The notes under the pieces were generated by a model. The model was not told where the DNA came from, ran no database searches, and saw only the letters and a program-made list of their open reading frames with translations. This document shows, piece by piece, positions 1 through 64,000 of a DNA stretch of 64,000 nucleotides. The stretch comes from Oceanispirochaeta sp. (GTDB taxonomy: Bacteria; Spirochaetota; Spirochaetia; DSM-2461). Positions within the stretch are counted from its first letter, which is position 1; the number at the start of each line of letters is the position of its first letter. The stretch spans positions 384,001 to 448,000 of the forward strand of contig CAXXOA010000001.1 in the NCBI GenBank assembly GCA_963666275.2. The letters run 5' to 3'. The position numbers were made by a program, and so were the translations under genes.

Positions 1-985
1 GGGACCAGCCGTCTGCATTTCCCCGGTTCAGGGGGATCTCGCCCTGCCGGATCAGCTCTTCCATCAGAGGGATGTCTCCCTCCAGAGCGGCCAGATGGAG
101 GGCTGTTTCCTTCGCCTTTCCGGAAACAGGAATATCTTCGGCTCCCAGGGCTTCCAGATCTTCCCGCCAGTCTTCCTGATCCGCCATATAGAGGGGAGGC
201 TGCAGATAGTTATTGGGCCGGTTGATATCTCCTCCCTGGTTCTGAACAATCCGGATCAGCTCCAGGGGAGCATGATTTTTCACCGCATAGTGCAGGGGAG
301 TGTTCCCCGAAGAATCTTCCCGGTTGGGGTCAGCTCCGGCGCCAAGGAGCGCCTCCAGGGTCTCCGGATCGTCCCTGTCATCTTCAAAAAACAGATGGAG
401 GGCCGTCTGGTTAAGGGAATTGACGGGGATATTGACATCTGCTCCCAGCCGGACCAGTTCTCCCAGAGCCTTCCCTGAACCGAACTGTACTGCCGTGAGA
501 ACATAGTACTCTCTTCTGGTTAAGTAATCCGTATAGTCTGGATTGGCCCCGTGGACTATAAGATTCTCAATGACTTCCGGTTTATCAGCCCCCACTGCCG
601 CATTCAGAGCGGCCCCCAGTTCGGGTGAGTCAAAGGATTTCTCACTCAGAGACTTTTCCAGCCTTTCCACCATCCCTTCCTGAGCGTACATCATGAGGTT
701 GTCCCTGTCCCGGCTGTGGCTGTCGAAGTTTGCTGCAATGCTGGCCACTCCACTGATCATAAAGATTCCCAGTGGCGCTATGATCAGCCAGATTCTGTAG
801 GGATTATCCGATTTCGCTGCCGAATAGTAGACCCCCAGTACCATAAAAAAGAGGCTCCCCAGCCAGGCCAGTCCCGCATCCTGATCAAAGGCATGGATCC
901 GCTCAAAAGCCAGACGGAGGGCTATCACCGTATAGGCAAGTTCAAAGATAAGGAGAAACAGGGGGAAGGGTTTTTTCTGCGCCAT
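1..985 (-). CDS. 3-TM-anchored ankyrin-repeat protein (3' end runs off the window)
   Basis: Not in the ORF track. My manual translation from ATG 985 is open to the window edge: MAQKKPFPLFLLIFELAYTVIAL...DQDA..., then ankyrin motifs LGAGADPNREDSSGNTPLHYAV and KETALHLAALEGD. Confidence 0.85.
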   Translation of the reverse strand, partial: MAQKKPFPLFLLIFELAYTVIALRLAFERIHAFDQDAGLAWLGSLFFMVLGVYYSAAKSDNPYRIWLIIAPLGIFMISGVASIAANFDSHSRDRDNLMMYAQEGMVERLEKSLSEKSFDSPELGAALNAAVGADKPEVIENLIVHGANPDYTDYLTRREYYVLTAVQFGSGKALGELVRLGADVNIPVNSLNQTALHLFFEDDRDDPETLEALLGAGADPNREDSSGNTPLHYAVKNHAPLELIRIVQNQGGDINRPNNYLQPPLYMADQEDWREDLEALGAEDIPVSGKAKETALHLAALEGDIPLMEELIRQGEIPLNRGNADGWS

Positions 986-1170
986 GGAAGATCCTTTTTG
1001 TTTATGTCTATCTGTTTTTAATCAGAAGTGAGTATTGAAGAATACGCTCTATTTGTAAACCCCTGTTTGGAGATCTTTATTTTCCGGCGAGACTGATTGC
1101 TTTTAATTTTTGAAGAGAGAGATGATTTTTTTCAGTTAGGTTTTCTATGAAAAGAAAGAATGAAAACTGT

Positions 1171-1200
1171 AAACAACACCCCTCTCCCTCTGGGAGAGGG
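1171..1200. repeat. REP-like hairpin CCCTCTCCC-tct-GGGAGAGGG, copy 1
   Basis: Perfect 9-bp inverted repeat at 1180-1188/1192-1200. Bases 1171-1190 match 3506-3525 at 18 of 20 positions. Confidence 0.6.
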
Positions 1201-1318
1201 AGGAGTCTCCTGTAAAACAGAAACATCCCCCTTCCCTGAACCGAAAAATCTTCACCAAGTTGACAGAGCAATAGGGATGTGCTTGTATACTAATAATCCA
1301 TAAAAAAGGAATTCTCAC

Positions 1319-1594
1319 ATGAAAAACTTCAAGCATTACCTTTTTCTCTGCTTTATTACCCTGGTTACAGAAGGCTATTTACTTCATGAAGCTTTTTACG
1401 CCCACCGGGCCCGGGAAAAGGATGCCTTTGCCATTATTATTCCTGCGATTTTTATTGTCTGGATTATTTTCGGTTACTTTTCCCGGAAATACTTCCGGAT
1501 TCCCTGGAAGATCTTCATCCCTCTGTTTGCGATCGGGGCGGGGATTTTGATCTGGATTCGGCTGGCTTTTCTACAGCCCGGCTGGATCATCTAA
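1319..1594 (+). CDS. Small 3-TM membrane protein, probable stand-alone homolog of the ankyrin-protein anchor
   Basis: 91 aa, three hydrophobic segments, AAAGGA RBS upstream. Pattern AFxxxxAxxxDA...GYFSxKxxxxPWKI resembles the anchor of the 1..985 protein. Confidence 0.7.
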   Translation: MKNFKHYLFLCFITLVTEGYLLHEAFYAHRAREKDAFAIIIPAIFIVWIIFGYFSRKYFRIPWKIFIPLFAIGAGILIWIRLAFLQPGWII

Positions 1595-1631
1595 TCTCTT
1601 TTTATACATCATTATCTCAGGAGAACCATTT

Positions 1632-3497
1632 ATGACCCATGAAAAAGCAAACCCGAAGAGTCATCCCCGAAACCTTGCTCTGGCCTGGCTCGCCCATATC
1701 GGAGTCAATGCGTATTCCTTTGTCAGGTGCCTGGAATACTTAAGGGAAGGGAATGAGCAGGTTTTACATATACAGCTCCTGGGAATCTGGCTTTTCGGTG
1801 TGATTGGAGCTTTTACAATAAAGATAGGTCATAATTTCCGGGCCCGACTCATATTTTTTCTTTTTTCCTTCCTGGCGCCCATGATCTTCGGGGGAATGTT
1901 TGTGGTTGAATCAATACAGGCATCCCTGGAACCGCAAGCCCAGCTGAGACGGGTGATAGAAGAGGGAAAAAATGAGCAGCTTGAAGATCTTCTCCATAAG
2001 GGAATAATGAAACAAAACGAGATTCAGTACTCTTTGCTTACAGCTATCAGGTGTGATAATACCGATGCCCTGGCGCTGCTGGCAGGGCAGGGAGCTGATG
2101 TGAATCTTGCTGTGGGTGGGGTTAATCTTCCCCTGAACCGAGCCGTTGAAGAGAATGTGCCCCGGGTGGTTCAGACCCTGCTGGATCTGGGAGCGGATAT
2201 AAACGGCTCGGATATCCATGGGCAGACTCCACTCCATACGGCCGTGAAAGAAAGAAAACGATCTCTGCTCGGGCAGTTGCTGGAAGCCGGCGCCGACCCC
2301 AATGCTTTTGACAACAGAGGATATCCCCCGGCAAATTATACAGACGAAGAAGAGATCCTGAAGATTCTGGCCGATGCGGGGGGCCGGAGGGTGGAGATGA
2401 TTGATCCCCGGGAAGGGATAACCAGTCTTCATGCCGCCGTGAAGGCCGATGACAGGGACCTGGTAAAAGAGATCCTGACAGAGGGGTTTCCTCCGGTGGA
2501 TGTGGTGGATGCGCAGGATCGAACTCCTCTTATGTATGCGGCCCGGGAGGGGCTGACCGATATGGTACGAATCCTTCTGGACGGGGGAGCAGACGTCAAT
2601 GCTGAAACCCCGCAGGGGAGCAGTGCCCTTTTTGCCGCTGCCTATTCGGGATCCGCCAATGTATGCCGCCTCCTTCTTGACCGGGGGGCTGATCTTTCGG
2701 TTTTTACAGAAGGCTATTCTCCTCTGAATATTGCCGTTGAAAACGGGCATTCCTCCCTTTTTACGCTTTTTCTGGAACAGGGTTTTGCCATTGCGGATGA
2801 AACAATAGAACTGGCCTATGAAAATGAGAACCTGGCCTTAAGGAAGCTGGTTCTGGAGGGGGCTATTCAGAGTCAGGAGTTTGATCTTAACAGTCTTATC
2901 TTTCCGGCTCTAAAGAATGGGGATCTTACGACCCTGTTCCATCTGGCAGAGAAGGGGGTAGACTTTAATACCAGAGGATCCCATGGATTGACTGCCGCTC
3001 ATTATCTTTTTGCAGACAGTTCCTCCGATCCCCGTTTGATCCGGTTTATCCTGGAACAACAGACAGATCTTACAGTTCAGGACTATCAATCCTATACTCC
3101 TCTGGATTATGCTGTTATGAATGATAATCTGTCCGGTTTTAATACACTCTGGTCATTTATCGGGGAAGAGATCTCCCCGGAACAGCTGAATCTCACTTTT
3201 CTCCATTCCGTGGAATTCGCTTCTCCCGCAACTATGGCACGCCTCCTGACTCTGGGGGCGGATATCCATTTTGTGGAAACCGGTTCTACAGATCCAGTTC
3301 TGTTTCATCTGCCCGATTATTTTGATGGGATAGAAGTGGCTGTGGAAAGAGAAAAAGCTCTTGATGATCTGGAGCAGTGTATAGCCATCCTGGTTCAGGC
3401 CGGTGCCGATCCTGATGAGTCGATTGACAACTGGACCCTTGAGGATCAGTACGGAGAGGATAGTTCCGTTATGAATATTATAAGGTCATACAGATAA
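1632..3497 (+). CDS. 3-TM-anchored ankyrin-repeat protein
   Basis: Three N-terminal hydrophobic helices, then many ankyrin repeats (GQTPLHTAV, DRTPLMYAAREG, GYSPLNIAVENG). AGGAG RBS. Confidence 0.9.
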   Translation: MTHEKANPKSHPRNLALAWLAHIGVNAYSFVRCLEYLREGNEQVLHIQLLGIWLFGVIGAFTIKIGHNFRARLIFFLFSFLAPMIFGGMFVVESIQASLEPQAQLRRVIEEGKNEQLEDLLHKGIMKQNEIQYSLLTAIRCDNTDALALLAGQGADVNLAVGGVNLPLNRAVEENVPRVVQTLLDLGADINGSDIHGQTPLHTAVKERKRSLLGQLLEAGADPNAFDNRGYPPANYTDEEEILKILADAGGRRVEMIDPREGITSLHAAVKADDRDLVKEILTEGFPPVDVVDAQDRTPLMYAAREGLTDMVRILLDGGADVNAETPQGSSALFAAAYSGSANVCRLLLDRGADLSVFTEGYSPLNIAVENGHSSLFTLFLEQGFAIADETIELAYENENLALRKLVLEGAIQSQEFDLNSLIFPALKNGDLTTLFHLAEKGVDFNTRGSHGLTAAHYLFADSSSDPRLIRFILEQQTDLTVQDYQSYTPLDYAVMNDNLSGFNTLWSFIGEEISPEQLNLTFLHSVEFASPATMARLLTLGADIHFVETGSTDPVLFHLPDYFDGIEVAVEREKALDDLEQCIAILVQAGADPDESIDNWTLEDQYGEDSSVMNIIRSYR

Positions 3498-3505
3498 AGA
3501 TTATG

Positions 3506-3553
3506 AAACAACAAACCTCTCCCTCCTTCGACTCCGCTCAGGAACCGGAGAGG
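3506..3553. repeat. REP-like hairpin, copy 2, between convergent genes
   Basis: CCTCTCC (3516-3522) pairs with GGAGAGG (3547-3553) and encloses CTTCGACTCCGCTCAG. The left flank repeats 1171-1190. Confidence 0.55.
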
Positions 3554-3578
3554 GGCTAAAAACCTGAAACCCTTTCTC

Positions 3579-4208
3579 TTATGGGGTTAATTCTACTGCA
3601 AAATCATCGGGTGCCATGAAAAGCAGGATAATGGGAATCTCTATGACCATGGAGGAACCATAGATGTTTACGAGGATCTGGTCTGTTTCCTCCATGCCGG
3701 AAGAATCAGAATCGACTTTCACTCCCGCCTTTTTCATGTCTTTCAGGTCGCCGCTGAGATCAATGAGCAGCGTGTATTTTGCTCCCGACATAAAGGCCAA
3801 AGCCGTTTCATCGGTTTCTTCCTCATCACTGAGAGAGGGGATGACGATCTCATAGCCTTTTTCTGTTTTCACAGGCAGAAAGTAGGTCGTTTCAAGCCCG
3901 GAAGTGATATCACTGACTTTTCCGGAGACTTTGATTTCCGCCCCGATATGGTAGGGCGTATTCACAGGGCTTACGCTCGCATACAGCTCGTTGTATTCCC
4001 CGAAGATTTCGTCTCCGATCTCATCAAATTCGGAGTAGTCCATCTCCTCTCCGGAAAAAGAGCCGATCATGTCCATCATCGCTTTCTGCATTGTGTAGCG
4101 AACTGTTACATCCGCTTTGCCCTTATGGAGAGAGACTGTATGGAAAATATCAAGGCAGCTTGTCAGTAACAGGGTGAATGCACAGAGTGCTATTAGTTTG
4201 AATTTCAT
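3579..4208 (-). CDS. Hypothetical lipoprotein
   Basis: MKFKLIALCAFTLLLTSC lipobox, acidic 209-aa protein, AAGGA RBS. Confidence 0.75.
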   Translation of the reverse strand: MKFKLIALCAFTLLLTSCLDIFHTVSLHKGKADVTVRYTMQKAMMDMIGSFSGEEMDYSEFDEIGDEIFGEYNELYASVSPVNTPYHIGAEIKVSGKVSDITSGLETTYFLPVKTEKGYEIVIPSLSDEEETDETALAFMSGAKYTLLIDLSGDLKDMKKAGVKVDSDSSGMEETDQILVNIYGSSMVIEIPIILLFMAPDDFAVELTP

Positions 4209-4384
4209 TTTGTTTCCTTAATAGGGAGAGATCGTTATACCCTATTATACAGAGTTCTCCCTGTTTCTGTCAGTTCATAAAACTTATCTATGAAATTAAC
4301 GTTCTCTTGTCAGGCTGAGTAAACAGGTATCTGCCGGAAAGGGGTTTTACACGGTTAATTGAGGAGTTTCGGTTCTGAGAATTG

Positions 4385-5062
4385 TCAAAGTGTGGAGATT
4401 CTCCTTTTCATTCTCCTGTAAGGAGATGAAATTCCTTCCTTTTTCCAGGACAGATACCCTCTGACAGCCAGAATCAGAAGGATTACATAGAGGAGAGAAA
4501 GGAATTTCACCTCTTTAATCCAGTAAAGGCCGATGGCAATCACATCCACCACAATCCATATGAGCCAGCTTTCAGTCCGTTTGCGGGCCAGCAGATACAT
4601 GGCGGCAAAACTGGCCACTGTGGTGAACGCATCCAGGTAAGGAAAGTCGGCGGCCAGAGGGAAGAGGGCCGGAAGAAAAAGGTGGATCCGGGCCATGAGA
4701 AAACCGCCGGTCCCCGACAGGAGAGCTATGGCCCCCAGCCAGAGCAGGTTATTCAGGCGGGTACCTCTTCTGACAGCGATCTCTCTGGTGTCTCTTCGCT
4801 CCCGACTCCAGTACCACCAGCCGTAGGTGCTGGCTCCCAGGTAGTAGATCTGTTCCAGGCAGTCCGAATAGAGCTGGATCTGATAAAAGAGCATACCGTA
4901 GAGGATCACCGAGGCTATTCCCACGGGCCAGTTGAGCATTCTTTTCTGCGAAATGAGCCACACCGACCAAAGGTAAAGAATCGTACCCACGAATTCGATA
5001 TAGCTCATGGGGTACCCCAAAAAGGTGAAAAATATACTGTCTATGGAAAAGAAATTTACCAT
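4385..5062 (-). CDS. pnuC: Nicotinamide riboside transporter, PnuC family
   Basis: Multi-TM protein with PnuC motifs (NWPVGI, YGWWYW, PYLDAFTT, ESWLIWIVVD). Overlaps the nadR-like gene. Confidence 0.92.
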   Translation of the reverse strand: MVNFFSIDSIFFTFLGYPMSYIEFVGTILYLWSVWLISQKRMLNWPVGIASVILYGMLFYQIQLYSDCLEQIYYLGASTYGWWYWSRERRDTREIAVRRGTRLNNLLWLGAIALLSGTGGFLMARIHLFLPALFPLAADFPYLDAFTTVASFAAMYLLARKRTESWLIWIVVDVIAIGLYWIKEVKFLSLLYVILLILAVRGYLSWKKEGISSPYRRMKRRISTL

Positions 5063-6051
5063 GTGCGATTCTCCTTGTAATGATTCAGTTCCCGGGCAAC
5101 CCGGTCCATCCTTTCGTTCAGACTGCCTTCCAGAAGGACATAGGGGATTTCTCTCCTATCCAGATCCCGGCGAAACCTCCTTTGGAACAGGCTCCTATGG
5201 ACTTCTCCGGAACGGTCCTCCGTATCGTCATAGGGAATATCGTCGCCGCAGAGAAAATGAAGGTCGTATCGGTCCCGGCAGTCATCGGCCAGAAGCTCCA
5301 GTTCCTTTACAGCCGATCCATGATAATCCAGAGCGAAATGATAGGTAGACAGGGCTCCCGTGTCAACAAAGAAGTAATCCCCCCCTATATAGGCCTTTTC
5401 TACTTCCTTTTTCCGGTGAATCAGAGCTAATTCCAGGAGCTGTTCACCGGTCAGACGACGATTCCTCTGGTGCTTTTCCCAATATTCCCGGCCGTACTCG
5501 GCCATCCAGGGGCAGGCATATTTTTCTGCCAGGGCTCGGGCCAGGGTCGTTTTGCCCGTGCCGGGGGCTCCGTGAAATACGGCTTTGATTATATGGTCAA
5601 AGTAGACCGGCGGGGGTAAGAATTCCCGAAATGCCGGGGGATTTTCCCGTATCATGGTTCCCGAAACAGGGATGTGGATTCTCCGGGGATCAACTTGGCG
5701 GTTTCGGCACTTAAGGGCGCGGCTCATGTGTTCCCCGTAGGGTTCGGAGGAGTAGAAACTGTGAATAGGAGTACCCTTGAGAACTTTAAGAACGTACTCT
5801 TCCTGACATTTCATTATCTCCGGTGAGTAGCCCGTCTCCTCCGGTCCGTCCGGGGCCGTAATTGGCTCAACCCGATGGGGGAAGCACTCCCTAATCCAGG
5901 CCGCCCTTTTATTAAGCGGTATGGATGTAAGACGGCTTTGGTAGATAATCACCTTAACCAGGTCCATCTCTCTAAGGGCCGTTTCGATGACATGGGCATG
6001 GCCCCGATGGAAGGGAGCGTATTTACCCAGGCATAATCCGATTTTTCTCAT
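5056..6051 (-). CDS. nadR: NadR-type NMN adenylyltransferase / nicotinamide riboside kinase, without an HTH domain
   Basis: N-terminal GKYAPFHRGH (HxGH nucleotidyltransferase) and VSGT motifs. C-terminal P-loop GAPGTGKTT and EYGREY. Adjacent to pnuC. Confidence 0.88.
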   Translation of the reverse strand: MRKIGLCLGKYAPFHRGHAHVIETALREMDLVKVIIYQSRLTSIPLNKRAAWIRECFPHRVEPITAPDGPEETGYSPEIMKCQEEYVLKVLKGTPIHSFYSSEPYGEHMSRALKCRNRQVDPRRIHIPVSGTMIRENPPAFREFLPPPVYFDHIIKAVFHGAPGTGKTTLARALAEKYACPWMAEYGREYWEKHQRNRRLTGEQLLELALIHRKKEVEKAYIGGDYFFVDTGALSTYHFALDYHGSAVKELELLADDCRDRYDLHFLCGDDIPYDDTEDRSGEVHRSLFQRRFRRDLDRREIPYVLLEGSLNERMDRVARELNHYKENRTW

Positions 6052-7403
6052 AGACTGTCGGGGACCTCCGTTTGGAAGGTTATGATTTTCCTATCCTCAT
6101 CCAGGCCGATGTTATCGCCCATCTTAAGGGGGAGGTTTTCGGCTCCGTACCTCTTGAGTACATTCGTGAGAGAGGTGAGAACTTCCTCTTCCTTTCCCGT
6201 GTTTACGGGCAGACCTACTTCCAGTGAGTAATCAGCCCTCTGCACTATTTTATAGGCCGGGAGGGCCAGGGGCGCCAGGGCGCGGGAAAAATCCACCGTA
6301 TTGATCCACCTCCCTTGGGGCAGGGAAAAACGTACCGGCTTTCGGCCCTGGAAATCTATCAGATATAACCTGTCTTCTTCTCTTTCAAACCGGCAGAAAT
6401 CACCCGTTCGGTAGCGGATAAGGGGTAGGTAGGGATTATTGCCCCCGCTCAGGGCCAGCTCTCCCCACTCTCCGTCGGGAAGGGAGCGGTCCTCTTCAGG
6501 ATCGAGGACCTCCAGATAAAGGTCGGGGCGCATGGATTGGGTCATCCCTTTTCTTGTCCAGGCGATGTTACGGCACTCGGTCATGGAATAGACGTCAAAC
6601 AGGGGGCACTGAAAGTGGGCTTCCAGCCTATCGGCCAGTCCGGAAGAGAGGGCCATCGCACTGGAGATCATGGCGTGGGGTCTCAGGGGGATTCCCCTTT
6701 CCATCAGGGCGGCGAAGGCCAGGGGATCCCCGGTCAGCAGGGAGGGATTGAGCTCTGTCAGATACTCCCTGCAGTCATGCGGATCTCTCCACTGGCCGGG
6801 ATGGAGGTTGATCTTTATAAAACCGGCCCCGTCCAGATAGGACGAGACAGAGGCGTATGTCAGTGTTTCCAGCTGGCTGCAGATCAGGGCTATGGCTGTT
6901 GTGCCCGGACCTCTTGCCAGGCTAATCCCTTCGGTTGAGAGCATTTTTTCTACCTGCGGCAGCCAGGAGGAGGCTTCTTCCGGTCCGAAGATCACATCCA
7001 GCGGGGCTCCCGTTGTTCCCGAGGTGGCGTAGCAGAGGATATCATCGAGGGGGGCACTGTCTCTCACAAAGTTCCAAGGCGCCCTTCGCAGGTCCTCCCG
7101 GGTAAAGGAGGGGGCTCGGGAGAAATCCGCCGGATAATCCCGGTAAGCGGGAACGTCGGAAAGGACATCTTGGTAGAACCCTTCTATGAAGTCTTCCGTA
7201 GCAAAATCCCCCCTACCGTCCATATAGTTTCTGTAGGCATTCAGGTTTTCAAGATGTTTCCCGGTCAGCCGGTCTCCGGACTTGAAATTGTACAGGGGAG
7301 AGTTGGGATGCTGGCGCAGAGCGTTAAGCCAGTTTAGATTTTCAGCGGCGGGGAACCGTTCCTCATCGGTGAGAACCGGCATAATCTCTTTACTCTCTGC
7401 CAT
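6048..7403 (-). CDS. Adenylate-forming enzyme, phenylacetate-CoA ligase / CapK-like (ANL superfamily)
   Basis: Motifs ATSGTTG, YSMTE, RYRTGD and GRK. Confidence 0.85.
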   Translation of the reverse strand: MAESKEIMPVLTDEERFPAAENLNWLNALRQHPNSPLYNFKSGDRLTGKHLENLNAYRNYMDGRGDFATEDFIEGFYQDVLSDVPAYRDYPADFSRAPSFTREDLRRAPWNFVRDSAPLDDILCYATSGTTGAPLDVIFGPEEASSWLPQVEKMLSTEGISLARGPGTTAIALICSQLETLTYASVSSYLDGAGFIKINLHPGQWRDPHDCREYLTELNPSLLTGDPLAFAALMERGIPLRPHAMISSAMALSSGLADRLEAHFQCPLFDVYSMTECRNIAWTRKGMTQSMRPDLYLEVLDPEEDRSLPDGEWGELALSGGNNPYLPLIRYRTGDFCRFEREEDRLYLIDFQGRKPVRFSLPQGRWINTVDFSRALAPLALPAYKIVQRADYSLEVGLPVNTGKEEEVLTSLTNVLKRYGAENLPLKMGDNIGLDEDRKIITFQTEVPDSL

Positions 7404-7974
7404 AGGTATTAGCCGCTTCCCGGGCTCTCTTTTCCCGCATCTTCCTTTTTATTTCCTCCGCCCGGCTGTGGGCCTGGCGGCTCTGTTCTTCCAGTTCGGC
7501 GCGATAGAGAGTATCCAGGGCCTTCAGCCTGTCTTCCCCTTCACTGGGCGTTTCTCCCCGGGGGAATAGACCGCACCAGTGAAGGGCCAGGCGGCACAGC
7601 TCTTCCCTGCGGGCCGGGTTTCCGATCATCTGGGGAGGAGAGACAAGGCGGACTAACCTGTTCATATGATCGTACCCCCGGGAAAACCCCGGGCCCAGTA
7701 CTTCTTTTCCGTGAAACCAGGGGTGGGAGTAGAGATAGGCCAGAACCTGCAGCCCCTGCCAGTGCCCGATCTCCCAGTTTTCCCAGCGTTCTTCCAGCCG
7801 GGATGCCAGTTCCCCGGGTATTTTCACTTCCTGGAAAATAAAGAGATCCTTCACAATCGCCAGGCTGTGAACCTTGGACCGGGAGTGGGAAGGAAAGGGG
7901 AGAGGGGATTCCAGAAACAGAGACGGGCACTCGCTGAGGTAATTCAGCAGCTCTTCAAGGGGCGGGCTGTTCAT
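7390..7974 (-). CDS. Hypothetical helical protein with a C-terminal coiled coil (MoxR operon)
   Basis: 194-aa ORF overlapping both neighbours, with GGAGG RBS and a charged tail ending YGRE. Confidence 0.75.
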   Translation of the reverse strand: MNSPPLEELLNYLSECPSLFLESPLPFPSHSRSKVHSLAIVKDLFIFQEVKIPGELASRLEERWENWEIGHWQGLQVLAYLYSHPWFHGKEVLGPGFSRGYDHMNRLVRLVSPPQMIGNPARREELCRLALHWCGLFPRGETPSEGEDRLKALDTLYRAELEEQSRQAHSRAEEIKRKMREKRAREAANTYGRE

Positions 7975-9719
7975 CCTTTTCCTCCAAATTTCCCGGCGGC
8001 AAATTTTTTCGCGAACCGGGAAAGCTCTTCGTCATTGGACACATAGTGAATCGTCCATCCCTCTTTTCGCAAAATATCCGCCTCCTTTTTATGATACTCC
8101 GGCCGGGAATAGAGGACCAGTGACCCGCCGCCTCCGCAATTCTCCAAAGCCTTCCTGGCTACATCCCAGGTTTTCTCTCCCTCTCCATTCCAACCTCCTC
8201 CCAGCATGGCAAAAATATCATCATCGGTAAGGAGAAGGATATGGGTCTTGCTTTTGCGGAGGCGGGAGAAGTCCGTTCGCAGCCGGGGGATGCCAAAGGC
8301 GTATCCGGTCCCGAGATAGGATACAAGGACATCCATTATTTTACGGGGATCCCGTACAAAGCCCTCCGTTTCCATGAAAGAGCCCGGTTCACCCGAAAGG
8401 GTTACTTTCACACGGGCTCCCCCACGCAGGGCGGATTGGGCGATGATGGTCCCCGCCAATACAGGCCAGCTGAAATTAATGGCCGGATTACCCATAGAAC
8501 CGGAACAGTCTATTCCTATGTAAAGATCCAGGGGGGTGTCGGCCAGGGTATCCCCTTCATCAGGGGCAAAGACACGCTTTACCGTGGTCATCCCGGGAAT
8601 AATTTCGGGGCTTCTTATGAGGGAACCGAACCAGTCTATTTCCCCCGGATTATCTCCCAGGTCCCACGACTCGAGCCCTTCGGGAATGACCCCTTCGGTC
8701 TGGGGAACCTTCTCTTTGGGGAAGGGTATGAGATAGGGGGCGGATATTTGCTTATAGTACCGGGCCAGAGCTTTGTTTATATCCAATCCCGCCGGGTCTA
8801 GCTGCCGTAAATAGTCCAGATAGTCCCGGGGAGATTTGTATCTCTGCCGGGGCCCTTCCCCTCTGGGGGACCTGTCGGGAATCCTATCGGCCGAATTTAT
8901 CCCGTCCCGATCCCTCAGGGGCTCATCGTCAATGTCTTCCGGGGGGGCTTCCAAGTCTGCCCCGACTCCGGAACAGCCTTCGGAAGCTTTCAAGGCATCC
9001 ATTATGAGAGTCCAGGTTTCGGCTTTACCCTCCTCCTCCCACAGATAGGGGTAAAATAGAATTGCATAGGAGTAGGCCCCTTCCAGCCAATCCCCCGAGT
9101 AGGAGCGTATAATATGAGCCCCCATTTCGCTATCCCTTTCCATCTGTTCCCCCCTGTCTTTACTGGGGCGGACTTGGGTCAGCTCCCCGGGCTGGAGGGA
9201 GTAGAGCTTCTCGTAAATGCCCAGATAAAGGTTCCAGACGGGGGAGGAATTAGCTCTTTTATCCCTTTTCTGAATCTTTTTGTAGATATCATCCATGCGA
9301 AGGCCCCGGCGGCTCTGGAGATGGTAGTTTATCAGATGATCGGCAAAGAGATTCATAATTCGGGGGGCATGCTCCTCCTTTTCGGTCAAGGCTTTTCTGA
9401 CCAGGGTGAGCATGCGCCCGTTATCGGTGAGATTGGCCGGCACATAAACGTGGTGGCCAATCTCATGGGCCAGTATCTCCAGGGCATAGTCGTCCAGGCC
9501 GTACTGCTTTATGAGCGAGCCATCCAGGACAATGCGGTGATCCTTGAGCCTGATCATGGCAAAGCTGCCCTCCAGTCCCTGTTCCTTCGCTTCCTCCCGG
9601 GAAAAGCACCAGTGGGGAGGACGCATCATTACCAAGTGGCTCCACTGCCCCAGGGCTTCTTCCCATCGGTCGTCCCACATGCTGCGCATTTCATCCATCA
9701 GTGTATCACTTCTACCCAC
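7971..9719 (-). CDS. HEXXH metallopeptidase-like domain fused to a C-terminal vWA domain
   Basis: ILAHEIGHH zinc motif, acidic Pro-rich linker, and vWA MIDAS motif YIGIDCSGSM with a downstream LLLTDDD strand. Confidence 0.85.
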   Translation of the reverse strand: MGRSDTLMDEMRSMWDDRWEEALGQWSHLVMMRPPHWCFSREEAKEQGLEGSFAMIRLKDHRIVLDGSLIKQYGLDDYALEILAHEIGHHVYVPANLTDNGRMLTLVRKALTEKEEHAPRIMNLFADHLINYHLQSRRGLRMDDIYKKIQKRDKRANSSPVWNLYLGIYEKLYSLQPGELTQVRPSKDRGEQMERDSEMGAHIIRSYSGDWLEGAYSYAILFYPYLWEEEGKAETWTLIMDALKASEGCSGVGADLEAPPEDIDDEPLRDRDGINSADRIPDRSPRGEGPRQRYKSPRDYLDYLRQLDPAGLDINKALARYYKQISAPYLIPFPKEKVPQTEGVIPEGLESWDLGDNPGEIDWFGSLIRSPEIIPGMTTVKRVFAPDEGDTLADTPLDLYIGIDCSGSMGNPAINFSWPVLAGTIIAQSALRGGARVKVTLSGEPGSFMETEGFVRDPRKIMDVLVSYLGTGYAFGIPRLRTDFSRLRKSKTHILLLTDDDIFAMLGGGWNGEGEKTWDVARKALENCGGGGSLVLYSRPEYHKKEADILRKEGWTIHYVSNDEELSRFAKKFAAGKFGGKG

Positions 9720-10603
9720 AGGTAATGGCTATCCTCCTTCAAATGGATTTTAAGTTTTCCCTTTTCCTTCCCCCCGGGAAGGCTAAAGATTTTTTCCTCA
9801 TGGAAGGGATAGGGTACAAGCCGGCAGCCGAAGGAGTCGGCAAAGAGCAGAAAAGCCCTCTTCTGATCATGGAGAATGAGCCCGGTGGAACCATGAGTGT
9901 CTGTCCCTTTCAGGTTGCGGCAGTGGGGAGGTAGGAGAAATGGCCCGCCGTATCCGGCAAATCCGCCCAGCCGCCCCCCCGTATAGTCCCCCGGGATAGC
10001 CCAGGGATTCTCCCGGGCCGATTCCAATTGGCTGCGGCTATAGGGAAAAAGGGACGCCAACTGCCTATCCGAAAGCAGCTCACATCCATCCAGAGCTGGT
10101 ATGCGCAATTCGGCCATTCCCAAGGTCCAGGCGGCCAAACGGCCCAGGGCAAAGACCTCTTCCTTTCGTTCGCATACCTTAAGGAGGGCTGCCATTTTAT
10201 CGAGCCAGTCCCGCCGGGTCCGGGCATCGGGGAGAGAACGAATCCCGTTGTCCCAGGACGTAAGAAAGGGGCGTAATTCACCGGAAGTGAGGGCTCCCTT
10301 CCGGTTGATAAAAGGAACCAGGAGCAGCCAGCCTTTAAGATAATCCCCATTAAGCCTCATCTCTCCGCCCCGCACCAGAGAGGAGAGGGTCGTTTCAATT
10401 CCGTGGATCATCAGGTTGAGCAGATGGTCCGATTCTCCGAAGGCAGCATAGAGAGCGGTGAACAGAGGTGTCAGGTGTTTACCCAAATCGGCATCGGCCA
10501 AACGGGGATGGGAGAAAAGCAGCCCGTCCAGAACCGGCTGGATGTTCTCCTCTTCCCGGGCTAGAAAAGAGGCCAGACCCCTTTCTATTTCCACTGGAGC
10601 CAC
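9698..10603 (-). CDS. Hypothetical protein (MoxR operon)
   Basis: 301-aa ORF overlapping both neighbours, with a glycine-rich GGFAGYGGPF motif and LFADSFG. Confidence 0.72.
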   Translation of the reverse strand: MAPVEIERGLASFLAREEENIQPVLDGLLFSHPRLADADLGKHLTPLFTALYAAFGESDHLLNLMIHGIETTLSSLVRGGEMRLNGDYLKGWLLLVPFINRKGALTSGELRPFLTSWDNGIRSLPDARTRRDWLDKMAALLKVCERKEEVFALGRLAAWTLGMAELRIPALDGCELLSDRQLASLFPYSRSQLESARENPWAIPGDYTGGRLGGFAGYGGPFLLPPHCRNLKGTDTHGSTGLILHDQKRAFLLFADSFGCRLVPYPFHEEKIFSLPGGKEKGKLKIHLKEDSHYLWVEVIH

Positions 10604-12162
10604 CTCTTGTAGTTTGTATAGCGCTGGTGGAAGTACTTCAATTTGAGAATATCGTCGGCCATATGCCCGTACAGTTTCCCGCTTCGGCTCATTTCGCTGA
10701 GGATCTGCTCAATCTGGAACATTCTCTTCTCCACCTCCGAGATGGAGAGACCCTCCATCCCTTTCTCAAAGAGTTCCTCCATCCTGGCCACCGGGTCGTA
10801 TTCGTCCAGTTTCAGCCGGGCATACTCCTGGCAGGAGAGGTCGAAGCATTTTCGTATCCAGGTTATCCGGTCAACCCGGTATGGGGCGTTCTCCTCCTTC
10901 TCGAAGAAGGGCGATTCCAAATAGGGAGTAAGGGAGTCGTGCAGAACAAAGGGCAGAATCTGCCGGACATCTTCCAGTTCCACCTCATCCAGCCCTCTGA
11001 AGTAGGCCATGGCCTTGGCATAGAGCAGAAGGGTCATGAGCTTTCTTACGGAGAGGCCGTTTTTGGCCTGGCTTCCCAGATCACGGTTCATATCCTTGCC
11101 GCTTTCGAGTTCCATCAGTGATTGAAAGTCCAGGCCGGAAAGCTTGGCCGTGTCCTTTGTCATATAGTCCAGCTTCGTCGATGCCGGTTCGAAAAACTCA
11201 AACTGCCGGGCGAAAAATTCGATTTTACGGCGGAGCGGGGCGGGAATGGCAACGGCAAGGATCTCCTTATACAGGGTGTCCAGCTCCTCATCGGTAAAGA
11301 TTATCTCCCGGGGAATGTTCTTTTCCGGCTTGTACCCCGTTTCTATTCTCCTTTGGAGATCCTCTACGAAGCGGGTATTGAAGTGGAGAGCCTTTATAAC
11401 CACATCGATTCTGTCTTTGAGCGCCTCAATAACCTGATAGGTTCCGCCCCCGGCGTCATCGTTGGCGGTCAGGTACCAGGCTGCTTCGGGGCATTCGTAG
11501 ATCTGATCCATAATTTCCGCATAGTTATCCGCCAGAACTGTGAGCAGGGCCGATTGGGTTCTGGTGGGGATCCGGTTGTACTCATCAATGATCTTAACCC
11601 TCATTTCCAGCCATTTCCGCCAGGAGATCCGGATTTTGGTGGGATCTTCCGACTTCATGAGATCACCGGGGAAGGGGTGTCCCAGCAGGTCGGCTACAGT
11701 CATTTGGGGCTGACCATGCTGAATGGCTCGTTTCATATCTTTTAAATCGTAACCGGCCAGGAGTCCCATGAGAATGGACGTGGCTGTTTTTCCCCGGCCC
11801 GGACCGCCGACAATCAGACAGCGTTTGCGCACCGCCAGGGTCAAAAGGGGGATCAGGACAAAACTGGAGTAGCACTGGCCGGTGGGAAGATCAACCTGAA
11901 CCTTGGAGTCCCCGAAAAAGTAGGACTGGGGAGCCTTGTCGTTATACTCAATATCGTAGAAAGGGCTGATAATAGCCGTATTGGTAATCCAGAAATAGGC
12001 CTGGCGCAGTTTTTCATCCAGTCCCGGGGAGTCTTCAGATACGGAACTCTCAGGGGTGGGATCAAAGAGGTCCCTGATCCTGAAAGGGGATTTTTTTCCT
12101 CCCTTTTCTCCTGGATTGGTCGGTGCCGCCGGTATATGATAAGATGGGTTTTCCGGTTTCAT
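10585..12162 (-). CDS. MoxR-family AAA+ ATPase
   Basis: Walker A GGPGRGKT, Walker B IIDEYNR followed by TQSALL, sensor LTAN, and ALKDRI arginine finger. AGGAG RBS. Confidence 0.9.
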   Translation of the reverse strand: MKPENPSYHIPAAPTNPGEKGGKKSPFRIRDLFDPTPESSVSEDSPGLDEKLRQAYFWITNTAIISPFYDIEYNDKAPQSYFFGDSKVQVDLPTGQCYSSFVLIPLLTLAVRKRCLIVGGPGRGKTATSILMGLLAGYDLKDMKRAIQHGQPQMTVADLLGHPFPGDLMKSEDPTKIRISWRKWLEMRVKIIDEYNRIPTRTQSALLTVLADNYAEIMDQIYECPEAAWYLTANDDAGGGTYQVIEALKDRIDVVIKALHFNTRFVEDLQRRIETGYKPEKNIPREIIFTDEELDTLYKEILAVAIPAPLRRKIEFFARQFEFFEPASTKLDYMTKDTAKLSGLDFQSLMELESGKDMNRDLGSQAKNGLSVRKLMTLLLYAKAMAYFRGLDEVELEDVRQILPFVLHDSLTPYLESPFFEKEENAPYRVDRITWIRKCFDLSCQEYARLKLDEYDPVARMEELFEKGMEGLSISEVEKRMFQIEQILSEMSRSGKLYGHMADDILKLKYFHQRYTNYKRWLQWK

Positions 12163-12190
12163 GTTTCACTCCTGCCCTCAAATTGGGCAT

Positions 12191-12218
12191 ACTATAAATT
12201 AAATCTGATTATTTTCAA
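12191..12218 (-). promoter_or_regulatory. Candidate sigma70 promoter of the MoxR operon
   Basis: TTGAAA-16 nt-TATAGT on the minus strand, ~30 nt before the start codon. Confidence 0.35.
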
Positions 12219-12497
12219 ATATAGCTCATTAATAGCAGTGGATTTTTCTTCCAGTAGGGAATCGGATACTTGTTTATGTAAAATATTATAGAGGGTCAGA
12301 ATATATTGAGGAAATACCTTCTGCTCAAAGATATTGGGTCCAGACCCTTCCCTATAAAATCTTCAGTCAGAGCGATCAGGTTTAACTGCGCTGTTTCATC
12401 CAGGACTTCATGCAAGGCTCTCTCCACGATAAGATGGAGCAGGGACAGGGGTGAGGGTAAAAAAAAATTAGCTCTAAAACTTTCCAAATCAATTATG

Positions 12498-12521
12498 TTT
12501 TTATGGGTATAACCATAAAAA
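12498..12521. promoter_or_regulatory. Palindrome TTTTTATGG-N6-CCATAAAAA, possible operator
   Basis: Perfect 9-bp inverted repeat in AT-rich intergenic DNA upstream of the MoxR operon. Confidence 0.35.
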
Positions 12522-12761
12522 GTATTCTATATAACTTGGAAATTATGATTATAACCAGAAAAGACACACCCTCATTTCTATTCAGGAGAGCCCAACAGGG
12601 AGGGAATCCTTGGGAATAGAGTAGTCTTGTTAGACGATTTCCGGGGCTTTTCCATCTCAGAAACGAGCCTAATAATGTTCATCATCTGGGAGGATTGATA
12701 TCGTCCGGTTTATTAAATTTTACTGGGAGAACGGGAATTGTGAATCATCTTACAAATAGAA

Positions 12762-13079
12762 CTAGAATCCAGTAACCAAGAGATCAATAGCAGCAGTAAT
12801 TTGCAGTCTGAGATCTTTCAGATTACCGACTTTCGATCCAATCAGAGAAACAGGAACAGCAGCCATTTCAGACAGGAATATGATGAATTTTCTGTTTTGG
12901 ATAATGCAGGGAATATGGATACGGGTCAGCATTTGATCTGAATATTCATCAGCCACTCTTAATGGTGCTACAAGTCGTGTTGCCAGAATATCCATAGCGT
13001 CCGATTGCAGATTAATCAGATAGGGTACTTCTCCGGAACTTTTAGGATTTTTGTTCTTATAGATATCAAACTGAGGCAA
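12762..13079 (-). CDS. ccdB: CcdB-family gyrase-poison toxin
   Basis: MPQFDIYKNKN...PYLINLQSD...LATRLVAPL...ITAAIDLLVTGF. TTG start directly follows the ccdA stop. Confidence 0.9.
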   Translation of the reverse strand: MPQFDIYKNKNPKSSGEVPYLINLQSDAMDILATRLVAPLRVADEYSDQMLTRIHIPCIIQNRKFIIFLSEMAAVPVSLIGSKVGNLKDLRLQITAAIDLLVTGF

Positions 13080-13298
13080 TTAAAAGGTCCTCAAATCATC
13101 ACTGAATACACCAGTAGTATCAATGTGTTTGTTGTAGCTTTTAATACTGTCTTTGTTTTCTGCTACCCAGGATTCTTCAGCAGCCTTTTTTAATTCTTCC
13201 CTGAGAGCTTTTTCCAGAACTGAGGAAATAACAATTTTCTTTTTTCTGGCAGCATCCAGAAGGTCTTTATCAATACTAACGTTGGTTCTGGCTTTCAT
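13080..13298 (-). CDS. ccdA: CcdA-family antitoxin
   Basis: RHH-type KARTNVSIDKDLL and C-terminal WVAENKDSIKSYN...GVFSDDLRTF. ATG 13298 preferred over 13316. Confidence 0.9.
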   Translation of the reverse strand: MKARTNVSIDKDLLDAARKKKIVISSVLEKALREELKKAAEESWVAENKDSIKSYNKHIDTTGVFSDDLRTF

Positions 13299-13310
13299 GT
13301 GCATATTGTA

Positions 13311-13327
13311 ACACATGGATCATGTGT
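13311..13327. promoter_or_regulatory. Candidate ccdAB autoregulatory operator ACACATG-gat-CATGTGT
   Basis: Perfect 7-bp inverted repeat 12 nt upstream of the ccdA ATG. Confidence 0.5.
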
Positions 13328-13375
13328 AATGAAGTGTTTGGTAATAAATAGAAGAATTTTCCTACCTGTATGGAT

Positions 13376-14289
13376 TTAATTATTTTTGTCGATTTCTGCG
13401 TTGATCATAGCTTCAACAGGGCTGTCAGGTTCCGTATACTCCAGGACTGTCTTTCCGTCAGAATCAACAGCCAGGGGATCGGCCCCTGCCTGAAGGAGCA
13501 GTTCAACCACTTCTATATGATCGTTAGCTAACATCAAAGGGGGTTTACCTAAATTACTTCTTAGATCAGGAATGAATCCTTCCTTGAGTATCTGTTTGAC
13601 CCTTTCAAGATCTCCTTCCAACGCAGCTTTATGTAATTCTGACTCACCCCATCTATCGAGGATTATCCTTCTAAATCCCAGAGATTTTAATTCTTCCGCC
13701 AAATCAGGATCTGCATATCTGGCAGGAGGATATCCCTGGTTATCAGTGGCATTGCCGTCGGCGTCAAATTCCAGCAGCAGATCAATTATCTCTCTGCTCA
13801 TGTCGCTTCCGTTCTCATTCAAGGCATAGTGAAGAGCTGTCCATCCGTGGAAATCGCGAATATTCGGATCAACCCCCTTTTCCAGGAACAGTCTCAGATC
13901 CCCGGGCTCTGCTCCCGGGCCGCTTCATGTATGACTGTTTCTCCCTTGTAGTTGGGAAGGGAAAGAGCCGCACCTTCTTTCAGCAGGTACTCGGCTATCT
14001 GAACCGAATCATTTTCTATTGTACTGAAAAAGATGGGACTTCCGGGATCGTTTACTTCCGCTCCGGCATCAATAAGGAGTTTTACTATGGAAAGGTTTTC
14101 AACCCTGCAGGCAAAGTTAAGCAGATTATATTCGTAATCGTTAAGATCTACTCCCTGCTGAAGAAATAGCACAAGAGATTCCTGATTACCTTGACCTATG
14201 GCTCTCTGCAATAGCCATTTCCAGGAGTCAGATGATAACTCCTTTGTTTCCAGGATCTTTTCTATGGTATCGATTTCTCCTTTATCCAT
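13376..14289 (-). pseudogene. Frameshifted, 5'-truncated ankyrin-repeat gene
   Basis: The two ORFs join if one base is added near 13895-13903, giving ...HEAAREQSPG(I/D)LRLFLEKGVDPNIRDFHGWTALHYAL..., a complete ankyrin repeat. The 3-TM anchor is missing. Confidence 0.8.
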
Positions 14290-14350
14290 GGCTCGCGCTA
14301 TCCGGTTGGTAGGATGGCCTTTACTTTGAGTGTTTCTGTCTCCGCATAAA

Positions 14351-14668
14351 TCAATACCAGCCCAGATAAAAGGCTATCTGGTTTTCAGGGGTCATATACT
14401 TGGGGCCGCCCCGTTCCACACTGGCGTAGCCGCCGAAGATCCAGCCGTCGATTTCACTATTAAACCGGATTTTGATCCAGTGATCTTTCCGGCCATCTAT
14501 GACTTCGGTCTCTTCAGTCAGAGCAAGGGGTTCAAAGTTCATCTGAGGAGAGGCTTTTTTCGGGGAGCGGATCTGGTTAATGACAGAAGAGCCTGCATAA
14601 ACAGGGGAGTTGTTCGGTAGAGGAAGGATATAAATTGAAAAGCTTAACAGAAAGACAAGTCGTTTCAT
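14351..14668 (-). CDS. Small secreted SH3b-like protein, possibly a fragment
   Basis: Signal-like MKRLVFLLSFSIYIL, then EVIDGRKDHWIKIRF...GWIFGGY typical of bacterial SH3 domains. Confidence 0.55.
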   Translation of the reverse strand: MKRLVFLLSFSIYILPLPNNSPVYAGSSVINQIRSPKKASPQMNFEPLALTEETEVIDGRKDHWIKIRFNSEIDGWIFGGYASVERGGPKYMTPENQIAFYLGWY

Positions 14669-14826
14669 GGTATAGTCCCTGGATGAATGAGTGTTGACAG
14701 TACTATCATGAACATGTTCAATTTGAAAACTGTCATTTAATATTGGAGCCGGTAGCATTGCAAAAGAATATCAGTTTTGTCAGGACGATTCCCAGTTTGA
14801 AGAAATTTTATTTCAGGACGGTCCTA

Positions 14827-17800
14827 ATGCATTCACCACGATTTTTCAGAGTTCCTTTTCTTTCATTTTTCCTTTTCACATCTTTCCTGACTTTCCAATC
14901 CTGTTCCAGAGAGTTGGAAACTATAGAACCAGTCTCCCGGAGTGTAGCCTCTCTACCGGAAAACAGTGAAGTCATCTGCGCCGGTACCTGGCGGTCCGAT
15001 GAGGGCGAGGAAACTATTGCCGCACTGCTCAGGGAAAAAGGGACGGAGAAACTTTTCCTTTTCCCCAGCGGCAGGGAGGTCAATATAAGTGACTTTCAGG
15101 AAGCTGTTTTCGGGACTTCTCCGGGAGAGTTCCTCTGTTGGGGATACGGGGAAGACCAGACAATGGTTATTCAGAACTATGAGGGTGTAATAGAATCTAT
15201 TCCTCTGGATTACTACCAGGAAAGGGTTATTCTCTGCTCCAACGGGAAGGATTATGCCTATCTGGACTGGGCAAAAAATAACTTTTTCCTCTATAAAAAC
15301 GGAAAGCGAATTTATTCCAGTACGGTATATCCTCATGTCCTGTTTGACAGAAAGGGGCGCCTCTATTTCAGCTGTCATACAGATCATATTCCCCAGTCGG
15401 GAGAAAAACGGAATTTCAACGATCTGGTGTTGATGAATGAAGACAGGCAGATCCTGGTGCCGGCGGGTATCTACTCTACAGGTCAGGATAATCTGAAAGT
15501 CCGGTTCGACCCTTCCAACCGGCTGTTCATCGAATCTGTATTTACAATTGACTACGAAGAGTCTCTTGTTCTTCTCAGGCGGGCCGACTCCCACTATCCT
15601 GATGAGGTCGATGTCATGGCAGACCGGGAAGCTTACGGAGAATATCTGAAAAAGCACAGCCTCTTCTGTATCGATACGAAAACCGATGGTTCACCTGCCG
15701 AAGAAATCCAGCAGGAGTGTGTTATCTATAAACAGGGAGAAGAGTATGCCCGGGAACAGATTATTACGGAATATGATTTCAGTCCCCGGGGAGACTCCCT
15801 TACCTATGGGGCCTTTAATCTGAAGGAACCCGGTTTCTTTGACAAGTTCAGTAACACCAGCTATCGGGCGGCTGATGGCACCTACGGTCTGGATTACCAT
15901 CTGGACTTCACCATAAAAAGGGACGCGAAGACTCTTTTCCAGGCGGAACTGGTCAAAATCCGCTCTCTGGCCCGCATCCTTGGTTTGCCTGCGGATAGGG
16001 CAATCTTGGAAGCAACGAAGCCGGTTTTTTCCCGGGGCGAACTACAGGAGGACGGTCTTGTCTCCTCTCTCGAATTTGCCGGTGACAGCCGGGTGCTTAT
16101 GAATATCAATATGCCTGTCTCCGACTGGGATGATTACAAAAAAACAGAATTTGTCAGGGTCAGTCATAAATCCTTCTATTTTAAAACAAGTCATCAACTT
16201 TCCTTTAACAATACCCATATAGAGTCCCATTTTCAGATCAACCGGGATCCTATTGAGGGAATCAAGGGCTACCGGCTCCTGGACAGGGAAGAGGAGCTTC
16301 CTCCGGGAACCTTTATTCTCATCGGCCAGGATGAACGGGAGTACCCGATTATAGGGGGAAAAGTCAGCGCAACATCCTTTGATCGTATTCTGGGAGCCTC
16401 TTCCAATGGAAACGGCATGGTGGAGTTTACAGCCCTTGAGGGGAAAGAGCTCCGGTCTCTGACTTTTCATTCTCCCCTGAAAGAGACCCGGGAAGAAAGG
16501 AAAGAAGCTGCTCCCGATATAGAGGGTCTGACGATTAATGAGCGGGCAATGGATGATCAGGGGATTTATCTGGCTACAGATCAGGGAATGTTTATCTCCT
16601 TTGACGGGGGGAAGTCCTGGGAGCAGCATAACAGGAACACCGTTCTTCCTTCCCTGGATCAGGATAATATTTCAACTCTAATACTGAGCTCTGATGAAGG
16701 GTATCTTCTCTCTCAGGGTATCCTGTGGAAAAGGGTATCCAACGGCCGCTGGGAGCCTCTGAGTTTTCCCTTTGAGTCTCATGATATGATCAGTGATGGA
16801 ACGTCCCTCTATCTGAGCAGCCTGGGGGAAAATTTCATAGCCCCCCTTACAAATCCTCAGAATTATGTAACCACCTATTATTACAACAATGAAAAAGCCT
16901 CCCTCTTCGAGGGAGATCCTGTAACGGCGGATCTGGCGGATGCCCGTTTCTACAAAAATACAAAATGGGTCCTGGACAGAAAAAGCCAGGTCTATTATCA
17001 GGATGATAATATCTGGACGGGACTGGGATTTCACAGGAGTGGAGATGAACGGCAGGAGAATATTTTCAGTTTCGCCTTCGGAGAGGACTCCATTTTCCTC
17101 GGTACCTGGAAAGGCTTGTTCCGCTCCCGTAACGGAGGAACTTCCTGGGTGGGATATGATGTTTCCCGGGGGGTAAGCGGGAACTTTATACGGGAAATTG
17201 CTCTTCAGGATAACAGGGTTTTCGCTCTGACCGGAACCACCGTGGTCATTATGGAAGACGGGATACAATATTTCAAATTTGTTGGAGACGACTATGGTTA
17301 CCGCTGGTCTTTCCAGGGGGAAAATGCCGTATCCTATGAGCTGGGCGAAGAGCTTCCGGACTATGAAGTGCATGGAAACCGGGCCTACCGGGAAAAGGAC
17401 AACTACTGCGGTATCTCCTACTCCTACGACGGGGGAACCACCTGGGAGAATATTCATCTGGAAGAGATCGCCGAAAGAAAGGATAACTCCTATTGGGGGG
17501 CCCATATTGTCAGCGATGAAAACTGGCTCTACTTGAGTATCGGATCGGAAATCTATAAGACCGGACTGGATGAGATGAATTGGCAGAGAATGGACAGCCC
17601 CGGTGATGAGTCTGTCCGGGAGATGAAAATCATGGAAGGAAAGCTCTATATAAGAACCGAATCGAAGGACACCAGCCGGTATTTCTTTTTTCAGGACGGC
17701 TGGCAGCCCTTTGAACCGGAGAGTATCAGGAGTTTCCCTTTTATGGACTGCCAGTCAGTTGAGTCTGACGGGGAGTATATCTACGCCTATCCTCAGGAGG

Positions 17801-17850
17801 GGGAGCCCATGAAGTACTCCAAGTCGGAACGCCAGTGGTTTGATAAGTGA
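14827..17850 (+). CDS. Large lipoprotein with Asp-box (BNR) beta-propeller repeats
   Basis: Lipobox-like LTFQSC after ATG 14827. Asp-boxes SFDGGKSW, SRNGGTSW and SYDGGTTW. Confidence 0.8.
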   Translation: MHSPRFFRVPFLSFFLFTSFLTFQSCSRELETIEPVSRSVASLPENSEVICAGTWRSDEGEETIAALLREKGTEKLFLFPSGREVNISDFQEAVFGTSPGEFLCWGYGEDQTMVIQNYEGVIESIPLDYYQERVILCSNGKDYAYLDWAKNNFFLYKNGKRIYSSTVYPHVLFDRKGRLYFSCHTDHIPQSGEKRNFNDLVLMNEDRQILVPAGIYSTGQDNLKVRFDPSNRLFIESVFTIDYEESLVLLRRADSHYPDEVDVMADREAYGEYLKKHSLFCIDTKTDGSPAEEIQQECVIYKQGEEYAREQIITEYDFSPRGDSLTYGAFNLKEPGFFDKFSNTSYRAADGTYGLDYHLDFTIKRDAKTLFQAELVKIRSLARILGLPADRAILEATKPVFSRGELQEDGLVSSLEFAGDSRVLMNINMPVSDWDDYKKTEFVRVSHKSFYFKTSHQLSFNNTHIESHFQINRDPIEGIKGYRLLDREEELPPGTFILIGQDEREYPIIGGKVSATSFDRILGASSNGNGMVEFTALEGKELRSLTFHSPLKETREERKEAAPDIEGLTINERAMDDQGIYLATDQGMFISFDGGKSWEQHNRNTVLPSLDQDNISTLILSSDEGYLLSQGILWKRVSNGRWEPLSFPFESHDMISDGTSLYLSSLGENFIAPLTNPQNYVTTYYYNNEKASLFEGDPVTADLADARFYKNTKWVLDRKSQVYYQDDNIWTGLGFHRSGDERQENIFSFAFGEDSIFLGTWKGLFRSRNGGTSWVGYDVSRGVSGNFIREIALQDNRVFALTGTTVVIMEDGIQYFKFVGDDYGYRWSFQGENAVSYELGEELPDYEVHGNRAYREKDNYCGISYSYDGGTTWENIHLEEIAERKDNSYWGAHIVSDENWLYLSIGSEIYKTGLDEMNWQRMDSPGDESVREMKIMEGKLYIRTESKDTSRYFFFQDGWQPFEPESIRSFPFMDCQSVESDGEYIYAYPQEGEPMKYSKSERQWFDK

Positions 17851-17888
17851 TTGTCATTCAGACAGCAGCTACCGGTGCCAATCATGTA

Positions 17889-17917
17889 TTGCTGTTCTTT
17901 AAATAGTCGTTTATGCT
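17889..17917 (+). promoter_or_regulatory. sigma70-like promoter, copy 1
   Basis: TTGCTG-17 nt-TATGCT. The surrounding sequence is repeated at 18849-18883. Confidence 0.55.
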
Positions 17918-17960
17918 GTGGCTTCTCTATAATTCAACCCGCCTTTACCGGAGTGTACAC

Positions 17961-18779
17961 ATGAAAGAATCCCGGCCGTTTCCCTGGCCTTTACTGCTGC
18001 TGATCCAGATTGCCTATGTGATCTGGGTTTCTCTCAAAACCTATCATCTGGACAATAACCACGACAGCGATGCCGCCGCCTTCTACAGGATCAGTCTGCT
18101 GCTCCTGCTGGGAGCGGGATTTTTTGTCAGGTTTGACGGGGCCGAAAAGAAGTTCCGGAAATACTTTCTGATCATTCCCGCTGCTCTCTGGATCATCTTT
18201 TTTGCAGGCGGTGAGATCCGGGACTATACCCCTGTAGGCAAGGGGGTGGAAAAACTCAATGCAGCCTGCCGGGACAGCAGTTTTTCCAGAACCGTCCTGA
18301 GACTCCACAAAAAATATCACTACTCCCGGCATCAGCTGGAAGAGGCCATGGGGAAGGCTGTCTATTATGACAATCCGGAGATTGCCCGGGCCCTTCTCAG
18401 CCTGGAAGTGCCCCTGGATTATCCCACCCGGGAATTTGATCCGGATAACTTCCGCACCTGGCCATGGATGCACCAGGCCGCTATTTCGGAATCTATGGAT
18501 GTGATGGATCTGCTTCTGGAGTCGGGTGTTCCCATAGATATCACCGATGCCCGGGGCAGGACCCCCCTGATGTTAGCGGCCTTTCAGATCAAACCCCTGT
18601 CGATGAAGTATCTGCTGGATCACGGGGCAGATATGAGCGCCCGGGATGAGCAGGGACTAGATGCGGCTCAGGTTTTTCTCTCAAGCAATCTGTCTGTATC
18701 GGGCGATAAAAAGAGGGCCCTGCAGGATCTCCTGGCTGACGCAGGGGCGGATTTTTCTTGTGCAGACAGGGGAGAATAA
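17961..18779 (+). CDS. 3-TM-anchored ankyrin-repeat protein (short paralog)
   Basis: CCGGAG RBS, MKESRPFPWPLLLLIQIAYVIW anchor, and GRTPLMLAAF ankyrin repeat. Confidence 0.88.
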   Translation: MKESRPFPWPLLLLIQIAYVIWVSLKTYHLDNNHDSDAAAFYRISLLLLLGAGFFVRFDGAEKKFRKYFLIIPAALWIIFFAGGEIRDYTPVGKGVEKLNAACRDSSFSRTVLRLHKKYHYSRHQLEEAMGKAVYYDNPEIARALLSLEVPLDYPTREFDPDNFRTWPWMHQAAISESMDVMDLLLESGVPIDITDARGRTPLMLAAFQIKPLSMKYLLDHGADMSARDEQGLDAAQVFLSSNLSVSGDKKRALQDLLADAGADFSCADRGE

Positions 18780-18852
18780 TAGGCAGGTGAAAGGTATTTT
18801 CTGACGCTGCGATAACAGCCCGTTCTTAAGAAATCCGGGGATTAATAGTGTA

Positions 18853-18881
18853 TTGCTGTTCTATAAGTGAACGTGTATATT
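18853..18881 (+). promoter_or_regulatory. sigma70-like promoter, copy 2
   Basis: TTGCTG-17 nt-TATATT, homologous to 17889-17917. Confidence 0.55.
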
Positions 18882-18921
18882 GTTATAGATTCCTGAATCT
18901 CAGTTAGACCGGAGTTTCCCC

Positions 18922-20706
18922 ATGAAAGATAACAGAAAATTTTCCCGGATCCCAATACTCCTTCAAACCGCCTATGTGATCTGGATATTTTTTCAGACCT
19001 GGCAGCTCTCACAAAGCCATATCAATGGGGACGCTCTGTTTTTTGGTGCCAGTCTGGCTGTGCAGCTGATGGCAGTGGTTCTTATTTTCCTTGTGACCCT
19101 GAAAAAGGGGAGAATAGAGCTGCTTCTCCTGCCTTTCTTTTTCTGGATGCTGATCATGGTGGGAGGACAATTCGGGAATTACCACTCCCCGGCGGGGGGA
19201 ACTCAGCAATTTGAACACCTCTCCGGGGAAGAGAAAAAGCTGTTACGGGCAGCCGGGAAAGGATCAGCCCAGAAGATTCTGGGGCTTCAGGAAAAGTATC
19301 ATTACTCTCCGGATTTTCTGAAAAAAGCCATGCACCAGGCCCTGGTAAAGGATAATCGCGAAATGTTTCAGGCGGCGGAGGAGCTGGGAATACCTCTGGA
19401 CAGGCTCAATCCAGAGGACTTATATTTCCAGCCCTGGATTCATCAGGCTGTGATGGAAGAAGCTTTAGATGTGATGGCCTACCTTCTGGAAAGGGGAATT
19501 TCTGTTGATTCAACAGGTCCCCTGGGGATGACAGCCCTTATGGTGGCGGCTTATGAGGGCAAACCCCGGGCAGTAGAGTTTCTGATCTCTCAGAGGGCCG
19601 ACCTGGAAGTTATGAATAACCGGGGATTCCGAGCTATCGATCTCAGCGTCATGGATGAATGGGACGGGCCTTTGAATGACAGACAGCATATTGTAGAGGT
19701 GAAACAAACCATCTTCGATCAGCTGGTTCAGGCAGGCTCAGCTAAGGAAGCATTGAATCCCTATAGTCTGACACTGCTGGATCTGTCGGGGAACTGGCTG
19801 GGGGACCATCTGGAAAGTTTGGGGTATAAGCATGGAGCGGAAACCTTCGATTACGGAGAAACTCTCCTTCATCAGGCGGCAGAGAAGGGTGATCTTCAGC
19901 TGATAAGGGAGATTATGGATGAAGGGGCCATACCCATTGATTACGGAAGCTGGCAGGAATGGAGGTCCCCCCTCTTCTTCAGTCTTTATAACCAGGAGAA
20001 TACAGCTGCACTGAAGCTCCTGGTGGACCGGGGAACCGATGTGAACCTGCCTGATAGAGAGGGACTTACGCCTCTGATGTACGGCTGCTCCCATATAACT
20101 GAATCCTCAGAGCCTCTTCAATATCTGCTGGACCATGGAGCCGATCCTTTACTGGAATCTGATGAAGGCTTAAACGCCCTGGACTATCTGACGGACAATC
20201 CCCATCTGGATTTCAGCCTCTGGAAAGAAATGATTCAAAGGGGGATTCCCGTTGATTCAGCTGTGATGGCGAAAGCGGTAAAGTCCTGGTTCGAAACAAA
20301 GGATTTTATCCTGAATAGGGATCAGGATCTTACCCCTTCTGAAAAAAAGGTCAAACTAAGCGCCAACGATGCCGGTCTGGCCTGGATCTGGGAGCAGGGA
20401 GAGGGGGCTATAGCTGAAGATCAGTGGGATGGTCTTCTTATGGCGGCAGCCAGTTATTCCAATCTGCCCTGTTTCCGGATAGCCCTGGCTCACGGCGGTA
20501 ATCCCGACTTTGAAGACAGGGGTGTCTCTGTTGTTCAGAGGATACTGATTGAAGACGGGATAGAACTTATGAAGTCCCTGGTAGAGAATCACCCCCGGTG
20601 GCAGAATCTCCCGGAGGATCATGAGAGGCTGAACTGCCTTCAGGAGGAAGCGGAAGAGTACGTTTCCTTTGATCTGTTAGATTACTTTACAGATATGGGA
20701 GCATAG
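18922..20706 (+). CDS. 3-TM-anchored ankyrin-repeat protein
   Basis: Collinear paralog of 20870..22897 (PWIHQA, GMTALMVAA, EWRSPLF, GLTPLMYGC). Ends early at YFTDMGA. Confidence 0.9.
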   Translation: MKDNRKFSRIPILLQTAYVIWIFFQTWQLSQSHINGDALFFGASLAVQLMAVVLIFLVTLKKGRIELLLLPFFFWMLIMVGGQFGNYHSPAGGTQQFEHLSGEEKKLLRAAGKGSAQKILGLQEKYHYSPDFLKKAMHQALVKDNREMFQAAEELGIPLDRLNPEDLYFQPWIHQAVMEEALDVMAYLLERGISVDSTGPLGMTALMVAAYEGKPRAVEFLISQRADLEVMNNRGFRAIDLSVMDEWDGPLNDRQHIVEVKQTIFDQLVQAGSAKEALNPYSLTLLDLSGNWLGDHLESLGYKHGAETFDYGETLLHQAAEKGDLQLIREIMDEGAIPIDYGSWQEWRSPLFFSLYNQENTAALKLLVDRGTDVNLPDREGLTPLMYGCSHITESSEPLQYLLDHGADPLLESDEGLNALDYLTDNPHLDFSLWKEMIQRGIPVDSAVMAKAVKSWFETKDFILNRDQDLTPSEKKVKLSANDAGLAWIWEQGEGAIAEDQWDGLLMAAASYSNLPCFRIALAHGGNPDFEDRGVSVVQRILIEDGIELMKSLVENHPRWQNLPEDHERLNCLQEEAEEYVSFDLLDYFTDMGA

Positions 20707-20869
20707 AGTTCTACTGCCGGTGAAGAATACTCTTGAAAAAAGACATTCCCTGAAATGAAAAAAAAGACGATGGGCTTTGACGGAGTTCGGTGTTTAATAG
20801 TATGCTCCTGTTTAATAAGTAAACGAATATCTTTGTTTTCCTTACATCCCAGTTTAACCGGAGTCCCCC

Positions 20870-22897
20870 ATGAAAAAAGAAGCGAAACGTTTCCCCTGGC
20901 TGTTGTTCCTTGTTCAGATCGCCTATGTGATCTGGATCTTTTTTAAAACCTACAAGCTGTCCCGTGTCAATGACGACGATGCGGCTCTTTTTTACAGGAT
21001 CAGTCTGATCGCCCTGCTGCTGACGGGATTTTTTATCAATTTTTCTGATGAAATAAAAAAATACAGGAAAGTGTTCCTCATAGTGCCTTTTTCTCTCTGG
21101 ATGGTCCTAATCGCCGGGGGGATGATCAAAGACTACAGTCCCGAAGAGGCGGCCAGGGAAAAACTCTTCAAGGCCGCCGAATCCGGAAAAGCCGAAAAGA
21201 TCCTTTCTCTTCAGGAAAAGCATGAATATTCCCGGGACACTCTGGAAACGGCCATGTGGTATGGCATCTATTCGGATAATCCCGGGGTGTTTAGGGCAGC
21301 AAATGAACTGGGACTCTCTCTGGATTCTCCTTCCCGCCCTTTCGATCCCGAGCAGACCCTCTCCTGGCCCTGGATCCATCAGGCCGCGGAAGAGGAAGCT
21401 CTGGATGTTATGACATACCTCCTGGAAGCGGGAATCCCTGTTGATAGCGCCGATCCCCGTGGAATAACTCCCCTGATGGTTGCTGCGGACCGTTCCAGAC
21501 CCGGAGCTGTGGAGTTTCTGATCAGTCAGGGAGCCTATCTGGAAGCTGTAGATGACCGGGGTTACCGGGCTATCGAGATCGGTGTATTGAACAACTGGGG
21601 CGGCGACGAAGAGGAGGAGAAAAAGGTTTTTGATCTCTTTGTGCAGGCCGGCTCGGATACGGAAAAGAGGAATCGCTACGGCCATACCCTGCTGAATATG
21701 GCCCGGTATCCTCTGGATGATTACCTGGAGAGCCTGGGATATGAGTCTGGAGCGGAATTGGATTTCGGAGAAACTGACCTCCACAAGGCCGCCGAAAGGG
21801 GCGATCTGAAAGAGATCCGCCGCATCCTCGATAATGATGAGGTTTTCATTGATTTCGGCGACCGGGATGAGTGGCGGTCTCCCCTGTTCTACAGCCTGTA
21901 TAACCTGGATAACACCCCGGCTCTGAAACTCCTTGTGGATAGGGGAGCCGATGTGAACCTGCCCGACAAAAACGGCATTACCCCTCTGATGTACGGATGC
22001 TACAACATCTGGAACTCTTCGGTGTCCCAGCTCTATCTGCTGGATCACGGGGCCGATCCCTTTATGGTCAGCAATGAGGGCTTTACAGTTATGGACTTTC
22101 TCATGGACAACAGCCTGCAGGATTTCACCCTCTGGAAGGCCCTTATTGAAAGGGGCGTTCCCGTGGATCGCCAGGTTCTGATGACATCAGTCTACTCCTG
22201 GTACCAGACAAAAGACTACACCCTCCATTACGAAGAGGATATTTCCTCCGCCGGCAGAAGGCGGAAGCTGGCGGCCCTTGATGCGGATCTGGCCTGGATC
22301 TGGCAGAAAGGGGAGAGTTCCCTGACCGGGGAGGAATGGGGAGGACCTCTTCTGGCTGCGGCGGAGTACAACAATCTGCCCTGCTTCCAGATCGCTCTCT
22401 CCCATGGAGGCTCACTGGATTATGAGTACGAGGATGTGTCGGTCACCCGCAGGATCCTGATTGAAGACGGCCTGGAGCTTATGAAATACCTGGTTGCAGA
22501 AGATAAGGCCTGGCAGAATCTGGCGGAGGATCAGGAGAGACTGAACCATGTCTTTCATGAGTCTGTGGTCTATGGCTCCATCGGCCTGGCTGAGTATTTT
22601 ATGGATTTGGGAGCGGATATCCATTCCAGAGGCGATGTATTTTTTCACGGGGGCGAGGGGACGCCGGTTTTATTTGAAGTTGAACCATCCGAACCGGCAA
22701 CAGGCTCGTCTTTCAGAGACAAGGAAGATCTTGTGGTGGCCCTCTATAAACTGCTCATACAGAGAGGCGCCGATCTGAAGGCTGTGGATAAAGAGGGAGA
22801 TACGGTAAGGGAATCCCTCTCCTGGCGGAACAGCAATCAGGAAAAGCTGCTCCTCAGGGCTCTGGATGAGCTGGGGATCGATCCGGAGGATGTGTGA
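20870..22897 (+). CDS. 3-TM-anchored ankyrin-repeat protein (longest paralog)
   Basis: Anchor KRFPWLLFLVQIAYVIW, then repeats GITPLMVAA, GETDLHKAA and GITPLMYGC. Confidence 0.9.
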   Translation: MKKEAKRFPWLLFLVQIAYVIWIFFKTYKLSRVNDDDAALFYRISLIALLLTGFFINFSDEIKKYRKVFLIVPFSLWMVLIAGGMIKDYSPEEAAREKLFKAAESGKAEKILSLQEKHEYSRDTLETAMWYGIYSDNPGVFRAANELGLSLDSPSRPFDPEQTLSWPWIHQAAEEEALDVMTYLLEAGIPVDSADPRGITPLMVAADRSRPGAVEFLISQGAYLEAVDDRGYRAIEIGVLNNWGGDEEEEKKVFDLFVQAGSDTEKRNRYGHTLLNMARYPLDDYLESLGYESGAELDFGETDLHKAAERGDLKEIRRILDNDEVFIDFGDRDEWRSPLFYSLYNLDNTPALKLLVDRGADVNLPDKNGITPLMYGCYNIWNSSVSQLYLLDHGADPFMVSNEGFTVMDFLMDNSLQDFTLWKALIERGVPVDRQVLMTSVYSWYQTKDYTLHYEEDISSAGRRRKLAALDADLAWIWQKGESSLTGEEWGGPLLAAAEYNNLPCFQIALSHGGSLDYEYEDVSVTRRILIEDGLELMKYLVAEDKAWQNLAEDQERLNHVFHESVVYGSIGLAEYFMDLGADIHSRGDVFFHGGEGTPVLFEVEPSEPATGSSFRDKEDLVVALYKLLIQRGADLKAVDKEGDTVRESLSWRNSNQEKLLLRALDELGIDPEDV

Positions 22898-22926
22898 TGT
22901 TTCACCGGAGAAGAGGGAGGAATAAA

Positions 22927-23829
22927 ATGGGAAGAAGAGATTTGAAAAAATATCTGTTGCGGATCTGCCTCTGTGCTTTGCTTCCGTCTCTATCCGCTCA
23001 GTCGGAAAACCGCCTGCTGGAACTGACAAAACCCTATATGAACGGTCCGGATGTGATGTTCCTGCAGCAGCAGCTGATCTATCTGGGTTACGATCCGGGT
23101 TCAGACGGGGCTGATGGCTGGTTCGGCCCCAGAACCTCACAGATGGTGAAAAGCTATGAAGAAGATCACAGCCTGACAATAGACGGCCAATGGCCTTCCG
23201 GGACCCCTCTTACGGATATGAAAACGTCCTACTCTGTGAGTCCGCTGGAGACAGTTCCAGCCAGGATCAGTCCCCTGGCTACCTTCAGGAACCATCAGTT
23301 CAGTCATCTGGAAGGTTCCCTTAGCTATCATACCTATTTCGGTGCATTTACCGTGACATACCATACCCAGGGCGGTCCGGAACCTTACCTGACACTGGAT
23401 GTGGGACGACGGGAATTTTATGTTACCAGTGGTTTTGAACTCTCTCCGGACGGACGATTCCTGCTGATGGAACAATGGGATCTTTCCAGCTCTTCCGGAT
23501 CCCAGGGGTTCGATATTATCGATCTCCTGACAGGCCAGAATTTTTTTATATCCTACTGGAAACTGGATCCGGAAAAGGATCGGGGCCTGAGAGATACGGT
23601 TTACAGGGTGAACCTCAGGTGGATCGATGACAATACCATCGCCGCCAATCCGGAGTTTGATTACAGGCAGTTTGACGGCCATCCGGGGCATGAAGAGGCT
23701 TTGAAGGAGGAACTGGGAGAGCTGGCAGGAGTCAGTGATCCCCTGGATCTCGGCTGGTATGCCCTCTCCTTCGGTTCTCCCGAGGCCGGTGAAATCCTCG
23801 GTCCCGCAAGGTTTGTCGCAAAGGATTAG
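22927..23829 (+). CDS. Secreted protein with a peptidoglycan-binding (PG_binding_1-like) domain
   Basis: GGGAGG RBS, signal peptide ending SLSA, and GPDVMFLQQQLIYLGYDPG..ADGWFGPRT...LTIDG motif. Confidence 0.8.
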   Translation: MGRRDLKKYLLRICLCALLPSLSAQSENRLLELTKPYMNGPDVMFLQQQLIYLGYDPGSDGADGWFGPRTSQMVKSYEEDHSLTIDGQWPSGTPLTDMKTSYSVSPLETVPARISPLATFRNHQFSHLEGSLSYHTYFGAFTVTYHTQGGPEPYLTLDVGRREFYVTSGFELSPDGRFLLMEQWDLSSSSGSQGFDIIDLLTGQNFFISYWKLDPEKDRGLRDTVYRVNLRWIDDNTIAANPEFDYRQFDGHPGHEEALKEELGELAGVSDPLDLGWYALSFGSPEAGEILGPARFVAKD

Positions 23830-23940
23830 ATCAGAAAGGGCTGGTTCTCATCAATCACGATAGGCTGCTTACAGGCAAAATACCTGAAGATTTTTCCCGG
23901 TGGCTATCCCGAGAGCCGGGGGCATAATCCTCTGGCTCCT

Positions 23941-24432
23941 TCAATCCTTCCGGGGTCTTTCCCAACGGTTGAAGGTCAGGTTTCTGTCATTCTGTGATGA
24001 CCAGCCTTCATAGATGTCCTCTGTCCGTTTGAATAAGCTGAAATGGCCTGTTCCACGGGAACCCCAGTCGGAATCAAAGCGCCATTCCTCCCTGTCATAA
24101 TCATATGCCACGTTGGTCAGTCCTGATGTAAAAATGAAGTTCACAGAATAGGAATTCATTTGGACATGCGTACCATCACGCCGTATGGACTGATGCATTT
24201 CCAGTGATCCGTCTTTTTCCGATACCACAAATGTTCCACCGTAAAGGAAATCCTGGTTCACAAGCATATACTGATTCCATTCACCGAGAATGGGGAGGGA
24301 GGTCGGCTCGTTTGTCTGTTCTTCCGGAAGATATCCCTGGGATAGGGAGGTACAGCCGGAGAGGAGCAGGAACACCAGGGAGATCAGTGTCATTTTGACA
24401 GGAAGAATCGGTTTTGATTGCGTTTGCACCAT
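23941..24432 (-). CDS. Hypothetical lipoprotein
   Basis: Lipobox LLLSGC followed by a beta-rich domain. The start could be ATG 24393. Confidence 0.7.
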   Translation of the reverse strand: MVQTQSKPILPVKMTLISLVFLLLSGCTSLSQGYLPEEQTNEPTSLPILGEWNQYMLVNQDFLYGGTFVVSEKDGSLEMHQSIRRDGTHVQMNSYSVNFIFTSGLTNVAYDYDREEWRFDSDWGSRGTGHFSLFKRTEDIYEGWSSQNDRNLTFNRWERPRKD

Positions 24433-24581
24433 ATAGTAAAATCCTTTTGATTTGATTATTGCTGACTGCCGGGAAATTCATAAGAGAAACTCCCATGTTA
24501 TAGTATATGGCAGTTTTTTAATAGAGGAGTTTTATGAGACCAACGGACAATGACGTCTCATTCTTTTCCTTCCTTTTCCTG

Positions 24582-25985
24582 TCAGTACTTCTTCAGTAAT
24601 TCATTAATTTCCGGCCGGAACCGGTCTTCCCGGGCCATCCGGATCCATTCCGGTTCCGGCCTGGCTCCCCGTTCCAGGAAGTAGGCCAGGGCCTCGGGGT
24701 TGTTGCTGTCTATGGTCCTTGTCAGAACAGTCCGGTCCTTATACTGCACATCCCATCGGGCGCCGTTTTCCATAAGCAGCTTTGCCAGGGGCAGGACATC
24801 TTCGTACCACATCAGATCCAGAATGGCATACCTTCCCGCAAGGGTCCTTTGATTGGGATCGGCCCCGGCCTCCAGCAGAAATCTGATAATCTCCAGGCTT
24901 TCGCCGGGGAGGGAAGGATCGTACTGGACGCAGGCTTTATAGAGGGGACGGATCCGGGCGTCGGCACTGACTTCCAGGAGCAGCGGCCGGGTCCTGAGAA
25001 GTTCCCGCACCTTTTCCAGGTCCCTTTCCCCTATGGCTCTATGAAGGACTGTTTCTTTGTTTTCGTCCCTTTCGATGGGAATCGCCCCCATCCGGACCAG
25101 TCTGTTCCGGCTGGCTTGGTCCTCCGTTTTCATATAGGGAGTTTCCCCTTCCCGGTCCGGCAGATTGATATCAGCTCCCAGAGCCGTCAGGGTTTCCATG
25201 GCTTCCCACAGCGCATCGGGATTCCCGGCCCATTCCAGGGAGGCCACCAGTGTATGCAGGGGAGGGTTGCTCGGCAAAGGCCAGCTGTCTTTCTCCCGCA
25301 GGTGGATATTCGGATTCACCCCGCGGTTAATAAGATGGGTGAGCATGTCCTTATCAAAGTCCCTGTTCAGGGGAAGAGCGGCAAACAACTGCTGACCCAT
25401 GCGGTAGTGAGGGTCCGCTCCGAGCTCTACCAGCCTGTCGTAGGCGTCGGTCGACCCGATATCCACGGCGGTCTGCAGAGGGGATTCGTCGGTCAGGTGA
25501 TAGTTATTCAGGTCCACCCCCTGCTCCGCAAGGAGCTCCACCATCTCCCATCGGCCGGCCCTGACCGCGCGGCAGAGGGAGGACTCCATCTGGCCAGGGG
25601 AGATCCCTTCGGCGGTATACCTGTCAGCCGAAACTGTACGGGGGTATCTTGTCAGGAGTCTCTCCGCCCTATTCAGGTTATTCTTCTCGACCGCTGCATA
25701 GAGTCTGTCGTCGGGAAAGGGAACAGAGTGGATCAGGGTGATCAGATAGACCGCCGTAAGAAAGAAGGCCGAAGCGATTCGGATCAGGATAGACTTTATG
25801 AGAGATCTTTTAGGCCAGGGGAACAGAAAGGCCAGCACCAGCAGGCCGGTAATGAGTATCCCCAGGGAGGCCCTTGCGGGACTCTGGATTCCCCGGCGCA
25901 GATTGTGAAAGCTGATGCTGAAGGTCAGGCCTATGAGGATCAGAGCAGCAGAAATGAGGAGAACGTATCTGAATCTGGAGGTCAT
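24582..25985 (-). CDS. 3-TM-anchored ankyrin-repeat protein
   Basis: Three hydrophobic helices, then ESPLQTAV, NPPLHTLV, ETVLHRAI and FLLEAGADPN. AAGGAG RBS. Confidence 0.88.
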   Translation of the reverse strand: MTSRFRYVLLISAALILIGLTFSISFHNLRRGIQSPARASLGILITGLLVLAFLFPWPKRSLIKSILIRIASAFFLTAVYLITLIHSVPFPDDRLYAAVEKNNLNRAERLLTRYPRTVSADRYTAEGISPGQMESSLCRAVRAGRWEMVELLAEQGVDLNNYHLTDESPLQTAVDIGSTDAYDRLVELGADPHYRMGQQLFAALPLNRDFDKDMLTHLINRGVNPNIHLREKDSWPLPSNPPLHTLVASLEWAGNPDALWEAMETLTALGADINLPDREGETPYMKTEDQASRNRLVRMGAIPIERDENKETVLHRAIGERDLEKVRELLRTRPLLLEVSADARIRPLYKACVQYDPSLPGESLEIIRFLLEAGADPNQRTLAGRYAILDLMWYEDVLPLAKLLMENGARWDVQYKDRTVLTRTIDSNNPEALAYFLERGARPEPEWIRMAREDRFRPEINELLKKY

Positions 25986-26040
25986 GAGGGCTCCTTTTGT
26001 CCCTTTTTATCCCGGTCCGGCTGAGAAATCCGGTCTTTCA

Positions 26041-27561
26041 TCACCAGTCTATGGGAAAGTAGTCTTTCAGGAATTTGCCGCACCAGTGTTCTCCTGTATT
26101 GATTCCGTCGAAAACAGGATCCAGGACCCGGGCCGCTCCATCCACTATATCCAGGGGGGGCTGAAAATCGTGGAGTTCTTCTTTGCGTTTTGAAAGCTGC
26201 GCCGGATCTTCATCTGTGACCCATCCTGTATCCACCGCATTCATATAGATTCCGTGTCGTTCCAGTTCCCCCGCAGAGGTGTGTGTCAGCATGTTCAGGG
26301 CGGCTTTGGCCATATTGGTGTGAGGATGACGCTCTCCCTTTTTAAACCGCAGGAACTTCCCCTCCATGGCCGAGACGTTGACAATGTGTTTCTGCCCTGT
26401 ATTCTCTCTCTGCATAAACGGGGTCAGCTTGTTGCAGAGTACAAAGGGGGCTACCGCATTGACAAGCTGGATTTCGAGCATTTCCGAGGTTTGAACCTCC
26501 CCCAGTTTCAAACGCCAGCTGTTGGTGGTCCGCAGATCCACCTGCTGCAGGTCCACATCCAGTTCTCCCCGGGGAAAAACAGTTTCCACCGATTTCTCTT
26601 CATCAAAGTCATAGGGCACCTGGGAGAGCCGGGCGGATTCGCGCAGTCCTATCCCGGGAGCTTTTCCTCCCCAGGTGGCGGGAAGGGTGGATCCCTGGCC
26701 GATGGCAGGGCGGGAGAACGACTCCAGGCGGTCTGTGAAAATATGGAAGTTTTTCAGGAGTTCCGCCACGGGAGTTGCCATTTCGGACAGATCCATCAGT
26801 TCATTGTCCATAAGATGGGCGTAAAACTCCGCAGGGCGCCTGACGGTCTGGGCGGCATTGTTGATAAGGATATCCAGACGGGGATAGGTCTGTTCCACAT
26901 GGTTGCAGAACAGTTCCACGCTGGGGGTATGCCTCAGGTCCAGGCCGTAGATATGGAGTCTGTGTCCCCACTGGGAAAAGTCTTTTTCCTTTGCATAGCG
27001 TATAGCGGAATCTACGGGAAACCGGGTTGTGGCAATGACCCGGGCGCCGGCTCTGAGGAGCATAAGAGTAGCCTGGTAGCCGATTTTAAGACGCGAACCA
27101 GTGATCAGGGCGACCTGACCGGTTAGATCGGCAGTCTGAAAGCGTTTCCTGTAGTTCAGTTCCGCACAGGAAGGACACATGGCGTCATAGAAAAAATGGA
27201 GACGGGTGAATTCAGTTTTACAGACATAGCAGTTCCGGGGGGACTGAAGAACCGGGGCATCCTCTGTATCCCCGGCAGGACCGGAAATCTGCAGGGGGGC
27301 TGTAAAGACTTTTTTTGTCCTTGCCCGGCGTATTCCCGTGGAAGCCCGGGCTTCTCTCTCTTTCAGGGAGGCTTCCTGTTTCAGAAGCTTTCTTTTGGCC
27401 TTGTTCTTTTTACGGATCTCCTGGGCATCCGGACGGGACAAACGGCCGGCCAGTTTCAGAATCTCTATCTGTTTTTCCCGGGGAATGGCAGAAAAGCCTT
27501 CCGGTTTTTCAACACACTCCCTCAGGAAGACTATGCAGTTTTCAATATCAATATTTGTCAT
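26041..27561 (-). CDS. SDR-family oxidoreductase with an N-terminal Cys4 zinc-finger-like extension
   Basis: CYVCK...[44 protein letters not shown] and AVDTGWV. Confidence 0.85.
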
Positions 27562-27632
27562 TAGAACCTCTTATCATTTCTGCGGTTCTTATGCAATTCG
27601 CAAACCTTAATATATGAAAGATAAAAGGTCCT

Positions 27633-29342
27633 TTAGACCCCTTTCTCCAGATAGTCAAAGTATTTCTCCATCTCCCCGCTGAAGAGGGCAATCTCCTCGG
27701 CGTCCTGCTTTTCCAGCAGTGATTCGAACTGACCCAGAACCTTGCCGATCTTTGTCCGCTCCTCACCCAGATACTCTTCCCATAGCCTCTCTCCGCGCGC
27801 TATAAGGGCCTTGTTTTTTCCCGTCTCCCGGGGGTGGATTTTCAGGGCTTCCAGTTTTTTCAGCTGTTTCTCCAGTTCCTCCCTGGAGAGAACTCCGGGA
27901 TTCTCCTCAATGATGAGGCTCTTTCTTTCACCTGTTTCAGGAATATGGACTTCCACCTCCAGAAGGCCGTTGATGTCGTAGGTATAACGGACTTCTACTG
28001 CAATGCGGCCCGCCGGGGCGGAGGGGATGTCCACACTGATGGTCCCCAGCCTTATGTTGTCTTTTACCTGCCTGTGTTCACCCTGGTAGACTTCGATCTT
28101 CATTTGCTTCTGGTTGTCTTTGACCGTTCCCAGCCGCTCCATCCGGGAAACAGGCACGGTGCTGTTCCGGTTTATAATGGGCAGGAACATTCCCGGGCGC
28201 CTCATCTCCCCCTGTACATCCATGACAGCAGTTCCCAGGGTATAGGGGCAGATATCCGTGAGAATCACATCCTCAAGGGCTTTGTCCCGGGCTTTGAGGC
28301 CCCCCTGGATTCCCGCTCCCATCCCCACTATTTCATCGGGGTTCAGGGAGAGAGAAGGAATTCGTTTGAATATTTTATAGATCATATCCCGGAAGATCGC
28401 CATTCGGGTGGCACCTCCCACCAGCACAAGCTCGTCGATCTCTCCGGTATCGACTCTGGCATCCCGTATGGTCCGTTCGATCGGTCTGTAGAGCTTTTCC
28501 AGCAGGGGAGCGGCCGCATGGGTGAACTCTTCCCGGGTGATAGTCAGGTCCCGCTTCCGGGCTGTCCCTGATACGGCCTTTCCAAGGGTAACGCTTATGG
28601 TAGAGGATTCCTTTTCGGAAAGGGCGAATTTACACTTCTCAGCCTGACGGTAGAGGATCTCCCTTTCCTTCTCCGTCAGAGAGGAGAGGGAAAAGGAGTG
28701 TTGATCCAAAAAAAACTGAACCAGAACCTCAGTAAAATCTTCTCCTCCCAGGCGGTTGTCTCCGGCTACAGCGTGGACTTCCATGATCCCATCGGTGAAC
28801 TCCAGAAGAGACACGTCGAAGGTTCCCCCTCCCAGGTCCAGAACAAGAAACATCCCGTCTCCGAATCTTTCGTGCAGACCGTAGGCAATGGCAGCCGCGG
28901 TGGGTTCATTCACAAGCCTTTCCACCTTGAGGCCCGCCAGTATCCCGGCGTTTCGGGTGGCCTTCCTCTGAGTATCATTAAAATAGGCGGGAACGGAAAT
29001 CACTGCCTCTTCCACTTTTTCTCCCAGAAAGACTTCCGCATCCTCCTTCAAAGAGCGCAGTACAAGAGAGGAGAGCTCCTCGGGAAGGAAGTTCCGGTTT
29101 CCCAGGGTAAAAACCTTTCCCGAGCCCATGTCTCTTTTGAAAAAAGAGGCCGATTCCTGAGGATGTGTTATCAGCCTGTTCCGGGCGCTTTCACCCACCA
29201 GAATTGTTCCTTCTGCGTCTACATTGATCACAGAGGGGGTCAGTGTACTTCCCAGGCTGTTGGGGATGAGCTGAACCTTCTCTCCGTTCCAGTAGGAAAC
29301 CAGTGAGTTGGTGGTTCCCAGATCTATTCCTATAATTGCCAT
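27633..29342 (-). CDS. hscC: Hsp70-family chaperone, HscC (Hsc62) type
   Basis: GIDLGTTNS, DLGGGTFDVS and LVGGATRM. 569 aa with LKIHPRE C-terminal region. Follows a DjlB/C-like gene. Confidence 0.88.
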   Translation of the reverse strand: MAIIGIDLGTTNSLVSYWNGEKVQLIPNSLGSTLTPSVINVDAEGTILVGESARNRLITHPQESASFFKRDMGSGKVFTLGNRNFLPEELSSLVLRSLKEDAEVFLGEKVEEAVISVPAYFNDTQRKATRNAGILAGLKVERLVNEPTAAAIAYGLHERFGDGMFLVLDLGGGTFDVSLLEFTDGIMEVHAVAGDNRLGGEDFTEVLVQFFLDQHSFSLSSLTEKEREILYRQAEKCKFALSEKESSTISVTLGKAVSGTARKRDLTITREEFTHAAAPLLEKLYRPIERTIRDARVDTGEIDELVLVGGATRMAIFRDMIYKIFKRIPSLSLNPDEIVGMGAGIQGGLKARDKALEDVILTDICPYTLGTAVMDVQGEMRRPGMFLPIINRNSTVPVSRMERLGTVKDNQKQMKIEVYQGEHRQVKDNIRLGTISVDIPSAPAGRIAVEVRYTYDINGLLEVEVHIPETGERKSLIIEENPGVLSREELEKQLKKLEALKIHPRETGKNKALIARGERLWEEYLGEERTKIGKVLGQFESLLEKQDAEEIALFSGEMEKYFDYLEKGV

Positions 29343-30832
29343 GATGTTTTCTCCCTGTTTAAAAAGAATACTCCCCGGGGCATCTCCTTATGGGCAAAAC
29401 TATCCGCCATAAAGCTGAATTCCTTCCTATCTCCCTCCGTATCTTGAGAAAGGCTCCGGGATAGCAGCCGGTAGCCGAAATCGTCGTAAAAGAGGGCCAC
29501 GAATATTCGCCGGCCATCAGCCCTCTCATTTAAAAAAGGAATTTTTTTTCCTTCTTCGTTCCTCTCGAAAAGTGACATATTCTCTTCGGTAAGTTCCAAA
29601 ATTAAAATGCGGTAACCCTTTTCCCCCGGATCACTTAACAGCATAAGCTGTCCCTCTAAATCTTCCCACAGTCCATTGTATTGGGCGGAGAACTCTTCCG
29701 TTTCCCAGAGTATGACGGCGGAATGGTCTTCTCCCGGTGACCGGAGGGTAATGCGGCCCATCTCTTTTCTGCTTGCTGTATTTACAAGGGGGACGGATAT
29801 GTCCATGGGGAAGGGGGGGATTTCCTCTCTCGGAATGACCGGTTTTTCCATGGTCTTTTCCCCGGTGGAGTATGAAGAGCTGTCTGAGGTATAGGTAAAA
29901 ATTTTATGAAATATCAGTAACAGGGCCGGGATGGCAATAATCAGAAGAAGAACTTTTACCCACTCGGGCTGGGGCTCTGCTTTGGCCGTCCATATATTGA
30001 CCGTTTGCCAGGCCTCTATTGTTTTTTTTGCCAATTCCAGAGACTTGTCATTCCGGCATTTTCGTTTAAGCTCTCTTAACCCCTTCCGGGCTTCTTTAAA
30101 CCGGCCGGATTCTATTAAATCAATAACCCCGTCTCTCCGGATCAGATAGGCCTCCCGGTCAACGATTCCGGCGGGAGCCTGGTAGTCCAGGTCCCAGTGG
30201 GGCTGATCCATCCGCTTGAATACCTGGCTGAGAACTGCACTGTTCTGTTTGCTGTTAAAGTGAGAGTGGTTTTCGCTCAGGGAGAACTGTTCGTTCAGAT
30301 ATTTGAGAACATCCTGGGGGATATGGGGATGGGAGAGAAGAAAGATCAGGAGAACTTCCCGGTACTGCTCTCTTGCGTTTAGATTGAACAGATTTAAATC
30401 ACAGAGAATCCTCTCCCAGCTTTCTTTTTGTATTCTGTCTGTATAATTATTGTATAGCCGCTGCAGTTCCGACCGGAAGGCACTGGTATCAACCTCTTCT
30501 TCGGATGAGGTATTCTCTTTTCTCTGCTCAGCAAAAGGGGGGCCTGATTCACTGGTTTCTGTTTTTCCGGGGAAGAGAGTCTCTTCTTGAGGGTCCTGCT
30601 CTTCCGTATTCAAACTGAACGGACGGCCGGTAGAGCTGTCCTGAGTCTCTGCCTGCTCCAAAGCCAGCTCATAGGCCCGGCGCAGCTCCTGGAATTCCTC
30701 AGGCTTTTCTTCCGGATTCGTAACCTTCAGTTTTTTGAGATAAGCTCTTTTGATGGCTTTTCGGTCTGCTGTTTTTTCAATTTCAAGGATTTTCCAGCAT
30801 CGGGTCAGGCTCAGTAAGTCATTAAAATCCAT
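29330..30832 (-). CDS. J-domain co-chaperone (DjlB/DjlC-like) with one TM segment
   Basis: CWKILEI...AIKRAYLKKLKVTNPEEKPEEFQELRRAYE, TM segment VLLLIIAIPALLLIF, overlaps hscC. Confidence 0.8.
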   Translation of the reverse strand: MDFNDLLSLTRCWKILEIEKTADRKAIKRAYLKKLKVTNPEEKPEEFQELRRAYELALEQAETQDSSTGRPFSLNTEEQDPQEETLFPGKTETSESGPPFAEQRKENTSSEEEVDTSAFRSELQRLYNNYTDRIQKESWERILCDLNLFNLNAREQYREVLLIFLLSHPHIPQDVLKYLNEQFSLSENHSHFNSKQNSAVLSQVFKRMDQPHWDLDYQAPAGIVDREAYLIRRDGVIDLIESGRFKEARKGLRELKRKCRNDKSLELAKKTIEAWQTVNIWTAKAEPQPEWVKVLLLIIAIPALLLIFHKIFTYTSDSSSYSTGEKTMEKPVIPREEIPPFPMDISVPLVNTASRKEMGRITLRSPGEDHSAVILWETEEFSAQYNGLWEDLEGQLMLLSDPGEKGYRILILELTEENMSLFERNEEGKKIPFLNERADGRRIFVALFYDDFGYRLLSRSLSQDTEGDRKEFSFMADSFAHKEMPRGVFFLNREKTSWQL

Positions 30833-30961
30833 GAGAGTAGAATACTTCCTATTTGAATATTATTAAACGGGTATTTTATTTTAAATATCAGTCTTTTTTC
30901 TTTTCCTGGATCAAAGAAGCTATGAGAACAATCCTCGGTTGAAGAAGGAATGAATATTTTA

Positions 30962-32275
30962 TCAGTCAGGCAGATGAAAGGCCTTTTTCAGATCCTCAAT
31001 ATGCTCTTCCTCCATGATCCTCACGTTGCCCAGCTGCATGGCTCCCAGGACGGCTTTGGCTGTGTATTCGGAAACCTCCAGACGGTCGTAGGCGCTGAGC
31101 AGCGAATCGGATGTCACTATGAATCCGTTATTCTGAATCATAAGGAGAGGATGGGAAGGTGTCAGCTTTTCGGCAATCTGTTCCGGATCTTCTATGGAGG
31201 TGGGGTAGGGGACTGTATCCAGATCCCGCATCAGGATATAGGCTTCCGGGATGATCCGGGAGTTCAGCAGGGTCTCTGTGATATTGAAGGCCATCAGATT
31301 GGGGGGATGGGCGATCAGGATTGCATTAATACCCGGCTGTTTCCTGAATATCTCCTGATGGAGCAGGACTGAGCGGCTGGGGGTCTTGCCGATCTCCCGC
31401 ATGCCCCTGGAAATCAGGACAATATCCTGAGGTACCAGGTACTTTCTGTCGTACCCGTAGGGGGTTATCAGAAAGGAGTCACCATCCAGACGGACTGCAA
31501 AGGTTCCTTCGGTACTTGTAAAAAGGTTCTGGTCGTAGCTCCGGTGGATCAGATCGCACATCTCCTGGCGCAGGGCCCGTTCCCGGCTTCCCGGGACGGA
31601 GGGAACAAACTCGGGCAGCTCGTTGCTCCGCTTCTTTTCGCCCGACTGAAGCTCCTCATCGCTGATCTGCCGGGGAGTTCCCAGTGTGCGCGCCTTGATT
31701 TGAATCCGGGCTGTGTAATCCAGGGTTTCAAACTGCATGAACGCTGTAAAAAGGTCATCCGCCCCGGTAACGGTTCCATGGTTTTCCAGAATCACAATAT
31801 CCGATCCTCCGGCAAAGGCTGAGGCGATCTTGCTTCCCAGATCTTCGCTGCCCGGGACGCCGTAGGGAACGAACTCCACGGGGCCGCAGATCCTCCGTGT
31901 ATTGGGCAGGATGTCTGTCCGGGGGCACATCCCTGCGGCCGAGAACGCCACCAGGGCAGGGGGATGGGCGTGGAGAACCGCCTTCAGGTCGGGACGGGCT
32001 TCGTATATGGCCTTATGAAAGGGATATTCCGACGATGGCTTATGCTTTCCATGAACTGTACCGTCCGGGGTAACCCAGACGATATCCTCCCGGGTGAGAT
32101 TCCCCTTGTCCACGCCTCCCGGAGTGATCCATATAACCCCTTCTTCATCCAGAACGGAGATATTTCCCCCCGAGATGGTGGTCATATCGTACTCATACAC
32201 CCGCTGCATAATCATTACAAGCTGATCCTTGGGATGGAGATAGCGGAATTTGCTGTCATTGTAGGTCTGATTCAT
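30962..32275 (-). CDS. Class II aldolase/adducin-family protein with two tandem domains
   Basis: Domain 1: GGNIS, PSSEYPFH, HAHPP, LENHG. Domain 2: EGTFA, PSRSVLLH, IAHPP, IQNNG. Confidence 0.85.
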   Translation of the reverse strand: MNQTYNDSKFRYLHPKDQLVMIMQRVYEYDMTTISGGNISVLDEEGVIWITPGGVDKGNLTREDIVWVTPDGTVHGKHKPSSEYPFHKAIYEARPDLKAVLHAHPPALVAFSAAGMCPRTDILPNTRRICGPVEFVPYGVPGSEDLGSKIASAFAGGSDIVILENHGTVTGADDLFTAFMQFETLDYTARIQIKARTLGTPRQISDEELQSGEKKRSNELPEFVPSVPGSRERALRQEMCDLIHRSYDQNLFTSTEGTFAVRLDGDSFLITPYGYDRKYLVPQDIVLISRGMREIGKTPSRSVLLHQEIFRKQPGINAILIAHPPNLMAFNITETLLNSRIIPEAYILMRDLDTVPYPTSIEDPEQIAEKLTPSHPLLMIQNNGFIVTSDSLLSAYDRLEVSEYTAKAVLGAMQLGNVRIMEEEHIEDLKKAFHLPD

Positions 32276-32433
32276 GGAAAAACCTCTTTTAGTGTGTTTA
32301 TAACTAAAAGGTTAGTCTCTCGACGGAGAAGTTTCCCGAAACTTTCGGATTATTTATGAAAGTTTTTTGAAAATTGGCAGGAAGAGTTTTTCTTCCCTCT
32401 CCTGTATTTTCCCTTATCAATTCTTTCAAAATC

Positions 32434-33528
32434 TCATAATTCGATGATGTTCCCGTCGGTGGTGACAACCTGATAGGGCTCTCCCCATTCGGGCCAGTCG
32501 CATTTGAAAAACAGGCTTTCACACTCCCGGGTCTTTCCTTCCGTATCCGTAAAGCGGATGGTGAACTTCTTCTGCCTGTAAAGTTCTATATTCCACTGCC
32601 CGTTCTCACTGATCCGGGTGATGTAATAGGCCCGTTTTTCGCTCCCGTCGGTCTGCTCATACACATGGGGATTCAAAGCTATAGTGATATTTTCAGGCAG
32701 CCACGGGAAGATGGCCTCATAGCTGTCCAGCCGGGCCTTGAACTGGAAAACATGGTCCCAGGGAGACCGTATCCAGGCGGTTTCGCAGAGGATGGGCTCA
32801 TCGGTCAGTCCTTTGATGAGAAGGTCAGGCTCATAGATCAGGGTGGAACTTAGCTGATATTCGGAAAAATCATTCCTGATAAGGAGCCCTGCTGCGGTGG
32901 TATAGGTCAGTACCGTTCCGTCCTGGAGAGAGACATCTACAGGAATATCCTGGTTTGTGTAGATGCCCCCTCCGATAGAGACTCTCCAGTGATTGAACTC
33001 CCCCGAGCCGCCATAGGTGGAGGAGGCAAATCCTCCGGTGAGCAGCTCTTTCCCGTCGATCATCAGGGGCCTGTCTTCCCGCAGATAGGGTTCATAGGGG
33101 CTTAAGCTGTCAGATTCCGCTTCTTCGTAGGGTAATTCCGGCTTATAGCTGGTTCTTTCTTCCTCACTCATGGGGCTCCAGTAGGAGTAGATCCGGGGGA
33201 TCGGTTCCCCCAGAAGGGTTATATCCCCTCCTATGCGGGAGCCATCAATGGAGGAAAAGGTATTTTTTCTTTTGTAGTCGATCCAGCCGAAGGGTTTGAG
33301 CTTTACCGGGCCGTATAGGGTCTCGATAGTATGGGGAAACAGGACGAACCCTTCCCCGCGTGTAAGAAAAATTCCAAAAATACTGCTCATATTGTAGATC
33401 AGAAATTTATCCCCGTGGGGGTCTTTAATCGGTTTGATATGAAGAGCAAAGTAGATAAGCATCACTGAGGCGGCCAGGATCCTGAAGTGCTTTATGGTGA
33501 GATTCCTTTTGCATTCTTTTTTTTTCAT
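32434..33528 (-). CDS. Hypothetical membrane-anchored protein
   Basis: 364-aa ORF with an N-terminal hydrophobic helix. ATGA overlap with the upstream ankyrin gene. Confidence 0.7.
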   Translation of the reverse strand: MKKKECKRNLTIKHFRILAASVMLIYFALHIKPIKDPHGDKFLIYNMSSIFGIFLTRGEGFVLFPHTIETLYGPVKLKPFGWIDYKRKNTFSSIDGSRIGGDITLLGEPIPRIYSYWSPMSEEERTSYKPELPYEEAESDSLSPYEPYLREDRPLMIDGKELLTGGFASSTYGGSGEFNHWRVSIGGGIYTNQDIPVDVSLQDGTVLTYTTAAGLLIRNDFSEYQLSSTLIYEPDLLIKGLTDEPILCETAWIRSPWDHVFQFKARLDSYEAIFPWLPENITIALNPHVYEQTDGSEKRAYYITRISENGQWNIELYRQKKFTIRFTDTEGKTRECESLFFKCDWPEWGEPYQVVTTDGNIIEL

Positions 33529-34949
33529 ACCCTGTCACTGCCCTCCGGGTCATGGTACTGACGGATAAGGTTCATCAGGTCGGATCCGTCATTCTTAAAT
33601 TCCCGGTTCCCCTTCAGAAACCGCATGATCCATTCATACTCTTTCGATTTCATCCGGGCGCCTTTTTCCATCAGATAGGCCGCATACTCTTCATTCAGAC
33701 AGAAGACGGCGTATTTCAGAACGGTTATCTCTTTTATTTCAGAACTGTAGGAAAAATCCGCTGTTTCCCGGGTGTTCACATATTGGAGGTCAGCCCCCTT
33801 TTCCAGCAGATAATCGAGGATCTCTCTGTCTACTTTGTAATCAAAGCTGTCGAAGCAGAGACTCCAGCGGGTTTCCGCTCCATTCTCCACCAGCCTCCTG
33901 ACCAGATCTCTGTCAGAGTTCCTGACGGCAAATTTCAGAGCATCTCCGGTTTCCCAGTCTATGTAGGGATATTCCCGGGAAAGGAGGGCTTCAATTTTGT
34001 CGAGATCCCCGGTTCGTACGGCTCTAGTCAGGCCTGTAGAATCAAAGCCGTCCAGTTCAGGATCGATGGCCCCCTGATCCATAAAGAGCTGCTGTATGGG
34101 GATTCTGGCATTGTTATGATTGTATTTGATCAGGGTAATCATGGGCAGGAAACCCTCATTATCCCGGGCATTCAGATCGGCCCCCTGCTGAATCAGGTAT
34201 TCGACCACTTCGGGGCGGGTATTGAATTCGCTTGCATAGATCAGCGGGGTTTTTCCAGTTTTTTCATCCCGGATATCCACATCCACTCCGGCTTCCACAA
34301 GCACTTTAACAATGGGAAGAGATTCAAAATAGACTGCCCCATGAAGGAGAGTGGCACCCCAGCATTCGCCCCTTTTTCCGTCATACTGCCGGTTAAGCGT
34401 TGCTCCATGGTCGATAAAAACTTTCAGCAGATCCGCATAGTTTTCAGAGGTTTCAAGACAGGTTTTATAGAGGTCCGACTGGACACCTGTTTCGGAGAAT
34501 TGTGCTCCCTCGTCAAGAAGAATGTCGGCCATACGGGGCAGGCCTTTTTTCACTGTGTAGGAGAAAGCTGCCTGTATCTGATCTGAAGTATAGCTCTTTC
34601 TCTCCAGAAGCCTTTCAAGGACCTGTGCATTGTTTTCCCCGATGGCCGAGTATAGGCGTCCCTCTCCGGATGCTTTATAAAGGAGCGCCTCCCCATACAT
34701 ACCCGAAAGCAGAACCGCCATAACAACAAAAGGAAGAGCCATCAGGATAAGATTGGCAATCCCTCTTCTGACAAGAAAGGAGACCATAAAAAGTATCAGC
34801 GAGAATATCAGGGCATACACGAAATATTTCCGGGCCGCCGGGAAATATTTCAGCTGGTGGGGCAGCTGCAGAATTTTATGGGAGGTAATGGAAAGAACAG
34901 CAATTTCCAGGGCAATAAGAGTCAGGAAGGCTATCTTTTTTATGCTCAT
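33525..34949 (-). CDS. 3-TM-anchored ankyrin-repeat protein
   Basis: MSIKKIAFLTLIALE... three TMs, then GATLLHGAV, GKTPLIYAS and YLIQQGADLNARD. Confidence 0.88.
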   Translation of the reverse strand: MSIKKIAFLTLIALEIAVLSITSHKILQLPHQLKYFPAARKYFVYALIFSLILFMVSFLVRRGIANLILMALPFVVMAVLLSGMYGEALLYKASGEGRLYSAIGENNAQVLERLLERKSYTSDQIQAAFSYTVKKGLPRMADILLDEGAQFSETGVQSDLYKTCLETSENYADLLKVFIDHGATLNRQYDGKRGECWGATLLHGAVYFESLPIVKVLVEAGVDVDIRDEKTGKTPLIYASEFNTRPEVVEYLIQQGADLNARDNEGFLPMITLIKYNHNNARIPIQQLFMDQGAIDPELDGFDSTGLTRAVRTGDLDKIEALLSREYPYIDWETGDALKFAVRNSDRDLVRRLVENGAETRWSLCFDSFDYKVDREILDYLLEKGADLQYVNTRETADFSYSSEIKEITVLKYAVFCLNEEYAAYLMEKGARMKSKEYEWIMRFLKGNREFKNDGSDLMNLIRQYHDPEGSDRV

Positions 34950-35049
34950 AAATGAAAGAGTTTTCCTTTTTATAGTTTTCAGACTAAGTATAGGAAACAA
35001 TAATTCACTATATTGGTCAAGTGCCCTCCCGGCTGTGGCAGGGGAGACC

Positions 35050-37395
35050 TCAGGGCTCCATGGTCACCGAAATATGCCTGTCTGCCGACAGGCCCCTATC
35101 GTCAAGGAGAATCAGATCGTATTCCCCCGGGCCGGGCTCCCAGTAGAGATCCTCTCCGGGGCCGGATTTTCCCAGGAACTGTCCGCCGGCAAACCAGAAA
35201 AGTTCCCGGGCATCACCGTCGGCGGATCCTATGAGGGGAATCCGTCCGTATCTGTCGTTCTGGGGACGGAGAATGTACTGGGCATTGGCCACGGGAGAGA
35301 GGATCCGGGGCGGCTGGGTAAAGCTGTCGGCTCCTTCCGTTCCGTAGGCTTCCTCGTACTCCGGGGGGACCGGGCGGGGAATCCCCGCCTGCTGGAACAG
35401 GATGAGCAGATCCGAAGGCCAGACCTCCCGGACAACCCTAATGGTATCCTCCCCGGCTCTGCGGGTTCTCAGCCCTGTGTCTTTACGCAGGAATACAGGA
35501 CGGTGGACCCGGCAGGGCGCAATAGGGGATACTCCCGGGATAAACAGGGCCGGTTCGGTTCCGGCACAGTATTCGGTGGGGATCGCTCCCGATACAGAGC
35601 AGACCTCCACCAGTCTGATCCCTTCGGGCAGTCCGGGGGGAAGAGTCTCTTCCACGAGGGGTTTTAACTCCCGGCAGATGGAGAAGAGAAGGGGGCCTGC
35701 GGTTTCCCGTCCCAGAAAGGCCGGATTCCCCTCCCCGCTGAAATTGCCCACCCACACGGCCACGGCATAGGGGCCGTAAAGGCCTATGCTCCAGGCATCC
35801 TTGAATCCAATGGAAGTTCCGGTTTTGTAGGCTACCCGCATTTCTCCGGCAGGGGATGACCAGTCCTGAAAGGGAGGAAAGCCTTCGCCCGGGGGCGGAT
35901 TCCGTTCCAGTATCCTCCGGACAATCCCCGCCGCCTGGGGAGAAAAGAGTGAACCCTCGGGCATATCCTGCAGAACTTCCCCATGGCTGATCATGATATC
36001 CTTCATCTCGCCCCCGTTCGCCAGGGCTGCATACAGGGCTGTGAGTTCCAGCATGGTCAGCTCCGCCGATCCCAGAACCAGGGACAGACCGTAGTAATCC
36101 CGGGGTTTGAGATCTCCCAGTTCCGCTTTTTCAAGCAGTTCGTAGAGGGAGGTCTTTCCCAGCAGGGCATTCAGCTCAACCGCGGGGATATTCCTGCTGT
36201 TGACAAGGGCATTCCATACGGAAACGGGCCCTTTGAAATCTCTCTGATAGTTGTCCGGCGCATAGGAACTGAAATTCACAGGCCGGTCATAGAGGATCGT
36301 ATTGGAATGGATCAGGGAGTGATCCATAGCCAGAGCATAGATGAAGGGTTTCAGGGTAGACCCCGGGGACCGGCGGGAGGCCGCTCCATTGACCATTCCC
36401 TGTATGGACGCATTGAAAAAGCCAGCGGATCCGACCATGGCCCTGAGTTCCATGGACCGGGTGTCCAGGATCACAGCCGCGGCGTTTCTCACCCCTTTCT
36501 CCTTCAGTTTGTCCACATACTCTTTCACCTGCCGGTCCAGAAATTCCTGGAGTTCCCCGTCTATGGTTGTCCTGACTGTCCGGTTTACAGACTCTCTTTT
36601 ATTCAGCATCTCTGTCAGATGGGGGGCTTTGTAGGCGGGACGGCCGATGACTTCCGGCAGCAGGGACAGATGGAAAATCTCATCCTCCCTCCGGGGATAC
36701 ATCTCCTTCCACCGGGCATAGAGAAGGTTTCGGGCATTCCGGGCCTCTTCCGTATTCCTTTCGTACCGGGGATCCCTGTTGAGAGGATCCTGGGGCAATA
36801 TGCATAACAGCATCATTTCGTCCAGGTTCAGTTCCTCCGGAGGACGGTTGAAAAATATCCAGGACGCAGCGGCAAAACCCTGAATATTGCCGCCGCAGGG
36901 AGCCAGGTTTATATAGGCTTCCAGGATTTCCTGCTTGCTGTAGCGCATTTCAAGGGAGAGCGCCCGGATAATCTGGCGGATTTTTCCCGGTATGGAATGG
37001 GTTTCCAGATGGAAATACATTCTTGCCAGCTGCATGGTTATGGTGGATCCGCCGATCCTCCGGTCTTTCAGAATATAGGTATGATAGAAGGCCCGGACCA
37101 GGGCCCGGGGCTGGATTCCCGGATGGGAGTAGAACTGCTGATCCTCCTGAAGGAGGAGGATCTCAAGAAAATCCCGGGGGAACTCCGAGAGATGGGAGTA
37201 CATCCTGTACTGTTCATCTCCGGCGGGATAAATTCCAAGGAGTTCTCCTTCCCGGGAAAAATAGGTCCGCGAAAAGGGGATCCTGTCCAGCAGGGGCGGG
37301 GCTTTTGTAATCAGGGCAGCCATTCCCAGAGAGAGCAGGGCTGCCAGAACCAGAATGACCGGAGTGCCTCTCCCTCCGGGGATGTTCAGCTTCAG
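35050..37395 (-). CDS. pbpC: Penicillin-binding protein 1C
   Basis: Transglycosylase motifs EDQQFYSHPG and GGSTITMQLAR. Transpeptidase motifs STLK, SRN and KTGT. Directly downstream of A2M. Start placed at CTG 37395 so the TM anchor is included (track start is 37323). Confidence 0.9.
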   Translation of the reverse strand: MKLNIPGGRGTPVILVLAALLSLGMAALITKAPPLLDRIPFSRTYFSREGELLGIYPAGDEQYRMYSHLSEFPRDFLEILLLQEDQQFYSHPGIQPRALVRAFYHTYILKDRRIGGSTITMQLARMYFHLETHSIPGKIRQIIRALSLEMRYSKQEILEAYINLAPCGGNIQGFAAASWIFFNRPPEELNLDEMMLLCILPQDPLNRDPRYERNTEEARNARNLLYARWKEMYPRREDEIFHLSLLPEVIGRPAYKAPHLTEMLNKRESVNRTVRTTIDGELQEFLDRQVKEYVDKLKEKGVRNAAAVILDTRSMELRAMVGSAGFFNASIQGMVNGAASRRSPGSTLKPFIYALAMDHSLIHSNTILYDRPVNFSSYAPDNYQRDFKGPVSVWNALVNSRNIPAVELNALLGKTSLYELLEKAELGDLKPRDYYGLSLVLGSAELTMLELTALYAALANGGEMKDIMISHGEVLQDMPEGSLFSPQAAGIVRRILERNPPPGEGFPPFQDWSSPAGEMRVAYKTGTSIGFKDAWSIGLYGPYAVAVWVGNFSGEGNPAFLGRETAGPLLFSICRELKPLVEETLPPGLPEGIRLVEVCSVSGAIPTEYCAGTEPALFIPGVSPIAPCRVHRPVFLRKDTGLRTRRAGEDTIRVVREVWPSDLLILFQQAGIPRPVPPEYEEAYGTEGADSFTQPPRILSPVANAQYILRPQNDRYGRIPLIGSADGDARELFWFAGGQFLGKSGPGEDLYWEPGPGEYDLILLDDRGLSADRHISVTMEP

Positions 37396-37399
37396 CGCT

Positions 37400-40300
37400 C
37401 TATTCCTCCACTGTCAGAACAGACGAGGTCTGAAGCGCATAGGTATCCCTGTCGTACATGGCTTCGGCAAAGAGAGGGGGTACGGTAAACTCACCCGCAT
37501 AGACCGCCCGGACAGGATAGACATACTCTTTGAGGTTTTCGTCGACAGATCCATAGAGAATCAGTCTGTCCTCACGGATATCCGTATAATCGGGGAGGAA
37601 TTTTTCTCCCGACGGGGAGGAGTTGCCCTCCCTGATGCTCTGTGTATCAGGCTCCAGACAGGCTGGGAAGAGATCTACCACTGCCAGATTCGGAACTGTT
37701 CCCTTTGAAAGAGAGCGGACTCTCAGCCGGGCCTGATAGGTTTCACCCAGCTGCATCCGGTTCACGGGATTGCCCTCCCTGTCGGTATACTCCCTGAGTA
37801 TCTCTATTCCCGATGAGACCTCCTGTTCAGGGGGATTCCTGTCAAAACCGCCCAGGATAACCTGATAGTACAGAGGCTGGGAACCGGAGTTCTCAATCTT
37901 CAGTTCTTCAGTCTCTTCGCTGAAGTCTGCGGTTTTGAGAATGTCCCCGGACAGAGACAGAACCCTTTCGGTTTTATCATTCAGAAGGGCCGTCACTTTT
38001 CCGAGGCCCGCATCCATTCTGCCCGCCCTGTCCGAATAGGACTGGATGGCCACCAGGGCCATGGACGCCGAGAAGGTGGTAAAATTGTTCTCCCCCAGTT
38101 CTGCGGCAATGCCGTCAAGAACCTCGGGAGAGACCTGTTTCATCCTGTCCGGAGCGTATCGGGAGAGGATGAGCAGATACTGGCTCAGATAGCTCAGCCG
38201 GTCGTGATAGCCTTCGGGAAGCTCCTCTTTCCGTATATCCCCCCGGACCTCCCGGAGGATCGAACCGGCCTGGGCATCCATCTGCAGAATACTGTAGCTG
38301 GAGGCCAGGTACAGCCCTGTCAGATCGGATTTCCAGTCGAAGGATGTTTCCTTCAGATCCGTTCTGAGTTCCTCCAGAAATCGGGTGGTTATTTTTCCCG
38401 AAGCTGTCAGGAGGAAGGAGGCATAGGAGCGGATCCTGAAATCCTCCCGGGATGTCCCCCCGTATGAGGCCAGGTCTTCCGCCCGGTCCTCTGCCATGTC
38501 ATAGAGCTGGGAGGGAACAAACCGCCCTTTCTGTCTGGCCTCCTGAAGGTACTGGAAGGCATAGAGGTCGATCAGGGGAACCGAATCGGATTTGACCGTC
38601 CACATCCCGAAACCGCCCTCCTGATTCTGCCGGGCCATAAGGATCCCAATGGTACGCCCGTAATCGGCTTCGGCTTTTTCCCTGTCCAGCTCCAGGTTGG
38701 TGACATACCCTTCGAAGAGCTTGGGAAAGGCCATGCTCACAAGCTGTTCCGTACAGGTGTAGGGGTATTCTTCCAGGTAGAATCCGAGTCCTCCGGCCAG
38801 TCCCATGGGCAGGGAGGACACTCCCGCCCGGAGGGTTCTGAAATCGGCATACATCTCCCTCTCCACCGGGACGGTGTCGCTGCCCCTTTTGTTCACTCCT
38901 GTCAGAATCTCTGTCCGGAACGGTACGGCCGGTCGGATACTGAGAGAGTGGGACATCCGGGAGGTTTCCCCTCCCGAGGAGGCTTCCAGAACAAGTTCCG
39001 CCGGGCCCGGAAACTCGCCGACTTTCACAGGAAAGGACACGGTGCTGTCCTTGCCTTCCGGTATGGTAAGAACCTTCTCTGTTTCCTCCGGAGTCAGTTC
39101 CTCTCCTGTGGAGAGGGTCAGGCTGATCCGGGCGTTTTCTCCTGAACCTGTAAAATTGTTGGCCACAGTGGCCTGGAAGAGAAACTCATCTCCCGGGGTT
39201 ACCGCCAGAGGCGCCGAGGGCTGGATAATAAAAGTATCCCTGGCAAAGGCTTCGGACTGGGTGGAACCGATCGCCTCCCGGGAGACGCAGACCGCCATGA
39301 TTTTCAGGGAGCCGTTGAAGTAATCGGGAACTGTATAGTTCACAGACCGGACTTCCCTGTCCGCATCGAGGATCCCCGACCAGAAGACCACAGGAGCCCT
39401 GTCTTTTCTTCTGAAGGGGTTCAGATTGTTTGCCAGCAGGTCCGCCTCCATTCCGCCTCCCATCTCGGAGAACTGCCTGACGATTCTGTATTCGGGCAGA
39501 ATCAGGTCCAGAATCTGGGCTGTTTTGACTTCCAGAGCCCGTTTTCGGAAAAAATAGGCCAGAGGGTCGGGCATGGTGTATCCGGCGACCTGCAGGATGC
39601 CCTGATCCACCGCATAGATAATGATCTTTCCCCTTCTGTTGGAGGAGTACTCAATGGTAAGCTCTTCTCCGGGTTTGACCACTTCCGGATAGTTCAGGCT
39701 TATCTTCTGGGTGCGGCTCTCCTTATCAAGGGAAAAGGGAACCGAACCGTAGGAGAGGGGAGACATGAAAATCTCACGGGAACCGGGGGACCGGATATAG
39801 GAGACTGTGACGTAACCGTTACCCTCCAGCTCTCCTTCGGGAAGGCGGATCCTCTGGACTGTCGAGGTAGAGTCGGTTTTAAACCACTTGTAGGCATAGA
39901 CTTTATCCCTTTCTATGGTTATCAGACCCGCACCGGCATAGGGCGCCGCAATGGAGACTTCAATCGTCTCGCCGCCCTTATAGTCCTGCCTGTCCAGCTT
40001 GATTTCAAGCTCTGCCGACCGGTTGAGCGACCGGGTCAGATTGGTTTCTCCCACTATGGTGTACACCAGACGGGTCAGGACATTGTCCTCCTCATCCAGC
40101 ACTTCCAGCTGATACTTACCGGGTTCGGAGGAATCCAGACTTACAGTCGTCCCGTCCGGGGCAATCGCAAGGGGTTCCTCTTTGACCTCTTTTGTCTGTT
40201 CAATGGACTGATATTTGTACACGCCGCTGGGCTGTTTCACCAGAGTGGAGACATATTCGAACCGTTTCAGAGACAACCTGGTTCCCTCCAGGGAAATCTG

Positions 40301-43204
40301 CTGAAGATCCGGGGCAATGGCGATGAGTTCCACATTTCTCAGGGAGCCTTTGTGTATGTAGTTCAGATCGCCGTCGGCTTTGTAGCCCACCAGGGCTTTC
40401 AGGGGGGAGATCAGAACCTCCGCTCCCGAGGAAACACTCCTTCCTCCGGCCTTCTCGAAGGCTTCTACACTGACACGCAGCCTGTAGGTGTCGGGAGTGA
40501 ATTTCTCCATGGGCAGTTTGTAGGTATAGGATCCGTCCTCTCCGGTTGTCCCGTCGCCCAGGTCCTCCGAATAGGAGAGTCTGTCTCCCCGGGGCTGCAG
40601 GAAGCGGTAGTCCCTGTATTTATGGAAATAGAGGCTCGCCGGAGTCAGGGCCAGAGTGGCCGAGAGAGAGCTTCCCCCGGAAGGGGCTCCGTAAAGGTTC
40701 CGTACTGAGACAAGAGCCTGAAGGTCATCGGGAGATATCCATCCCTCGGAGCTCCTGTTGAAAAGGGTATTCACTTTCAGACGGTCCGGAAGGAATTCCT
40801 CCACTTTGATAAAAGTTCCCCCCAGGTAGACATTGCTGCTCTTCTCGTTGACGAGATAGAGGTTAATCTCATACTCTCCCGTAGGGGAGTAGCTCTGGGT
40901 GGGAAAGGAGAAATCGTTAAACCCGTCCGCCGACAGGGATATATTTTCTTCGTGGATATTCTGGCCCCGGGGGTCTATGACTCTCAGGAGAAGAGGTGTG
41001 CCCTGAAGAGGAACCTCCCAGTCTCCGGCTTTTATAATGAATGCTCCATTTACGGTGTCTCCGGGCCGGTAGAGTCCCCTGTCTGAAAAAACCTGGGTCA
41101 TCAGTGTTTTGGGATCCCCTGAGCCGTAGAGTCCGCCCGTATCGAAACTGCTGTAGTCCAGATACCGGCCGGGAGCGCTGTAGGGGAGAAAAGAGAGGTC
41201 TTCCCCTTTGACCGCAATGAAGGCGGCAGGAGTATTCTCCGCCCGGGAGAACTGGAGGTCCGGGAACATCACATGCCCCCCGCTGTCGCTCATCCGCGAG
41301 GCCAGGGGAATTCCGTTTTTTCCCAGAACCTGCACCTCCACGTTCTCAAGAGGAGAACCCGTGGCAATGGACTGGACAAACAGATCCCGTGATCCGTCCT
41401 GGTTTGTTTTTACAAGCATACCCAGGTCACTGACCATAATCAGCCGGCGGTCTCTTACATTGAGATAGGACCGGTTCAGCTCTCCCAGTTCGATAAGGAA
41501 CAGACCGTATCTCAGATTTTCCCGGGGAATTGTTTTCAGGTATTCCGCCATATCGATGGAGAAGTACTGCAGTTCCCGGGGGCTGTCCATCCCCAGTTCC
41601 AGGGTGGATTCATAGGTTTTTGAAATATTATCAATGGAGAAGTTGTAGTTGCGGAACTGGAAGTTCTCGATATTGCCGTTTGACTGGGTCACAAGATGGT
41701 TGATGTCTTTCGGCATGATCCGGTGGATTCTATATCCTACTTTCCGGATTCCCCGGGAATAGGCGGCCAGCCTTTTATCTCCCGAAAGGGAGAGGACATT
41801 CCCGTCCGATACGATTCTGAGTTCCGAAGGGTATTCGGGGATCTGGATAATCCGTTCATAGTCTTCCGCCAGATAGTAGCCGCCGTAGAAGGGCGTTCCC
41901 TGACGGATTCTGATATAGATATGCCGGGAAGGTTCCGCAGTGACGGAAAAACTGTTGAGATTCGAGTTCTCCTGTTCCGTCGGGAGCGCAGAAAATGGCA
42001 GCTTCCGGGAAAGGTCCAGTACTTCCCGGGTGACGAAATCGGGATCACCCCAGTTGTAATCCTCATATCCTCTGATTCCGGGCAGGTCGGGGATATCTTT
42101 TGGCAGAAGCCAGACGTCCATATTCTCTTTGAGGGTCTCTCCGGAAATGCTGCCTCTGGTGGCCGCGACAAGAACCTGGTCATAGAGCTGGGAATCATTT
42201 TTCACAAGTTCAAGAGACAGGGAATTGATGGAAACAAAAGAACTGATTCCGGGGACTATTACTGTCTGATCCTTCTCTTCCTCCAGAGGGACCGAACCCT
42301 CCCGGGTTGCGACTCCGTCTCCCAGCAGGATATGAACGTCCACATCTTTCAGGGGGAGTCCCAGGGGTTCTGAAATGAGATAGGCTTCTGTAAAAGTTTC
42401 ATTGAACGTCAGCTCAAAGCTGTAATCCCTGTTCTCCAGGGTTCCCGAATCTTTCTCCAGGTCCGGATAGATTCTGATCTGCCCTTCGAAGGACACAGGA
42501 TCCACAGGGTAATTGAATCTGTAGGTGTTCATCACTCTTTTGATGGATGAGTCGGTGGGATCAATATAGAATTCAGGAGTCTGAGCTCTCAGAAGGAGCC
42601 CCGGAACGGTGACAGTGAAGGTCTGTTCCTGAACTTTTATGTGTTTGGGAAAAAGGCTTTTATCCATTTTGATGCTGTATTCCCCGCCGATATCCCAGGG
42701 GCGTTCGGGCTGAAATACAAGAAGATCCGACTCTTCCCATTTCCACTCACCCGGGAATTCGGGTTTGATGGTAATCCCTTCTGACAGGACTTCCCCTGTC
42801 CTCTCTTTGGGAGCTGCTGAGCCGCGGAAACGGACTTTCAGGGGCTGAACCGGTTCTTCCGGATCCGCCACGCTGAGGATTTCCGAGACCGAGTAGTCTA
42901 TTTCCAGATCCTGCGGCCGGGAACTGTCCCACAGATACCAGCCGAAGAGCCCGCCGATTCCAAGGATAAAAATTCCCACCAGAATCAGAAAGGCAAGGAA
43001 CAGCTTTTTCATGTACCTTTTCACTCTCTCCCGGGAGGTTTCCCCCTCTTTGGCCCCTTTCTGCCAGAACCGGATCATATAGGCCGGAGGAGTATAGGAG
43101 AGGGAGCCGAAAAGGGTTCGTAATATCCGTCCTGCCAGTCTTATGACGGCCGGGGGTAACTGTGCGATTTGTGAAAAAATATTCCGTTTCTTTTTTTCTG
43201 ACAT
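37400..43204 (-). CDS. Bacterial alpha-2-macroglobulin
   Basis: 1934 aa. Motifs SDRGLYRPGD, VEEFLP, thioester YPYTCTEQ, DIREDR and AEAMYD. N-terminal TM anchor. Paired with pbpC. Confidence 0.93.
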   Translation of the reverse strand: MSEKKKRNIFSQIAQLPPAVIRLAGRILRTLFGSLSYTPPAYMIRFWQKGAKEGETSRERVKRYMKKLFLAFLILVGIFILGIGGLFGWYLWDSSRPQDLEIDYSVSEILSVADPEEPVQPLKVRFRGSAAPKERTGEVLSEGITIKPEFPGEWKWEESDLLVFQPERPWDIGGEYSIKMDKSLFPKHIKVQEQTFTVTVPGLLLRAQTPEFYIDPTDSSIKRVMNTYRFNYPVDPVSFEGQIRIYPDLEKDSGTLENRDYSFELTFNETFTEAYLISEPLGLPLKDVDVHILLGDGVATREGSVPLEEEKDQTVIVPGISSFVSINSLSLELVKNDSQLYDQVLVAATRGSISGETLKENMDVWLLPKDIPDLPGIRGYEDYNWGDPDFVTREVLDLSRKLPFSALPTEQENSNLNSFSVTAEPSRHIYIRIRQGTPFYGGYYLAEDYERIIQIPEYPSELRIVSDGNVLSLSGDKRLAAYSRGIRKVGYRIHRIMPKDINHLVTQSNGNIENFQFRNYNFSIDNISKTYESTLELGMDSPRELQYFSIDMAEYLKTIPRENLRYGLFLIELGELNRSYLNVRDRRLIMVSDLGMLVKTNQDGSRDLFVQSIATGSPLENVEVQVLGKNGIPLASRMSDSGGHVMFPDLQFSRAENTPAAFIAVKGEDLSFLPYSAPGRYLDYSSFDTGGLYGSGDPKTLMTQVFSDRGLYRPGDTVNGAFIIKAGDWEVPLQGTPLLLRVIDPRGQNIHEENISLSADGFNDFSFPTQSYSPTGEYEINLYLVNEKSSNVYLGGTFIKVEEFLPDRLKVNTLFNRSSEGWISPDDLQALVSVRNLYGAPSGGSSLSATLALTPASLYFHKYRDYRFLQPRGDRLSYSEDLGDGTTGEDGSYTYKLPMEKFTPDTYRLRVSVEAFEKAGGRSVSSGAEVLISPLKALVGYKADGDLNYIHKGSLRNVELIAIAPDLQQISLEGTRLSLKRFEYVSTLVKQPSGVYKYQSIEQTKEVKEEPLAIAPDGTTVSLDSSEPGKYQLEVLDEEDNVLTRLVYTIVGETNLTRSLNRSAELEIKLDRQDYKGGETIEVSIAAPYAGAGLITIERDKVYAYKWFKTDSTSTVQRIRLPEGELEGNGYVTVSYIRSPGSREIFMSPLSYGSVPFSLDKESRTQKISLNYPEVVKPGEELTIEYSSNRRGKIIIYAVDQGILQVAGYTMPDPLAYFFRKRALEVKTAQILDLILPEYRIVRQFSEMGGGMEADLLANNLNPFRRKDRAPVVFWSGILDADREVRSVNYTVPDYFNGSLKIMAVCVSREAIGSTQSEAFARDTFIIQPSAPLAVTPGDEFLFQATVANNFTGSGENARISLTLSTGEELTPEETEKVLTIPEGKDSTVSFPVKVGEFPGPAELVLEASSGGETSRMSHSLSIRPAVPFRTEILTGVNKRGSDTVPVEREMYADFRTLRAGVSSLPMGLAGGLGFYLEEYPYTCTEQLVSMAFPKLFEGYVTNLELDREKAEADYGRTIGILMARQNQEGGFGMWTVKSDSVPLIDLYAFQYLQEARQKGRFVPSQLYDMAEDRAEDLASYGGTSREDFRIRSYASFLLTASGKITTRFLEELRTDLKETSFDWKSDLTGLYLASSYSILQMDAQAGSILREVRGDIRKEELPEGYHDRLSYLSQYLLILSRYAPDRMKQVSPEVLDGIAAELGENNFTTFSASMALVAIQSYSDRAGRMDAGLGKVTALLNDKTERVLSLSGDILKTADFSEETEELKIENSGSQPLYYQVILGGFDRNPPEQEVSSGIEILREYTDREGNPVNRMQLGETYQARLRVRSLSKGTVPNLAVVDLFPACLEPDTQSIREGNSSPSGEKFLPDYTDIREDRLILYGSVDENLKEYVYPVRAVYAGEFTVPPLFAEAMYDRDTYALQTSSVLTVEE

Positions 43205-43512
43205 GGTCTATCCTGGGTATCGGGTTTTGTGAAACAGACCGGATGATCTTAATGCTATTCCGGTCTTATCAGGGGCTGTCATATCAGGAACATGACTGTA
43301 TGTTCCATCCTGACGTTTTCTTACTTTCTGGTAAAATCACGCCTATTATTCTCTTTTTATATATATTAATCAATGATTATTTTTTGGGATTCCGGATAGA
43401 ATCCGTCCGGTCAGATCGAACTCTCTTTCCCTGAAATACAGGGATGTATTCCAGGAGCAAGTCGGAGGATCTCCGCCAGAGGAGTGCTGACTGATAAGAG
43501 AAATGGCAGAGA

Positions 43513-44673
43513 CTATTTTATGGGATACCCCGCGCTGATATAGCAATCATACAGTTTTTCAGACAGGGCCTTCTTCTGGTCCGGAGTAATACTGTCGAGA
43601 TCCATATCTTTCAGGTTAATCAGATCATACAGACCGGAGTAATCGGAAATACTGTTTTTATAAAGAAACAGTGTTTTCAGATTTGTCAGATTCTTCAGTT
43701 CCTCAATGTCTGTGATCCCGTTGTATCGCAGACTGAGATGCTTCAGATTTTTAAGCTCTCCGATATCCTGTAAATCTCTTATATGAGTGGCATCTGCGGT
43801 GAGATACTGAAGGGATGGAAAGGAGGAAATCCCTTTCAGGCTGGGGACCTCTGAATTCCAGAAATCAAGATAGGATAGATTCGTCACCGGAGGAATGCCT
43901 GTCAGATCGCTGCGTTGAAAATCCGAAATATGAAGACTATTCAGAGAGGGGAGGCGGGCTATAATATCCCAGTTGAGGGATTCCCCGTGAATATAGAGAG
44001 TTTCAAGAGATGGCAGGGCGAGAAGACAGGCCAGCTGTTCGGTATCAACCTGATAGGGGAGAACCAGCCATTTCAGATTTTTAAGATTTTGAAGCGGGGT
44101 CAGGTCATTGATGGGATTCTCTCCCAGGCAGAGTTCCTCCAGAGAGGTCAACTTTGCCAGGACATCGATGTTTTCAATGGCGTTGGATCCGATATCGAGG
44201 TTTTTCAGGTTCACAAGGCCTTCCAGACAGGAGATATCTGATATCTGATTATCCCCGATGTCCACTTTTTCAAGATAGACAAGGTCCTGCAGGGGCTGAA
44301 TATCTGTTAAATGATTGTTCGGGACTCTGAGCACAGTCAGGTCTTTCATGGACTGAAAACCCGACAGATCCTTCAACGGTCTGTTATACGAATAGGGATT
44401 GTAGGAAAATGAAGTGGCTTCGGATATCATTCTGTCATTCAGTTCGCTGATGCTCTCCAGTCTGAAAGCTTCGGCGATAATCCTTTTTTTCATTTCCGTT
44501 AAACTGTCCACAACCGGATTGTCTGCCCCCCGGGATTCCATCTCTCCGATGGTGACCCCATCAGAACCTGAATCCGGCCGGGTTCCGGAACTCCCGTCAT
44601 TCTCCGAATCAGAGGCGCAGGGAAAAGAGAGCATTAATAGAATCAGGGCGATCAGGAAGGGGCTGTTTTTCAT
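43513..44673 (-). CDS. Secreted leucine-rich-repeat (internalin-like) protein
   Basis: Signal peptide, then 22-aa LxxLxLxxNxIxDLxxL repeats. Confidence 0.88.
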   Translation of the reverse strand: MKNSPFLIALILLMLSFPCASDSENDGSSGTRPDSGSDGVTIGEMESRGADNPVVDSLTEMKKRIIAEAFRLESISELNDRMISEATSFSYNPYSYNRPLKDLSGFQSMKDLTVLRVPNNHLTDIQPLQDLVYLEKVDIGDNQISDISCLEGLVNLKNLDIGSNAIENIDVLAKLTSLEELCLGENPINDLTPLQNLKNLKWLVLPYQVDTEQLACLLALPSLETLYIHGESLNWDIIARLPSLNSLHISDFQRSDLTGIPPVTNLSYLDFWNSEVPSLKGISSFPSLQYLTADATHIRDLQDIGELKNLKHLSLRYNGITDIEELKNLTNLKTLFLYKNSISDYSGLYDLINLKDMDLDSITPDQKKALSEKLYDCYISAGYPIK

Positions 44674-44805
44674 CTTTATCCTCAGACTTATGTTTTTATA
44701 GTAAAATCCTGTCTATTATTACTGCTGGGGGAATATTAATCAATCATATCCTTTTCAGGGAGAGGAGAGAGAACAGGGCGGAGAATGGATGTCATCCAGG
44801 AGCTG

Positions 44806-46026
44806 TTATTCAGGCTCTTTCAGGCAATGGGGTTCATCCCGCTGTTCCCGGGTGGCTCCCATGCCGCAGAGAGTCATAACCACAGCCGCTCCGGAGAGGG
44901 TGATGAATCCCGCGTTCAGAGAGCCGCTGGCCTCCCTTATGGAACCGAGGATGACGGGAGCCAGAGAACTGAAGCAGTAGCCGATTCCCTGAACAAAAGC
45001 GGAGAAGCGCCTGTTTTCATCCAGATCGGCTGCCAGATCCATCACATGGCCGAAGATCACAGTAAAGCCGCCTCCTGAGCCGATGCCTCCCAGAAAGGTC
45101 CATAATATCCACCACCGGGGAAGAAAAAGGAGACCCAGGGCCATAAAAAGCCAGGGAAAGGAGACAAGGTAGAACTGCCTGCGGCTGTTCAAACCTGAAA
45201 AATGGGTCAATCCGGGAATGACAAAAGCGCCGATCAGCCCGGTGAGCTGAAAGACCGAAGCGGAGACTCCCGCCCGGGAAATATTCATCGAGAGGGCTGT
45301 CATCAGGTGGACAGGCAGCCAGGCTGTTATTCCGTAGAAAAGGAAAGAGTGGGCAATAAAAGCAAGGGCCAGGAGCCATATTTTTCCCTGCTTCCAGGGA
45401 CGCCCGGGAGATTGACCTTTTTTCTGTGGACTGTTTGTTTCCCCCCGGGGGGAGGCCTTCTTTTTTTCTGCCGCTGATGTCCAGAGCCCCAGGGCTGCAA
45501 CAGCAAAGACCACCCAGAGGGCCAGGGAGAATCGCCAGCCGGTTCTGAGGGCCAGAGGAGCCGTGGCGGCAGAGGTAATCATGGAACTCATATTGATGGT
45601 GGCCACGTATATCCCTGTCATCAGACTTTTCATACCCGGGAAATAGGCGGCAATAACCATCAGTCCCAGAATATTTCCCATGGTCAGAGAGAATCCCAGC
45701 AGAAATGTTCCTGCAAAGAGACTTTGTACCGGTCCGGCGGAGCGGAGGATCAGGCTGATGATGATTCCCCCCAGAGAGATCTGTATTCCCCGGATAAGGG
45801 ATACCCGGGAGAGCAGATACGATGCCAGGGGGGCCAGCAGACCGAAGCAGAGCACGGGAATTCCCGTGAGAAGACCGGCTGCGGCATCATTGAAGCCGTA
45901 GGTTTTCTGAATCTCTCCGATAATGGAGGGAACCGCTGTTATGTGAGCCCGGAGGTTCATTGAGAAGGCCAGGAAGGCCAGCAGGATGAGGGGGCTGCTC
46001 TGAAGCGGCCTGTTCTTGTTATTCAT
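44806..46026 (-). CDS. MFS transporter, CynX/NimT-like
   Basis: About 12 TMs with motifs NLRAHITAV, AGLLTGIPVLCFG and QGIGY. Confidence 0.82.
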   Translation of the reverse strand: MNNKNRPLQSSPLILLAFLAFSMNLRAHITAVPSIIGEIQKTYGFNDAAAGLLTGIPVLCFGLLAPLASYLLSRVSLIRGIQISLGGIIISLILRSAGPVQSLFAGTFLLGFSLTMGNILGLMVIAAYFPGMKSLMTGIYVATINMSSMITSAATAPLALRTGWRFSLALWVVFAVAALGLWTSAAEKKKASPRGETNSPQKKGQSPGRPWKQGKIWLLALAFIAHSFLFYGITAWLPVHLMTALSMNISRAGVSASVFQLTGLIGAFVIPGLTHFSGLNSRRQFYLVSFPWLFMALGLLFLPRWWILWTFLGGIGSGGGFTVIFGHVMDLAADLDENRRFSAFVQGIGYCFSSLAPVILGSIREASGSLNAGFITLSGAAVVMTLCGMGATREQRDEPHCLKEPE

Positions 46027-46142
46027 GGGATTCCACCTGATGCATATCCGGCCAGTCTATGCCGAAAAAGGCCTCTCCGGGAAGAACCCTGTCGGCAGGT
46101 TTTCTGACAGTCACCGGAATCTCTGGTACAATGGGAGGCATT

Positions 46143-46604
46143 ATGAACTACTTAAATCTGATTATTATTCTACTGGTGCTGCTCCTCCTGGCTCTGGTTC
46201 TTCACAGGATGCAGACATCGGGGCGGAAAACACAGAAAGAGCTCTCTGAGGATCCCGGCGATTCTCTGCAGGATCTGAATGAAAAATTCCTGGCTCAGGC
46301 GGAAGGCCGTCAGGTCATCGAACTTGTAAAGGTATACAATCATCAGGACAAGATGATCCTCCGGTCCATTCTGGATGCCCGGGGAATTCCCACATATGTA
46401 AAATCCAACAATTTCGGAGAGCTCTATCCCACATTTGATCTGAATAACTTTGCCACTTCGGTGATTTCCCTATTTGAAACGGACCGGGAGGAGGCTGTCA
46501 TGGTAGTTAAGGATTATCTGGATTCTCTGAACAGTGAGACCCGGCCCGGTTCCGCCGGCGGTGCTCTTGAATCCGGTACTTTTGCTCCGGAGCTTCTGGT
46601 CTGA
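46143..46604 (+). CDS. Membrane-anchored protein with a DUF2007-like (putative signal-transducing) domain
   Basis: GGGAGG RBS, N-terminal TM, and ILRSILDARGIPTYVK motif. Confidence 0.6.
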   Translation: MNYLNLIIILLVLLLLALVLHRMQTSGRKTQKELSEDPGDSLQDLNEKFLAQAEGRQVIELVKVYNHQDKMILRSILDARGIPTYVKSNNFGELYPTFDLNNFATSVISLFETDREEAVMVVKDYLDSLNSETRPGSAGGALESGTFAPELLV

Positions 46605-46662
46605 AAGGGGCCGGTTTAAGCGAAACGCTGTAAAAAAAACCCAGCAGACAGGGAGAATTGCT

Positions 46663-47361
46663 ATGAAAACAATAGGTATGATCGGCGGCATGAGCTGGGA
46701 GTCCTCACTGGAATACTATCGGCTGATCAATGAAATCACAAGGAGAGAGCGGGGAGGCCTCCACTCGGCGAAATCCCTCCTCTATTCTGTGGATTTTGAG
46801 GAAATTGAACTCCTGCAGCATCAGGACCGCTGGGAGGATCTGACAGGGATTATGATCGATGCCGCCCGGAATCTCGAGAAAGCCGGAGCCGAATCTCTTC
46901 TTATCTGTACCAATACAATGCATAAAATGGCCGATCAGGTACAGCAGAGCGTTTCCATCCCCCTTCTGCATATTGCCGATGCGGCGGGAGAGGAGATCCG
47001 GGCCAGAGGATTGAAAACAGTCGCTCTCCTGGGAACAAGGTTTACCATGGAGCAGGATTTCTACAGGGAGCGCCTGGCCCGGAAGTTCGGCCTGAATGTC
47101 ATGATACCCGAAGAAGAGGACCGGGCCTATATTCATCAGGTCATTTACAGGGAGCTCTGCCTGGGAGAGATCAGGGATGCGTCAAAAAAAGAGTTTCTGC
47201 GGATTATAGGGGACCTTGAACAGAAAGGAGCCCGCGGCGTCGTTCTGGGATGTACGGAAATACCCCTTCTTATCAGACAGGAGGATCTTGCGCTCCCGGT
47301 TTTTGATACCACCGCGATTCATGCGGAATATGCTGTCAGGGATGCTCTATCAGAAATATGA
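46663..47361 (+). CDS. Aspartate/glutamate racemase family protein (YgeA/RacX-like)
   Basis: MKTIGMIGGMSWESS, with catalytic CTNTMH and LGCTE. Confidence 0.92.
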   Translation: MKTIGMIGGMSWESSLEYYRLINEITRRERGGLHSAKSLLYSVDFEEIELLQHQDRWEDLTGIMIDAARNLEKAGAESLLICTNTMHKMADQVQQSVSIPLLHIADAAGEEIRARGLKTVALLGTRFTMEQDFYRERLARKFGLNVMIPEEEDRAYIHQVIYRELCLGEIRDASKKEFLRIIGDLEQKGARGVVLGCTEIPLLIRQEDLALPVFDTTAIHAEYAVRDALSEI

Positions 47362-47409
47362 ACTGAATGCTTTTGGACTGAAGGGGCCGCCGGGAGGACG
47401 TTCCGGGAT

Positions 47410-48099
47410 TTACTCCAGAAATCCTTCTTCGGCAATGTACTTGCGCGCCATGGCCAGGTCTTCCGGGTCGATCATATCGGCATAGGTATCCAGAAAGTCA
47501 TGATCGTATTTGGCGGCGCACCAGAGAAGGCTCCAGACGGAGTTGTTCTTTTCAGGTCCCAGTTTCTTGTAGATCCTGTATACCCTCAGATAGGATTTCA
47601 TAAGCTCCTCTGTTTCCAGGGGCGTGTAGGAATCACCCGAACCGAGGCGGTTGTAGATATCCACTATCTCTTCGGGAAAGATCAGGTCAGGATCGTCGGT
47701 GCGCATGTCGTTCCGGACATACAGATCGGGCCAGAGAAAAATATCTTCCCAGTAGTATCCTGTAATCAGAGAGAATGACTCTCCCTCTTCCACTTCATGG
47801 CGGCTTACAATATACCTTTCGGGCAGGGAGGGGGCTTCCGGTTCTGCCGGAGCCGCAGTCATCTCCTGTGGTTCCGCCTCCTCTTCCATGGAAATGGCCG
47901 GTGTCCGGGATTCTTCCCTCCCGGCGGATTCAGAGGCTTTATCCTCCATCATGGCGGTGCCGGGAGTCTGAACCATCACTGAGTCGTTTCTCTCCCGTAT
48001 TTTCTGCTGACGCATATTGATGAAGAAATAGGTTCCCAGCAGGAGAATCAACAGAAAGAAGAGGATAAACAGTATGTTCCGCAGCGACTTTTTTTCCAT
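47410..48099 (-). CDS. Membrane-anchored LysM-like protein
   Basis: N-terminal TM and HEVEEGESFSLIT..YW...LWPDLY..N....DPDLIFP motif. Confidence 0.7.
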   Translation of the reverse strand: MEKKSLRNILFILFFLLILLLGTYFFINMRQQKIRERNDSVMVQTPGTAMMEDKASESAGREESRTPAISMEEEAEPQEMTAAPAEPEAPSLPERYIVSRHEVEEGESFSLITGYYWEDIFLWPDLYVRNDMRTDDPDLIFPEEIVDIYNRLGSGDSYTPLETEELMKSYLRVYRIYKKLGPEKNNSVWSLLWCAAKYDHDFLDTYADMIDPEDLAMARKYIAEEGFLE

Positions 48100-48155
48100 G
48101 TCTTATAATTATCGGTGATTCCCGACGAAAAATGAATCGGCGAAATGAAATTTTT

Positions 48156-49466
48156 TCATCCCGCCAGTTCTCCTGCCAGGGAGAGGCCGGTGGATCCGGA
48201 GATCCTGACCTGACAGAACTGTCCTATCAGGTTTTCGTCCTCTCCGGAAAATTGGATATTGATCTTTCCCTCGGTCAGACCGGAGAGTTTTTTCCCGTCC
48301 CGGGATCTGCCTGTTACCAGTACGGTCAGTTCCCTTCCGATCAGACTTTCATTGTACTCATGGGCGGATTTGATGAAAACGTCAGAGAGAATATGGAGCC
48401 GCTCTTTTTTGACATCCAGAGAGATATCGTCATTCCAGCGGGAACTGGCCGCACCGGGACGGGGGGAATAGGTGGCGATAAAGGCCATATTATACCGGAA
48501 CTCCGCCAGAGCCCTGCGGGTATTCTCGAACTGCTCTTCCGTCTCATTGGTAAATCCCACAATGATGTCTGTGAATATGGTGGCATCGGGCATATATTTC
48601 CGGATATTCTGGACAATTTTCCTGTAGTCGTCCAGGGTATGATTCCGGTTCATCTTTTTCAGAACTTCATTGTCCCCCGACTGGAGAGGCAGATGGACCT
48701 GCTTTGCCAGACAGTGGTAGCGGGACATGATTTCAAGCACATCCTCGGTCATATCCCTGGGATGGGGGGAGGTGAAGTAGACCCAGAAGGGGGTCGGTGA
48801 AGTCTCACCCCGTTTTCCGATCTCTTCCAGCAGCTGCGCGAAGGTCAGCTCCTCTCCTTTTTTATCCAGGCCGTAGGAGTTGACATTCTGACCCAGCAGA
48901 GTGATCGATTTGTATCCCTTCTCCAGCAGCCGGTCCAGTTCTTTCATGATCTCTCCAGAGGGACGGGACACTTCCCTTCCTCTGGTATAGGGAACGGCGC
49001 AGTAGGTACAGAACTTGTCGCAGCCGTTCTGAATGGGAATAAAGGCTTCATAGGAGGAGTTGTACGAGGGAGAAATGTTCCAGAATTCGTTCTGGTCCCT
49101 GTGGTGATTCAGCCCCGTGGGTGTTACGATCCCGTACTGGCTGATCATCTCGGGAAGCCCGGCTATATCGTTTGTTTCAAAAACCAGGTCGAAGTTTTTC
49201 AGGAATTTCTTTTTGTCCGCCGGCAGAATACAGCCTGTGACAAAAGTGATAAGGCTTTTCTCTTTCTTCCATTTATTCCACAGATGAATCCTTGTATGAA
49301 CCCTGTCTATGGCTTTCTGACGGACCGAACAGGCCACGATTCCCAGTATATCCGCTTCTTCTTCAATTTCTGTGGGGACAAAACCCATGGAGTCGAACAC
49401 TGTCTGAAGACGTTCCGAATCGGACATGTTCATCTGACAGCCCAGGGTCAGTACGTAGTATTTCAT
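48156..49466 (-). CDS. miaB: tRNA methylthiotransferase MiaB
   Basis: LGCQMN..DSE, CSVR, radical-SAM motif CDKFCTYC, LLGQNVNSY, and C-terminal TRAM domain. Confidence 0.92.
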   Translation of the reverse strand: MKYYVLTLGCQMNMSDSERLQTVFDSMGFVPTEIEEEADILGIVACSVRQKAIDRVHTRIHLWNKWKKEKSLITFVTGCILPADKKKFLKNFDLVFETNDIAGLPEMISQYGIVTPTGLNHHRDQNEFWNISPSYNSSYEAFIPIQNGCDKFCTYCAVPYTRGREVSRPSGEIMKELDRLLEKGYKSITLLGQNVNSYGLDKKGEELTFAQLLEEIGKRGETSPTPFWVYFTSPHPRDMTEDVLEIMSRYHCLAKQVHLPLQSGDNEVLKKMNRNHTLDDYRKIVQNIRKYMPDATIFTDIIVGFTNETEEQFENTRRALAEFRYNMAFIATYSPRPGAASSRWNDDISLDVKKERLHILSDVFIKSAHEYNESLIGRELTVLVTGRSRDGKKLSGLTEGKINIQFSGEDENLIGQFCQVRISGSTGLSLAGELAG

Positions 49467-49492
49467 TATATTAAAAAGCCTCTTTCGGTGTA

Positions 49493-50269
49493 TTAATGCA
49501 TTTTGAACCAGGCAATGACCTCATCGGCCACCTGTTCCCTGTCACAGCCGTCAACAATCACATGGGGGCTGTCTTTGAGAACAACCCTCTTCATCTCTGT
49601 GCTTTTTATATTGTTTTCAATCAGATCCGCTGCTTCGGGTGGTACCGTTTTATCTCCTAGGGAGACAATAGTCAAGGCGGGAGATGTGACATTCCTTAGT
49701 TTTTTTATAGACATTTTCTGAAGGATCAGCAGATCATGGACTTTTGCCGAGTCGTGGTACTGCCAGTACTCTTTTCCTATTTCTTTTCTTTCTTCCGACT
49801 CCTCCTCCCGGGGAGACCAGCCGGTTTTTACCCGTCTTATCACATATTTGAGGAAGGGCGTCAGATAGAAAACCTTATTCCGGATACTCACCGCAGGAGC
49901 CAGAAGAGCGATTCCATCCGGGGAGAACTGTTCCGCCAGGAGCAGGGTCAGGACGCCCCCCATGGATAAACCGGCTACATAGACATATTTAAACTGACTC
50001 TTCAGATTCAGATACTCATCTGTGACGCATCTGAGCCAGTCCCTGTGGCTGCTCTGATGGAAATCTCTGCCATTGGTACCGTGGCCGGGCAGACGGGGGA
50101 GGGAGACTGTAAAGCCTTCGGCAACCAGGCGGTCAAAAAGGTAGACCAGTTCTCCCGTATAGGCATGGTGGCCGTGAATCAGCAGGACTGCCCTTTCGCC
50201 GCCTCTGTGAAACCGGCTGAGAGCGGAAGGGAATACGACTGTATCGGATGGTATTTTTTTGAACTTCAT
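49493..50269 (-). CDS. Alpha/beta-hydrolase carboxylesterase
   Basis: LLIHG, LPGHG, nucleophile elbow GLSMGG, DKTVP and SPH. Confidence 0.88.
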   Translation of the reverse strand: MKFKKIPSDTVVFPSALSRFHRGGERAVLLIHGHHAYTGELVYLFDRLVAEGFTVSLPRLPGHGTNGRDFHQSSHRDWLRCVTDEYLNLKSQFKYVYVAGLSMGGVLTLLLAEQFSPDGIALLAPAVSIRNKVFYLTPFLKYVIRRVKTGWSPREEESEERKEIGKEYWQYHDSAKVHDLLILQKMSIKKLRNVTSPALTIVSLGDKTVPPEAADLIENNIKSTEMKRVVLKDSPHVIVDGCDREQVADEVIAWFKMH

Positions 50270-50310
50270 ACTTGTAAAATATCACGGACAGGCCCGGGAG
50301 AAAAGAGATA

Positions 50311-51225
50311 TCAGCTCTTGTCTGATTTGTTTCCCTCTTCCGGCTCAGAGGAAGAGGGGATCCCCCCGGGGTTTTTCTCTTCTACGGGGAGTTCCTCCCC
50401 ATCCATTTCTGCTGCAGCAGAGCTTTCCTCTTCCGGAGGGGCTGTGGTGAACAGATTGTAAAGGCTTCCTATAAGGCAGGCACTGAACTGAAGGGATATA
50501 TGAACAATATGGTATCCATCCACCTCAGTAGAGCCGCAGAAATCAATAATGGATCCGTTCAGCATAAAGGGGATATGGTCCCTTTTCATTTCCACAAGGA
50601 AGGATTCGGGCATATTTTTCAGAACATCCTCTTCGATATCCATATAGAGGGAGAGCTTGTTCACTCCCAGGCTGATAATGCGGCCCCCATAGGATTCTCC
50701 CTCGTCCGTACGGATCCTTATATCCTTTTTCACGCCCTCTCCGTTAAGCTGCCGGTGATCGAAGCTCTGGGAAATGTAGTGGATCGACGAGTAGATCGTT
50801 TTGTAGAGATCTCTGGTTTTGAAGAAAGTCTCCAGAATGGTTCTGTAGTCGTTGGGAATGCTCTGATAGTCACCGGTAAGGAGGCACTGGTTCCGGCTTT
50901 TGTTCAGTTCCCTGAAATCTTTCAGAATGATTCTTATGAAAAGGGGTACCGGCTTGCTGTAGTCAGGATGATTGAACTCCATATGGAGCATCAGGTTACC
51001 CGATGCTTCGGTAATAATCTTCTGCTCTTTCTGGCTCAGAATCAGAAGGACCTTGCAGTCCTTCAGTGAGAGCTGATAGGGAACACAGGAGAGTTTATAG
51101 TCGTCTGTCTGGATACGGCATCTGTTGCGGATGATACCCAGGGTTTCAATCATATAGGGGTTGAGGGTTATGTACTGTTCTTCCAATTCCGTGCTTTCCT
51201 TTTCTGGCATTTGACCATTATACAC
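50311..51225 (-). CDS. Hypothetical protein, possibly a tandem PilZ-like (spirochaetal PilZN3-like) fold
   Basis: Clean 304-aa ORF with two beta-rich halves. The family resemblance is by recall only. Confidence 0.5.
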   Translation of the reverse strand: MYNGQMPEKESTELEEQYITLNPYMIETLGIIRNRCRIQTDDYKLSCVPYQLSLKDCKVLLILSQKEQKIITEASGNLMLHMEFNHPDYSKPVPLFIRIILKDFRELNKSRNQCLLTGDYQSIPNDYRTILETFFKTRDLYKTIYSSIHYISQSFDHRQLNGEGVKKDIRIRTDEGESYGGRIISLGVNKLSLYMDIEEDVLKNMPESFLVEMKRDHIPFMLNGSIIDFCGSTEVDGYHIVHISLQFSACLIGSLYNLFTTAPPEEESSAAAEMDGEELPVEEKNPGGIPSSSEPEEGNKSDKS

Positions 51226-51257
51226 AGATTTTAGAAAATTCAGTCAGAGAAAATTCC

Positions 51258-51285
51258 GATTCCACCGGGAACGCCCGGAGGAATC
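51258..51285 (-). terminator. Hairpin after prs, possible terminator
   Basis: GATTCC-x-CCGGG-N4-CCCGG-x-GGAATC stem 6 nt after the prs stop. The U-tract is weak. Confidence 0.45.
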
Positions 51286-51291
51286 AGGGGG

Positions 51292-52233
51292 TTAATGAAA
51301 CAATTCCCCGATGCTGTCGCCTGTATGGATCCGTTTGATGGCCTCTGCTATCAGCGGGGCTGCTGAAATAATCTGCAGTCCCGGCAGCTCTTTTTCCGGG
51401 GGAACATCCACTGTGTTGGACACAAGAAGACCCTGAATATCCAGATTCTTAAGCCGCTGGATCGCAGGGCCGCAGAGAACCGGATGAACCGCTCCCACCA
51501 GGATATCCCGGACACCCGCTTTTTTAAGGGTTTCCACCGTTTTGAGAATGGTACCGCCTGTGGATATTTCATCATCGAAAATCAGAACATCCCGGCCTTC
51601 CACTTCGCCCACCACATGACCCTGCTGGACCTCTGTGTCGCTGATCCGTCTTTTATCGATAATCGCCAGGGACAGTCCCGCCAGTTCGGCAAAGTGGGCC
51701 GCCCTTTTGGCTCCCCCCGCGTCAGTGGCTACAGCCACCAGGTTTTCCGTATCGTAATGGCTCTTCACATAGTCCGCCAGAAGGGGAATCGCTGTGAGAT
51801 GATCCACAGGCATGCTGAAGAAGCCGTGTACCTGATCCGAATGGAGGTCCATGGTAAGAACCCTGTCGGCTCCTGATGTCTTGAGCAGATCCGCTATCAG
51901 TCTGGCTGTAATGGATATGCGGGGGGCGTCCTTTTTATCCGACCGGGCGTAGGAGTAGTAGGGGATCACAGCGGTGATTCTGCCGGCCGATGCGCTGCGC
52001 AGGGCATCCAGTGTGATCAGAAGGGTCACAAGATTATGGCTCACCGGCTCTGCCAGGGACTGAAAGACGAACACATCTTTTTCTCTGACACTCTCCAGGA
52101 TCTGAACCGAAAGGTTGTCATTGGAAAACCGGGATATTGCCAGGGGGCTCAGTTCCAGTCCCAGACGGGTACAGACCTGCTCCGCCAGGTCGGGATTGGA
52201 TCCGCAGCAGAAAATCTTCATGGCATTTTTCAT
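51292..52233 (-). CDS. prs: Ribose-phosphate pyrophosphokinase
   Basis: VIPYYSYARSDKK, MDLHSDQ, DAGGAKRA and DDEISTGGT. Confidence 0.93.
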   Translation of the reverse strand: MKNAMKIFCCGSNPDLAEQVCTRLGLELSPLAISRFSNDNLSVQILESVREKDVFVFQSLAEPVSHNLVTLLITLDALRSASAGRITAVIPYYSYARSDKKDAPRISITARLIADLLKTSGADRVLTMDLHSDQVHGFFSMPVDHLTAIPLLADYVKSHYDTENLVAVATDAGGAKRAAHFAELAGLSLAIIDKRRISDTEVQQGHVVGEVEGRDVLIFDDEISTGGTILKTVETLKKAGVRDILVGAVHPVLCGPAIQRLKNLDIQGLLVSNTVDVPPEKELPGLQIISAAPLIAEAIKRIHTGDSIGELFH

Positions 52234-54062
52234 ACGTTTTTCCCCAGTACTTTCAGAGCCAGTTCCACTTTGCCGAAGGGGGCGCTGACCTGGAATCCCT
52301 GTACGTAGGTATCAATGGCTTCACAGATCTCCGTGGCAATCCTGAGTCCCTCGGCTATGCCCTCCTCCCGGGACTGGCAGCGGCTCATCCTTTCCATTAC
52401 CGAGTCGGGAACTTCCACTCCCGGGACTTCGTTCCGCATAAACTCGGCATTTTTAAAGCTCACAAGAGGCCACACCCCGGCGATGACAGGGATCTGGCCG
52501 AAGGAAGAGGCCTTCTCCAGGAAATTCAGGAGAGCCATGGGGTCGAAAACGGGCTGGGTGATGGCAAACTCGGCTCCCGCTTCGATCTTCCTTCTGTAGC
52601 GGTCCAGTTCCAGTTCAGGAGAGACCGCACAGGGATTGGCTCCCACTCCCGTAAAGATCGAAGTGGGGGGGGATATGGGGTTGCCCCCGAAGTCCCGGCC
52701 GTAGTTCATATTCCGGACCACCTGGGTGAGTCCGATGGCATCCACATCAAAGACTCCGGTCACCTCCGGGTAGTCTCCCGACTTGGGAGGATCTCCTGTG
52801 ATGACAAGGAAGTTCTTCAGCCCCGCCGCCACGCTTCCCAGTATATCCGACTGCATTCCCAGAAGGTTCCTGTCCCGGCAGGTGTAGTGAAGAACCGCTT
52901 CGATTCCCGCCTCTTTCTGTATCACCGAAGCGGCGATCATGGGGGAGACCCTGGCACTGGCCCGGGGGCCGTCGGGTATATTGATCGCATCCACGCCGTG
53001 GTAGGCGCAGGTTCTGGCTTTGGCAAGAAAGGCTGAAAGATCGGTGCTCCGGGGAGGGGTAATCTCAACGGATGTGACTTTCACTCCCTGCTTGATCAGG
53101 CAGGCCAGACGGGATTTGTCCTCCTGGGGGACAGGCTTGAAATCCTGGTCTTCCTGCAGGGCCGCTTTGACTTGGATATGCTTTTTGACAACACTGATGG
53201 CTTTGACAGCCCGGGAGGCATCCCGGATATGATCCGGTGTGGTTCCGCAGCATCCGCCTACCGCACGGACTCCCAGTTCCATGAATTTCTTGGCATACTT
53301 GGTAAAATAGTCCGGATTGGAAAGGTAGATCATCCTCCCGTCCAGTTCTTTGGGAAAACCCGCATTGGGCAGAACAATGACCGGTTTTTCCGTGAGCCCC
53401 ATGGCTTCTCTGACCCACTCATACAGATGGGAGGGGCCGGTGCCGCAGTTGAGGCCTATCATCTGAACCGCATCGCTCCTGTTGAGCTTGTCAATGACGA
53501 TCCTCAGACTCTCGCCTCCGGGGGTATAGCCCTCTTCGGTAAGGGTAAAGGAGGCGCACACAGGTTTGCCGCAGGAGGAAGCCGCCCGGGCGGCCACAAG
53601 AAGCTCTGCACTGTGACTGAAGGTTTCAAGAAGAAACATATCCACTCCGCCCTGATTCAAGGCATCCGCCTGTTCTCTGAACACATCAGAGAGTTCTTCT
53701 TTTCTGTCGGGCCTCAGGATCTGACCGGACTTGAGGCAGGGTCCCATGGAACCGGCCACATAGAGCTCCTCTTCCGCGTATTTCCTGGCCAGTCTGGCCG
53801 CCGCAAGATTGATCTCTCTGACCTTGTCCCCCAGACCGTGTTCGGCCAGTTTGATCCGGTTGGCACCAAAGGAGTTTGTTTCAAGAACATCCGCCCCGGC
53901 GTCTCTGTATTCCTGATGGATCTCTCCCACCAGGTCGGGGGAGGTCAGGTTCAGCTCATCGTAGCAGCGGTTCAGAAAAACGCCTTTGCTGTAGAGCATT
54001 GTTCCCATGGCACCGTCAAATACCAGGGGCTGTTCCTTGATTCTCTCGAGTATGGGCTTCAC
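52230..54062 (-). CDS. Bifunctional homocysteine S-methyltransferase / methylenetetrahydrofolate reductase (YitJ-like)
   Basis: FDGAMGT, GLNC and GGCCGT, then MTHFR domain motifs VEITPP, CRDRN, ITGDPP and ITQPVFD. Confidence 0.9.
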   Translation of the reverse strand: MKPILERIKEQPLVFDGAMGTMLYSKGVFLNRCYDELNLTSPDLVGEIHQEYRDAGADVLETNSFGANRIKLAEHGLGDKVREINLAAARLARKYAEEELYVAGSMGPCLKSGQILRPDRKEELSDVFREQADALNQGGVDMFLLETFSHSAELLVAARAASSCGKPVCASFTLTEEGYTPGGESLRIVIDKLNRSDAVQMIGLNCGTGPSHLYEWVREAMGLTEKPVIVLPNAGFPKELDGRMIYLSNPDYFTKYAKKFMELGVRAVGGCCGTTPDHIRDASRAVKAISVVKKHIQVKAALQEDQDFKPVPQEDKSRLACLIKQGVKVTSVEITPPRSTDLSAFLAKARTCAYHGVDAINIPDGPRASARVSPMIAASVIQKEAGIEAVLHYTCRDRNLLGMQSDILGSVAAGLKNFLVITGDPPKSGDYPEVTGVFDVDAIGLTQVVRNMNYGRDFGGNPISPPTSIFTGVGANPCAVSPELELDRYRRKIEAGAEFAITQPVFDPMALLNFLEKASSFGQIPVIAGVWPLVSFKNAEFMRNEVPGVEVPDSVMERMSRCQSREEGIAEGLRIATEICEAIDTYVQGFQVSAPFGKVELALKVLGKNV

Positions 54063-54120
54063 GACTTAAAAACTCCTTCTTCTGTGTTCTTTTTTAAAAT
54101 AGCGGACCTGCTGTTCTGAC

Positions 54121-54279
54121 TCAGTCCAGTGGGTCGAAATTGTCTTTTGTGGTGTAGCAAAGAGGGCAGACCCAGGTATCGGGAAGGTCCTCGAAAGCGG
54201 TCCCCGCAGGGATATCCCCCATGGGGTCTCCCTGGGCCGGATCATAGATGTATCCGCAGTTAATGCAAATATATTTCAT
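54121..54279 (-). CDS. Rubredoxin
   Basis: Below the ORF-track cutoff. Manual translation: [52 protein letters not shown] (two CxxC). AGGAG RBS. Confidence 0.93.
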
Positions 54280-54295
54280 TCAGGCTCTCCTTTTT

Positions 54296-56746
54296 TTATA
54301 CGGCAAAGTACTTTGCCTGGGGATGATGCGCCACCAGAGCCGATGTGGACTGCTCGGGGACCATCTCATAGTTTTCCGTCAGGGTAATGCCGATCCTTTC
54401 GGGTTTCAGCATTTCAAAGACAGGACCGTGGGCTGATATATCCGGGCAGGAGGGGTAACCGAATCCGTACCGGGACCCCTGGTACTGCTGGGTTACATAG
54501 CCGTGTATGCTTTCCGGCTCTGACGAGGCAATGCCCATTTCCACCCGCATCCTCTTGTGCCAGTACTCCGCCAGGGCGTCTGTCACCTCCACGCTGAAGG
54601 CATGGAGCATCAGATAGTCGTGATAGGCATCCGCTTCATAGAGCTCGGCGGTCCGTTTGGAAACCTCGTCGCCGATGGTGACCACAAACAGTCCGGCCAC
54701 ATCCCCCCCCTCTTCGGCGCTCTTGTAATAGTCCGAAAGACAGAGGAAGGGAGCTTCTCCCTGCCGGGGAAAGGGGTAGTCATACTCCTTCCCGTTGTGC
54801 TGCATTACAAGGGTCTCCCCCCGGCTTTCGCAGGCGAAGTAGCCGTAGGCGGCGGCGGGTTTGATCAGTCCCTCATGGAGGAACTGCCGGCGGAACTCTT
54901 CGTACAGGGGTTCCACTTTGGTTTTGATCAGTTCGCTGTACTCTTCCCCGGTCATCTTGCCCCGTCTGTAGCCCCAGCGGCCCCGGAACAGGGCCTGTTT
55001 GTTGATCAGGGAGAGCACTTCCTCCAGGTCTATGTCGGTGACGATTCTGTCTCCCAGAAAAGGGGGATCGGGAACCGGATTATCCCGGAGGATTTCTGCA
55101 TCTCTTCGTCCCGGCTTGACTGTTTCTCCCGTACTTCTGGCTTCCCAGGTGGTGGCTGCCAGTTTTCCCGCTTCAAAATCCCGCACCTTTTTCAGAGCAT
55201 CAAAGGCATCGGAGTTATAGACTACAGGATGGGTGTAGCCGGGAACACAGCTTTCGGCCACAAACTTCTTTGTCAGGGCGGCTCCCCCCAGAAAGATGGG
55301 AACCTTCAATCCCGCTTCCTCGTACTGGCTCATGCTCTCTTTCATGACCATGGCGGATTTTACAAGCAGCCCGCTGAGGCCTATGATATCCACCTCTTTT
55401 TCCCGGGCCTGCTGGATGATGGTTTCCGCAGGGACTTTGATCCCAATATTGTAAACCTTGTAGCCGTTGTTGCTGAGGATAATATCCACAAGGTTTTTTC
55501 CTATGTCATGGACATCGCCCTGAACAGTAGCCAGGAGGATCTTTGTCTGGTTGCCTGATTCGGCCTTTTCCATAAGGGGTTCCAGGTAGCGGACCGAGGC
55601 TTTCATGGTTTCGGCCGACTGGAGAACGAAGGGCAGGAGGATCTCTCCCTTTCCGAAGAGCTCGCCCACATGCCGCATGGCCGGTATGAGCACATCGTTG
55701 ATTATGCCGATGGGGGTGTTCCTCTGAAGGAGCATATCCAGAATGTCTGTCAGATCATCCCGGTTTCCCGCTACGATCTTGTCGTACATCTGGGTTTCCA
55801 GGGGTTTCCATTTTGTGTCTTTTTCATCTTCGTCGCTGATTTTGGCATCGGAAAAGTGATCGATAAACAGCAGAAGGGGAGACTTATCTTCGTTTTTCAC
55901 CCTGTCATAGAGCAGATCCATACAGATCTCTCTGTCCTCCTCGCTGATCGAGGCCAGGGGGAGGATTTTGGCGGCGTCGATGATACAAGAGTCCAGTCCC
56001 GCCTCCAGGGCTTCATGGAGGAATACCGCATTGAGAATCCTACGGGAGGGGGCGGAAAGGCCGAAAGATATATTGCTCAGCCCCAGCATGGTCAGGCAGC
56101 CGGGGAGCTCTTTTTTGATAAGCCGGATGGCATCCATGGTTTGAACCGCCGCATCCCTCAGGTTTTCATCCCCCGCTCCGACCGTAAAGGTGAGGGGATC
56201 AAAAAGGATGTCATGGGGTCTGATACCGAACTCTCCGACCGCAATATCATAGATCCGGCGGGCCACTTCCAGCTTTTTCTCCGCCGTCATGGCCATCCCG
56301 TCTTCGTCTATGGTCAGGGCCACCACGGCGGCACCGTATTTTTTCACAACCTTCAGGACCCGGTAGATGTTCTTTCCCCCGTCCTCCAGGTTCACCGAGT
56401 TGACAATGCACCGGCCCGGATAGAGTTTCAAAGACTCCTCAATCACTTCCGGAGTGGTGGAATCAATCATTAAAGGGGTTTTCAGGGATCCCGCAAAGAG
56501 GGGGACCAGGGTGGTCATGTCCTTCATCTCGTCCCGGCCCGCATAGGCGGTACACAGGTCGATCACATGGGCTCCTGCGGCTTCCTGATCCCGGCCCATG
56601 GTCAGACAGCTGCCGTAGTCGTCGGCCAGGAGGAACTCCCTGAATTTTTTCGAACCGTTGGAGTTGCACCTTTCCCCGATGATTAGGGGCTTTATTTCCT
56701 GAACCAGTTCCACTGATTCATATAGGCTGGCTATGGAAGGTTTCAC
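54296..56746 (-). CDS. metH: B12-dependent methionine synthase, pterin-binding, cobalamin-binding and activation part
   Basis: IIGERCN..GSKKF, GDVHDIGKN, LSGLL and RYGFGYPSCPD, ending HHPQAKYF. Confidence 0.92.
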   Translation of the reverse strand: MKPSIASLYESVELVQEIKPLIIGERCNSNGSKKFREFLLADDYGSCLTMGRDQEAAGAHVIDLCTAYAGRDEMKDMTTLVPLFAGSLKTPLMIDSTTPEVIEESLKLYPGRCIVNSVNLEDGGKNIYRVLKVVKKYGAAVVALTIDEDGMAMTAEKKLEVARRIYDIAVGEFGIRPHDILFDPLTFTVGAGDENLRDAAVQTMDAIRLIKKELPGCLTMLGLSNISFGLSAPSRRILNAVFLHEALEAGLDSCIIDAAKILPLASISEEDREICMDLLYDRVKNEDKSPLLLFIDHFSDAKISDEDEKDTKWKPLETQMYDKIVAGNRDDLTDILDMLLQRNTPIGIINDVLIPAMRHVGELFGKGEILLPFVLQSAETMKASVRYLEPLMEKAESGNQTKILLATVQGDVHDIGKNLVDIILSNNGYKVYNIGIKVPAETIIQQAREKEVDIIGLSGLLVKSAMVMKESMSQYEEAGLKVPIFLGGAALTKKFVAESCVPGYTHPVVYNSDAFDALKKVRDFEAGKLAATTWEARSTGETVKPGRRDAEILRDNPVPDPPFLGDRIVTDIDLEEVLSLINKQALFRGRWGYRRGKMTGEEYSELIKTKVEPLYEEFRRQFLHEGLIKPAAAYGYFACESRGETLVMQHNGKEYDYPFPRQGEAPFLCLSDYYKSAEEGGDVAGLFVVTIGDEVSKRTAELYEADAYHDYLMLHAFSVEVTDALAEYWHKRMRVEMGIASSEPESIHGYVTQQYQGSRYGFGYPSCPDISAHGPVFEMLKPERIGITLTENYEMVPEQSTSALVAHHPQAKYFAV

Positions 56747-57678
56747 TGCTGCACCTCCCTCTGGGCCGGTTCAATTCCCGAAACAGCCTCTTTCAGCGCT
56801 CTAATATGATCCGGAGTGGAGCCGCAGCATCCCCCCACCAGGGAAACGCCCCATTTTTCCACAAAGGTTTTCATTTCTCCCGCAAAGTGTTCGGGGGTCA
56901 TGGGATAGCAGGTCTTCCCGTCTATGATTTCGGGCAGTCCCTGATTGGGAAGGCAGGAAACCCTTCCGCTCCAGTTATGGCTGAGCCAGTGTATGGAGGA
57001 CTGCATATCCTCCGGCCCGGTGGCGCAGTTCAGGCCGAAAGCGAAGACCGGAAAGGGCTCTATGATGGCAGCAGCCGCAGCTATATCCGAGCCGGCCAGC
57101 ATGGTGCCAGTTTTTTCTATGGTTACCGAGATGATCAGGGGGAGCTCTTTTCCCAGTTCCTCCATCACTTCTCCAGCGGCTATGAGAGATGTTTTGAGCT
57201 GCAGTACATCCTGGGCTGTTTCAAGCATCAGCAGGTCTACTCCCGCATTGATGAGGGCGCGGACCTGATCCTTGTAGGCTCTGTTGACTTCATCCACAGT
57301 GATGTGCCCCAGCGAGGGGAGTTTTGTCCCGGGACCGCAGGAGCCGGCGACCCAGCCGTGTCCGGAGAGTTCCACTGCCCTGCGGGCCGCTTCCACACCG
57401 GCCCGGTTGATCTCTTCCACTCTGTCCTCCAGTCCGTATTCGCTGAGAACAATAGAAGAGGCTCCGAAGGTATTGGTTTCGATGATATCGGCTCCCGCAT
57501 CAAGGAACTCCCTGTGCATCTCTGTTATCTTTTCAGGACAACTGATATTCAGGTATTCGTTGCACCCCTCGTTGCCGTCCCACACAGATTCAGGAAGGTC
57601 CATGTTCTGTATGCTTGTTCCGCAGGCTCCATCAAGGATTAACAGCTTTTTCTCTTGTAAATCCATTCTTTCTCCCAT
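56743..57678 (-). CDS. metH: Methionine synthase homocysteine-binding domain (separate gene of a split metH)
   Basis: LDGACGT, ETNTFG, GLNCATGP and GGCCGS. GTGA overlap with the next gene, which has its own GGAGG RBS. Confidence 0.88.
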   Translation of the reverse strand: MGERMDLQEKKLLILDGACGTSIQNMDLPESVWDGNEGCNEYLNISCPEKITEMHREFLDAGADIIETNTFGASSIVLSEYGLEDRVEEINRAGVEAARRAVELSGHGWVAGSCGPGTKLPSLGHITVDEVNRAYKDQVRALINAGVDLLMLETAQDVLQLKTSLIAAGEVMEELGKELPLIISVTIEKTGTMLAGSDIAAAAAIIEPFPVFAFGLNCATGPEDMQSSIHWLSHNWSGRVSCLPNQGLPEIIDGKTCYPMTPEHFAGEMKTFVEKWGVSLVGGCCGSTPDHIRALKEAVSGIEPAQREVQQ

Positions 57679-57845
57679 TTTTTCTCTGTTTTGTCCTATA
57701 CAGGCTTTCCGACCGGTCCGTCGAAATTGTCACCTAGTATAGACACTTTGCATAGGAAAGTCTAAGCCCCCGGAGCCGGGCTTGTCCATTTCTCCCGGAT
57801 CTTTCAGAAGCCGACGGGTTCTGTTTGTGCCCGGGAGGAAAACTC

Positions 57846-57874
57846 TTGACTTTTTGTCCATGTCACCCTACTTT
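57846..57874 (+). promoter_or_regulatory. sigma70-like promoter of the ECF operon
   Basis: TTGACT-17 nt-TACTTT, which puts +1 near 57880, at the base of the hairpin. Confidence 0.55.
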
Positions 57875-57879
57875 TTAAT

Positions 57880-57921
57880 CACCAGTACGCCTGGATCTGT
57901 TAAAGACCGGGACGTGAGGTG
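57880..57921 (+). ncRNA. Cis-regulatory hairpin with two bulged A residues (pan RNA motif-like), copy 1
   Basis: ACG-CCTGG-A-TCT-GTTAA-AGA-CCGGG-A-CGT (57887-57915), extendable by CACC/GGTG over an SD sequence. Confidence 0.7.
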
Positions 57922-57988
57922 TAAACAATGAAAAAGAAAACTGAATATATATCTCATTATCAGTCCCAGCCCCCTTCAGGGAGGGTCT

Positions 57989-59725
57989 ATGGACAGCTCT
58001 GAATCCTTTGTCCGGTTTAAACGGGTGGGATTCTCCTATCCCGGAAATCCGGATGAGACCCTTAAAGAGGTAAACTTCTCTATTGCCAGAGGAAGCAGAA
58101 CCCTTATCCTGGGGAGTAACGGTTCCGGGAAAAGTACCCTTGTCCGGCTCATCACGGGGCTTCTGACTCCCCGGGCCGGTGAGGTCCTGACCTCCGGGCT
58201 GAATACAGCGGCAGAAGAGAACCGCAGAACCATCCGGGAAAGGGCGGGGCTGCTGTTTCAGAATCCCTCCTCCCAGATCGTTGCCACTGTGGTCCGGGAA
58301 GACGCGGCTTTCGGTCCCGAAAACCTGGGACTGGCCAGTCAGGAGATCCGGGAGAGGGTCCGGAACGCTCTGGAGAGAACAGGTCTTTCCCCCCTCTCCC
58401 GCAGAGCCACCCATGATCTTTCGGCGGGGCAGCAGCAGAGACTCTCTCTGGCCGGGGTCCTGGCGCTGGGTTCGGGCTGTCTTATCCTGGACGAAGCGGC
58501 TTCCATGCTGAATCCCTCGGCCCGCAGAGATATGGATCTGCTTCTGGATGACCTTTACAGCCGGGGATACACGATCATTCAGGTCTCCCATTTTATGGAA
58601 CAGATCCTGGAAGCCGACCATATCCTGATCCTCAACAGGGGCGAACTGGTCTTCGACGGTAATAAAGAGGAGCTTCTGGAACAGGCGGATCATCTTGCCG
58701 GATGGTCGCTGAAACTGCCGGAAGTGGTCACCCTGTCCAGGAGCCTTCAGCTCCCCCTCTGTCTGGATGAACAGACCCTTAGCTCTCGTATAAAAGAGAA
58801 ATTTCCTGAAAACCCGGGTTCCGGGAATAGTCCTTTCAGCGGATATGAATCTTCCGCCCCGGACCATGAGGCTCCCCTCCTTGTTCTCAATAGAGTGAAC
58901 TTTGATTATAACAGCCGCAGACCGAATCCTGTTCCCGCTGTGAGAAATCTGGATTTTTCCTTTTTCCGGGGGGAAACGGCCGTGTTTATGGGGACTACAG
59001 GCTCGGGAAAGTCTACGATCCTTCAGATTCTGAACTCCCTGCTTCTGCCTCAGGAGGGACGTGTCTCCCTGCTGGGTGAGAATCCTCTGGACAGGAAATG
59101 CGATCTTACAGGGCTGCGCCGCCGGATAGGACTGGTTATGCAGCAGCCTGAAAAACAGCTTTTTGCCCCCCTGACGGGGGATGATATCGCCTATGGACCC
59201 AAACTGCAGGGGTTGAAGGGCAGGGAATTGGCTCTCCGGGTGAAAGAAGCCATGGAGCTTATGGAACTTTCCTATAAAACCTTCCGGGACAAACCTGTGA
59301 GGGCTTTGAGCGGGGGGCAGAAGCGCAAGGTCGCCCTGGCGGGCATTCTGGCAATGAAACCGGAAATCCTCCTTCTGGATGAACCCACCGCCGGACTGGA
59401 TCCGCTCTCCCGGGATCATCTGGAAAGGCTTATGCTCAGCCTCAGGGAAGAGGGGATCAGTCTGATCTTTTCAACCCATGACGTGGAGCAGGCCGTCCGC
59501 CTGGGATCCCGCCTTATCGTTATGGATCAGGGGGAGAAAGCCTTCGACGGAAATCCTCTGGATTTTTTTCTCCGCCATGATCCGGCCCTCTACGGCCTGG
59601 AATCTCCTCTGGCTTTCAGAATCTGGCAGAATGCGGGAAAAGGGGGCCGGGTTCCTCTCCTGCCGGAAGAGCTGGTTACCCGGCTGCAGGCGGAAATCCC
59701 CGCAGGGAAGGGGAGTGGCCTATGA
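57989..59725 (+). CDS. ECF transporter ATPase with two fused ABC domains (EcfA-EcfA')
   Basis: GSNGSGKST / FQNPSSQ / LSAGQQQR and GTTGSGKST / LSGGQKRK / LDEPTAGLD. Confidence 0.92.
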   Translation: MDSSESFVRFKRVGFSYPGNPDETLKEVNFSIARGSRTLILGSNGSGKSTLVRLITGLLTPRAGEVLTSGLNTAAEENRRTIRERAGLLFQNPSSQIVATVVREDAAFGPENLGLASQEIRERVRNALERTGLSPLSRRATHDLSAGQQQRLSLAGVLALGSGCLILDEAASMLNPSARRDMDLLLDDLYSRGYTIIQVSHFMEQILEADHILILNRGELVFDGNKEELLEQADHLAGWSLKLPEVVTLSRSLQLPLCLDEQTLSSRIKEKFPENPGSGNSPFSGYESSAPDHEAPLLVLNRVNFDYNSRRPNPVPAVRNLDFSFFRGETAVFMGTTGSGKSTILQILNSLLLPQEGRVSLLGENPLDRKCDLTGLRRRIGLVMQQPEKQLFAPLTGDDIAYGPKLQGLKGRELALRVKEAMELMELSYKTFRDKPVRALSGGQKRKVALAGILAMKPEILLLDEPTAGLDPLSRDHLERLMLSLREEGISLIFSTHDVEQAVRLGSRLIVMDQGEKAFDGNPLDFFLRHDPALYGLESPLAFRIWQNAGKGGRVPLLPEELVTRLQAEIPAGKGSGL

Positions 59726-60591
59726 GAAACTTTGATTTTTCAGGGACCATGGCCCTGGGGCAGTATGAACCGGGAGACTCGTACCTTCACAGACTGGTTC
59801 CGGGGGTCAAACTCCTTTCGGCGTTTCTCCTTGTCAGCGTGGTTCTCTTCTCTCCGCTGTACCCTGTACTGCCCCTTCTTTTCCTTTTCTTTGCGGTTCT
59901 TGCCCGGGCGGCGGATCTTAAAATCCGGTATCTTATGAAAGGAGTGAAACCTGTCCTCCCTTTCCTGATTCTCATCGGCATCATTCAGGTCTTTTTTATC
60001 TCCCGGGATCCTCTGGGGGAGCCGCTGTTTGTCTACCGGTTTCTCAGGATCTATCCTGTGGATCTGTATGAAACGGCTCAGCTTTTTGCCCGGTTTTTCT
60101 GCCTGGTCCTTCTGCTGTCCCTGTTTAATGCGGTAACGCCTCTGACCGAGATCAGTCACGGTACCGAGTTCCTTCTCCGCCCTCTGGGAAAGAAATCCGG
60201 GGCGGCCCACGACATGTCTCTGATCGTGACCATTACCTTCCGTTTCATTCCCATCCTGGCCCAGGAGGCGGAAAGCATTACCAAAGCCCAGGCGGCCAGA
60301 GGAGGAGAGTTCGGAACCTGGAAAACTGGATTTCTGAGAAAGGTCAGGCTCTATGTGCCCCTGATCGTGCCGCTTTTTATTGCCGCCCTGGACAGGGCGG
60401 AGATTCTTGTGGAGGCCATGGAGTCCCGCTGCTACACACCGGGGCGCCACAGGACCAGGCTGGACGAGTATCACTGGCAGAGACGGGATACCCTGGCTAT
60501 TACCGGAGTGGGAGGACTCTTTCTCATCCTTCTGTTACTGCGTCTGTTTCAGTTCCCTTTACCCGGGCTGTCCCCTTTCTTTTTGCAATAG
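59722..60591 (+). CDS. ecfT: ECF transporter transmembrane component
   Basis: GQYEPGDSYLHRL, RFIPIL, AQAARG and AMESRCY motifs. Confidence 0.92.
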   Translation: MRNFDFSGTMALGQYEPGDSYLHRLVPGVKLLSAFLLVSVVLFSPLYPVLPLLFLFFAVLARAADLKIRYLMKGVKPVLPFLILIGIIQVFFISRDPLGEPLFVYRFLRIYPVDLYETAQLFARFFCLVLLLSLFNAVTPLTEISHGTEFLLRPLGKKSGAAHDMSLIVTITFRFIPILAQEAESITKAQAARGGEFGTWKTGFLRKVRLYVPLIVPLFIAALDRAEILVEAMESRCYTPGRHRTRLDEYHWQRRDTLAITGVGGLFLILLLLRLFQFPLPGLSPFFLQ

Positions 60592-60664
60592 CCAGGGAGA
60601 GGGATCATATTTTAGGTTGTATAAGGTGTTTTTCCCCGGGAGAATCCCCTTTTGAATAATGGTA

Positions 60665-60692
60665 ACCCCTGGATCCGGAAGGACCGGGAGGT
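60665..60692 (+). ncRNA. Cis-regulatory hairpin with two bulged A residues (pan RNA motif-like), copy 2
   Basis: ACC-CCTGG-A-TCC-GGAA-GGA-CCGGG-A-GGT, immediately before the SD AAAGGAG of the S-component gene. Confidence 0.7.
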
Positions 60693-60706
60693 GAAAGGAG
60701 TTGTGT

Positions 60707-61282
60707 ATGAGTGATTCAAGCCGTACAAAAAAAATTGTTATAGCCGGAGTTATGGCGGCTATATCTGTCGTCCTGGGTGCCACCAGACTGGGGTTTATCC
60801 CCTGGCTGTCCGGTGCCTCTCTGACTGTCATGCATGTGCCAGTTATTATCGGCGCCATCCTGGAGGGTCCCGTGGTCGGTATGGTCATAGGATTTATCTT
60901 CGGCCTCTTCAGTCTGATCCAGGCCGCCGTGTCGCCCACCGGACCGGTGGATGTGTTCTTTACCAATCCTCTGGTATCGATCCTTCCCAGGATCCTGATC
61001 GGCGCCACAACATGGCTTGTCTATGGTGCTTTCCGTGACAGATGGCTCCCCGTGGCTGTGATCCTTTCCTCCGTGGTGGGAAGCCTGACAAACACTGTGC
61101 TTGTTCTGGGCGCTCTGGGCGTGGCGGGAGCTCTCCCCTGGCAGCTTGTGGGAACAATCACTGTTATCAACGGCCTTCCCGAAGCAGGGGCGGCTGCCCT
61201 GATTTCCATTGCGGTGATCACCTCATGGAAGTCCATCAGTCTGAACCGAAAATCCAAACTTGACGATCTGGAAGAGAAATAA
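60707..61282 (+). CDS. panT: ECF S-component, PanT (pantothenate) family
   Basis: LGFIP, TVMHVPVIIGAILEGP, FTNPLVSILPRILIG and GSLTNTVLVL. Directly upstream of coaX. Confidence 0.82.
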   Translation: MSDSSRTKKIVIAGVMAAISVVLGATRLGFIPWLSGASLTVMHVPVIIGAILEGPVVGMVIGFIFGLFSLIQAAVSPTGPVDVFFTNPLVSILPRILIGATTWLVYGAFRDRWLPVAVILSSVVGSLTNTVLVLGALGVAGALPWQLVGTITVINGLPEAGAAALISIAVITSWKSISLNRKSKLDDLEEK

Positions 61283-62064
61283 TGCTGCTGGCTGTAGATA
61301 TAGGAAACACGAATATTGTGCTGGGTATCCATAACGGGGAAACCTGGCTTAACCATTGGAGAATCTGTACGGATCCCGCCAAAATGCCCGATGAATACGG
61401 GGTTCTTGTGCGGGATCTTCTCAGGGAAGAGGGCATCCACCGCCGGGAAGTTTCCCAGTCCGTGATAAGCAGCGTGGTGCCCGGCCTGACCGCCAAAATC
61501 CGGGATATGATTGAAAAACTGTTTTCTTTCACCCCTCTTATCGTGGGGCCCGGGGTCAAAACAGGGCTGAAGATCCTGATTGAAAATCCTGCCGAGCTGG
61601 GAACGGACATTGTGTGCAATGCCGTGGCCGCCTACAACAGAATACAGGGGAATCTGATTGTTGTGGACTTCGGTACGGCCCTGACCTTCACAGCCGTGAG
61701 AGAACCCGGAGAGATCCTGGGGGTTTCCATTGCTCCGGGCCTTCAGGCCGCAGCGGAAGCCCTGTCGGAGCATACGGCTCAGCTGCCTCAGGTCTGGCTG
61801 GAACCTCCGCAGAATGCCATCGGGAAGAATACGATCAAATCGGTTCAGTCGGGAGTTGTCTTCGGCTACACCGGCCTTGTGGAATCCCTGATCGACAGGA
61901 TGAAAAAAGAGCTGGGCGGGGATGTTTCGGTTATCGGTACTGGCGGCCGCTCCGGGGTCATCGCCCCCTTAACAGACCGGTTTACCATGATAGAACCCTG
62001 GCTGATCCTGGAAGGTCTGCGCCTGATCGGCACAAGAAACAGGAAATTTTTTCAGGAACAATAA
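61282..62064 (+). CDS. coaX: Type III pantothenate kinase
   Basis: LAVDIGNTN, SSVVP, ELGTD, VVDFGTA, IAPG and TGG. Confidence 0.93.
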   Translation: MLLAVDIGNTNIVLGIHNGETWLNHWRICTDPAKMPDEYGVLVRDLLREEGIHRREVSQSVISSVVPGLTAKIRDMIEKLFSFTPLIVGPGVKTGLKILIENPAELGTDIVCNAVAAYNRIQGNLIVVDFGTALTFTAVREPGEILGVSIAPGLQAAAEALSEHTAQLPQVWLEPPQNAIGKNTIKSVQSGVVFGYTGLVESLIDRMKKELGGDVSVIGTGGRSGVIAPLTDRFTMIEPWLILEGLRLIGTRNRKFFQEQ

Positions 62065-62127
62065 TTTTTTTTCCCGGTGTTTTATACCATACTTTACTAA
62101 AGCAGATACTGTTTTAAAGGAGTTTAT

Positions 62128-62376
62128 ATGGAATATCAGATCGTAGCGATAAAGATCGGACACCGGGAAGACAAGGCCACGGCGGTGCAGGATGTGCTGA
62201 CAAAATTCGGATGCAATATCAAAGTCCGCCTGGGCCTTCATGATCTGCCCGAAGGAGCCTGTTCTCCCTCGGGCCTGATTCTCCTTCAGGTTTCGGCAGA
62301 GGAGAAAGAGCTGAAGGTCTTTCTGGATCAGCTGAACAGCATGGAAGAAGTGACGGCCCGGTCTCTGACTATCTGA
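62128..62376 (+). CDS. Small ACT/ferredoxin-like-fold protein (TM1266-like)
   Basis: VQDVLTKFGCNIKVRLGLH motif and AAGGAG RBS. Confidence 0.7.
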   Translation: MEYQIVAIKIGHREDKATAVQDVLTKFGCNIKVRLGLHDLPEGACSPSGLILLQVSAEEKELKVFLDQLNSMEEVTARSLTI

Positions 62377-62415
62377 GTTTTAAAAACTCGCATTATAGCT
62401 GTGAATCTTCAGATC

Positions 62416-62440
62416 AGCCCCTCATTCTGTGGGGCTTTTT
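62416..62440 (+). terminator. Intrinsic terminator candidate
   Basis: AGCCCC-N9-GGGGCT followed by TTTT. Confidence 0.55.
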
Positions 62441-62525
62441 CAGCAGGAAAGTTTCATTCGGCTGCTTCTACATAAACAAACGGCATATTATGGGGAAACA
62501 GCAGGTCGAAGATCAATCGGCCAAT

Positions 62526-64000
62526 CTATGGCTTCACCGCCAGGAAATCGGGGGAACCCTTGGCTTCTTTTTTCAACGCCATAATCTGCCGGGTAAAGTC
62601 TTCCAGAGAGTCTGCTGCGGTATGGGACAGGTCTATCAGGGCGGCGCTCACTGTCAGAAGGGGGAAGTTCCTGAGCTTTCCGTTTCTGTCTTTTCCCCTG
62701 ATACAGCCCCGGTCTCGATCCTCCTCGCTGTAGTAGGAGGACACATTCCTAGTGAACTTATCCTGAATGGTTCTGATTTTTTCCAGTATCTCCTCTCTTT
62801 CCCTGTTATTCTGAAAAATCACTATGAAATCATCTCCCCCTATATGACCGATAAAGTCTTTAGAAAGGGATAACTCTTTTTTGAGTATTTCCGTAAAAAG
62901 GACAATCACCCTGTCTCCCAGGCGGAAACCGTACATATCGTTATAGGGTTTGAAATTGTTGAAATCGAAATACACAACCGTGCAGGGAGAACTATCGCTC
63001 TCTTTCAGGATCCTGGTCAGTTTGCGGTTGATGGCAAAATTCCCCGGCAGCCTGGTCAGCGGGTTCTGATCCCGGGCTTTGGCCACCTCTTTTTCATTGA
63101 TCAGGTCGATCAGACGGGAGGGTTCCAGAATCCCGAGATACCTGCCCTGCCTGGTGATGATAATCCCCGGAGATTCAGGCATAGTGGCTGCTGTTTTCAT
63201 AAAGGATTCCAGGCTTTTATGCTCTTCCGACACGGGGATACGGGAAAGAAACGACTCCAGACCTTTGGAGTGGCTTTTATTCCGGAAAAGTGAAATCCCG
63301 TAGGGGGAGTAAACGTAGTTTTTCAGATCCTTCTGCCGGATACAGCCCAGGGGCTGTTCCAGATGATCCACAACAGGAATCAGCGAGATGTCCTCGTTTT
63401 TGAAGCGTTCCAGAATCTGTTCACAATCCGTGAAGAGAGTAATGGGGGCAATCCGGGTCAGTTTTCTATCCAGAATGGACGCAGCCCTTTCTCCCTCTCT
63501 CCTGCCGTATGCACTGTTTTCCCTATCCAGATTGTAGCTGTCCAGGAGCCGGGTAAGATCCGTTTCAGGCCTGGCAATGTAATACCCCTGGAGAAAGTCG
63601 CATCCTATAAGACGGCAGAAATTCAGTTCCTCCCGGGTTTCGATCCCTTCTGCAACCACTTTTATACCCATCAGATGGGCCATATTGACTATATTCTCTG
63701 CAAAAAGCTTCTTCTTGGGATCATCCTGAATCCCCTCGATAAAGAAGCGGTCAATTTTGACAATATCCGGATTGGAGTGATAGAGGAGCTGCAGCCCCGA
63801 ATATCCCGAGCCGTAATCGTCAATGGCAATTCTGAAGTTCTGATCCTTGTAATCTTTGAGGATTTCACTGGCATTGCTGTAGGGGTTGAACTCATGTCGC
63901 TCTGATATTTCAAAAAACAGACTGGATTTCTTGATCCCCAGCTCCCTGAGCAGTTCATCCGTATTGCCCGGATGGTAGTCGGGCATTTCCAGAACCCGGT
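62526..64000 (-). CDS. EAL-(CBS-like)-GGDEF cyclic-di-GMP enzyme (5' end outside the window)
   Basis: EAL domain motifs AIDDYGSGYS, VKIDR, VAEGIE and QGYY. GGDEF domain motifs NPLTRLPGN, DFNNFKPYND and HIGGDDF. Confidence 0.9.
   Translation of the reverse strand, partial: RVLEMPDYHPGNTDELLRELGIKKSSLFFEISERHEFNPYSNASEILKDYKDQNFRIAIDDYGSGYSGLQLLYHSNPDIVKIDRFFIEGIQDDPKKKLFAENIVNMAHLMGIKVVAEGIETREELNFCRLIGCDFLQGYYIARPETDLTRLLDSYNLDRENSAYGRREGERAASILDRKLTRIAPITLFTDCEQILERFKNEDISLIPVVDHLEQPLGCIRQKDLKNYVYSPYGISLFRNKSHSKGLESFLSRIPVSEEHKSLESFMKTAATMPESPGIIITRQGRYLGILEPSRLIDLINEKEVAKARDQNPLTRLPGNFAINRKLTRILKESDSSPCTVVYFDFNNFKPYNDMYGFRLGDRVIVLFTEILKKELSLSKDFIGHIGGDDFIVIFQNNREREEILEKIRTIQDKFTRNVSSYYSEEDRDRGCIRGKDRNGKLRNFPLLTVSAALIDLSHTAADSLEDFTRQIMALKKEAKGSPDFLAVKP

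Follow-up and report, generated by a model that had tools for sequence, protein, structure and literature searches.

MoxR-type AAA+ ATPases of the NorQ-NorD, CbbQO, CoxDE and RavA-ViaA systems act with a partner that has a C-terminal vWA domain, a DxSxS MIDAS and an acidic linker; the clients of the NorQ-NorD/CbbQO group are a respiratory enzyme or Rubisco. In group 2.2 jumbo phages a peptidase is located N-terminal to the vWA domain, beside MoxR (PMC7824862), and ternary conflict systems combine MoxR-vWA with further conserved genes and are patchily distributed in Planctomycetota, Myxococcota and other groups (PMC7159879). The locus analysed here, in a 64,000-nucleotide stretch of Oceanispirochaeta sp. 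DNA (the window), has the same MoxR-vWA pairing as the first group, the peptidase-vWA order of the phage proteins and the patchiness and additional conserved genes of the conflict systems. Differences from the NorQ-NorD/CbbQO group are the 525-residue MoxR with its extended C-terminus, the zincin in the partner and the additional orphan protein g2; the clients, moreover, would be g4 and g5. Ligase, g2, g4 and NadR are not mentioned in the passage on the jumbo phage proteins, nor are NadR, PnuC or acyl-CoA in the main text of PMC7159879. The genes of the cassette are:

g1, 10585–12162, minus strand: MoxR-type AAA+ ATPase, 525 aa; Walker A GGPGRGKT, Walker B DEYNR
g2, 9698–10603, minus strand: orphan of roughly 300 aa whose N-terminal two thirds are helical and which has a small beta domain
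g3, 7971–9719, minus strand: zincin-like metallopeptidase (HEIGHH), acidic linker and vWA domain with DCSGS MIDAS; 582 aa
g4, 7390–7974, minus strand: orphan all-helical protein, 194 aa, with a long last helix and the tail EAAxxxxRE
g5, 6048–7403, minus strand: PaaK/ClxA-like adenylating ligase, 451 aa; TSGTTG, YSMTE, YRTGD
g6, 5056–6051, minus strand: NadR-like protein, 331 aa, with NMN adenylyltransferase (HRGH) and ribosylnicotinamide-kinase-like (GAPGTGKT) domains, without HTH
g7, 4385–5062, minus strand: Pnu-family transporter, 225 aa, WxxWxxxD motif; optional member

The cassette combines an ATP-driven motor for protein remodelling with a ligase, two orphan proteins and an NAD-making enzyme; g1–g5 are taken as its core. 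The original prediction had described seven minus-strand frames overlapping their neighbours by 4–22 nt, with intact catalytic motifs. All frames and overlaps were recovered (19, 22, 4, 14, 4 and 7 nt between successive longest ORFs from g1 to g7, the 19- and 22-nt values hinging on the choice of GTG starts), and all eight motifs were found in the translations. When g3 is started at Met8, the coordinates leave an overlap with g2 of 1 nt (TAATG); g2 has 298 residues in the database call and 301 as longest ORF. An Rfam search of the window gave zero matches, and a promoter and terminator scan came out close to chance (12 versus 8.0 and 19 versus 13.2).

That the five core genes co-occur in other genomes was borne out: among 127 loci examined in eight named phyla, the 61 that hold all five have them in identical order. 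The gene arrangement is beyond chance, because this order is kept across phyla. Cultured hosts include Leptospira yanagawae and Desulfosarcina variabilis. The cassette is patchy among kin (present in 1 of 60 relatives), its GC content is 54.2% against a genome mean of 47.8%, and homology to the nearest other copy is confined to the stretch between the start of MoxR and the end of PnuC. The seven tightly packed genes are a mobile bacterial cassette that is transferred as a unit. The ccdB, ccdA and ankyrin genes pointed out previously do lie close to it in the window, but this setting is incidental; they fall outside the homology with the nearest copy and were rejected as members. Flanking genes are mostly housekeeping and clade-specific, and the position is stable in several Leptospira species. 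Radical SAM genes are found in nine loci, tailoring-type genes recur in the cluster, and L028 has an asparagine-synthetase-like ORF. Stretches around g1–g4 without g5 were read at L012, L033 and G296.

MoxR-type features (Walker A and B, lid) are present in g1, which matched Pfam AAA_3 (E 9e-7) and AAA_lid_2 (E 3e-6), both above cut-off, and gave a single match in the PDB search (2r44, E 7e-6). Its best segments are 57–70% identical across phyla, and its C-terminal extension is helical. Neither g2 nor g4 matched any Pfam or NCBIfam family, and the ESM Atlas held nothing usable for either. The predicted structure of g2 (pLDDT 82) gave a top fold match of Z 6.9, which is not significant and covers the helical part only, the beta part being barely tested; a loop, GGFxGFGGxFxxPP, is conserved in the beta domain (alignment A1). 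We infer that g2 is probably an adaptor of the MoxR-vWA ring. The HExxH of g3 and its DxSGS MIDAS motif are each present in 101 of 101 near-full homologues; H85, E86, H89, D127, D404, S406, S408 and D499 are invariant among 26 aligned homologues, and NxxxDxxIN follows downstream of HEIGHH. Pfam matches were weak (Peptidase_M48, E 0.021; VWA_2 in 4 of the 26). No relatives of g3 were found in viral contigs, phages or plasmids.

The orphan g4 is predicted to be all-helical (pLDDT 91). Fold searches gave no clear match (best Z 4.4) and no ubiquitin-like fold, and no carrier fold was among the matches listed. Homologues numbered 732 among 50% representatives. The final residue is Glu in 143 of 149 top matches and in 70 of 80 closed ORFs in the loci; in nine of the 80 it is followed by an added Trp or Asp, staying in register, and in one it is absent; a free alpha-carboxyl on this Glu therefore cannot be what is activated in every member. 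We regard g4 as a candidate for a carrier, a tag acceptor or a ligand of the MIDAS. Its LD(S/T)x motif, which we liken to a phosphopantetheine-attachment motif, was set aside as such a site: it sits at a helix start and has Thr in 32 of 149 matches and in the window.

Ligase g5 matched Pfam AMP-binding (E 5e-11) and has the features of PaaK-like ANL enzymes (P-loop, YxxxE, YRTGD, hinge Arg), and it remained under the cut-offs of the PaaK (42 bits against 646), DVU1553 (97 against 300) and FlxY models. Its closest solved relatives in a profile search are 9s3l (E 1e-26), 4r1l, 2y27, AjiA1 and 6siw. The region of the terminal catalytic Lys aligns poorly (alignment A4), and a divergent segment is polar (Q177, T180, K197, N199). 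Complex prediction weakly suggests that g4 sits on g5. The pair scored 0.50 (runs of 0.50, 0.52 and 0.29; best of three controls 0.00), a level at which a pass is wrong more often than it is right. Of 157 solved pairs 116 reached the mark, as did 2 of 215 mismatched pairs; passes at 0.60 or less comprised just 18 of the solved pairs and the two mismatched ones. The runs had at least 63% of contacts in common, the partner pLDDT was at least 70, and the predicted contact vanished on replacing g5. The two genes are duplicated together in L028 and L110, and mirror-tree correlations did not single out this pair: g4 tree distances correlated with those of g3 (r 0.82), g5 (0.65) and NadR (0.48) over 36 loci.

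NadR and PnuC had been placed outside the core in the original prediction. This view did not hold for NadR, which is a working partner of the core and not a bystander: it adjoins the core in 42 of 61 five-gene loci, in five arrangements of position and strand and from several deep clades, and is absent from the stretch examined in the other 19. Full-length NadR was found in 43 of 45 genomes with g3 versus 14 of 389 without, in four samples (27/27 vs 1/44, 7/7 vs 3/194, 7/9 vs 6/92 and 2/2 vs 4/59) whose member genomes are related, such that the counts overstate independence. Two of nine Myxococcota with g3 had no NadR match. The co-occurrence also holds when the genes lie 17–98 kb apart on one contig, and in G283 a pnuC-nadR-g5 block is about 29 kb from g1–g4. 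Among the neighbours of unlinked NadR genes (45 proteins scanned, of about 100 listed) no partner recurred except PnuC, with g5 seen once. NadR is almost always present in genomes with the rest of the cassette and is its most informative partner.

The g6 protein, with its HxGH nucleotidyltransferase and P-loop kinase, matched Pfam CTP_transf_like and AAA_28 and, by profile, solved NadR structures (E 1e-75 to 1e-42); its TIGR01526 score of 137.7 bits is under the cut-off of 341. It is the sole NadR match in the genome of the window, and its clade is without the WxxW segment present in other clades. A kinase-less adenylyltransferase directly follows g5 in L028, L071, L100 and L110. PnuC lies beside NadR in 21 of the 42 loci; g7 matched Pfam NMN_transporter (E 1e-53) and TIGR01528 above cut-off, and WxxWxxxD/N was found in 22 of 22 PnuC sequences, a motif that thiamine PnuT has as well (PMC5749112). 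Genes for de novo NAD synthesis are present in the five hosts tested: nadA and nadE each scored above cut-off, and a gene resembling nadD accompanies them.

The five core genes co-occur widely, and a machine for protein modification or maturation, as proposed earlier, is still the best reading. Its form that we tentatively favour, at somewhat below an even chance, is a cytoplasmic load-and-release machine centred on g4, in which the ligase would load or tag the g4 tail with an NAD-linked cosubstrate and MoxR-vWA-zincin would strip and reset it. The CoA-independent-type ligase g5 would bind g4 and attach a small molecule to the tail, likeliest at the conserved Glu. A pyridine nucleotide would be cosubstrate or by-product, made or recycled by the NadR adenylyltransferase (e.g. 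NMN to NAD), with the NadR kinase and PnuC as optional feeders; the link to NadR comes from the genomic data, and the chemistry is what we infer. By analogy, a ring of MoxR together with g2 and g3 would grip the g4 tail via the vWA MIDAS and remodel the g4-g5 complex, and, as NorQD, amino-group carriers and pearlins suggest, the zincin would hydrolyse the conjugate, releasing the product and resetting g4. The narrower version, that the ligase attaches an NAD-derived group to the g4 Glu or uses NAD as adenylate donor, the dedicated adenylyltransferase then recycling the NMN, before the AAA+ motor with the vWA-zincin protein unloads it, seems rather unlikely; if true, it would be a new class of carrier-protein chemistry on a carrier of new fold and would give rise to a pyridine-nucleotide product not known so far, be it a metabolite, a signal or a reversible tag on proteins.

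The conserved acidic tail equally fits a MIDAS ligand; the MIDAS in NorQD binds an acidic client residue (PMC9976466). It is possible, albeit doubtful, that g4 inhibits g5 or is a subunit of it, bound non-covalently, and that its tail Glu serves only as sixth ligand in the vWA MIDAS. MoxR-g2-g3 would then remodel the g4-g5 complex so that g5, a small-molecule ligase that may act on nicotinate or a pyridine nucleotide, matures or regains activity, as the clients of NorQD and CbbQO do. The invariant MIDAS, the Glu register kept even away from the terminus, the g3-g4 tree correlation as the best of those measured and the weakly predicted g4-g5 contact agree with this activase; it leaves the invariant zincin site without a role, and the vWA fragment with g4 and without g5 scored 0.00, a weak point from one control run in a method that often misses small interfaces. 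Degradation has been proposed for MoxR-vWA-peptidase operons (PMC3495828), and the jumbo phage pairing of MoxR with a metallopeptidase-vWA protein is similar. Tag-directed ATP-dependent proteolysis, with g5 tagging cellular proteins, g4 as adaptor, MoxR unfolding and the zincin degrading, is nevertheless quite improbable, as the near-obligate NadR and the radical SAM and amidotransferase-like insertions would go unexplained and g4, at 194 aa, lacks a ubiquitin-like match.

An anti-phage or conflict role, compatible with either mechanism, would have MoxR-vWA gate a proteolytic or modifying response while NadR/PnuC restores NAD. Patchiness, cassette transfer, the GC shift, the adjacent ccdAB, TCAD9-type kinase and nucleoside-deoxyribosyltransferase-like genes at some loci, and a phage NadR described as NAD reconstitution (PMC9503650) speak for it; we nonetheless judge it unlikely. 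The 2023 PADLOC library gave no matches for g1–g5 or g7 and only P-loop-sized ones for g6, the core is strongly conserved, and, as described above, the flanking genes are largely housekeeping and the position of the cassette is stable in several Leptospira species. The Kaur 2020 third components (VMAP, iSTAND, FtsH, beta-propeller) had no Pfam match in g2–g4 or their homologues, and the fixed architecture in alignments A1–A4 has no variable effector; the distance from the MIDAS Asp to the end of the vWA domain is 174–306 residues, with a median of 182 (n=95), leaving neither a post-vWA fusion nor an effector such as the ternary conflict systems have. Nothing tested here supports the anti-phage or ternary-conflict reading offered earlier. 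That NadR-PnuC is an independent vitamin-salvage pair hitch-hiking on the cassette appears very improbable: NadR does occur without g3 and is missing near some cores, but the multiple arrangements and clades, the unlinked co-occurrence, the kinase-less versions after g5 and the de novo NAD genes of the hosts argue against it.

The cassette offers a MoxR-vWA pair with likely clients encoded alongside. Its link to an NMN adenylyltransferase is strong and specific, in hosts with their own de novo NAD synthesis, and suggests that pyridine nucleotides are put to a use not recognised so far. With six soluble proteins the system is amenable to test, and it contains two protein families without a fold match. 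As stated earlier, it matched no characterised pathway among the papers searched; a description of the cassette was absent from this literature, subscription papers being outside the search, and from two supplementary files of PMC7159879, which may be incomplete as TCAD9 is likewise absent.

Further comparison concerns the ligase and its putative substrate. The ligase of amino-group carriers is an ATP-grasp enzyme. In contrast, g5 is of ANL type and is not a PEARL, and g4 is a 194-aa helical protein without a fold match whose Glu is not always terminal; carrier proteins and pearlins have no AAA+ motor and no NadR. Like the clusters of LysW, Vzb22 and the pearlin scaffolds (PMC9303977), the cassette encodes a small protein whose acidic C-terminus is conserved, together with a peptidase and a ligase; at some cassette loci radical SAM tailoring genes are a further likeness. 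The closest solved relatives of g5 by profile search are ClxA, NatL2 and AjiA1, PaaK-like ligases that form amides or esters without CoA (PMC12519233). The cassette has no benzoxazole cluster genes and the acyl-pocket region aligns poorly, being polar in g5, whereas the adenine-, phosphate- and ribose-binding positions align with those of the three enzymes.

The seven overlapping genes were confirmed by ORF reading of the window: seven minus-strand ORFs occupy positions 4385-12162, as originally predicted, and all motifs listed in that prediction were found in their translations. With each ORF taken at its longest, the claimed overlaps between neighbours are 19, 22, 4, 14, 4 and 7 nt, the two largest varying with the choice of start codon. 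By Pfam and NCBIfam, g1 is MoxR-type, g5 an AMP-binding enzyme (under all specific cut-offs), g6 NadR-like without the HTH domain and g7 a Pnu-family protein. The zincin-vWA protein g3 matched weakly; g2 and g4 had no match in either database. The predicted folds of these two orphans are confident (pLDDT 82 for g2, 91 for g4) and gave no clear match in a structure search. Each gene is present in one copy in the window's genome.

Conservation of the core (g1-g5) was assessed at 127 loci. Species genomes supplied 47 of them, with MoxR as the anchor; these match by construction because the profiles were built from their members. The other 80, the best of 182, came from metagenomes with g3 as the anchor. 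All five genes were present at 61 loci spanning eight phylum labels, with order and strand identical in every one, which bears out the predicted co-occurrence across genomes. Where genome loci extend at least 6.5 kb beyond the MoxR start, 25 of 31 have all five. The HExxH motif of g3 was retained in 101/101 near-full homologues (96 HExGHH, 5 HEVGHY), as was DxSGS of the vWA metal site (101/101). The operon is real and widespread. Five loci (L101, L102, L103, L108, L112) form a divergent clade with a g4 terminus (F/H)ED, SE replacing GD at g5 profile positions 227-228, and mostly HEVGHY in g3. Two loci carry a close MoxR homologue with no further core gene within 10 kb (L003) or with g2 as the sole other one (L035).

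The closest of the other copies (L001, identical with G019) comes from another genus within the family and is 92% identical to window 4464-12024, the similarity running out close to the start of MoxR and the end of PnuC. g3 was found in 1/60 relatives and 0/10 of the same genus; the operon is a mobile cassette. Its GC content (54.2%) is reached by 1.1% of 2623 same-sized genome windows; window 20-64 kb is likewise GC-high (52.4%). The surroundings are as follows.

12762-13304, minus strand: ccdA-ccdB pair, ~600 nt upstream of the operon and absent from the shared cassette; ccdB 40% GC
1632-35000: no fewer than eight ORFs with ankyrin repeats, several of them carrying hydrophobic segments at the N terminus; a single gene may be divided between 13376-13822 and 13894-14289
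27636-30832, minus strand: Hsp70-like gene; adjoining 500-aa protein with a weak DnaJ domain
35053-43204, minus strand: bacterial alpha-2-macroglobulin; a penicillin-binding protein adjoins
52233-57678, minus strand: methionine synthase in two ORFs and a homocysteine methyltransferase-MTHFR fusion
5338-5366 (inside nadR, upstream of pnuC) and 4244-4273 (upstream of a 209-aa ORF, 3579-4208), minus strand: sigma-70-like sites, 11/12 matches, the total number of such sites in the window being near chance

NadR lies inside the stretch examined at 42 of the 61 five-gene loci: after g5 on the same (26) or opposite strand (5), upstream of MoxR (4 and 6, one figure per strand) or between g4 and g5 (1). 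PnuC is beside it at 21 of these 42. Ten of the 19 remaining loci have at least 2 kb on each side, and two of these ten (L026, L034) have NadR elsewhere in the genome. The locus NadR proteins fall into several deep clades (FastTree only). Full-length NadR was also scored against g3 in whole genomes of four samples, each including a centre genome picked for having the system. It was found in 27/27 genomes with g3 vs 1/44 without (family of G061), 7/7 vs 3/194 (phylum of G064; 17 more with the kinase domain only), 7/9, one cut by a contig end, vs 6/92 (class of G065; 4 more kinase-only) and 2/2 vs 4/59 (the window's kin; 6 more with the transferase part only). The sums are 43/45 vs 14/389, for which Fisher values overstate the link because kin are non-independent, many MAGs are incomplete and 10-35 candidates were scored per genome. 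Several g3-NadR pairs share a contig at a distance of 17-98 kb; others fall on separate contigs, where the break may be one of assembly. In five hosts nadA and nadE score above cut-off and nadD has a match (above cut-off in 3/5), so a housekeeping role for NadR is unlikely. NadR is a partner of the core, and mere hitch-hiking is highly improbable. Four loci have a closed transferase-only gene (154-167 aa) directly after g5, and in G283 a pnuC-nadR-g5 block is ~29 kb away from g1-g4; it would seem, then, that the adenylyltransferase is the activity required, with g5 as its closest partner.

The best solved relative of g5 is 9s3l, which is taken to be ClxA since the residues named in the ClxA paper (Y218, Y219, T222, N226) match the aligned chain; the code is missing from the paper's main text. 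In the accessible part of that paper, ClxA is a ligase making amides and esters directly (PMC12519233). NatL2-type and AjiA1 entries were also among the g5 matches. In the alignment g5 diverges in the acyl-pocket region and is polar there, so its substrate is probably other than phenylacetate.

The g4 profile matched 732 proteins among 50%-identity representatives. The C-terminal residue is Glu in 143/149 top hits (RE in 122) and in 70/80 closed ORFs, the others having Trp added (four), Asp (five) or Glu missing (one). Most of the invariant positions hold Arg, Glu, Asp or Pro, and the sole conserved hydroxyl is Ser/Thr155 (148/149). One three-chain prediction (g5, g3 residues 315-580 and g4, with Mg) scored 0.50 vs 0.00 for the best control and 0.00 once g5 was replaced; a g4-g5 complex is weakly suggested. 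It gave no contacts, and a pass at 0.50 is wrong more than half the time unless the complex was likely a priori. The g4 tree distances track g3 more closely than g5, which counts against a special g4-g5 tie. The pair is duplicated at L028 and L110.

Accessory genes, at a minority of loci, favour small-molecule or nucleotide chemistry. Seven loci carry one radical SAM family and two carry a shorter one; at L042 and L056 a nucleoside-deoxyribosyltransferase-like gene separates g1 from g2.

L030 8123-9943, L041 8250-10556, also L044, L118 and (fragment) L053: isochorismatase-like and TCAD9/APH kinase fusion, some with a dual-specificity phosphatase domain, adjoining the operon or pnuC-nadR
L028 14397-21541: expanded cluster of g4-g5, short radical SAM, a further g4-g5 belonging to a different clade, transferase-only NadR and, after it, an ORF that we take from its sequence to be asparagine-synthetase-like, extending past the locus end

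As the likeliest mechanism, though tentatively, we infer that g5 would load or tag the tail of g4, that the transferase would supply or recycle pyridine nucleotide, and that MoxR, g2 and g3 would bind, remodel and cleave, freeing the product. An activase model lacking a covalent step is somewhat unlikely but not far behind in probability. Proteolysis directed by the tag is improbable. A defence role, part of the original prediction, is doubtful: the operon core fails the tests for PADLOC systems. For the operon as a whole there is a fair chance of new chemistry.

The operon is apparently undescribed; a literature search found no account of it, and one may yet be listed in subscription articles or in supplements beyond its reach. 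Comparison extended to the accessible parts of PMC7824862, PMC5749112, PMC7221760, PMC9503650, PMC9976466 and PMC3495828. A ternary conflict system is not supported, the operon failing the tests for all four such systems as described in the accessible part of PMC7159879. The operon belongs to the MoxR-vWA kind, and it is similar in logic only to carrier-protein pathways, as far as the accessible part of PMC9303977 describes them.

Follow-up and report, generated by a model that had tools for sequence, protein, structure and literature searches.

Single-hairpin pan RNAs as candidate translational operators of a putative pantetheine-salvage operon in a spirochaete

The question raised by this locus is what two small hairpins with bulged adenines may control, and what they may sense, in an operon of transporter and kinase genes. 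The window, a 64-kb stretch of DNA from an Oceanispirochaeta species (positions count from its first letter, and all features described lie on the + strand), had been ascribed in the initial annotation to a probable spirochaete, and this host is borne out. The operon comprises ecfAA', encoding a fused double ECF ATPase of 578 aa (57989..59725; TIGR04520 and TIGR04521 over cut-off); ecfT, encoding the ECF T component (59722..60591; PF02361) and overlapping the ecfAA' stop by 4 nt; panT, encoding a PanT-family ECF S component of 191 aa (60707..61282; PF12822); and coaX1, encoding a type III kinase (61282..62064). Between 57700 and 62400 there are no letter differences or indels relative to contigs from two runs of one sample, which is perhaps the window's own source.

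The two hairpins, HP1 (57887..57915) and HP2 (60665..60692), have the coordinates and arms first described for them, and re-reading the sequence confirms that their cores are identical, each with both bulged A residues. Both fold as originally drawn (z = -3.35 for the HP1 region and -1.84 for the HP2 region). When the whole genome (10.5 Mb, both strands) is scanned with a family-like descriptor that requires every stem to be paired, HP1 and HP2 are the only two matches, against chance expectations, on a rough independence estimate, of 0.03 genome-wide and 3.5e-7 per 115-nt spacer. Being the sole two such hairpins, they are not a REP element, a possibility raised along with their description and now ruled out; among the matches inspected in a model search of the genome, none was a further intergenic copy. 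A looser descriptor without sequence constraint yields 30 matches of mixed sequence in the genome, and thus the significance of HP1 and HP2 lies in sequence and structure taken together.

Their proposed identity as pan-motif RNA holds. Both match the 3' hairpin alone of the Rfam pan model (RF01749), which consists of two hairpins, with 32.8 bits for HP1 and 21 bits for HP2, both below the gathering cut-off of 36.2; the orthologous hairpin of one relative (G059) reaches 39.9 bits. At the gathering threshold, Rfam returns nothing in the window and no pan match in any of 14 PanT loci, in several of which model R1 does find hairpins, so that the two-hairpin model evidently misses single copies. 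HP1 is kept before the orthologous ecfA genes in all 18 other leaders compared, and the expected covariation is present as well: 6 of 11 pairs are changed on both sides, two of them in the core and one of the six owing to HP2 alone, both bulged A residues are invariant in the 19-row and 27-row alignments, and 99% of the cells in the covariation alignment are paired (0 of 500 shuffles; slid controls, 22-49%). The HP1 pattern has 80 hits across genomes, of which 71 precede pan synthesis genes, 3 precede ECF operons and 2 precede other transporters, 76 in all. The 2010 description of the motif (Weinberg et al., PMC2864571) lists Chloroflexi, Firmicutes and delta-Proteobacteria, calls "most" of the hairpins tandem, a form that it reads as the site of a dimeric protein, and includes three single-hairpin rows in its supplementary alignment; the tandem form is therefore not obligatory, and HP1 and HP2 are single. 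The present copies share with known pan RNAs the stem with two bulged A residues, the near-identity of HP1 to the consensus 3' hairpin, the context of CoA-precursor genes and the adjoining Shine-Dalgarno (SD) sequence, but differ in belonging to Spirochaetota, in preceding transporter and kinase genes instead of panB/C/D, in occurring in a genome without detected pan synthesis genes or CoaBC, and in combining a putative upstream-ORF relay with an extra intercistronic copy. By sequence and predicted fold, both HP1 and HP2 qualify as pan RNAs of the single-hairpin kind. The whole genome holds four pan-type hairpins, the other two forming a tandem pan-like variant leader before a second kinase gene, coaX2, that is conserved in 11 orthologues; no pan-like hairpin was found before the coaD or coaE of this genome. 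The genome is also abundant in CC(C/T)GG words.

HP1 lies, as initially annotated, at a predicted transcription start: TTGACT and TACTTT, separated by 17 nt, form a predicted σ70 promoter (57846..57874) that fits a start near 57881 and scores under the promoter-scan threshold, while the TTGA(C) of its -35 element recurs at the same distance in orthologous leaders. The accompanying claim that HP1 can pair over its SD stands in part, since the first three leader bases (57881-57883) can pair in the predicted fold, but with a portion of the SD only. Each hairpin does adjoin an SD-like sequence, GAGGTG (57916..57921) directly 3' of HP1 and GAAAGGAG (60693..60700), the SD region of panT, after HP2, and hairpin-SD adjacency is seen in 18 of the 19 leaders. 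The SD following HP1 serves not ecfA itself, but an out-of-frame upstream ORF (uORF) of 24 codons (57928..58002), whose stop lies 14 nt inside ecfAA'. This layout is common to 12 of 19 leaders, in all 12 of which the uORF frame is open, compared with 3 and 6 for the other two frames; shuffle probabilities range from 0.19 to 0.51 each, with a product of 1e-6 in which kin are not independent, and the start-to-start distance to ecfA is 58, 61, 64, 67 or 79 in 10 of the 12. The uORF stop is partly made of ecfA's own codons, a point against the explanation favoured below. Further downstream, a weak hairpin in the MFE fold (57963..57994) pairs both the SD (57979-57984) and the start codon of ecfAA'; it is no better than shuffles in this genome (z about 0) and reaches z <= -1.9 in 5 of the 12 uORF leaders. 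An assembly frameshift was rejected as the origin of the uORF, given that its letters are confirmed in the contigs and its layout is common to relatives, and so was a functional peptide, as there is no family match and the sequence is unconserved. The uORF is probably a relay for translational coupling.

HP2 has a different history. The initial annotation had viewed two single hairpins 2.8 kb apart as a replacement for the tandem, and this does not hold: HP2 occurs in 1 of 19 orthologous ecfT-panT spacers, that of this genome, another 96 PanT loci all lack it, and single rows were already present in the 2010 alignment. The ecfT-panT gap is unusually long here, 115 nt, compared with 118 nt in the relative G004 and -26 to 44 nt in 17 others, and a conserved long-range hairpin pair is thus unsupported. 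G004, the closest relative whose spacer is just as long, lacks HP2, so that a long spacer does not require it, and in the absence of any orthologue conservation says nothing in favour of HP2. It is on these grounds, together with the 21 bits in Rfam and the richness of the genome in CC(C/T)GG words, that HP1 might be taken as the sole functional pan element, with HP2 either a non-functional look-alike, produced by drift or surviving as a leftover, or no more than a stem that stabilises a processed panT-coaX transcript. This reading is considered unlikely, because such a hairpin is hardly expected by chance in that spacer, because it stands 3 nt upstream of the panT SD, and because its sole departure from the consensus is a compensated basal pair (C-G instead of the usual G-C) that precedes panB or panD in 13 of 17 genome hits. 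Against model R1, HP2 scores 23.3 bits, within the range of chance-level in-gene hits (21-26 bits), and the promoter scan lists no internal promoter before it. We consider HP2 functional with good confidence.

The explanation that is favoured on balance is that HP1 and HP2 act as translational operators on ecfAA'-ecfT-panT-coaX, an operon for salvage of a CoA precursor, most likely pantetheine, and repress it when CoA is plentiful. When CoA, or 4'-phosphopantetheine, abounds, a protein would bind or stabilise the bulged-A hairpin and thereby block ribosome loading at the adjoining SD. At HP1, such a block would stop translation of the uORF, which otherwise would deliver ribosomes to the ecfAA' start and unfold it, with ecfT translation following by overlap. 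In most relatives panT lies close behind ecfT; here, the spacer would break this link, and HP2, gained in this lineage, would place panT-coaX under direct control. That the hairpins act at the level of translation appears quite probable, and the direction of control is one that we infer. PyrR and TRAP of Bacillus likewise use repeated RNA sites across a vitamin or nucleotide regulon, transporter genes included, with a ligand-responsive protein as the reader; they differ in having no sequence relation to this system, in which the binder is a candidate only and no terminator or antiterminator is seen. Similarly, uof-fur coupling targets a small upstream ORF that runs into the start of the main gene, although its regulator is an sRNA and not a cis hairpin, and the peptide is unconserved here. 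Control could instead be transcriptional or exerted through mRNA stability, with the binder or stalled uORF translation leading to Rho-type polarity or decay. In other phyla, many pan hairpins are separated from the next long ORF by 40-240 nt, a spacing equally compatible with attenuation or with control of stability; an untranslated uORF would expose RNA, and HP2 could shield a processed 5' end. Nevertheless, the + strand carries no terminator-like site in the stretch from HP1 to ecfA, and in a second spirochaete variant of the motif, with a different core, the start codon follows the hairpin by 1-3 nt in 17 of 24 hits, so that the stem covers the ribosome-binding site. This alternative is accordingly held to be distinctly improbable.

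Regarding the cargo, the initial annotation had assumed pantothenate uptake, which is not supported. PanB, PanC, PanD, CoaB and CoaC were not found in the genome and CoaA has no match over cut-off, while CoaD and CoaE are present. CoaX1 exceeds the family cut-offs (PF03309, NF009855, TIGR00671), but the pantothenate-binding Arg of its PAN motif (hGhDR), present in all five PDB alignments shown, is replaced by Ile110 (codon 61609-61611), and by Leu in CoaX2. Without CoaB and CoaC, and with a CoaX devoid of this Arg, the cargo is likely to be pantetheine. The alternative, in which pantothenate is imported and CoaB and CoaC are unrecognised in form or unassembled, draws on the PanT family match and on the pantothenate selectivity of the type III kinases tested, which do not use pantetheine in the reports concerned (PMC11487621, PMC12570885, PMC8721197). 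It is nonetheless improbable: CoaB turns up in all 14 controls and in 31 of 61 relatives, yet just 3 of the 19 relatives carrying this operon have it (many of the compared genomes being incomplete MAGs), as do 9 of 38 other PanT-locus genomes; tblastn of the relatives' CoaB and CoaC gives no hit in the genome; and the Arg is lost. The replacement by Ile or Leu extends to 36 of 36 operon CoaX proteins from CoaB-less genomes, whereas in CoaB-bearing genomes the operon CoaX retains Arg in 2 of 5, the other three genomes having a separate Arg-bearing CoaX; it occurs in two separate clades of a CoaX tree made by a quick method, midpoint-rooted and with four rows missing, among them this genome's coaX2. 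The nearest structures to PanT are 4RFS and 6ZG3, assigned to ECF-PanT of Lactobacillus in PMC7755397. The S-component family is the same and the pocket Arg and Asn are kept, but Phe replaces Trp, an EcfAA'T of its own is co-encoded and the predicted cargo differs, which for the PanT S component is probably pantetheine; CoaX1 would then probably be a pantetheine kinase. A kinase with CoaD and CoaE but without CoaBC also characterises the pantetheine-shunt (Apn) variant, in whose genomes known B5 transporters are given as present in only 12% (PMC6593275), and the same PAN-motif substitution is described for Mycoplasma PanK-III, where Leu or Ile was proposed to allow pantetheine use and the assay failed for solubility (PMC8721197). 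What sets the present case apart is that the variant kinase comes together with an ECF module of its own and a pan RNA. The pairing of an Arg-less CoaX pantetheine kinase with an ECF pantetheine transporter is regarded as likely.

It remains to consider what reads the hairpin. In the papers found, protein binding and cis-regulation by pan are proposed and never demonstrated, and the literature search found none naming a binder or signal. A minimal riboswitch that binds CoA, dephospho-CoA or phosphopantetheine directly would agree with the near-invariant core across phyla, the lack of a regulator gene common to pan loci, and a hairpin that works singly and whose P0 can pair over the SD; however, a simple 29-nt stem with no junction and no alternative fold found, the second core sequence in spirochaetes and the dimeric-protein reading of the tandem form in the 2010 paper (PMC2864571) make it very unlikely. 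A protein binder is rather likely. PanB/C/D, CoaB, CoaC and CoaA, being undetectable, drop out of consideration. The binder would then be CoaX, CoaD, CoaE or an unlinked protein; CoaX is a tentative choice, and the remaining probability is divided among the others. CoaX was not found in two Enterococcus genomes with a pan hairpin, in 2 of 50 other pan-bearing genomes, or in G022 (81% complete). The tree had suggested that pan tracks one CoaX clade only, an idea dropped because the second spirochaete variant precedes panG/panB operons carrying the other clade; a basic-residue signature in CoaX proved clade-confounded, and no shared neighbouring regulator emerged from 134 loci compared with this genome, some of them chance hits. 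The 82-aa CPF_0552 protein, initially put forward as a binder, is an unlikely one: it has no PDB relative, is encoded close to the operon at 2 of the 18 loci compared in relatives, and has no match over cut-off in seven pan-bearing relatives or in B. subtilis, which possesses a tandem pan RNA. A joint reading, offered with considerable doubt, is that CoaX, not feedback-inhibited by CoA, binds pan RNA and represses translation of the operon encoding it through several hairpins, among them one acting via the uORF relay and one newly gained, and that the Arg-less form found here phosphorylates pantetheine brought in by the ECF module, which would be the missing pantetheine transporter.

HP2 would be a case of one lineage gaining an RNA operator within an existing operon. 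Pan hairpins on the uptake operon of a spirochaete with no apparent capacity to use vitamin B5 as such restrict the range of signals that the motif might sense, and the candidates for its binder come down to three pathway proteins (CoaX, CoaD and CoaE) or an unlinked factor, set against a 29-nt RNA. The same operon bears on pantetheine use by Arg-less type III kinases and on pantetheine import in bacteria lacking CoaBC.

The two double-bulged-A hairpins of the initial annotation, HP1 (57887-57915, in the ecfAA' leader) and HP2 (60665-60692, in the ecfT-panT spacer), were confirmed in both coordinates and folding, and over 57700-62400 the window is identical at every letter to contigs from two runs of one sample, which may be its source. 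A genome-wide REP element is not what they represent, as a descriptor combining the core with all stems paired matches only these two places in the source genome (chance expectation about 0.03). Their identity as pan RNA was upheld by Rfam below the gathering level: the scan at that level gave no match, and the top matches by E-value at both sites are to pan (RF01749; 57836-57919, 32.8 bits, and 60632-60696, 21 bits), limited in each case to the 3' hairpin of this two-hairpin model. In the 2010 description (PMC2864571), pan is a stem with two bulged A residues, mostly in tandem, found in three phyla upstream of panB, panC or panD operons; the tandem arrangement is considered suggestive of a dimeric-protein site, and some rows of the alignment are near-identical to HP1, with three rows lacking the first hairpin. 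A scan of GTDB with the HP1 pattern returned at least 116 matches, and flanks were taken for 80 loci. Among the matches listed, the first gene encodes PanB/C/D/E or DUF2520, which we take to be PanG, in 71 of these 80 loci, an ECF ATPase in three, BioY or a sodium symporter in two and an unrelated protein in four.

The ECF operon, consisting of ecfAA', ecfT, the gene for a PanT-family S component (nearest named relative from an Oceanispirochaeta MAG, 88%) and coaX, with an 82-aa CPF_0552 protein also encoded, is present in 19 of 61 genomes, this one counted. The PanT relationship places the source genome among the spirochaetes, within or close to Oceanispirochaeta. Of the claim that the hairpins are conserved before orthologous ecfA and panT genes, the first half stood: HP1 precedes ecfA in all 19 leaders compared (two of them from G027), the G054 leader being a further case. 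Covariation across these leaders supports its stem, with 99% of cells paired and both sides changed at 6 of 11 pairs among sequences that are kin; none of 500 shuffles reached the observed value, and slid controls gave 22-49%. When 96 further PanT loci from spirochaetes and Chloroflexota were searched (many being short metagenome loci and a few coming from duplicate genomes already counted), a single-hairpin model gave 33 matches with E < 0.01, all of them about 2.6-3.1 kb upstream of panT, the position of the ecfA leader. The second half did not stand: HP2 was found neither in the other 18 orthologous ecfT-panT spacers, nor in 10 genomes of the genus by DNA search, nor at the panT start in the 96 further loci. 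Its basal pair is C-G, as opposed to G-C in 18 of 18 HP1 rows, and is counted as a natural variant because 13 of 17 GTDB matches carrying it lie directly upstream of panB (12) or panD (1). The spacer measures 115 nt here, 118 nt in the hairpin-free G004 and -26 to 44 nt in 17 others. The reading favoured for HP2 is a gain within this lineage, of putative function.

The Shine-Dalgarno sequence (SD) behind HP1 serves an ATG at 57928, whose frame stops 14 nt within ecfAA'. With starts defined by SD spacing, 12 of the 19 leaders contain such an upstream ORF (uORF) of 21-28 codons ending 4-14 nt within ecfA, while the SD drives ecfA directly in six and one shows neither layout; the uORF of G054 has 41 codons. 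All 12 leaders keep the uORF frame open, with a shuffle probability of 0.19-0.51 per leader, and the two alternative frames are open in 3 and 6 of the 12. In 10 of these leaders the start-to-start distances to ecfA vary in steps of three; the peptide sequence is not conserved. Most uORF leaders are predicted to fold a hairpin across the ecfA SD, with z <= -1.9 against shuffles in 5 of 12, this genome not among them. Judged from sequence, the layout is read as probable translational coupling to ecfA.

Two pan-like hairpins also lie upstream of a second coaX, coaX2 (C1:1611376-1611461; L185:1410-1495), the second spanning SD and start. This tandem is kept in 11 orthologues (98% of cells paired, three pairs changed on both sides), with A, U or G at the second bulge of its 3' hairpin. 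The core variant of this tandem was matched 24 times, in 23 of 61 genomes (two matches in the reversed control), mostly upstream of panG/panB operons, and the start codon falls 1-3 nt past the hairpin in 17 of 24, a geometry that favours putative translational control. coaX2 and its leader look like a probable remnant of a panG-panB-panC-coaC-coaB-coaX-panD operon; SNZ/SNO (pdxST-like) genes follow downstream. A spirochaete pan variant with core ACUUG/CAGGU and poor Rfam scores (L452-L475) is in several cases separated from panB by short ORFs, some clearly an eroded panG (L455).

Elsewhere, in Nitrospina, Acidobacteria, delta-proteobacterial and Myxococcota matches, the hairpin overlaps the final codons of a deoxynucleoside-kinase gene that precedes panB/panC (including L064, L066, L079, L080, L094, L107, L230, L232, L233 and L237). 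An overlapping ORF occurs in 31 of 97 loci, and its kinase identity held in 10 of 10 tested with Pfam; at these loci the predicted RNA element is within coding sequence. One Clostridia MAG has a hairpin before bioY-panT-coaX, and one Acidaminococcaceae MAG has it before a sodium:solute symporter (L083, L092); in two Treponema-type genomes (L071, L112), an EcfA-EcfA'-EcfT fusion of 891-912 aa comes immediately after the hairpin. Divergent from the ECF operon is a minus-strand methionine synthase block (52230-57678), within which lie a split synthase (a 311-aa N-terminal methyltransferase gene plus an 816-aa gene) and a 610-aa fused methyltransferase/reductase-like gene; its first gene adjoins the operon in 12 relatives' loci.

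In the source genome (97% complete), PanB, PanC, PanD, CoaB and CoaC were not found, relatives' CoaB and CoaC gave zero tblastn matches, and no CoaA exceeded the cut-off; CoaD and CoaE are present. A flavoprotein match was rejected as CoaC, being UbiX. CoaB and PanB co-occur in the same 3 of 19 operon-bearing genomes, and CoaB is found in 9 of a further 38 genomes with a PanT locus, whose completeness is not given. The type III kinases tested in published work do not accept pantetheine as a substrate (PMC11487621, PMC12570885, PMC8721197), and the Arg of the CoaX PAN motif is said to contact pantothenate (PMC8721197). This Arg is replaced by Ile in CoaX1, the kinase of the ECF operon, and by Leu in CoaX2. 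Among 56 loci compared, 41 have a CoaX spanning the site: Ile or Leu stands there in 36 of 36 operon-locus CoaX from CoaB-less genomes, and the five CoaB-bearing genomes have Arg in two and Ile in three, the latter retaining a separate Arg-bearing CoaX in a synthesis operon. All 20 CoaX in the clade of spirochaete synthesis operons carry Arg, as do 21 of 22 from the other genomes with pan RNA. The clades of CoaX1 and CoaX2 are distinct, which implies two or more origins of the change here. Pantothenate, the cargo proposed initially, is disfavoured by the CoaB/CoaC result and by the replaced Arg in both kinases, and the operon probably salvages pantetheine. Use of pantetheine by an Arg-replaced kinase has been proposed for Mycoplasma with no working assay (PMC8721197), and a CoaBC-less pathway variant lacking known transporters is described (PMC6593275). 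Outside the ECF operon, CoaX1-clade kinases without the Arg occur as well (L372, L374, L376, L361; three genomes with CoaB, one without). Six spirochaete-class genomes (G037, G039, G049, G051, G057, G058; L412-L415, L417, L418) have panB and no CoaX or no CoaB match; the panB leaders examined there carry no pan hairpin.

Given this gene content, PanB/C/D and CoaB/C cannot be the presumed pan binder in this genome. The 82-aa ACT-like protein (62128-62376), earlier put forward as a binder, loses ground, adjoining the operon in only 2 of 18 relatives' loci, and no match over cut-off was found in G006, G009, G010, G014, G047, G054, G059 or B. subtilis. A second copy over cut-off lies at C2:2248354. 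Of 50 pan-bearing genomes, most belonging to other phyla, 48 have a CoaX (one match being a fragment), but CoaX is common regardless (48 of 61 relatives) and was not found in two hairpin-bearing Enterococcus genomes, which leaves it a compatible candidate. The hairpin lies upstream of panG-panB in the first of these and is stranded between transposase-like ORFs in the other; in Enterococcus avium (L407:1400-1640), a tandem leader sits between two transposase-like ORFs and the downstream gene is broken. Type III kinases are not known to be subject to CoA feedback.

In the literature searched, mostly without subscription papers, none was found that gives a binder or a ligand for pan, or that treats pan RNAs in spirochaetes. 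Here an established RNA motif occurs in a phylum and a context that are new for it; supplements S1, S3 and S7 of PMC2864571 may list transporter or coaX contexts. To this RNA the locus would add a relay through a uORF, a second copy gained in this lineage alone and, probably, a pantetheine-salvage cargo.
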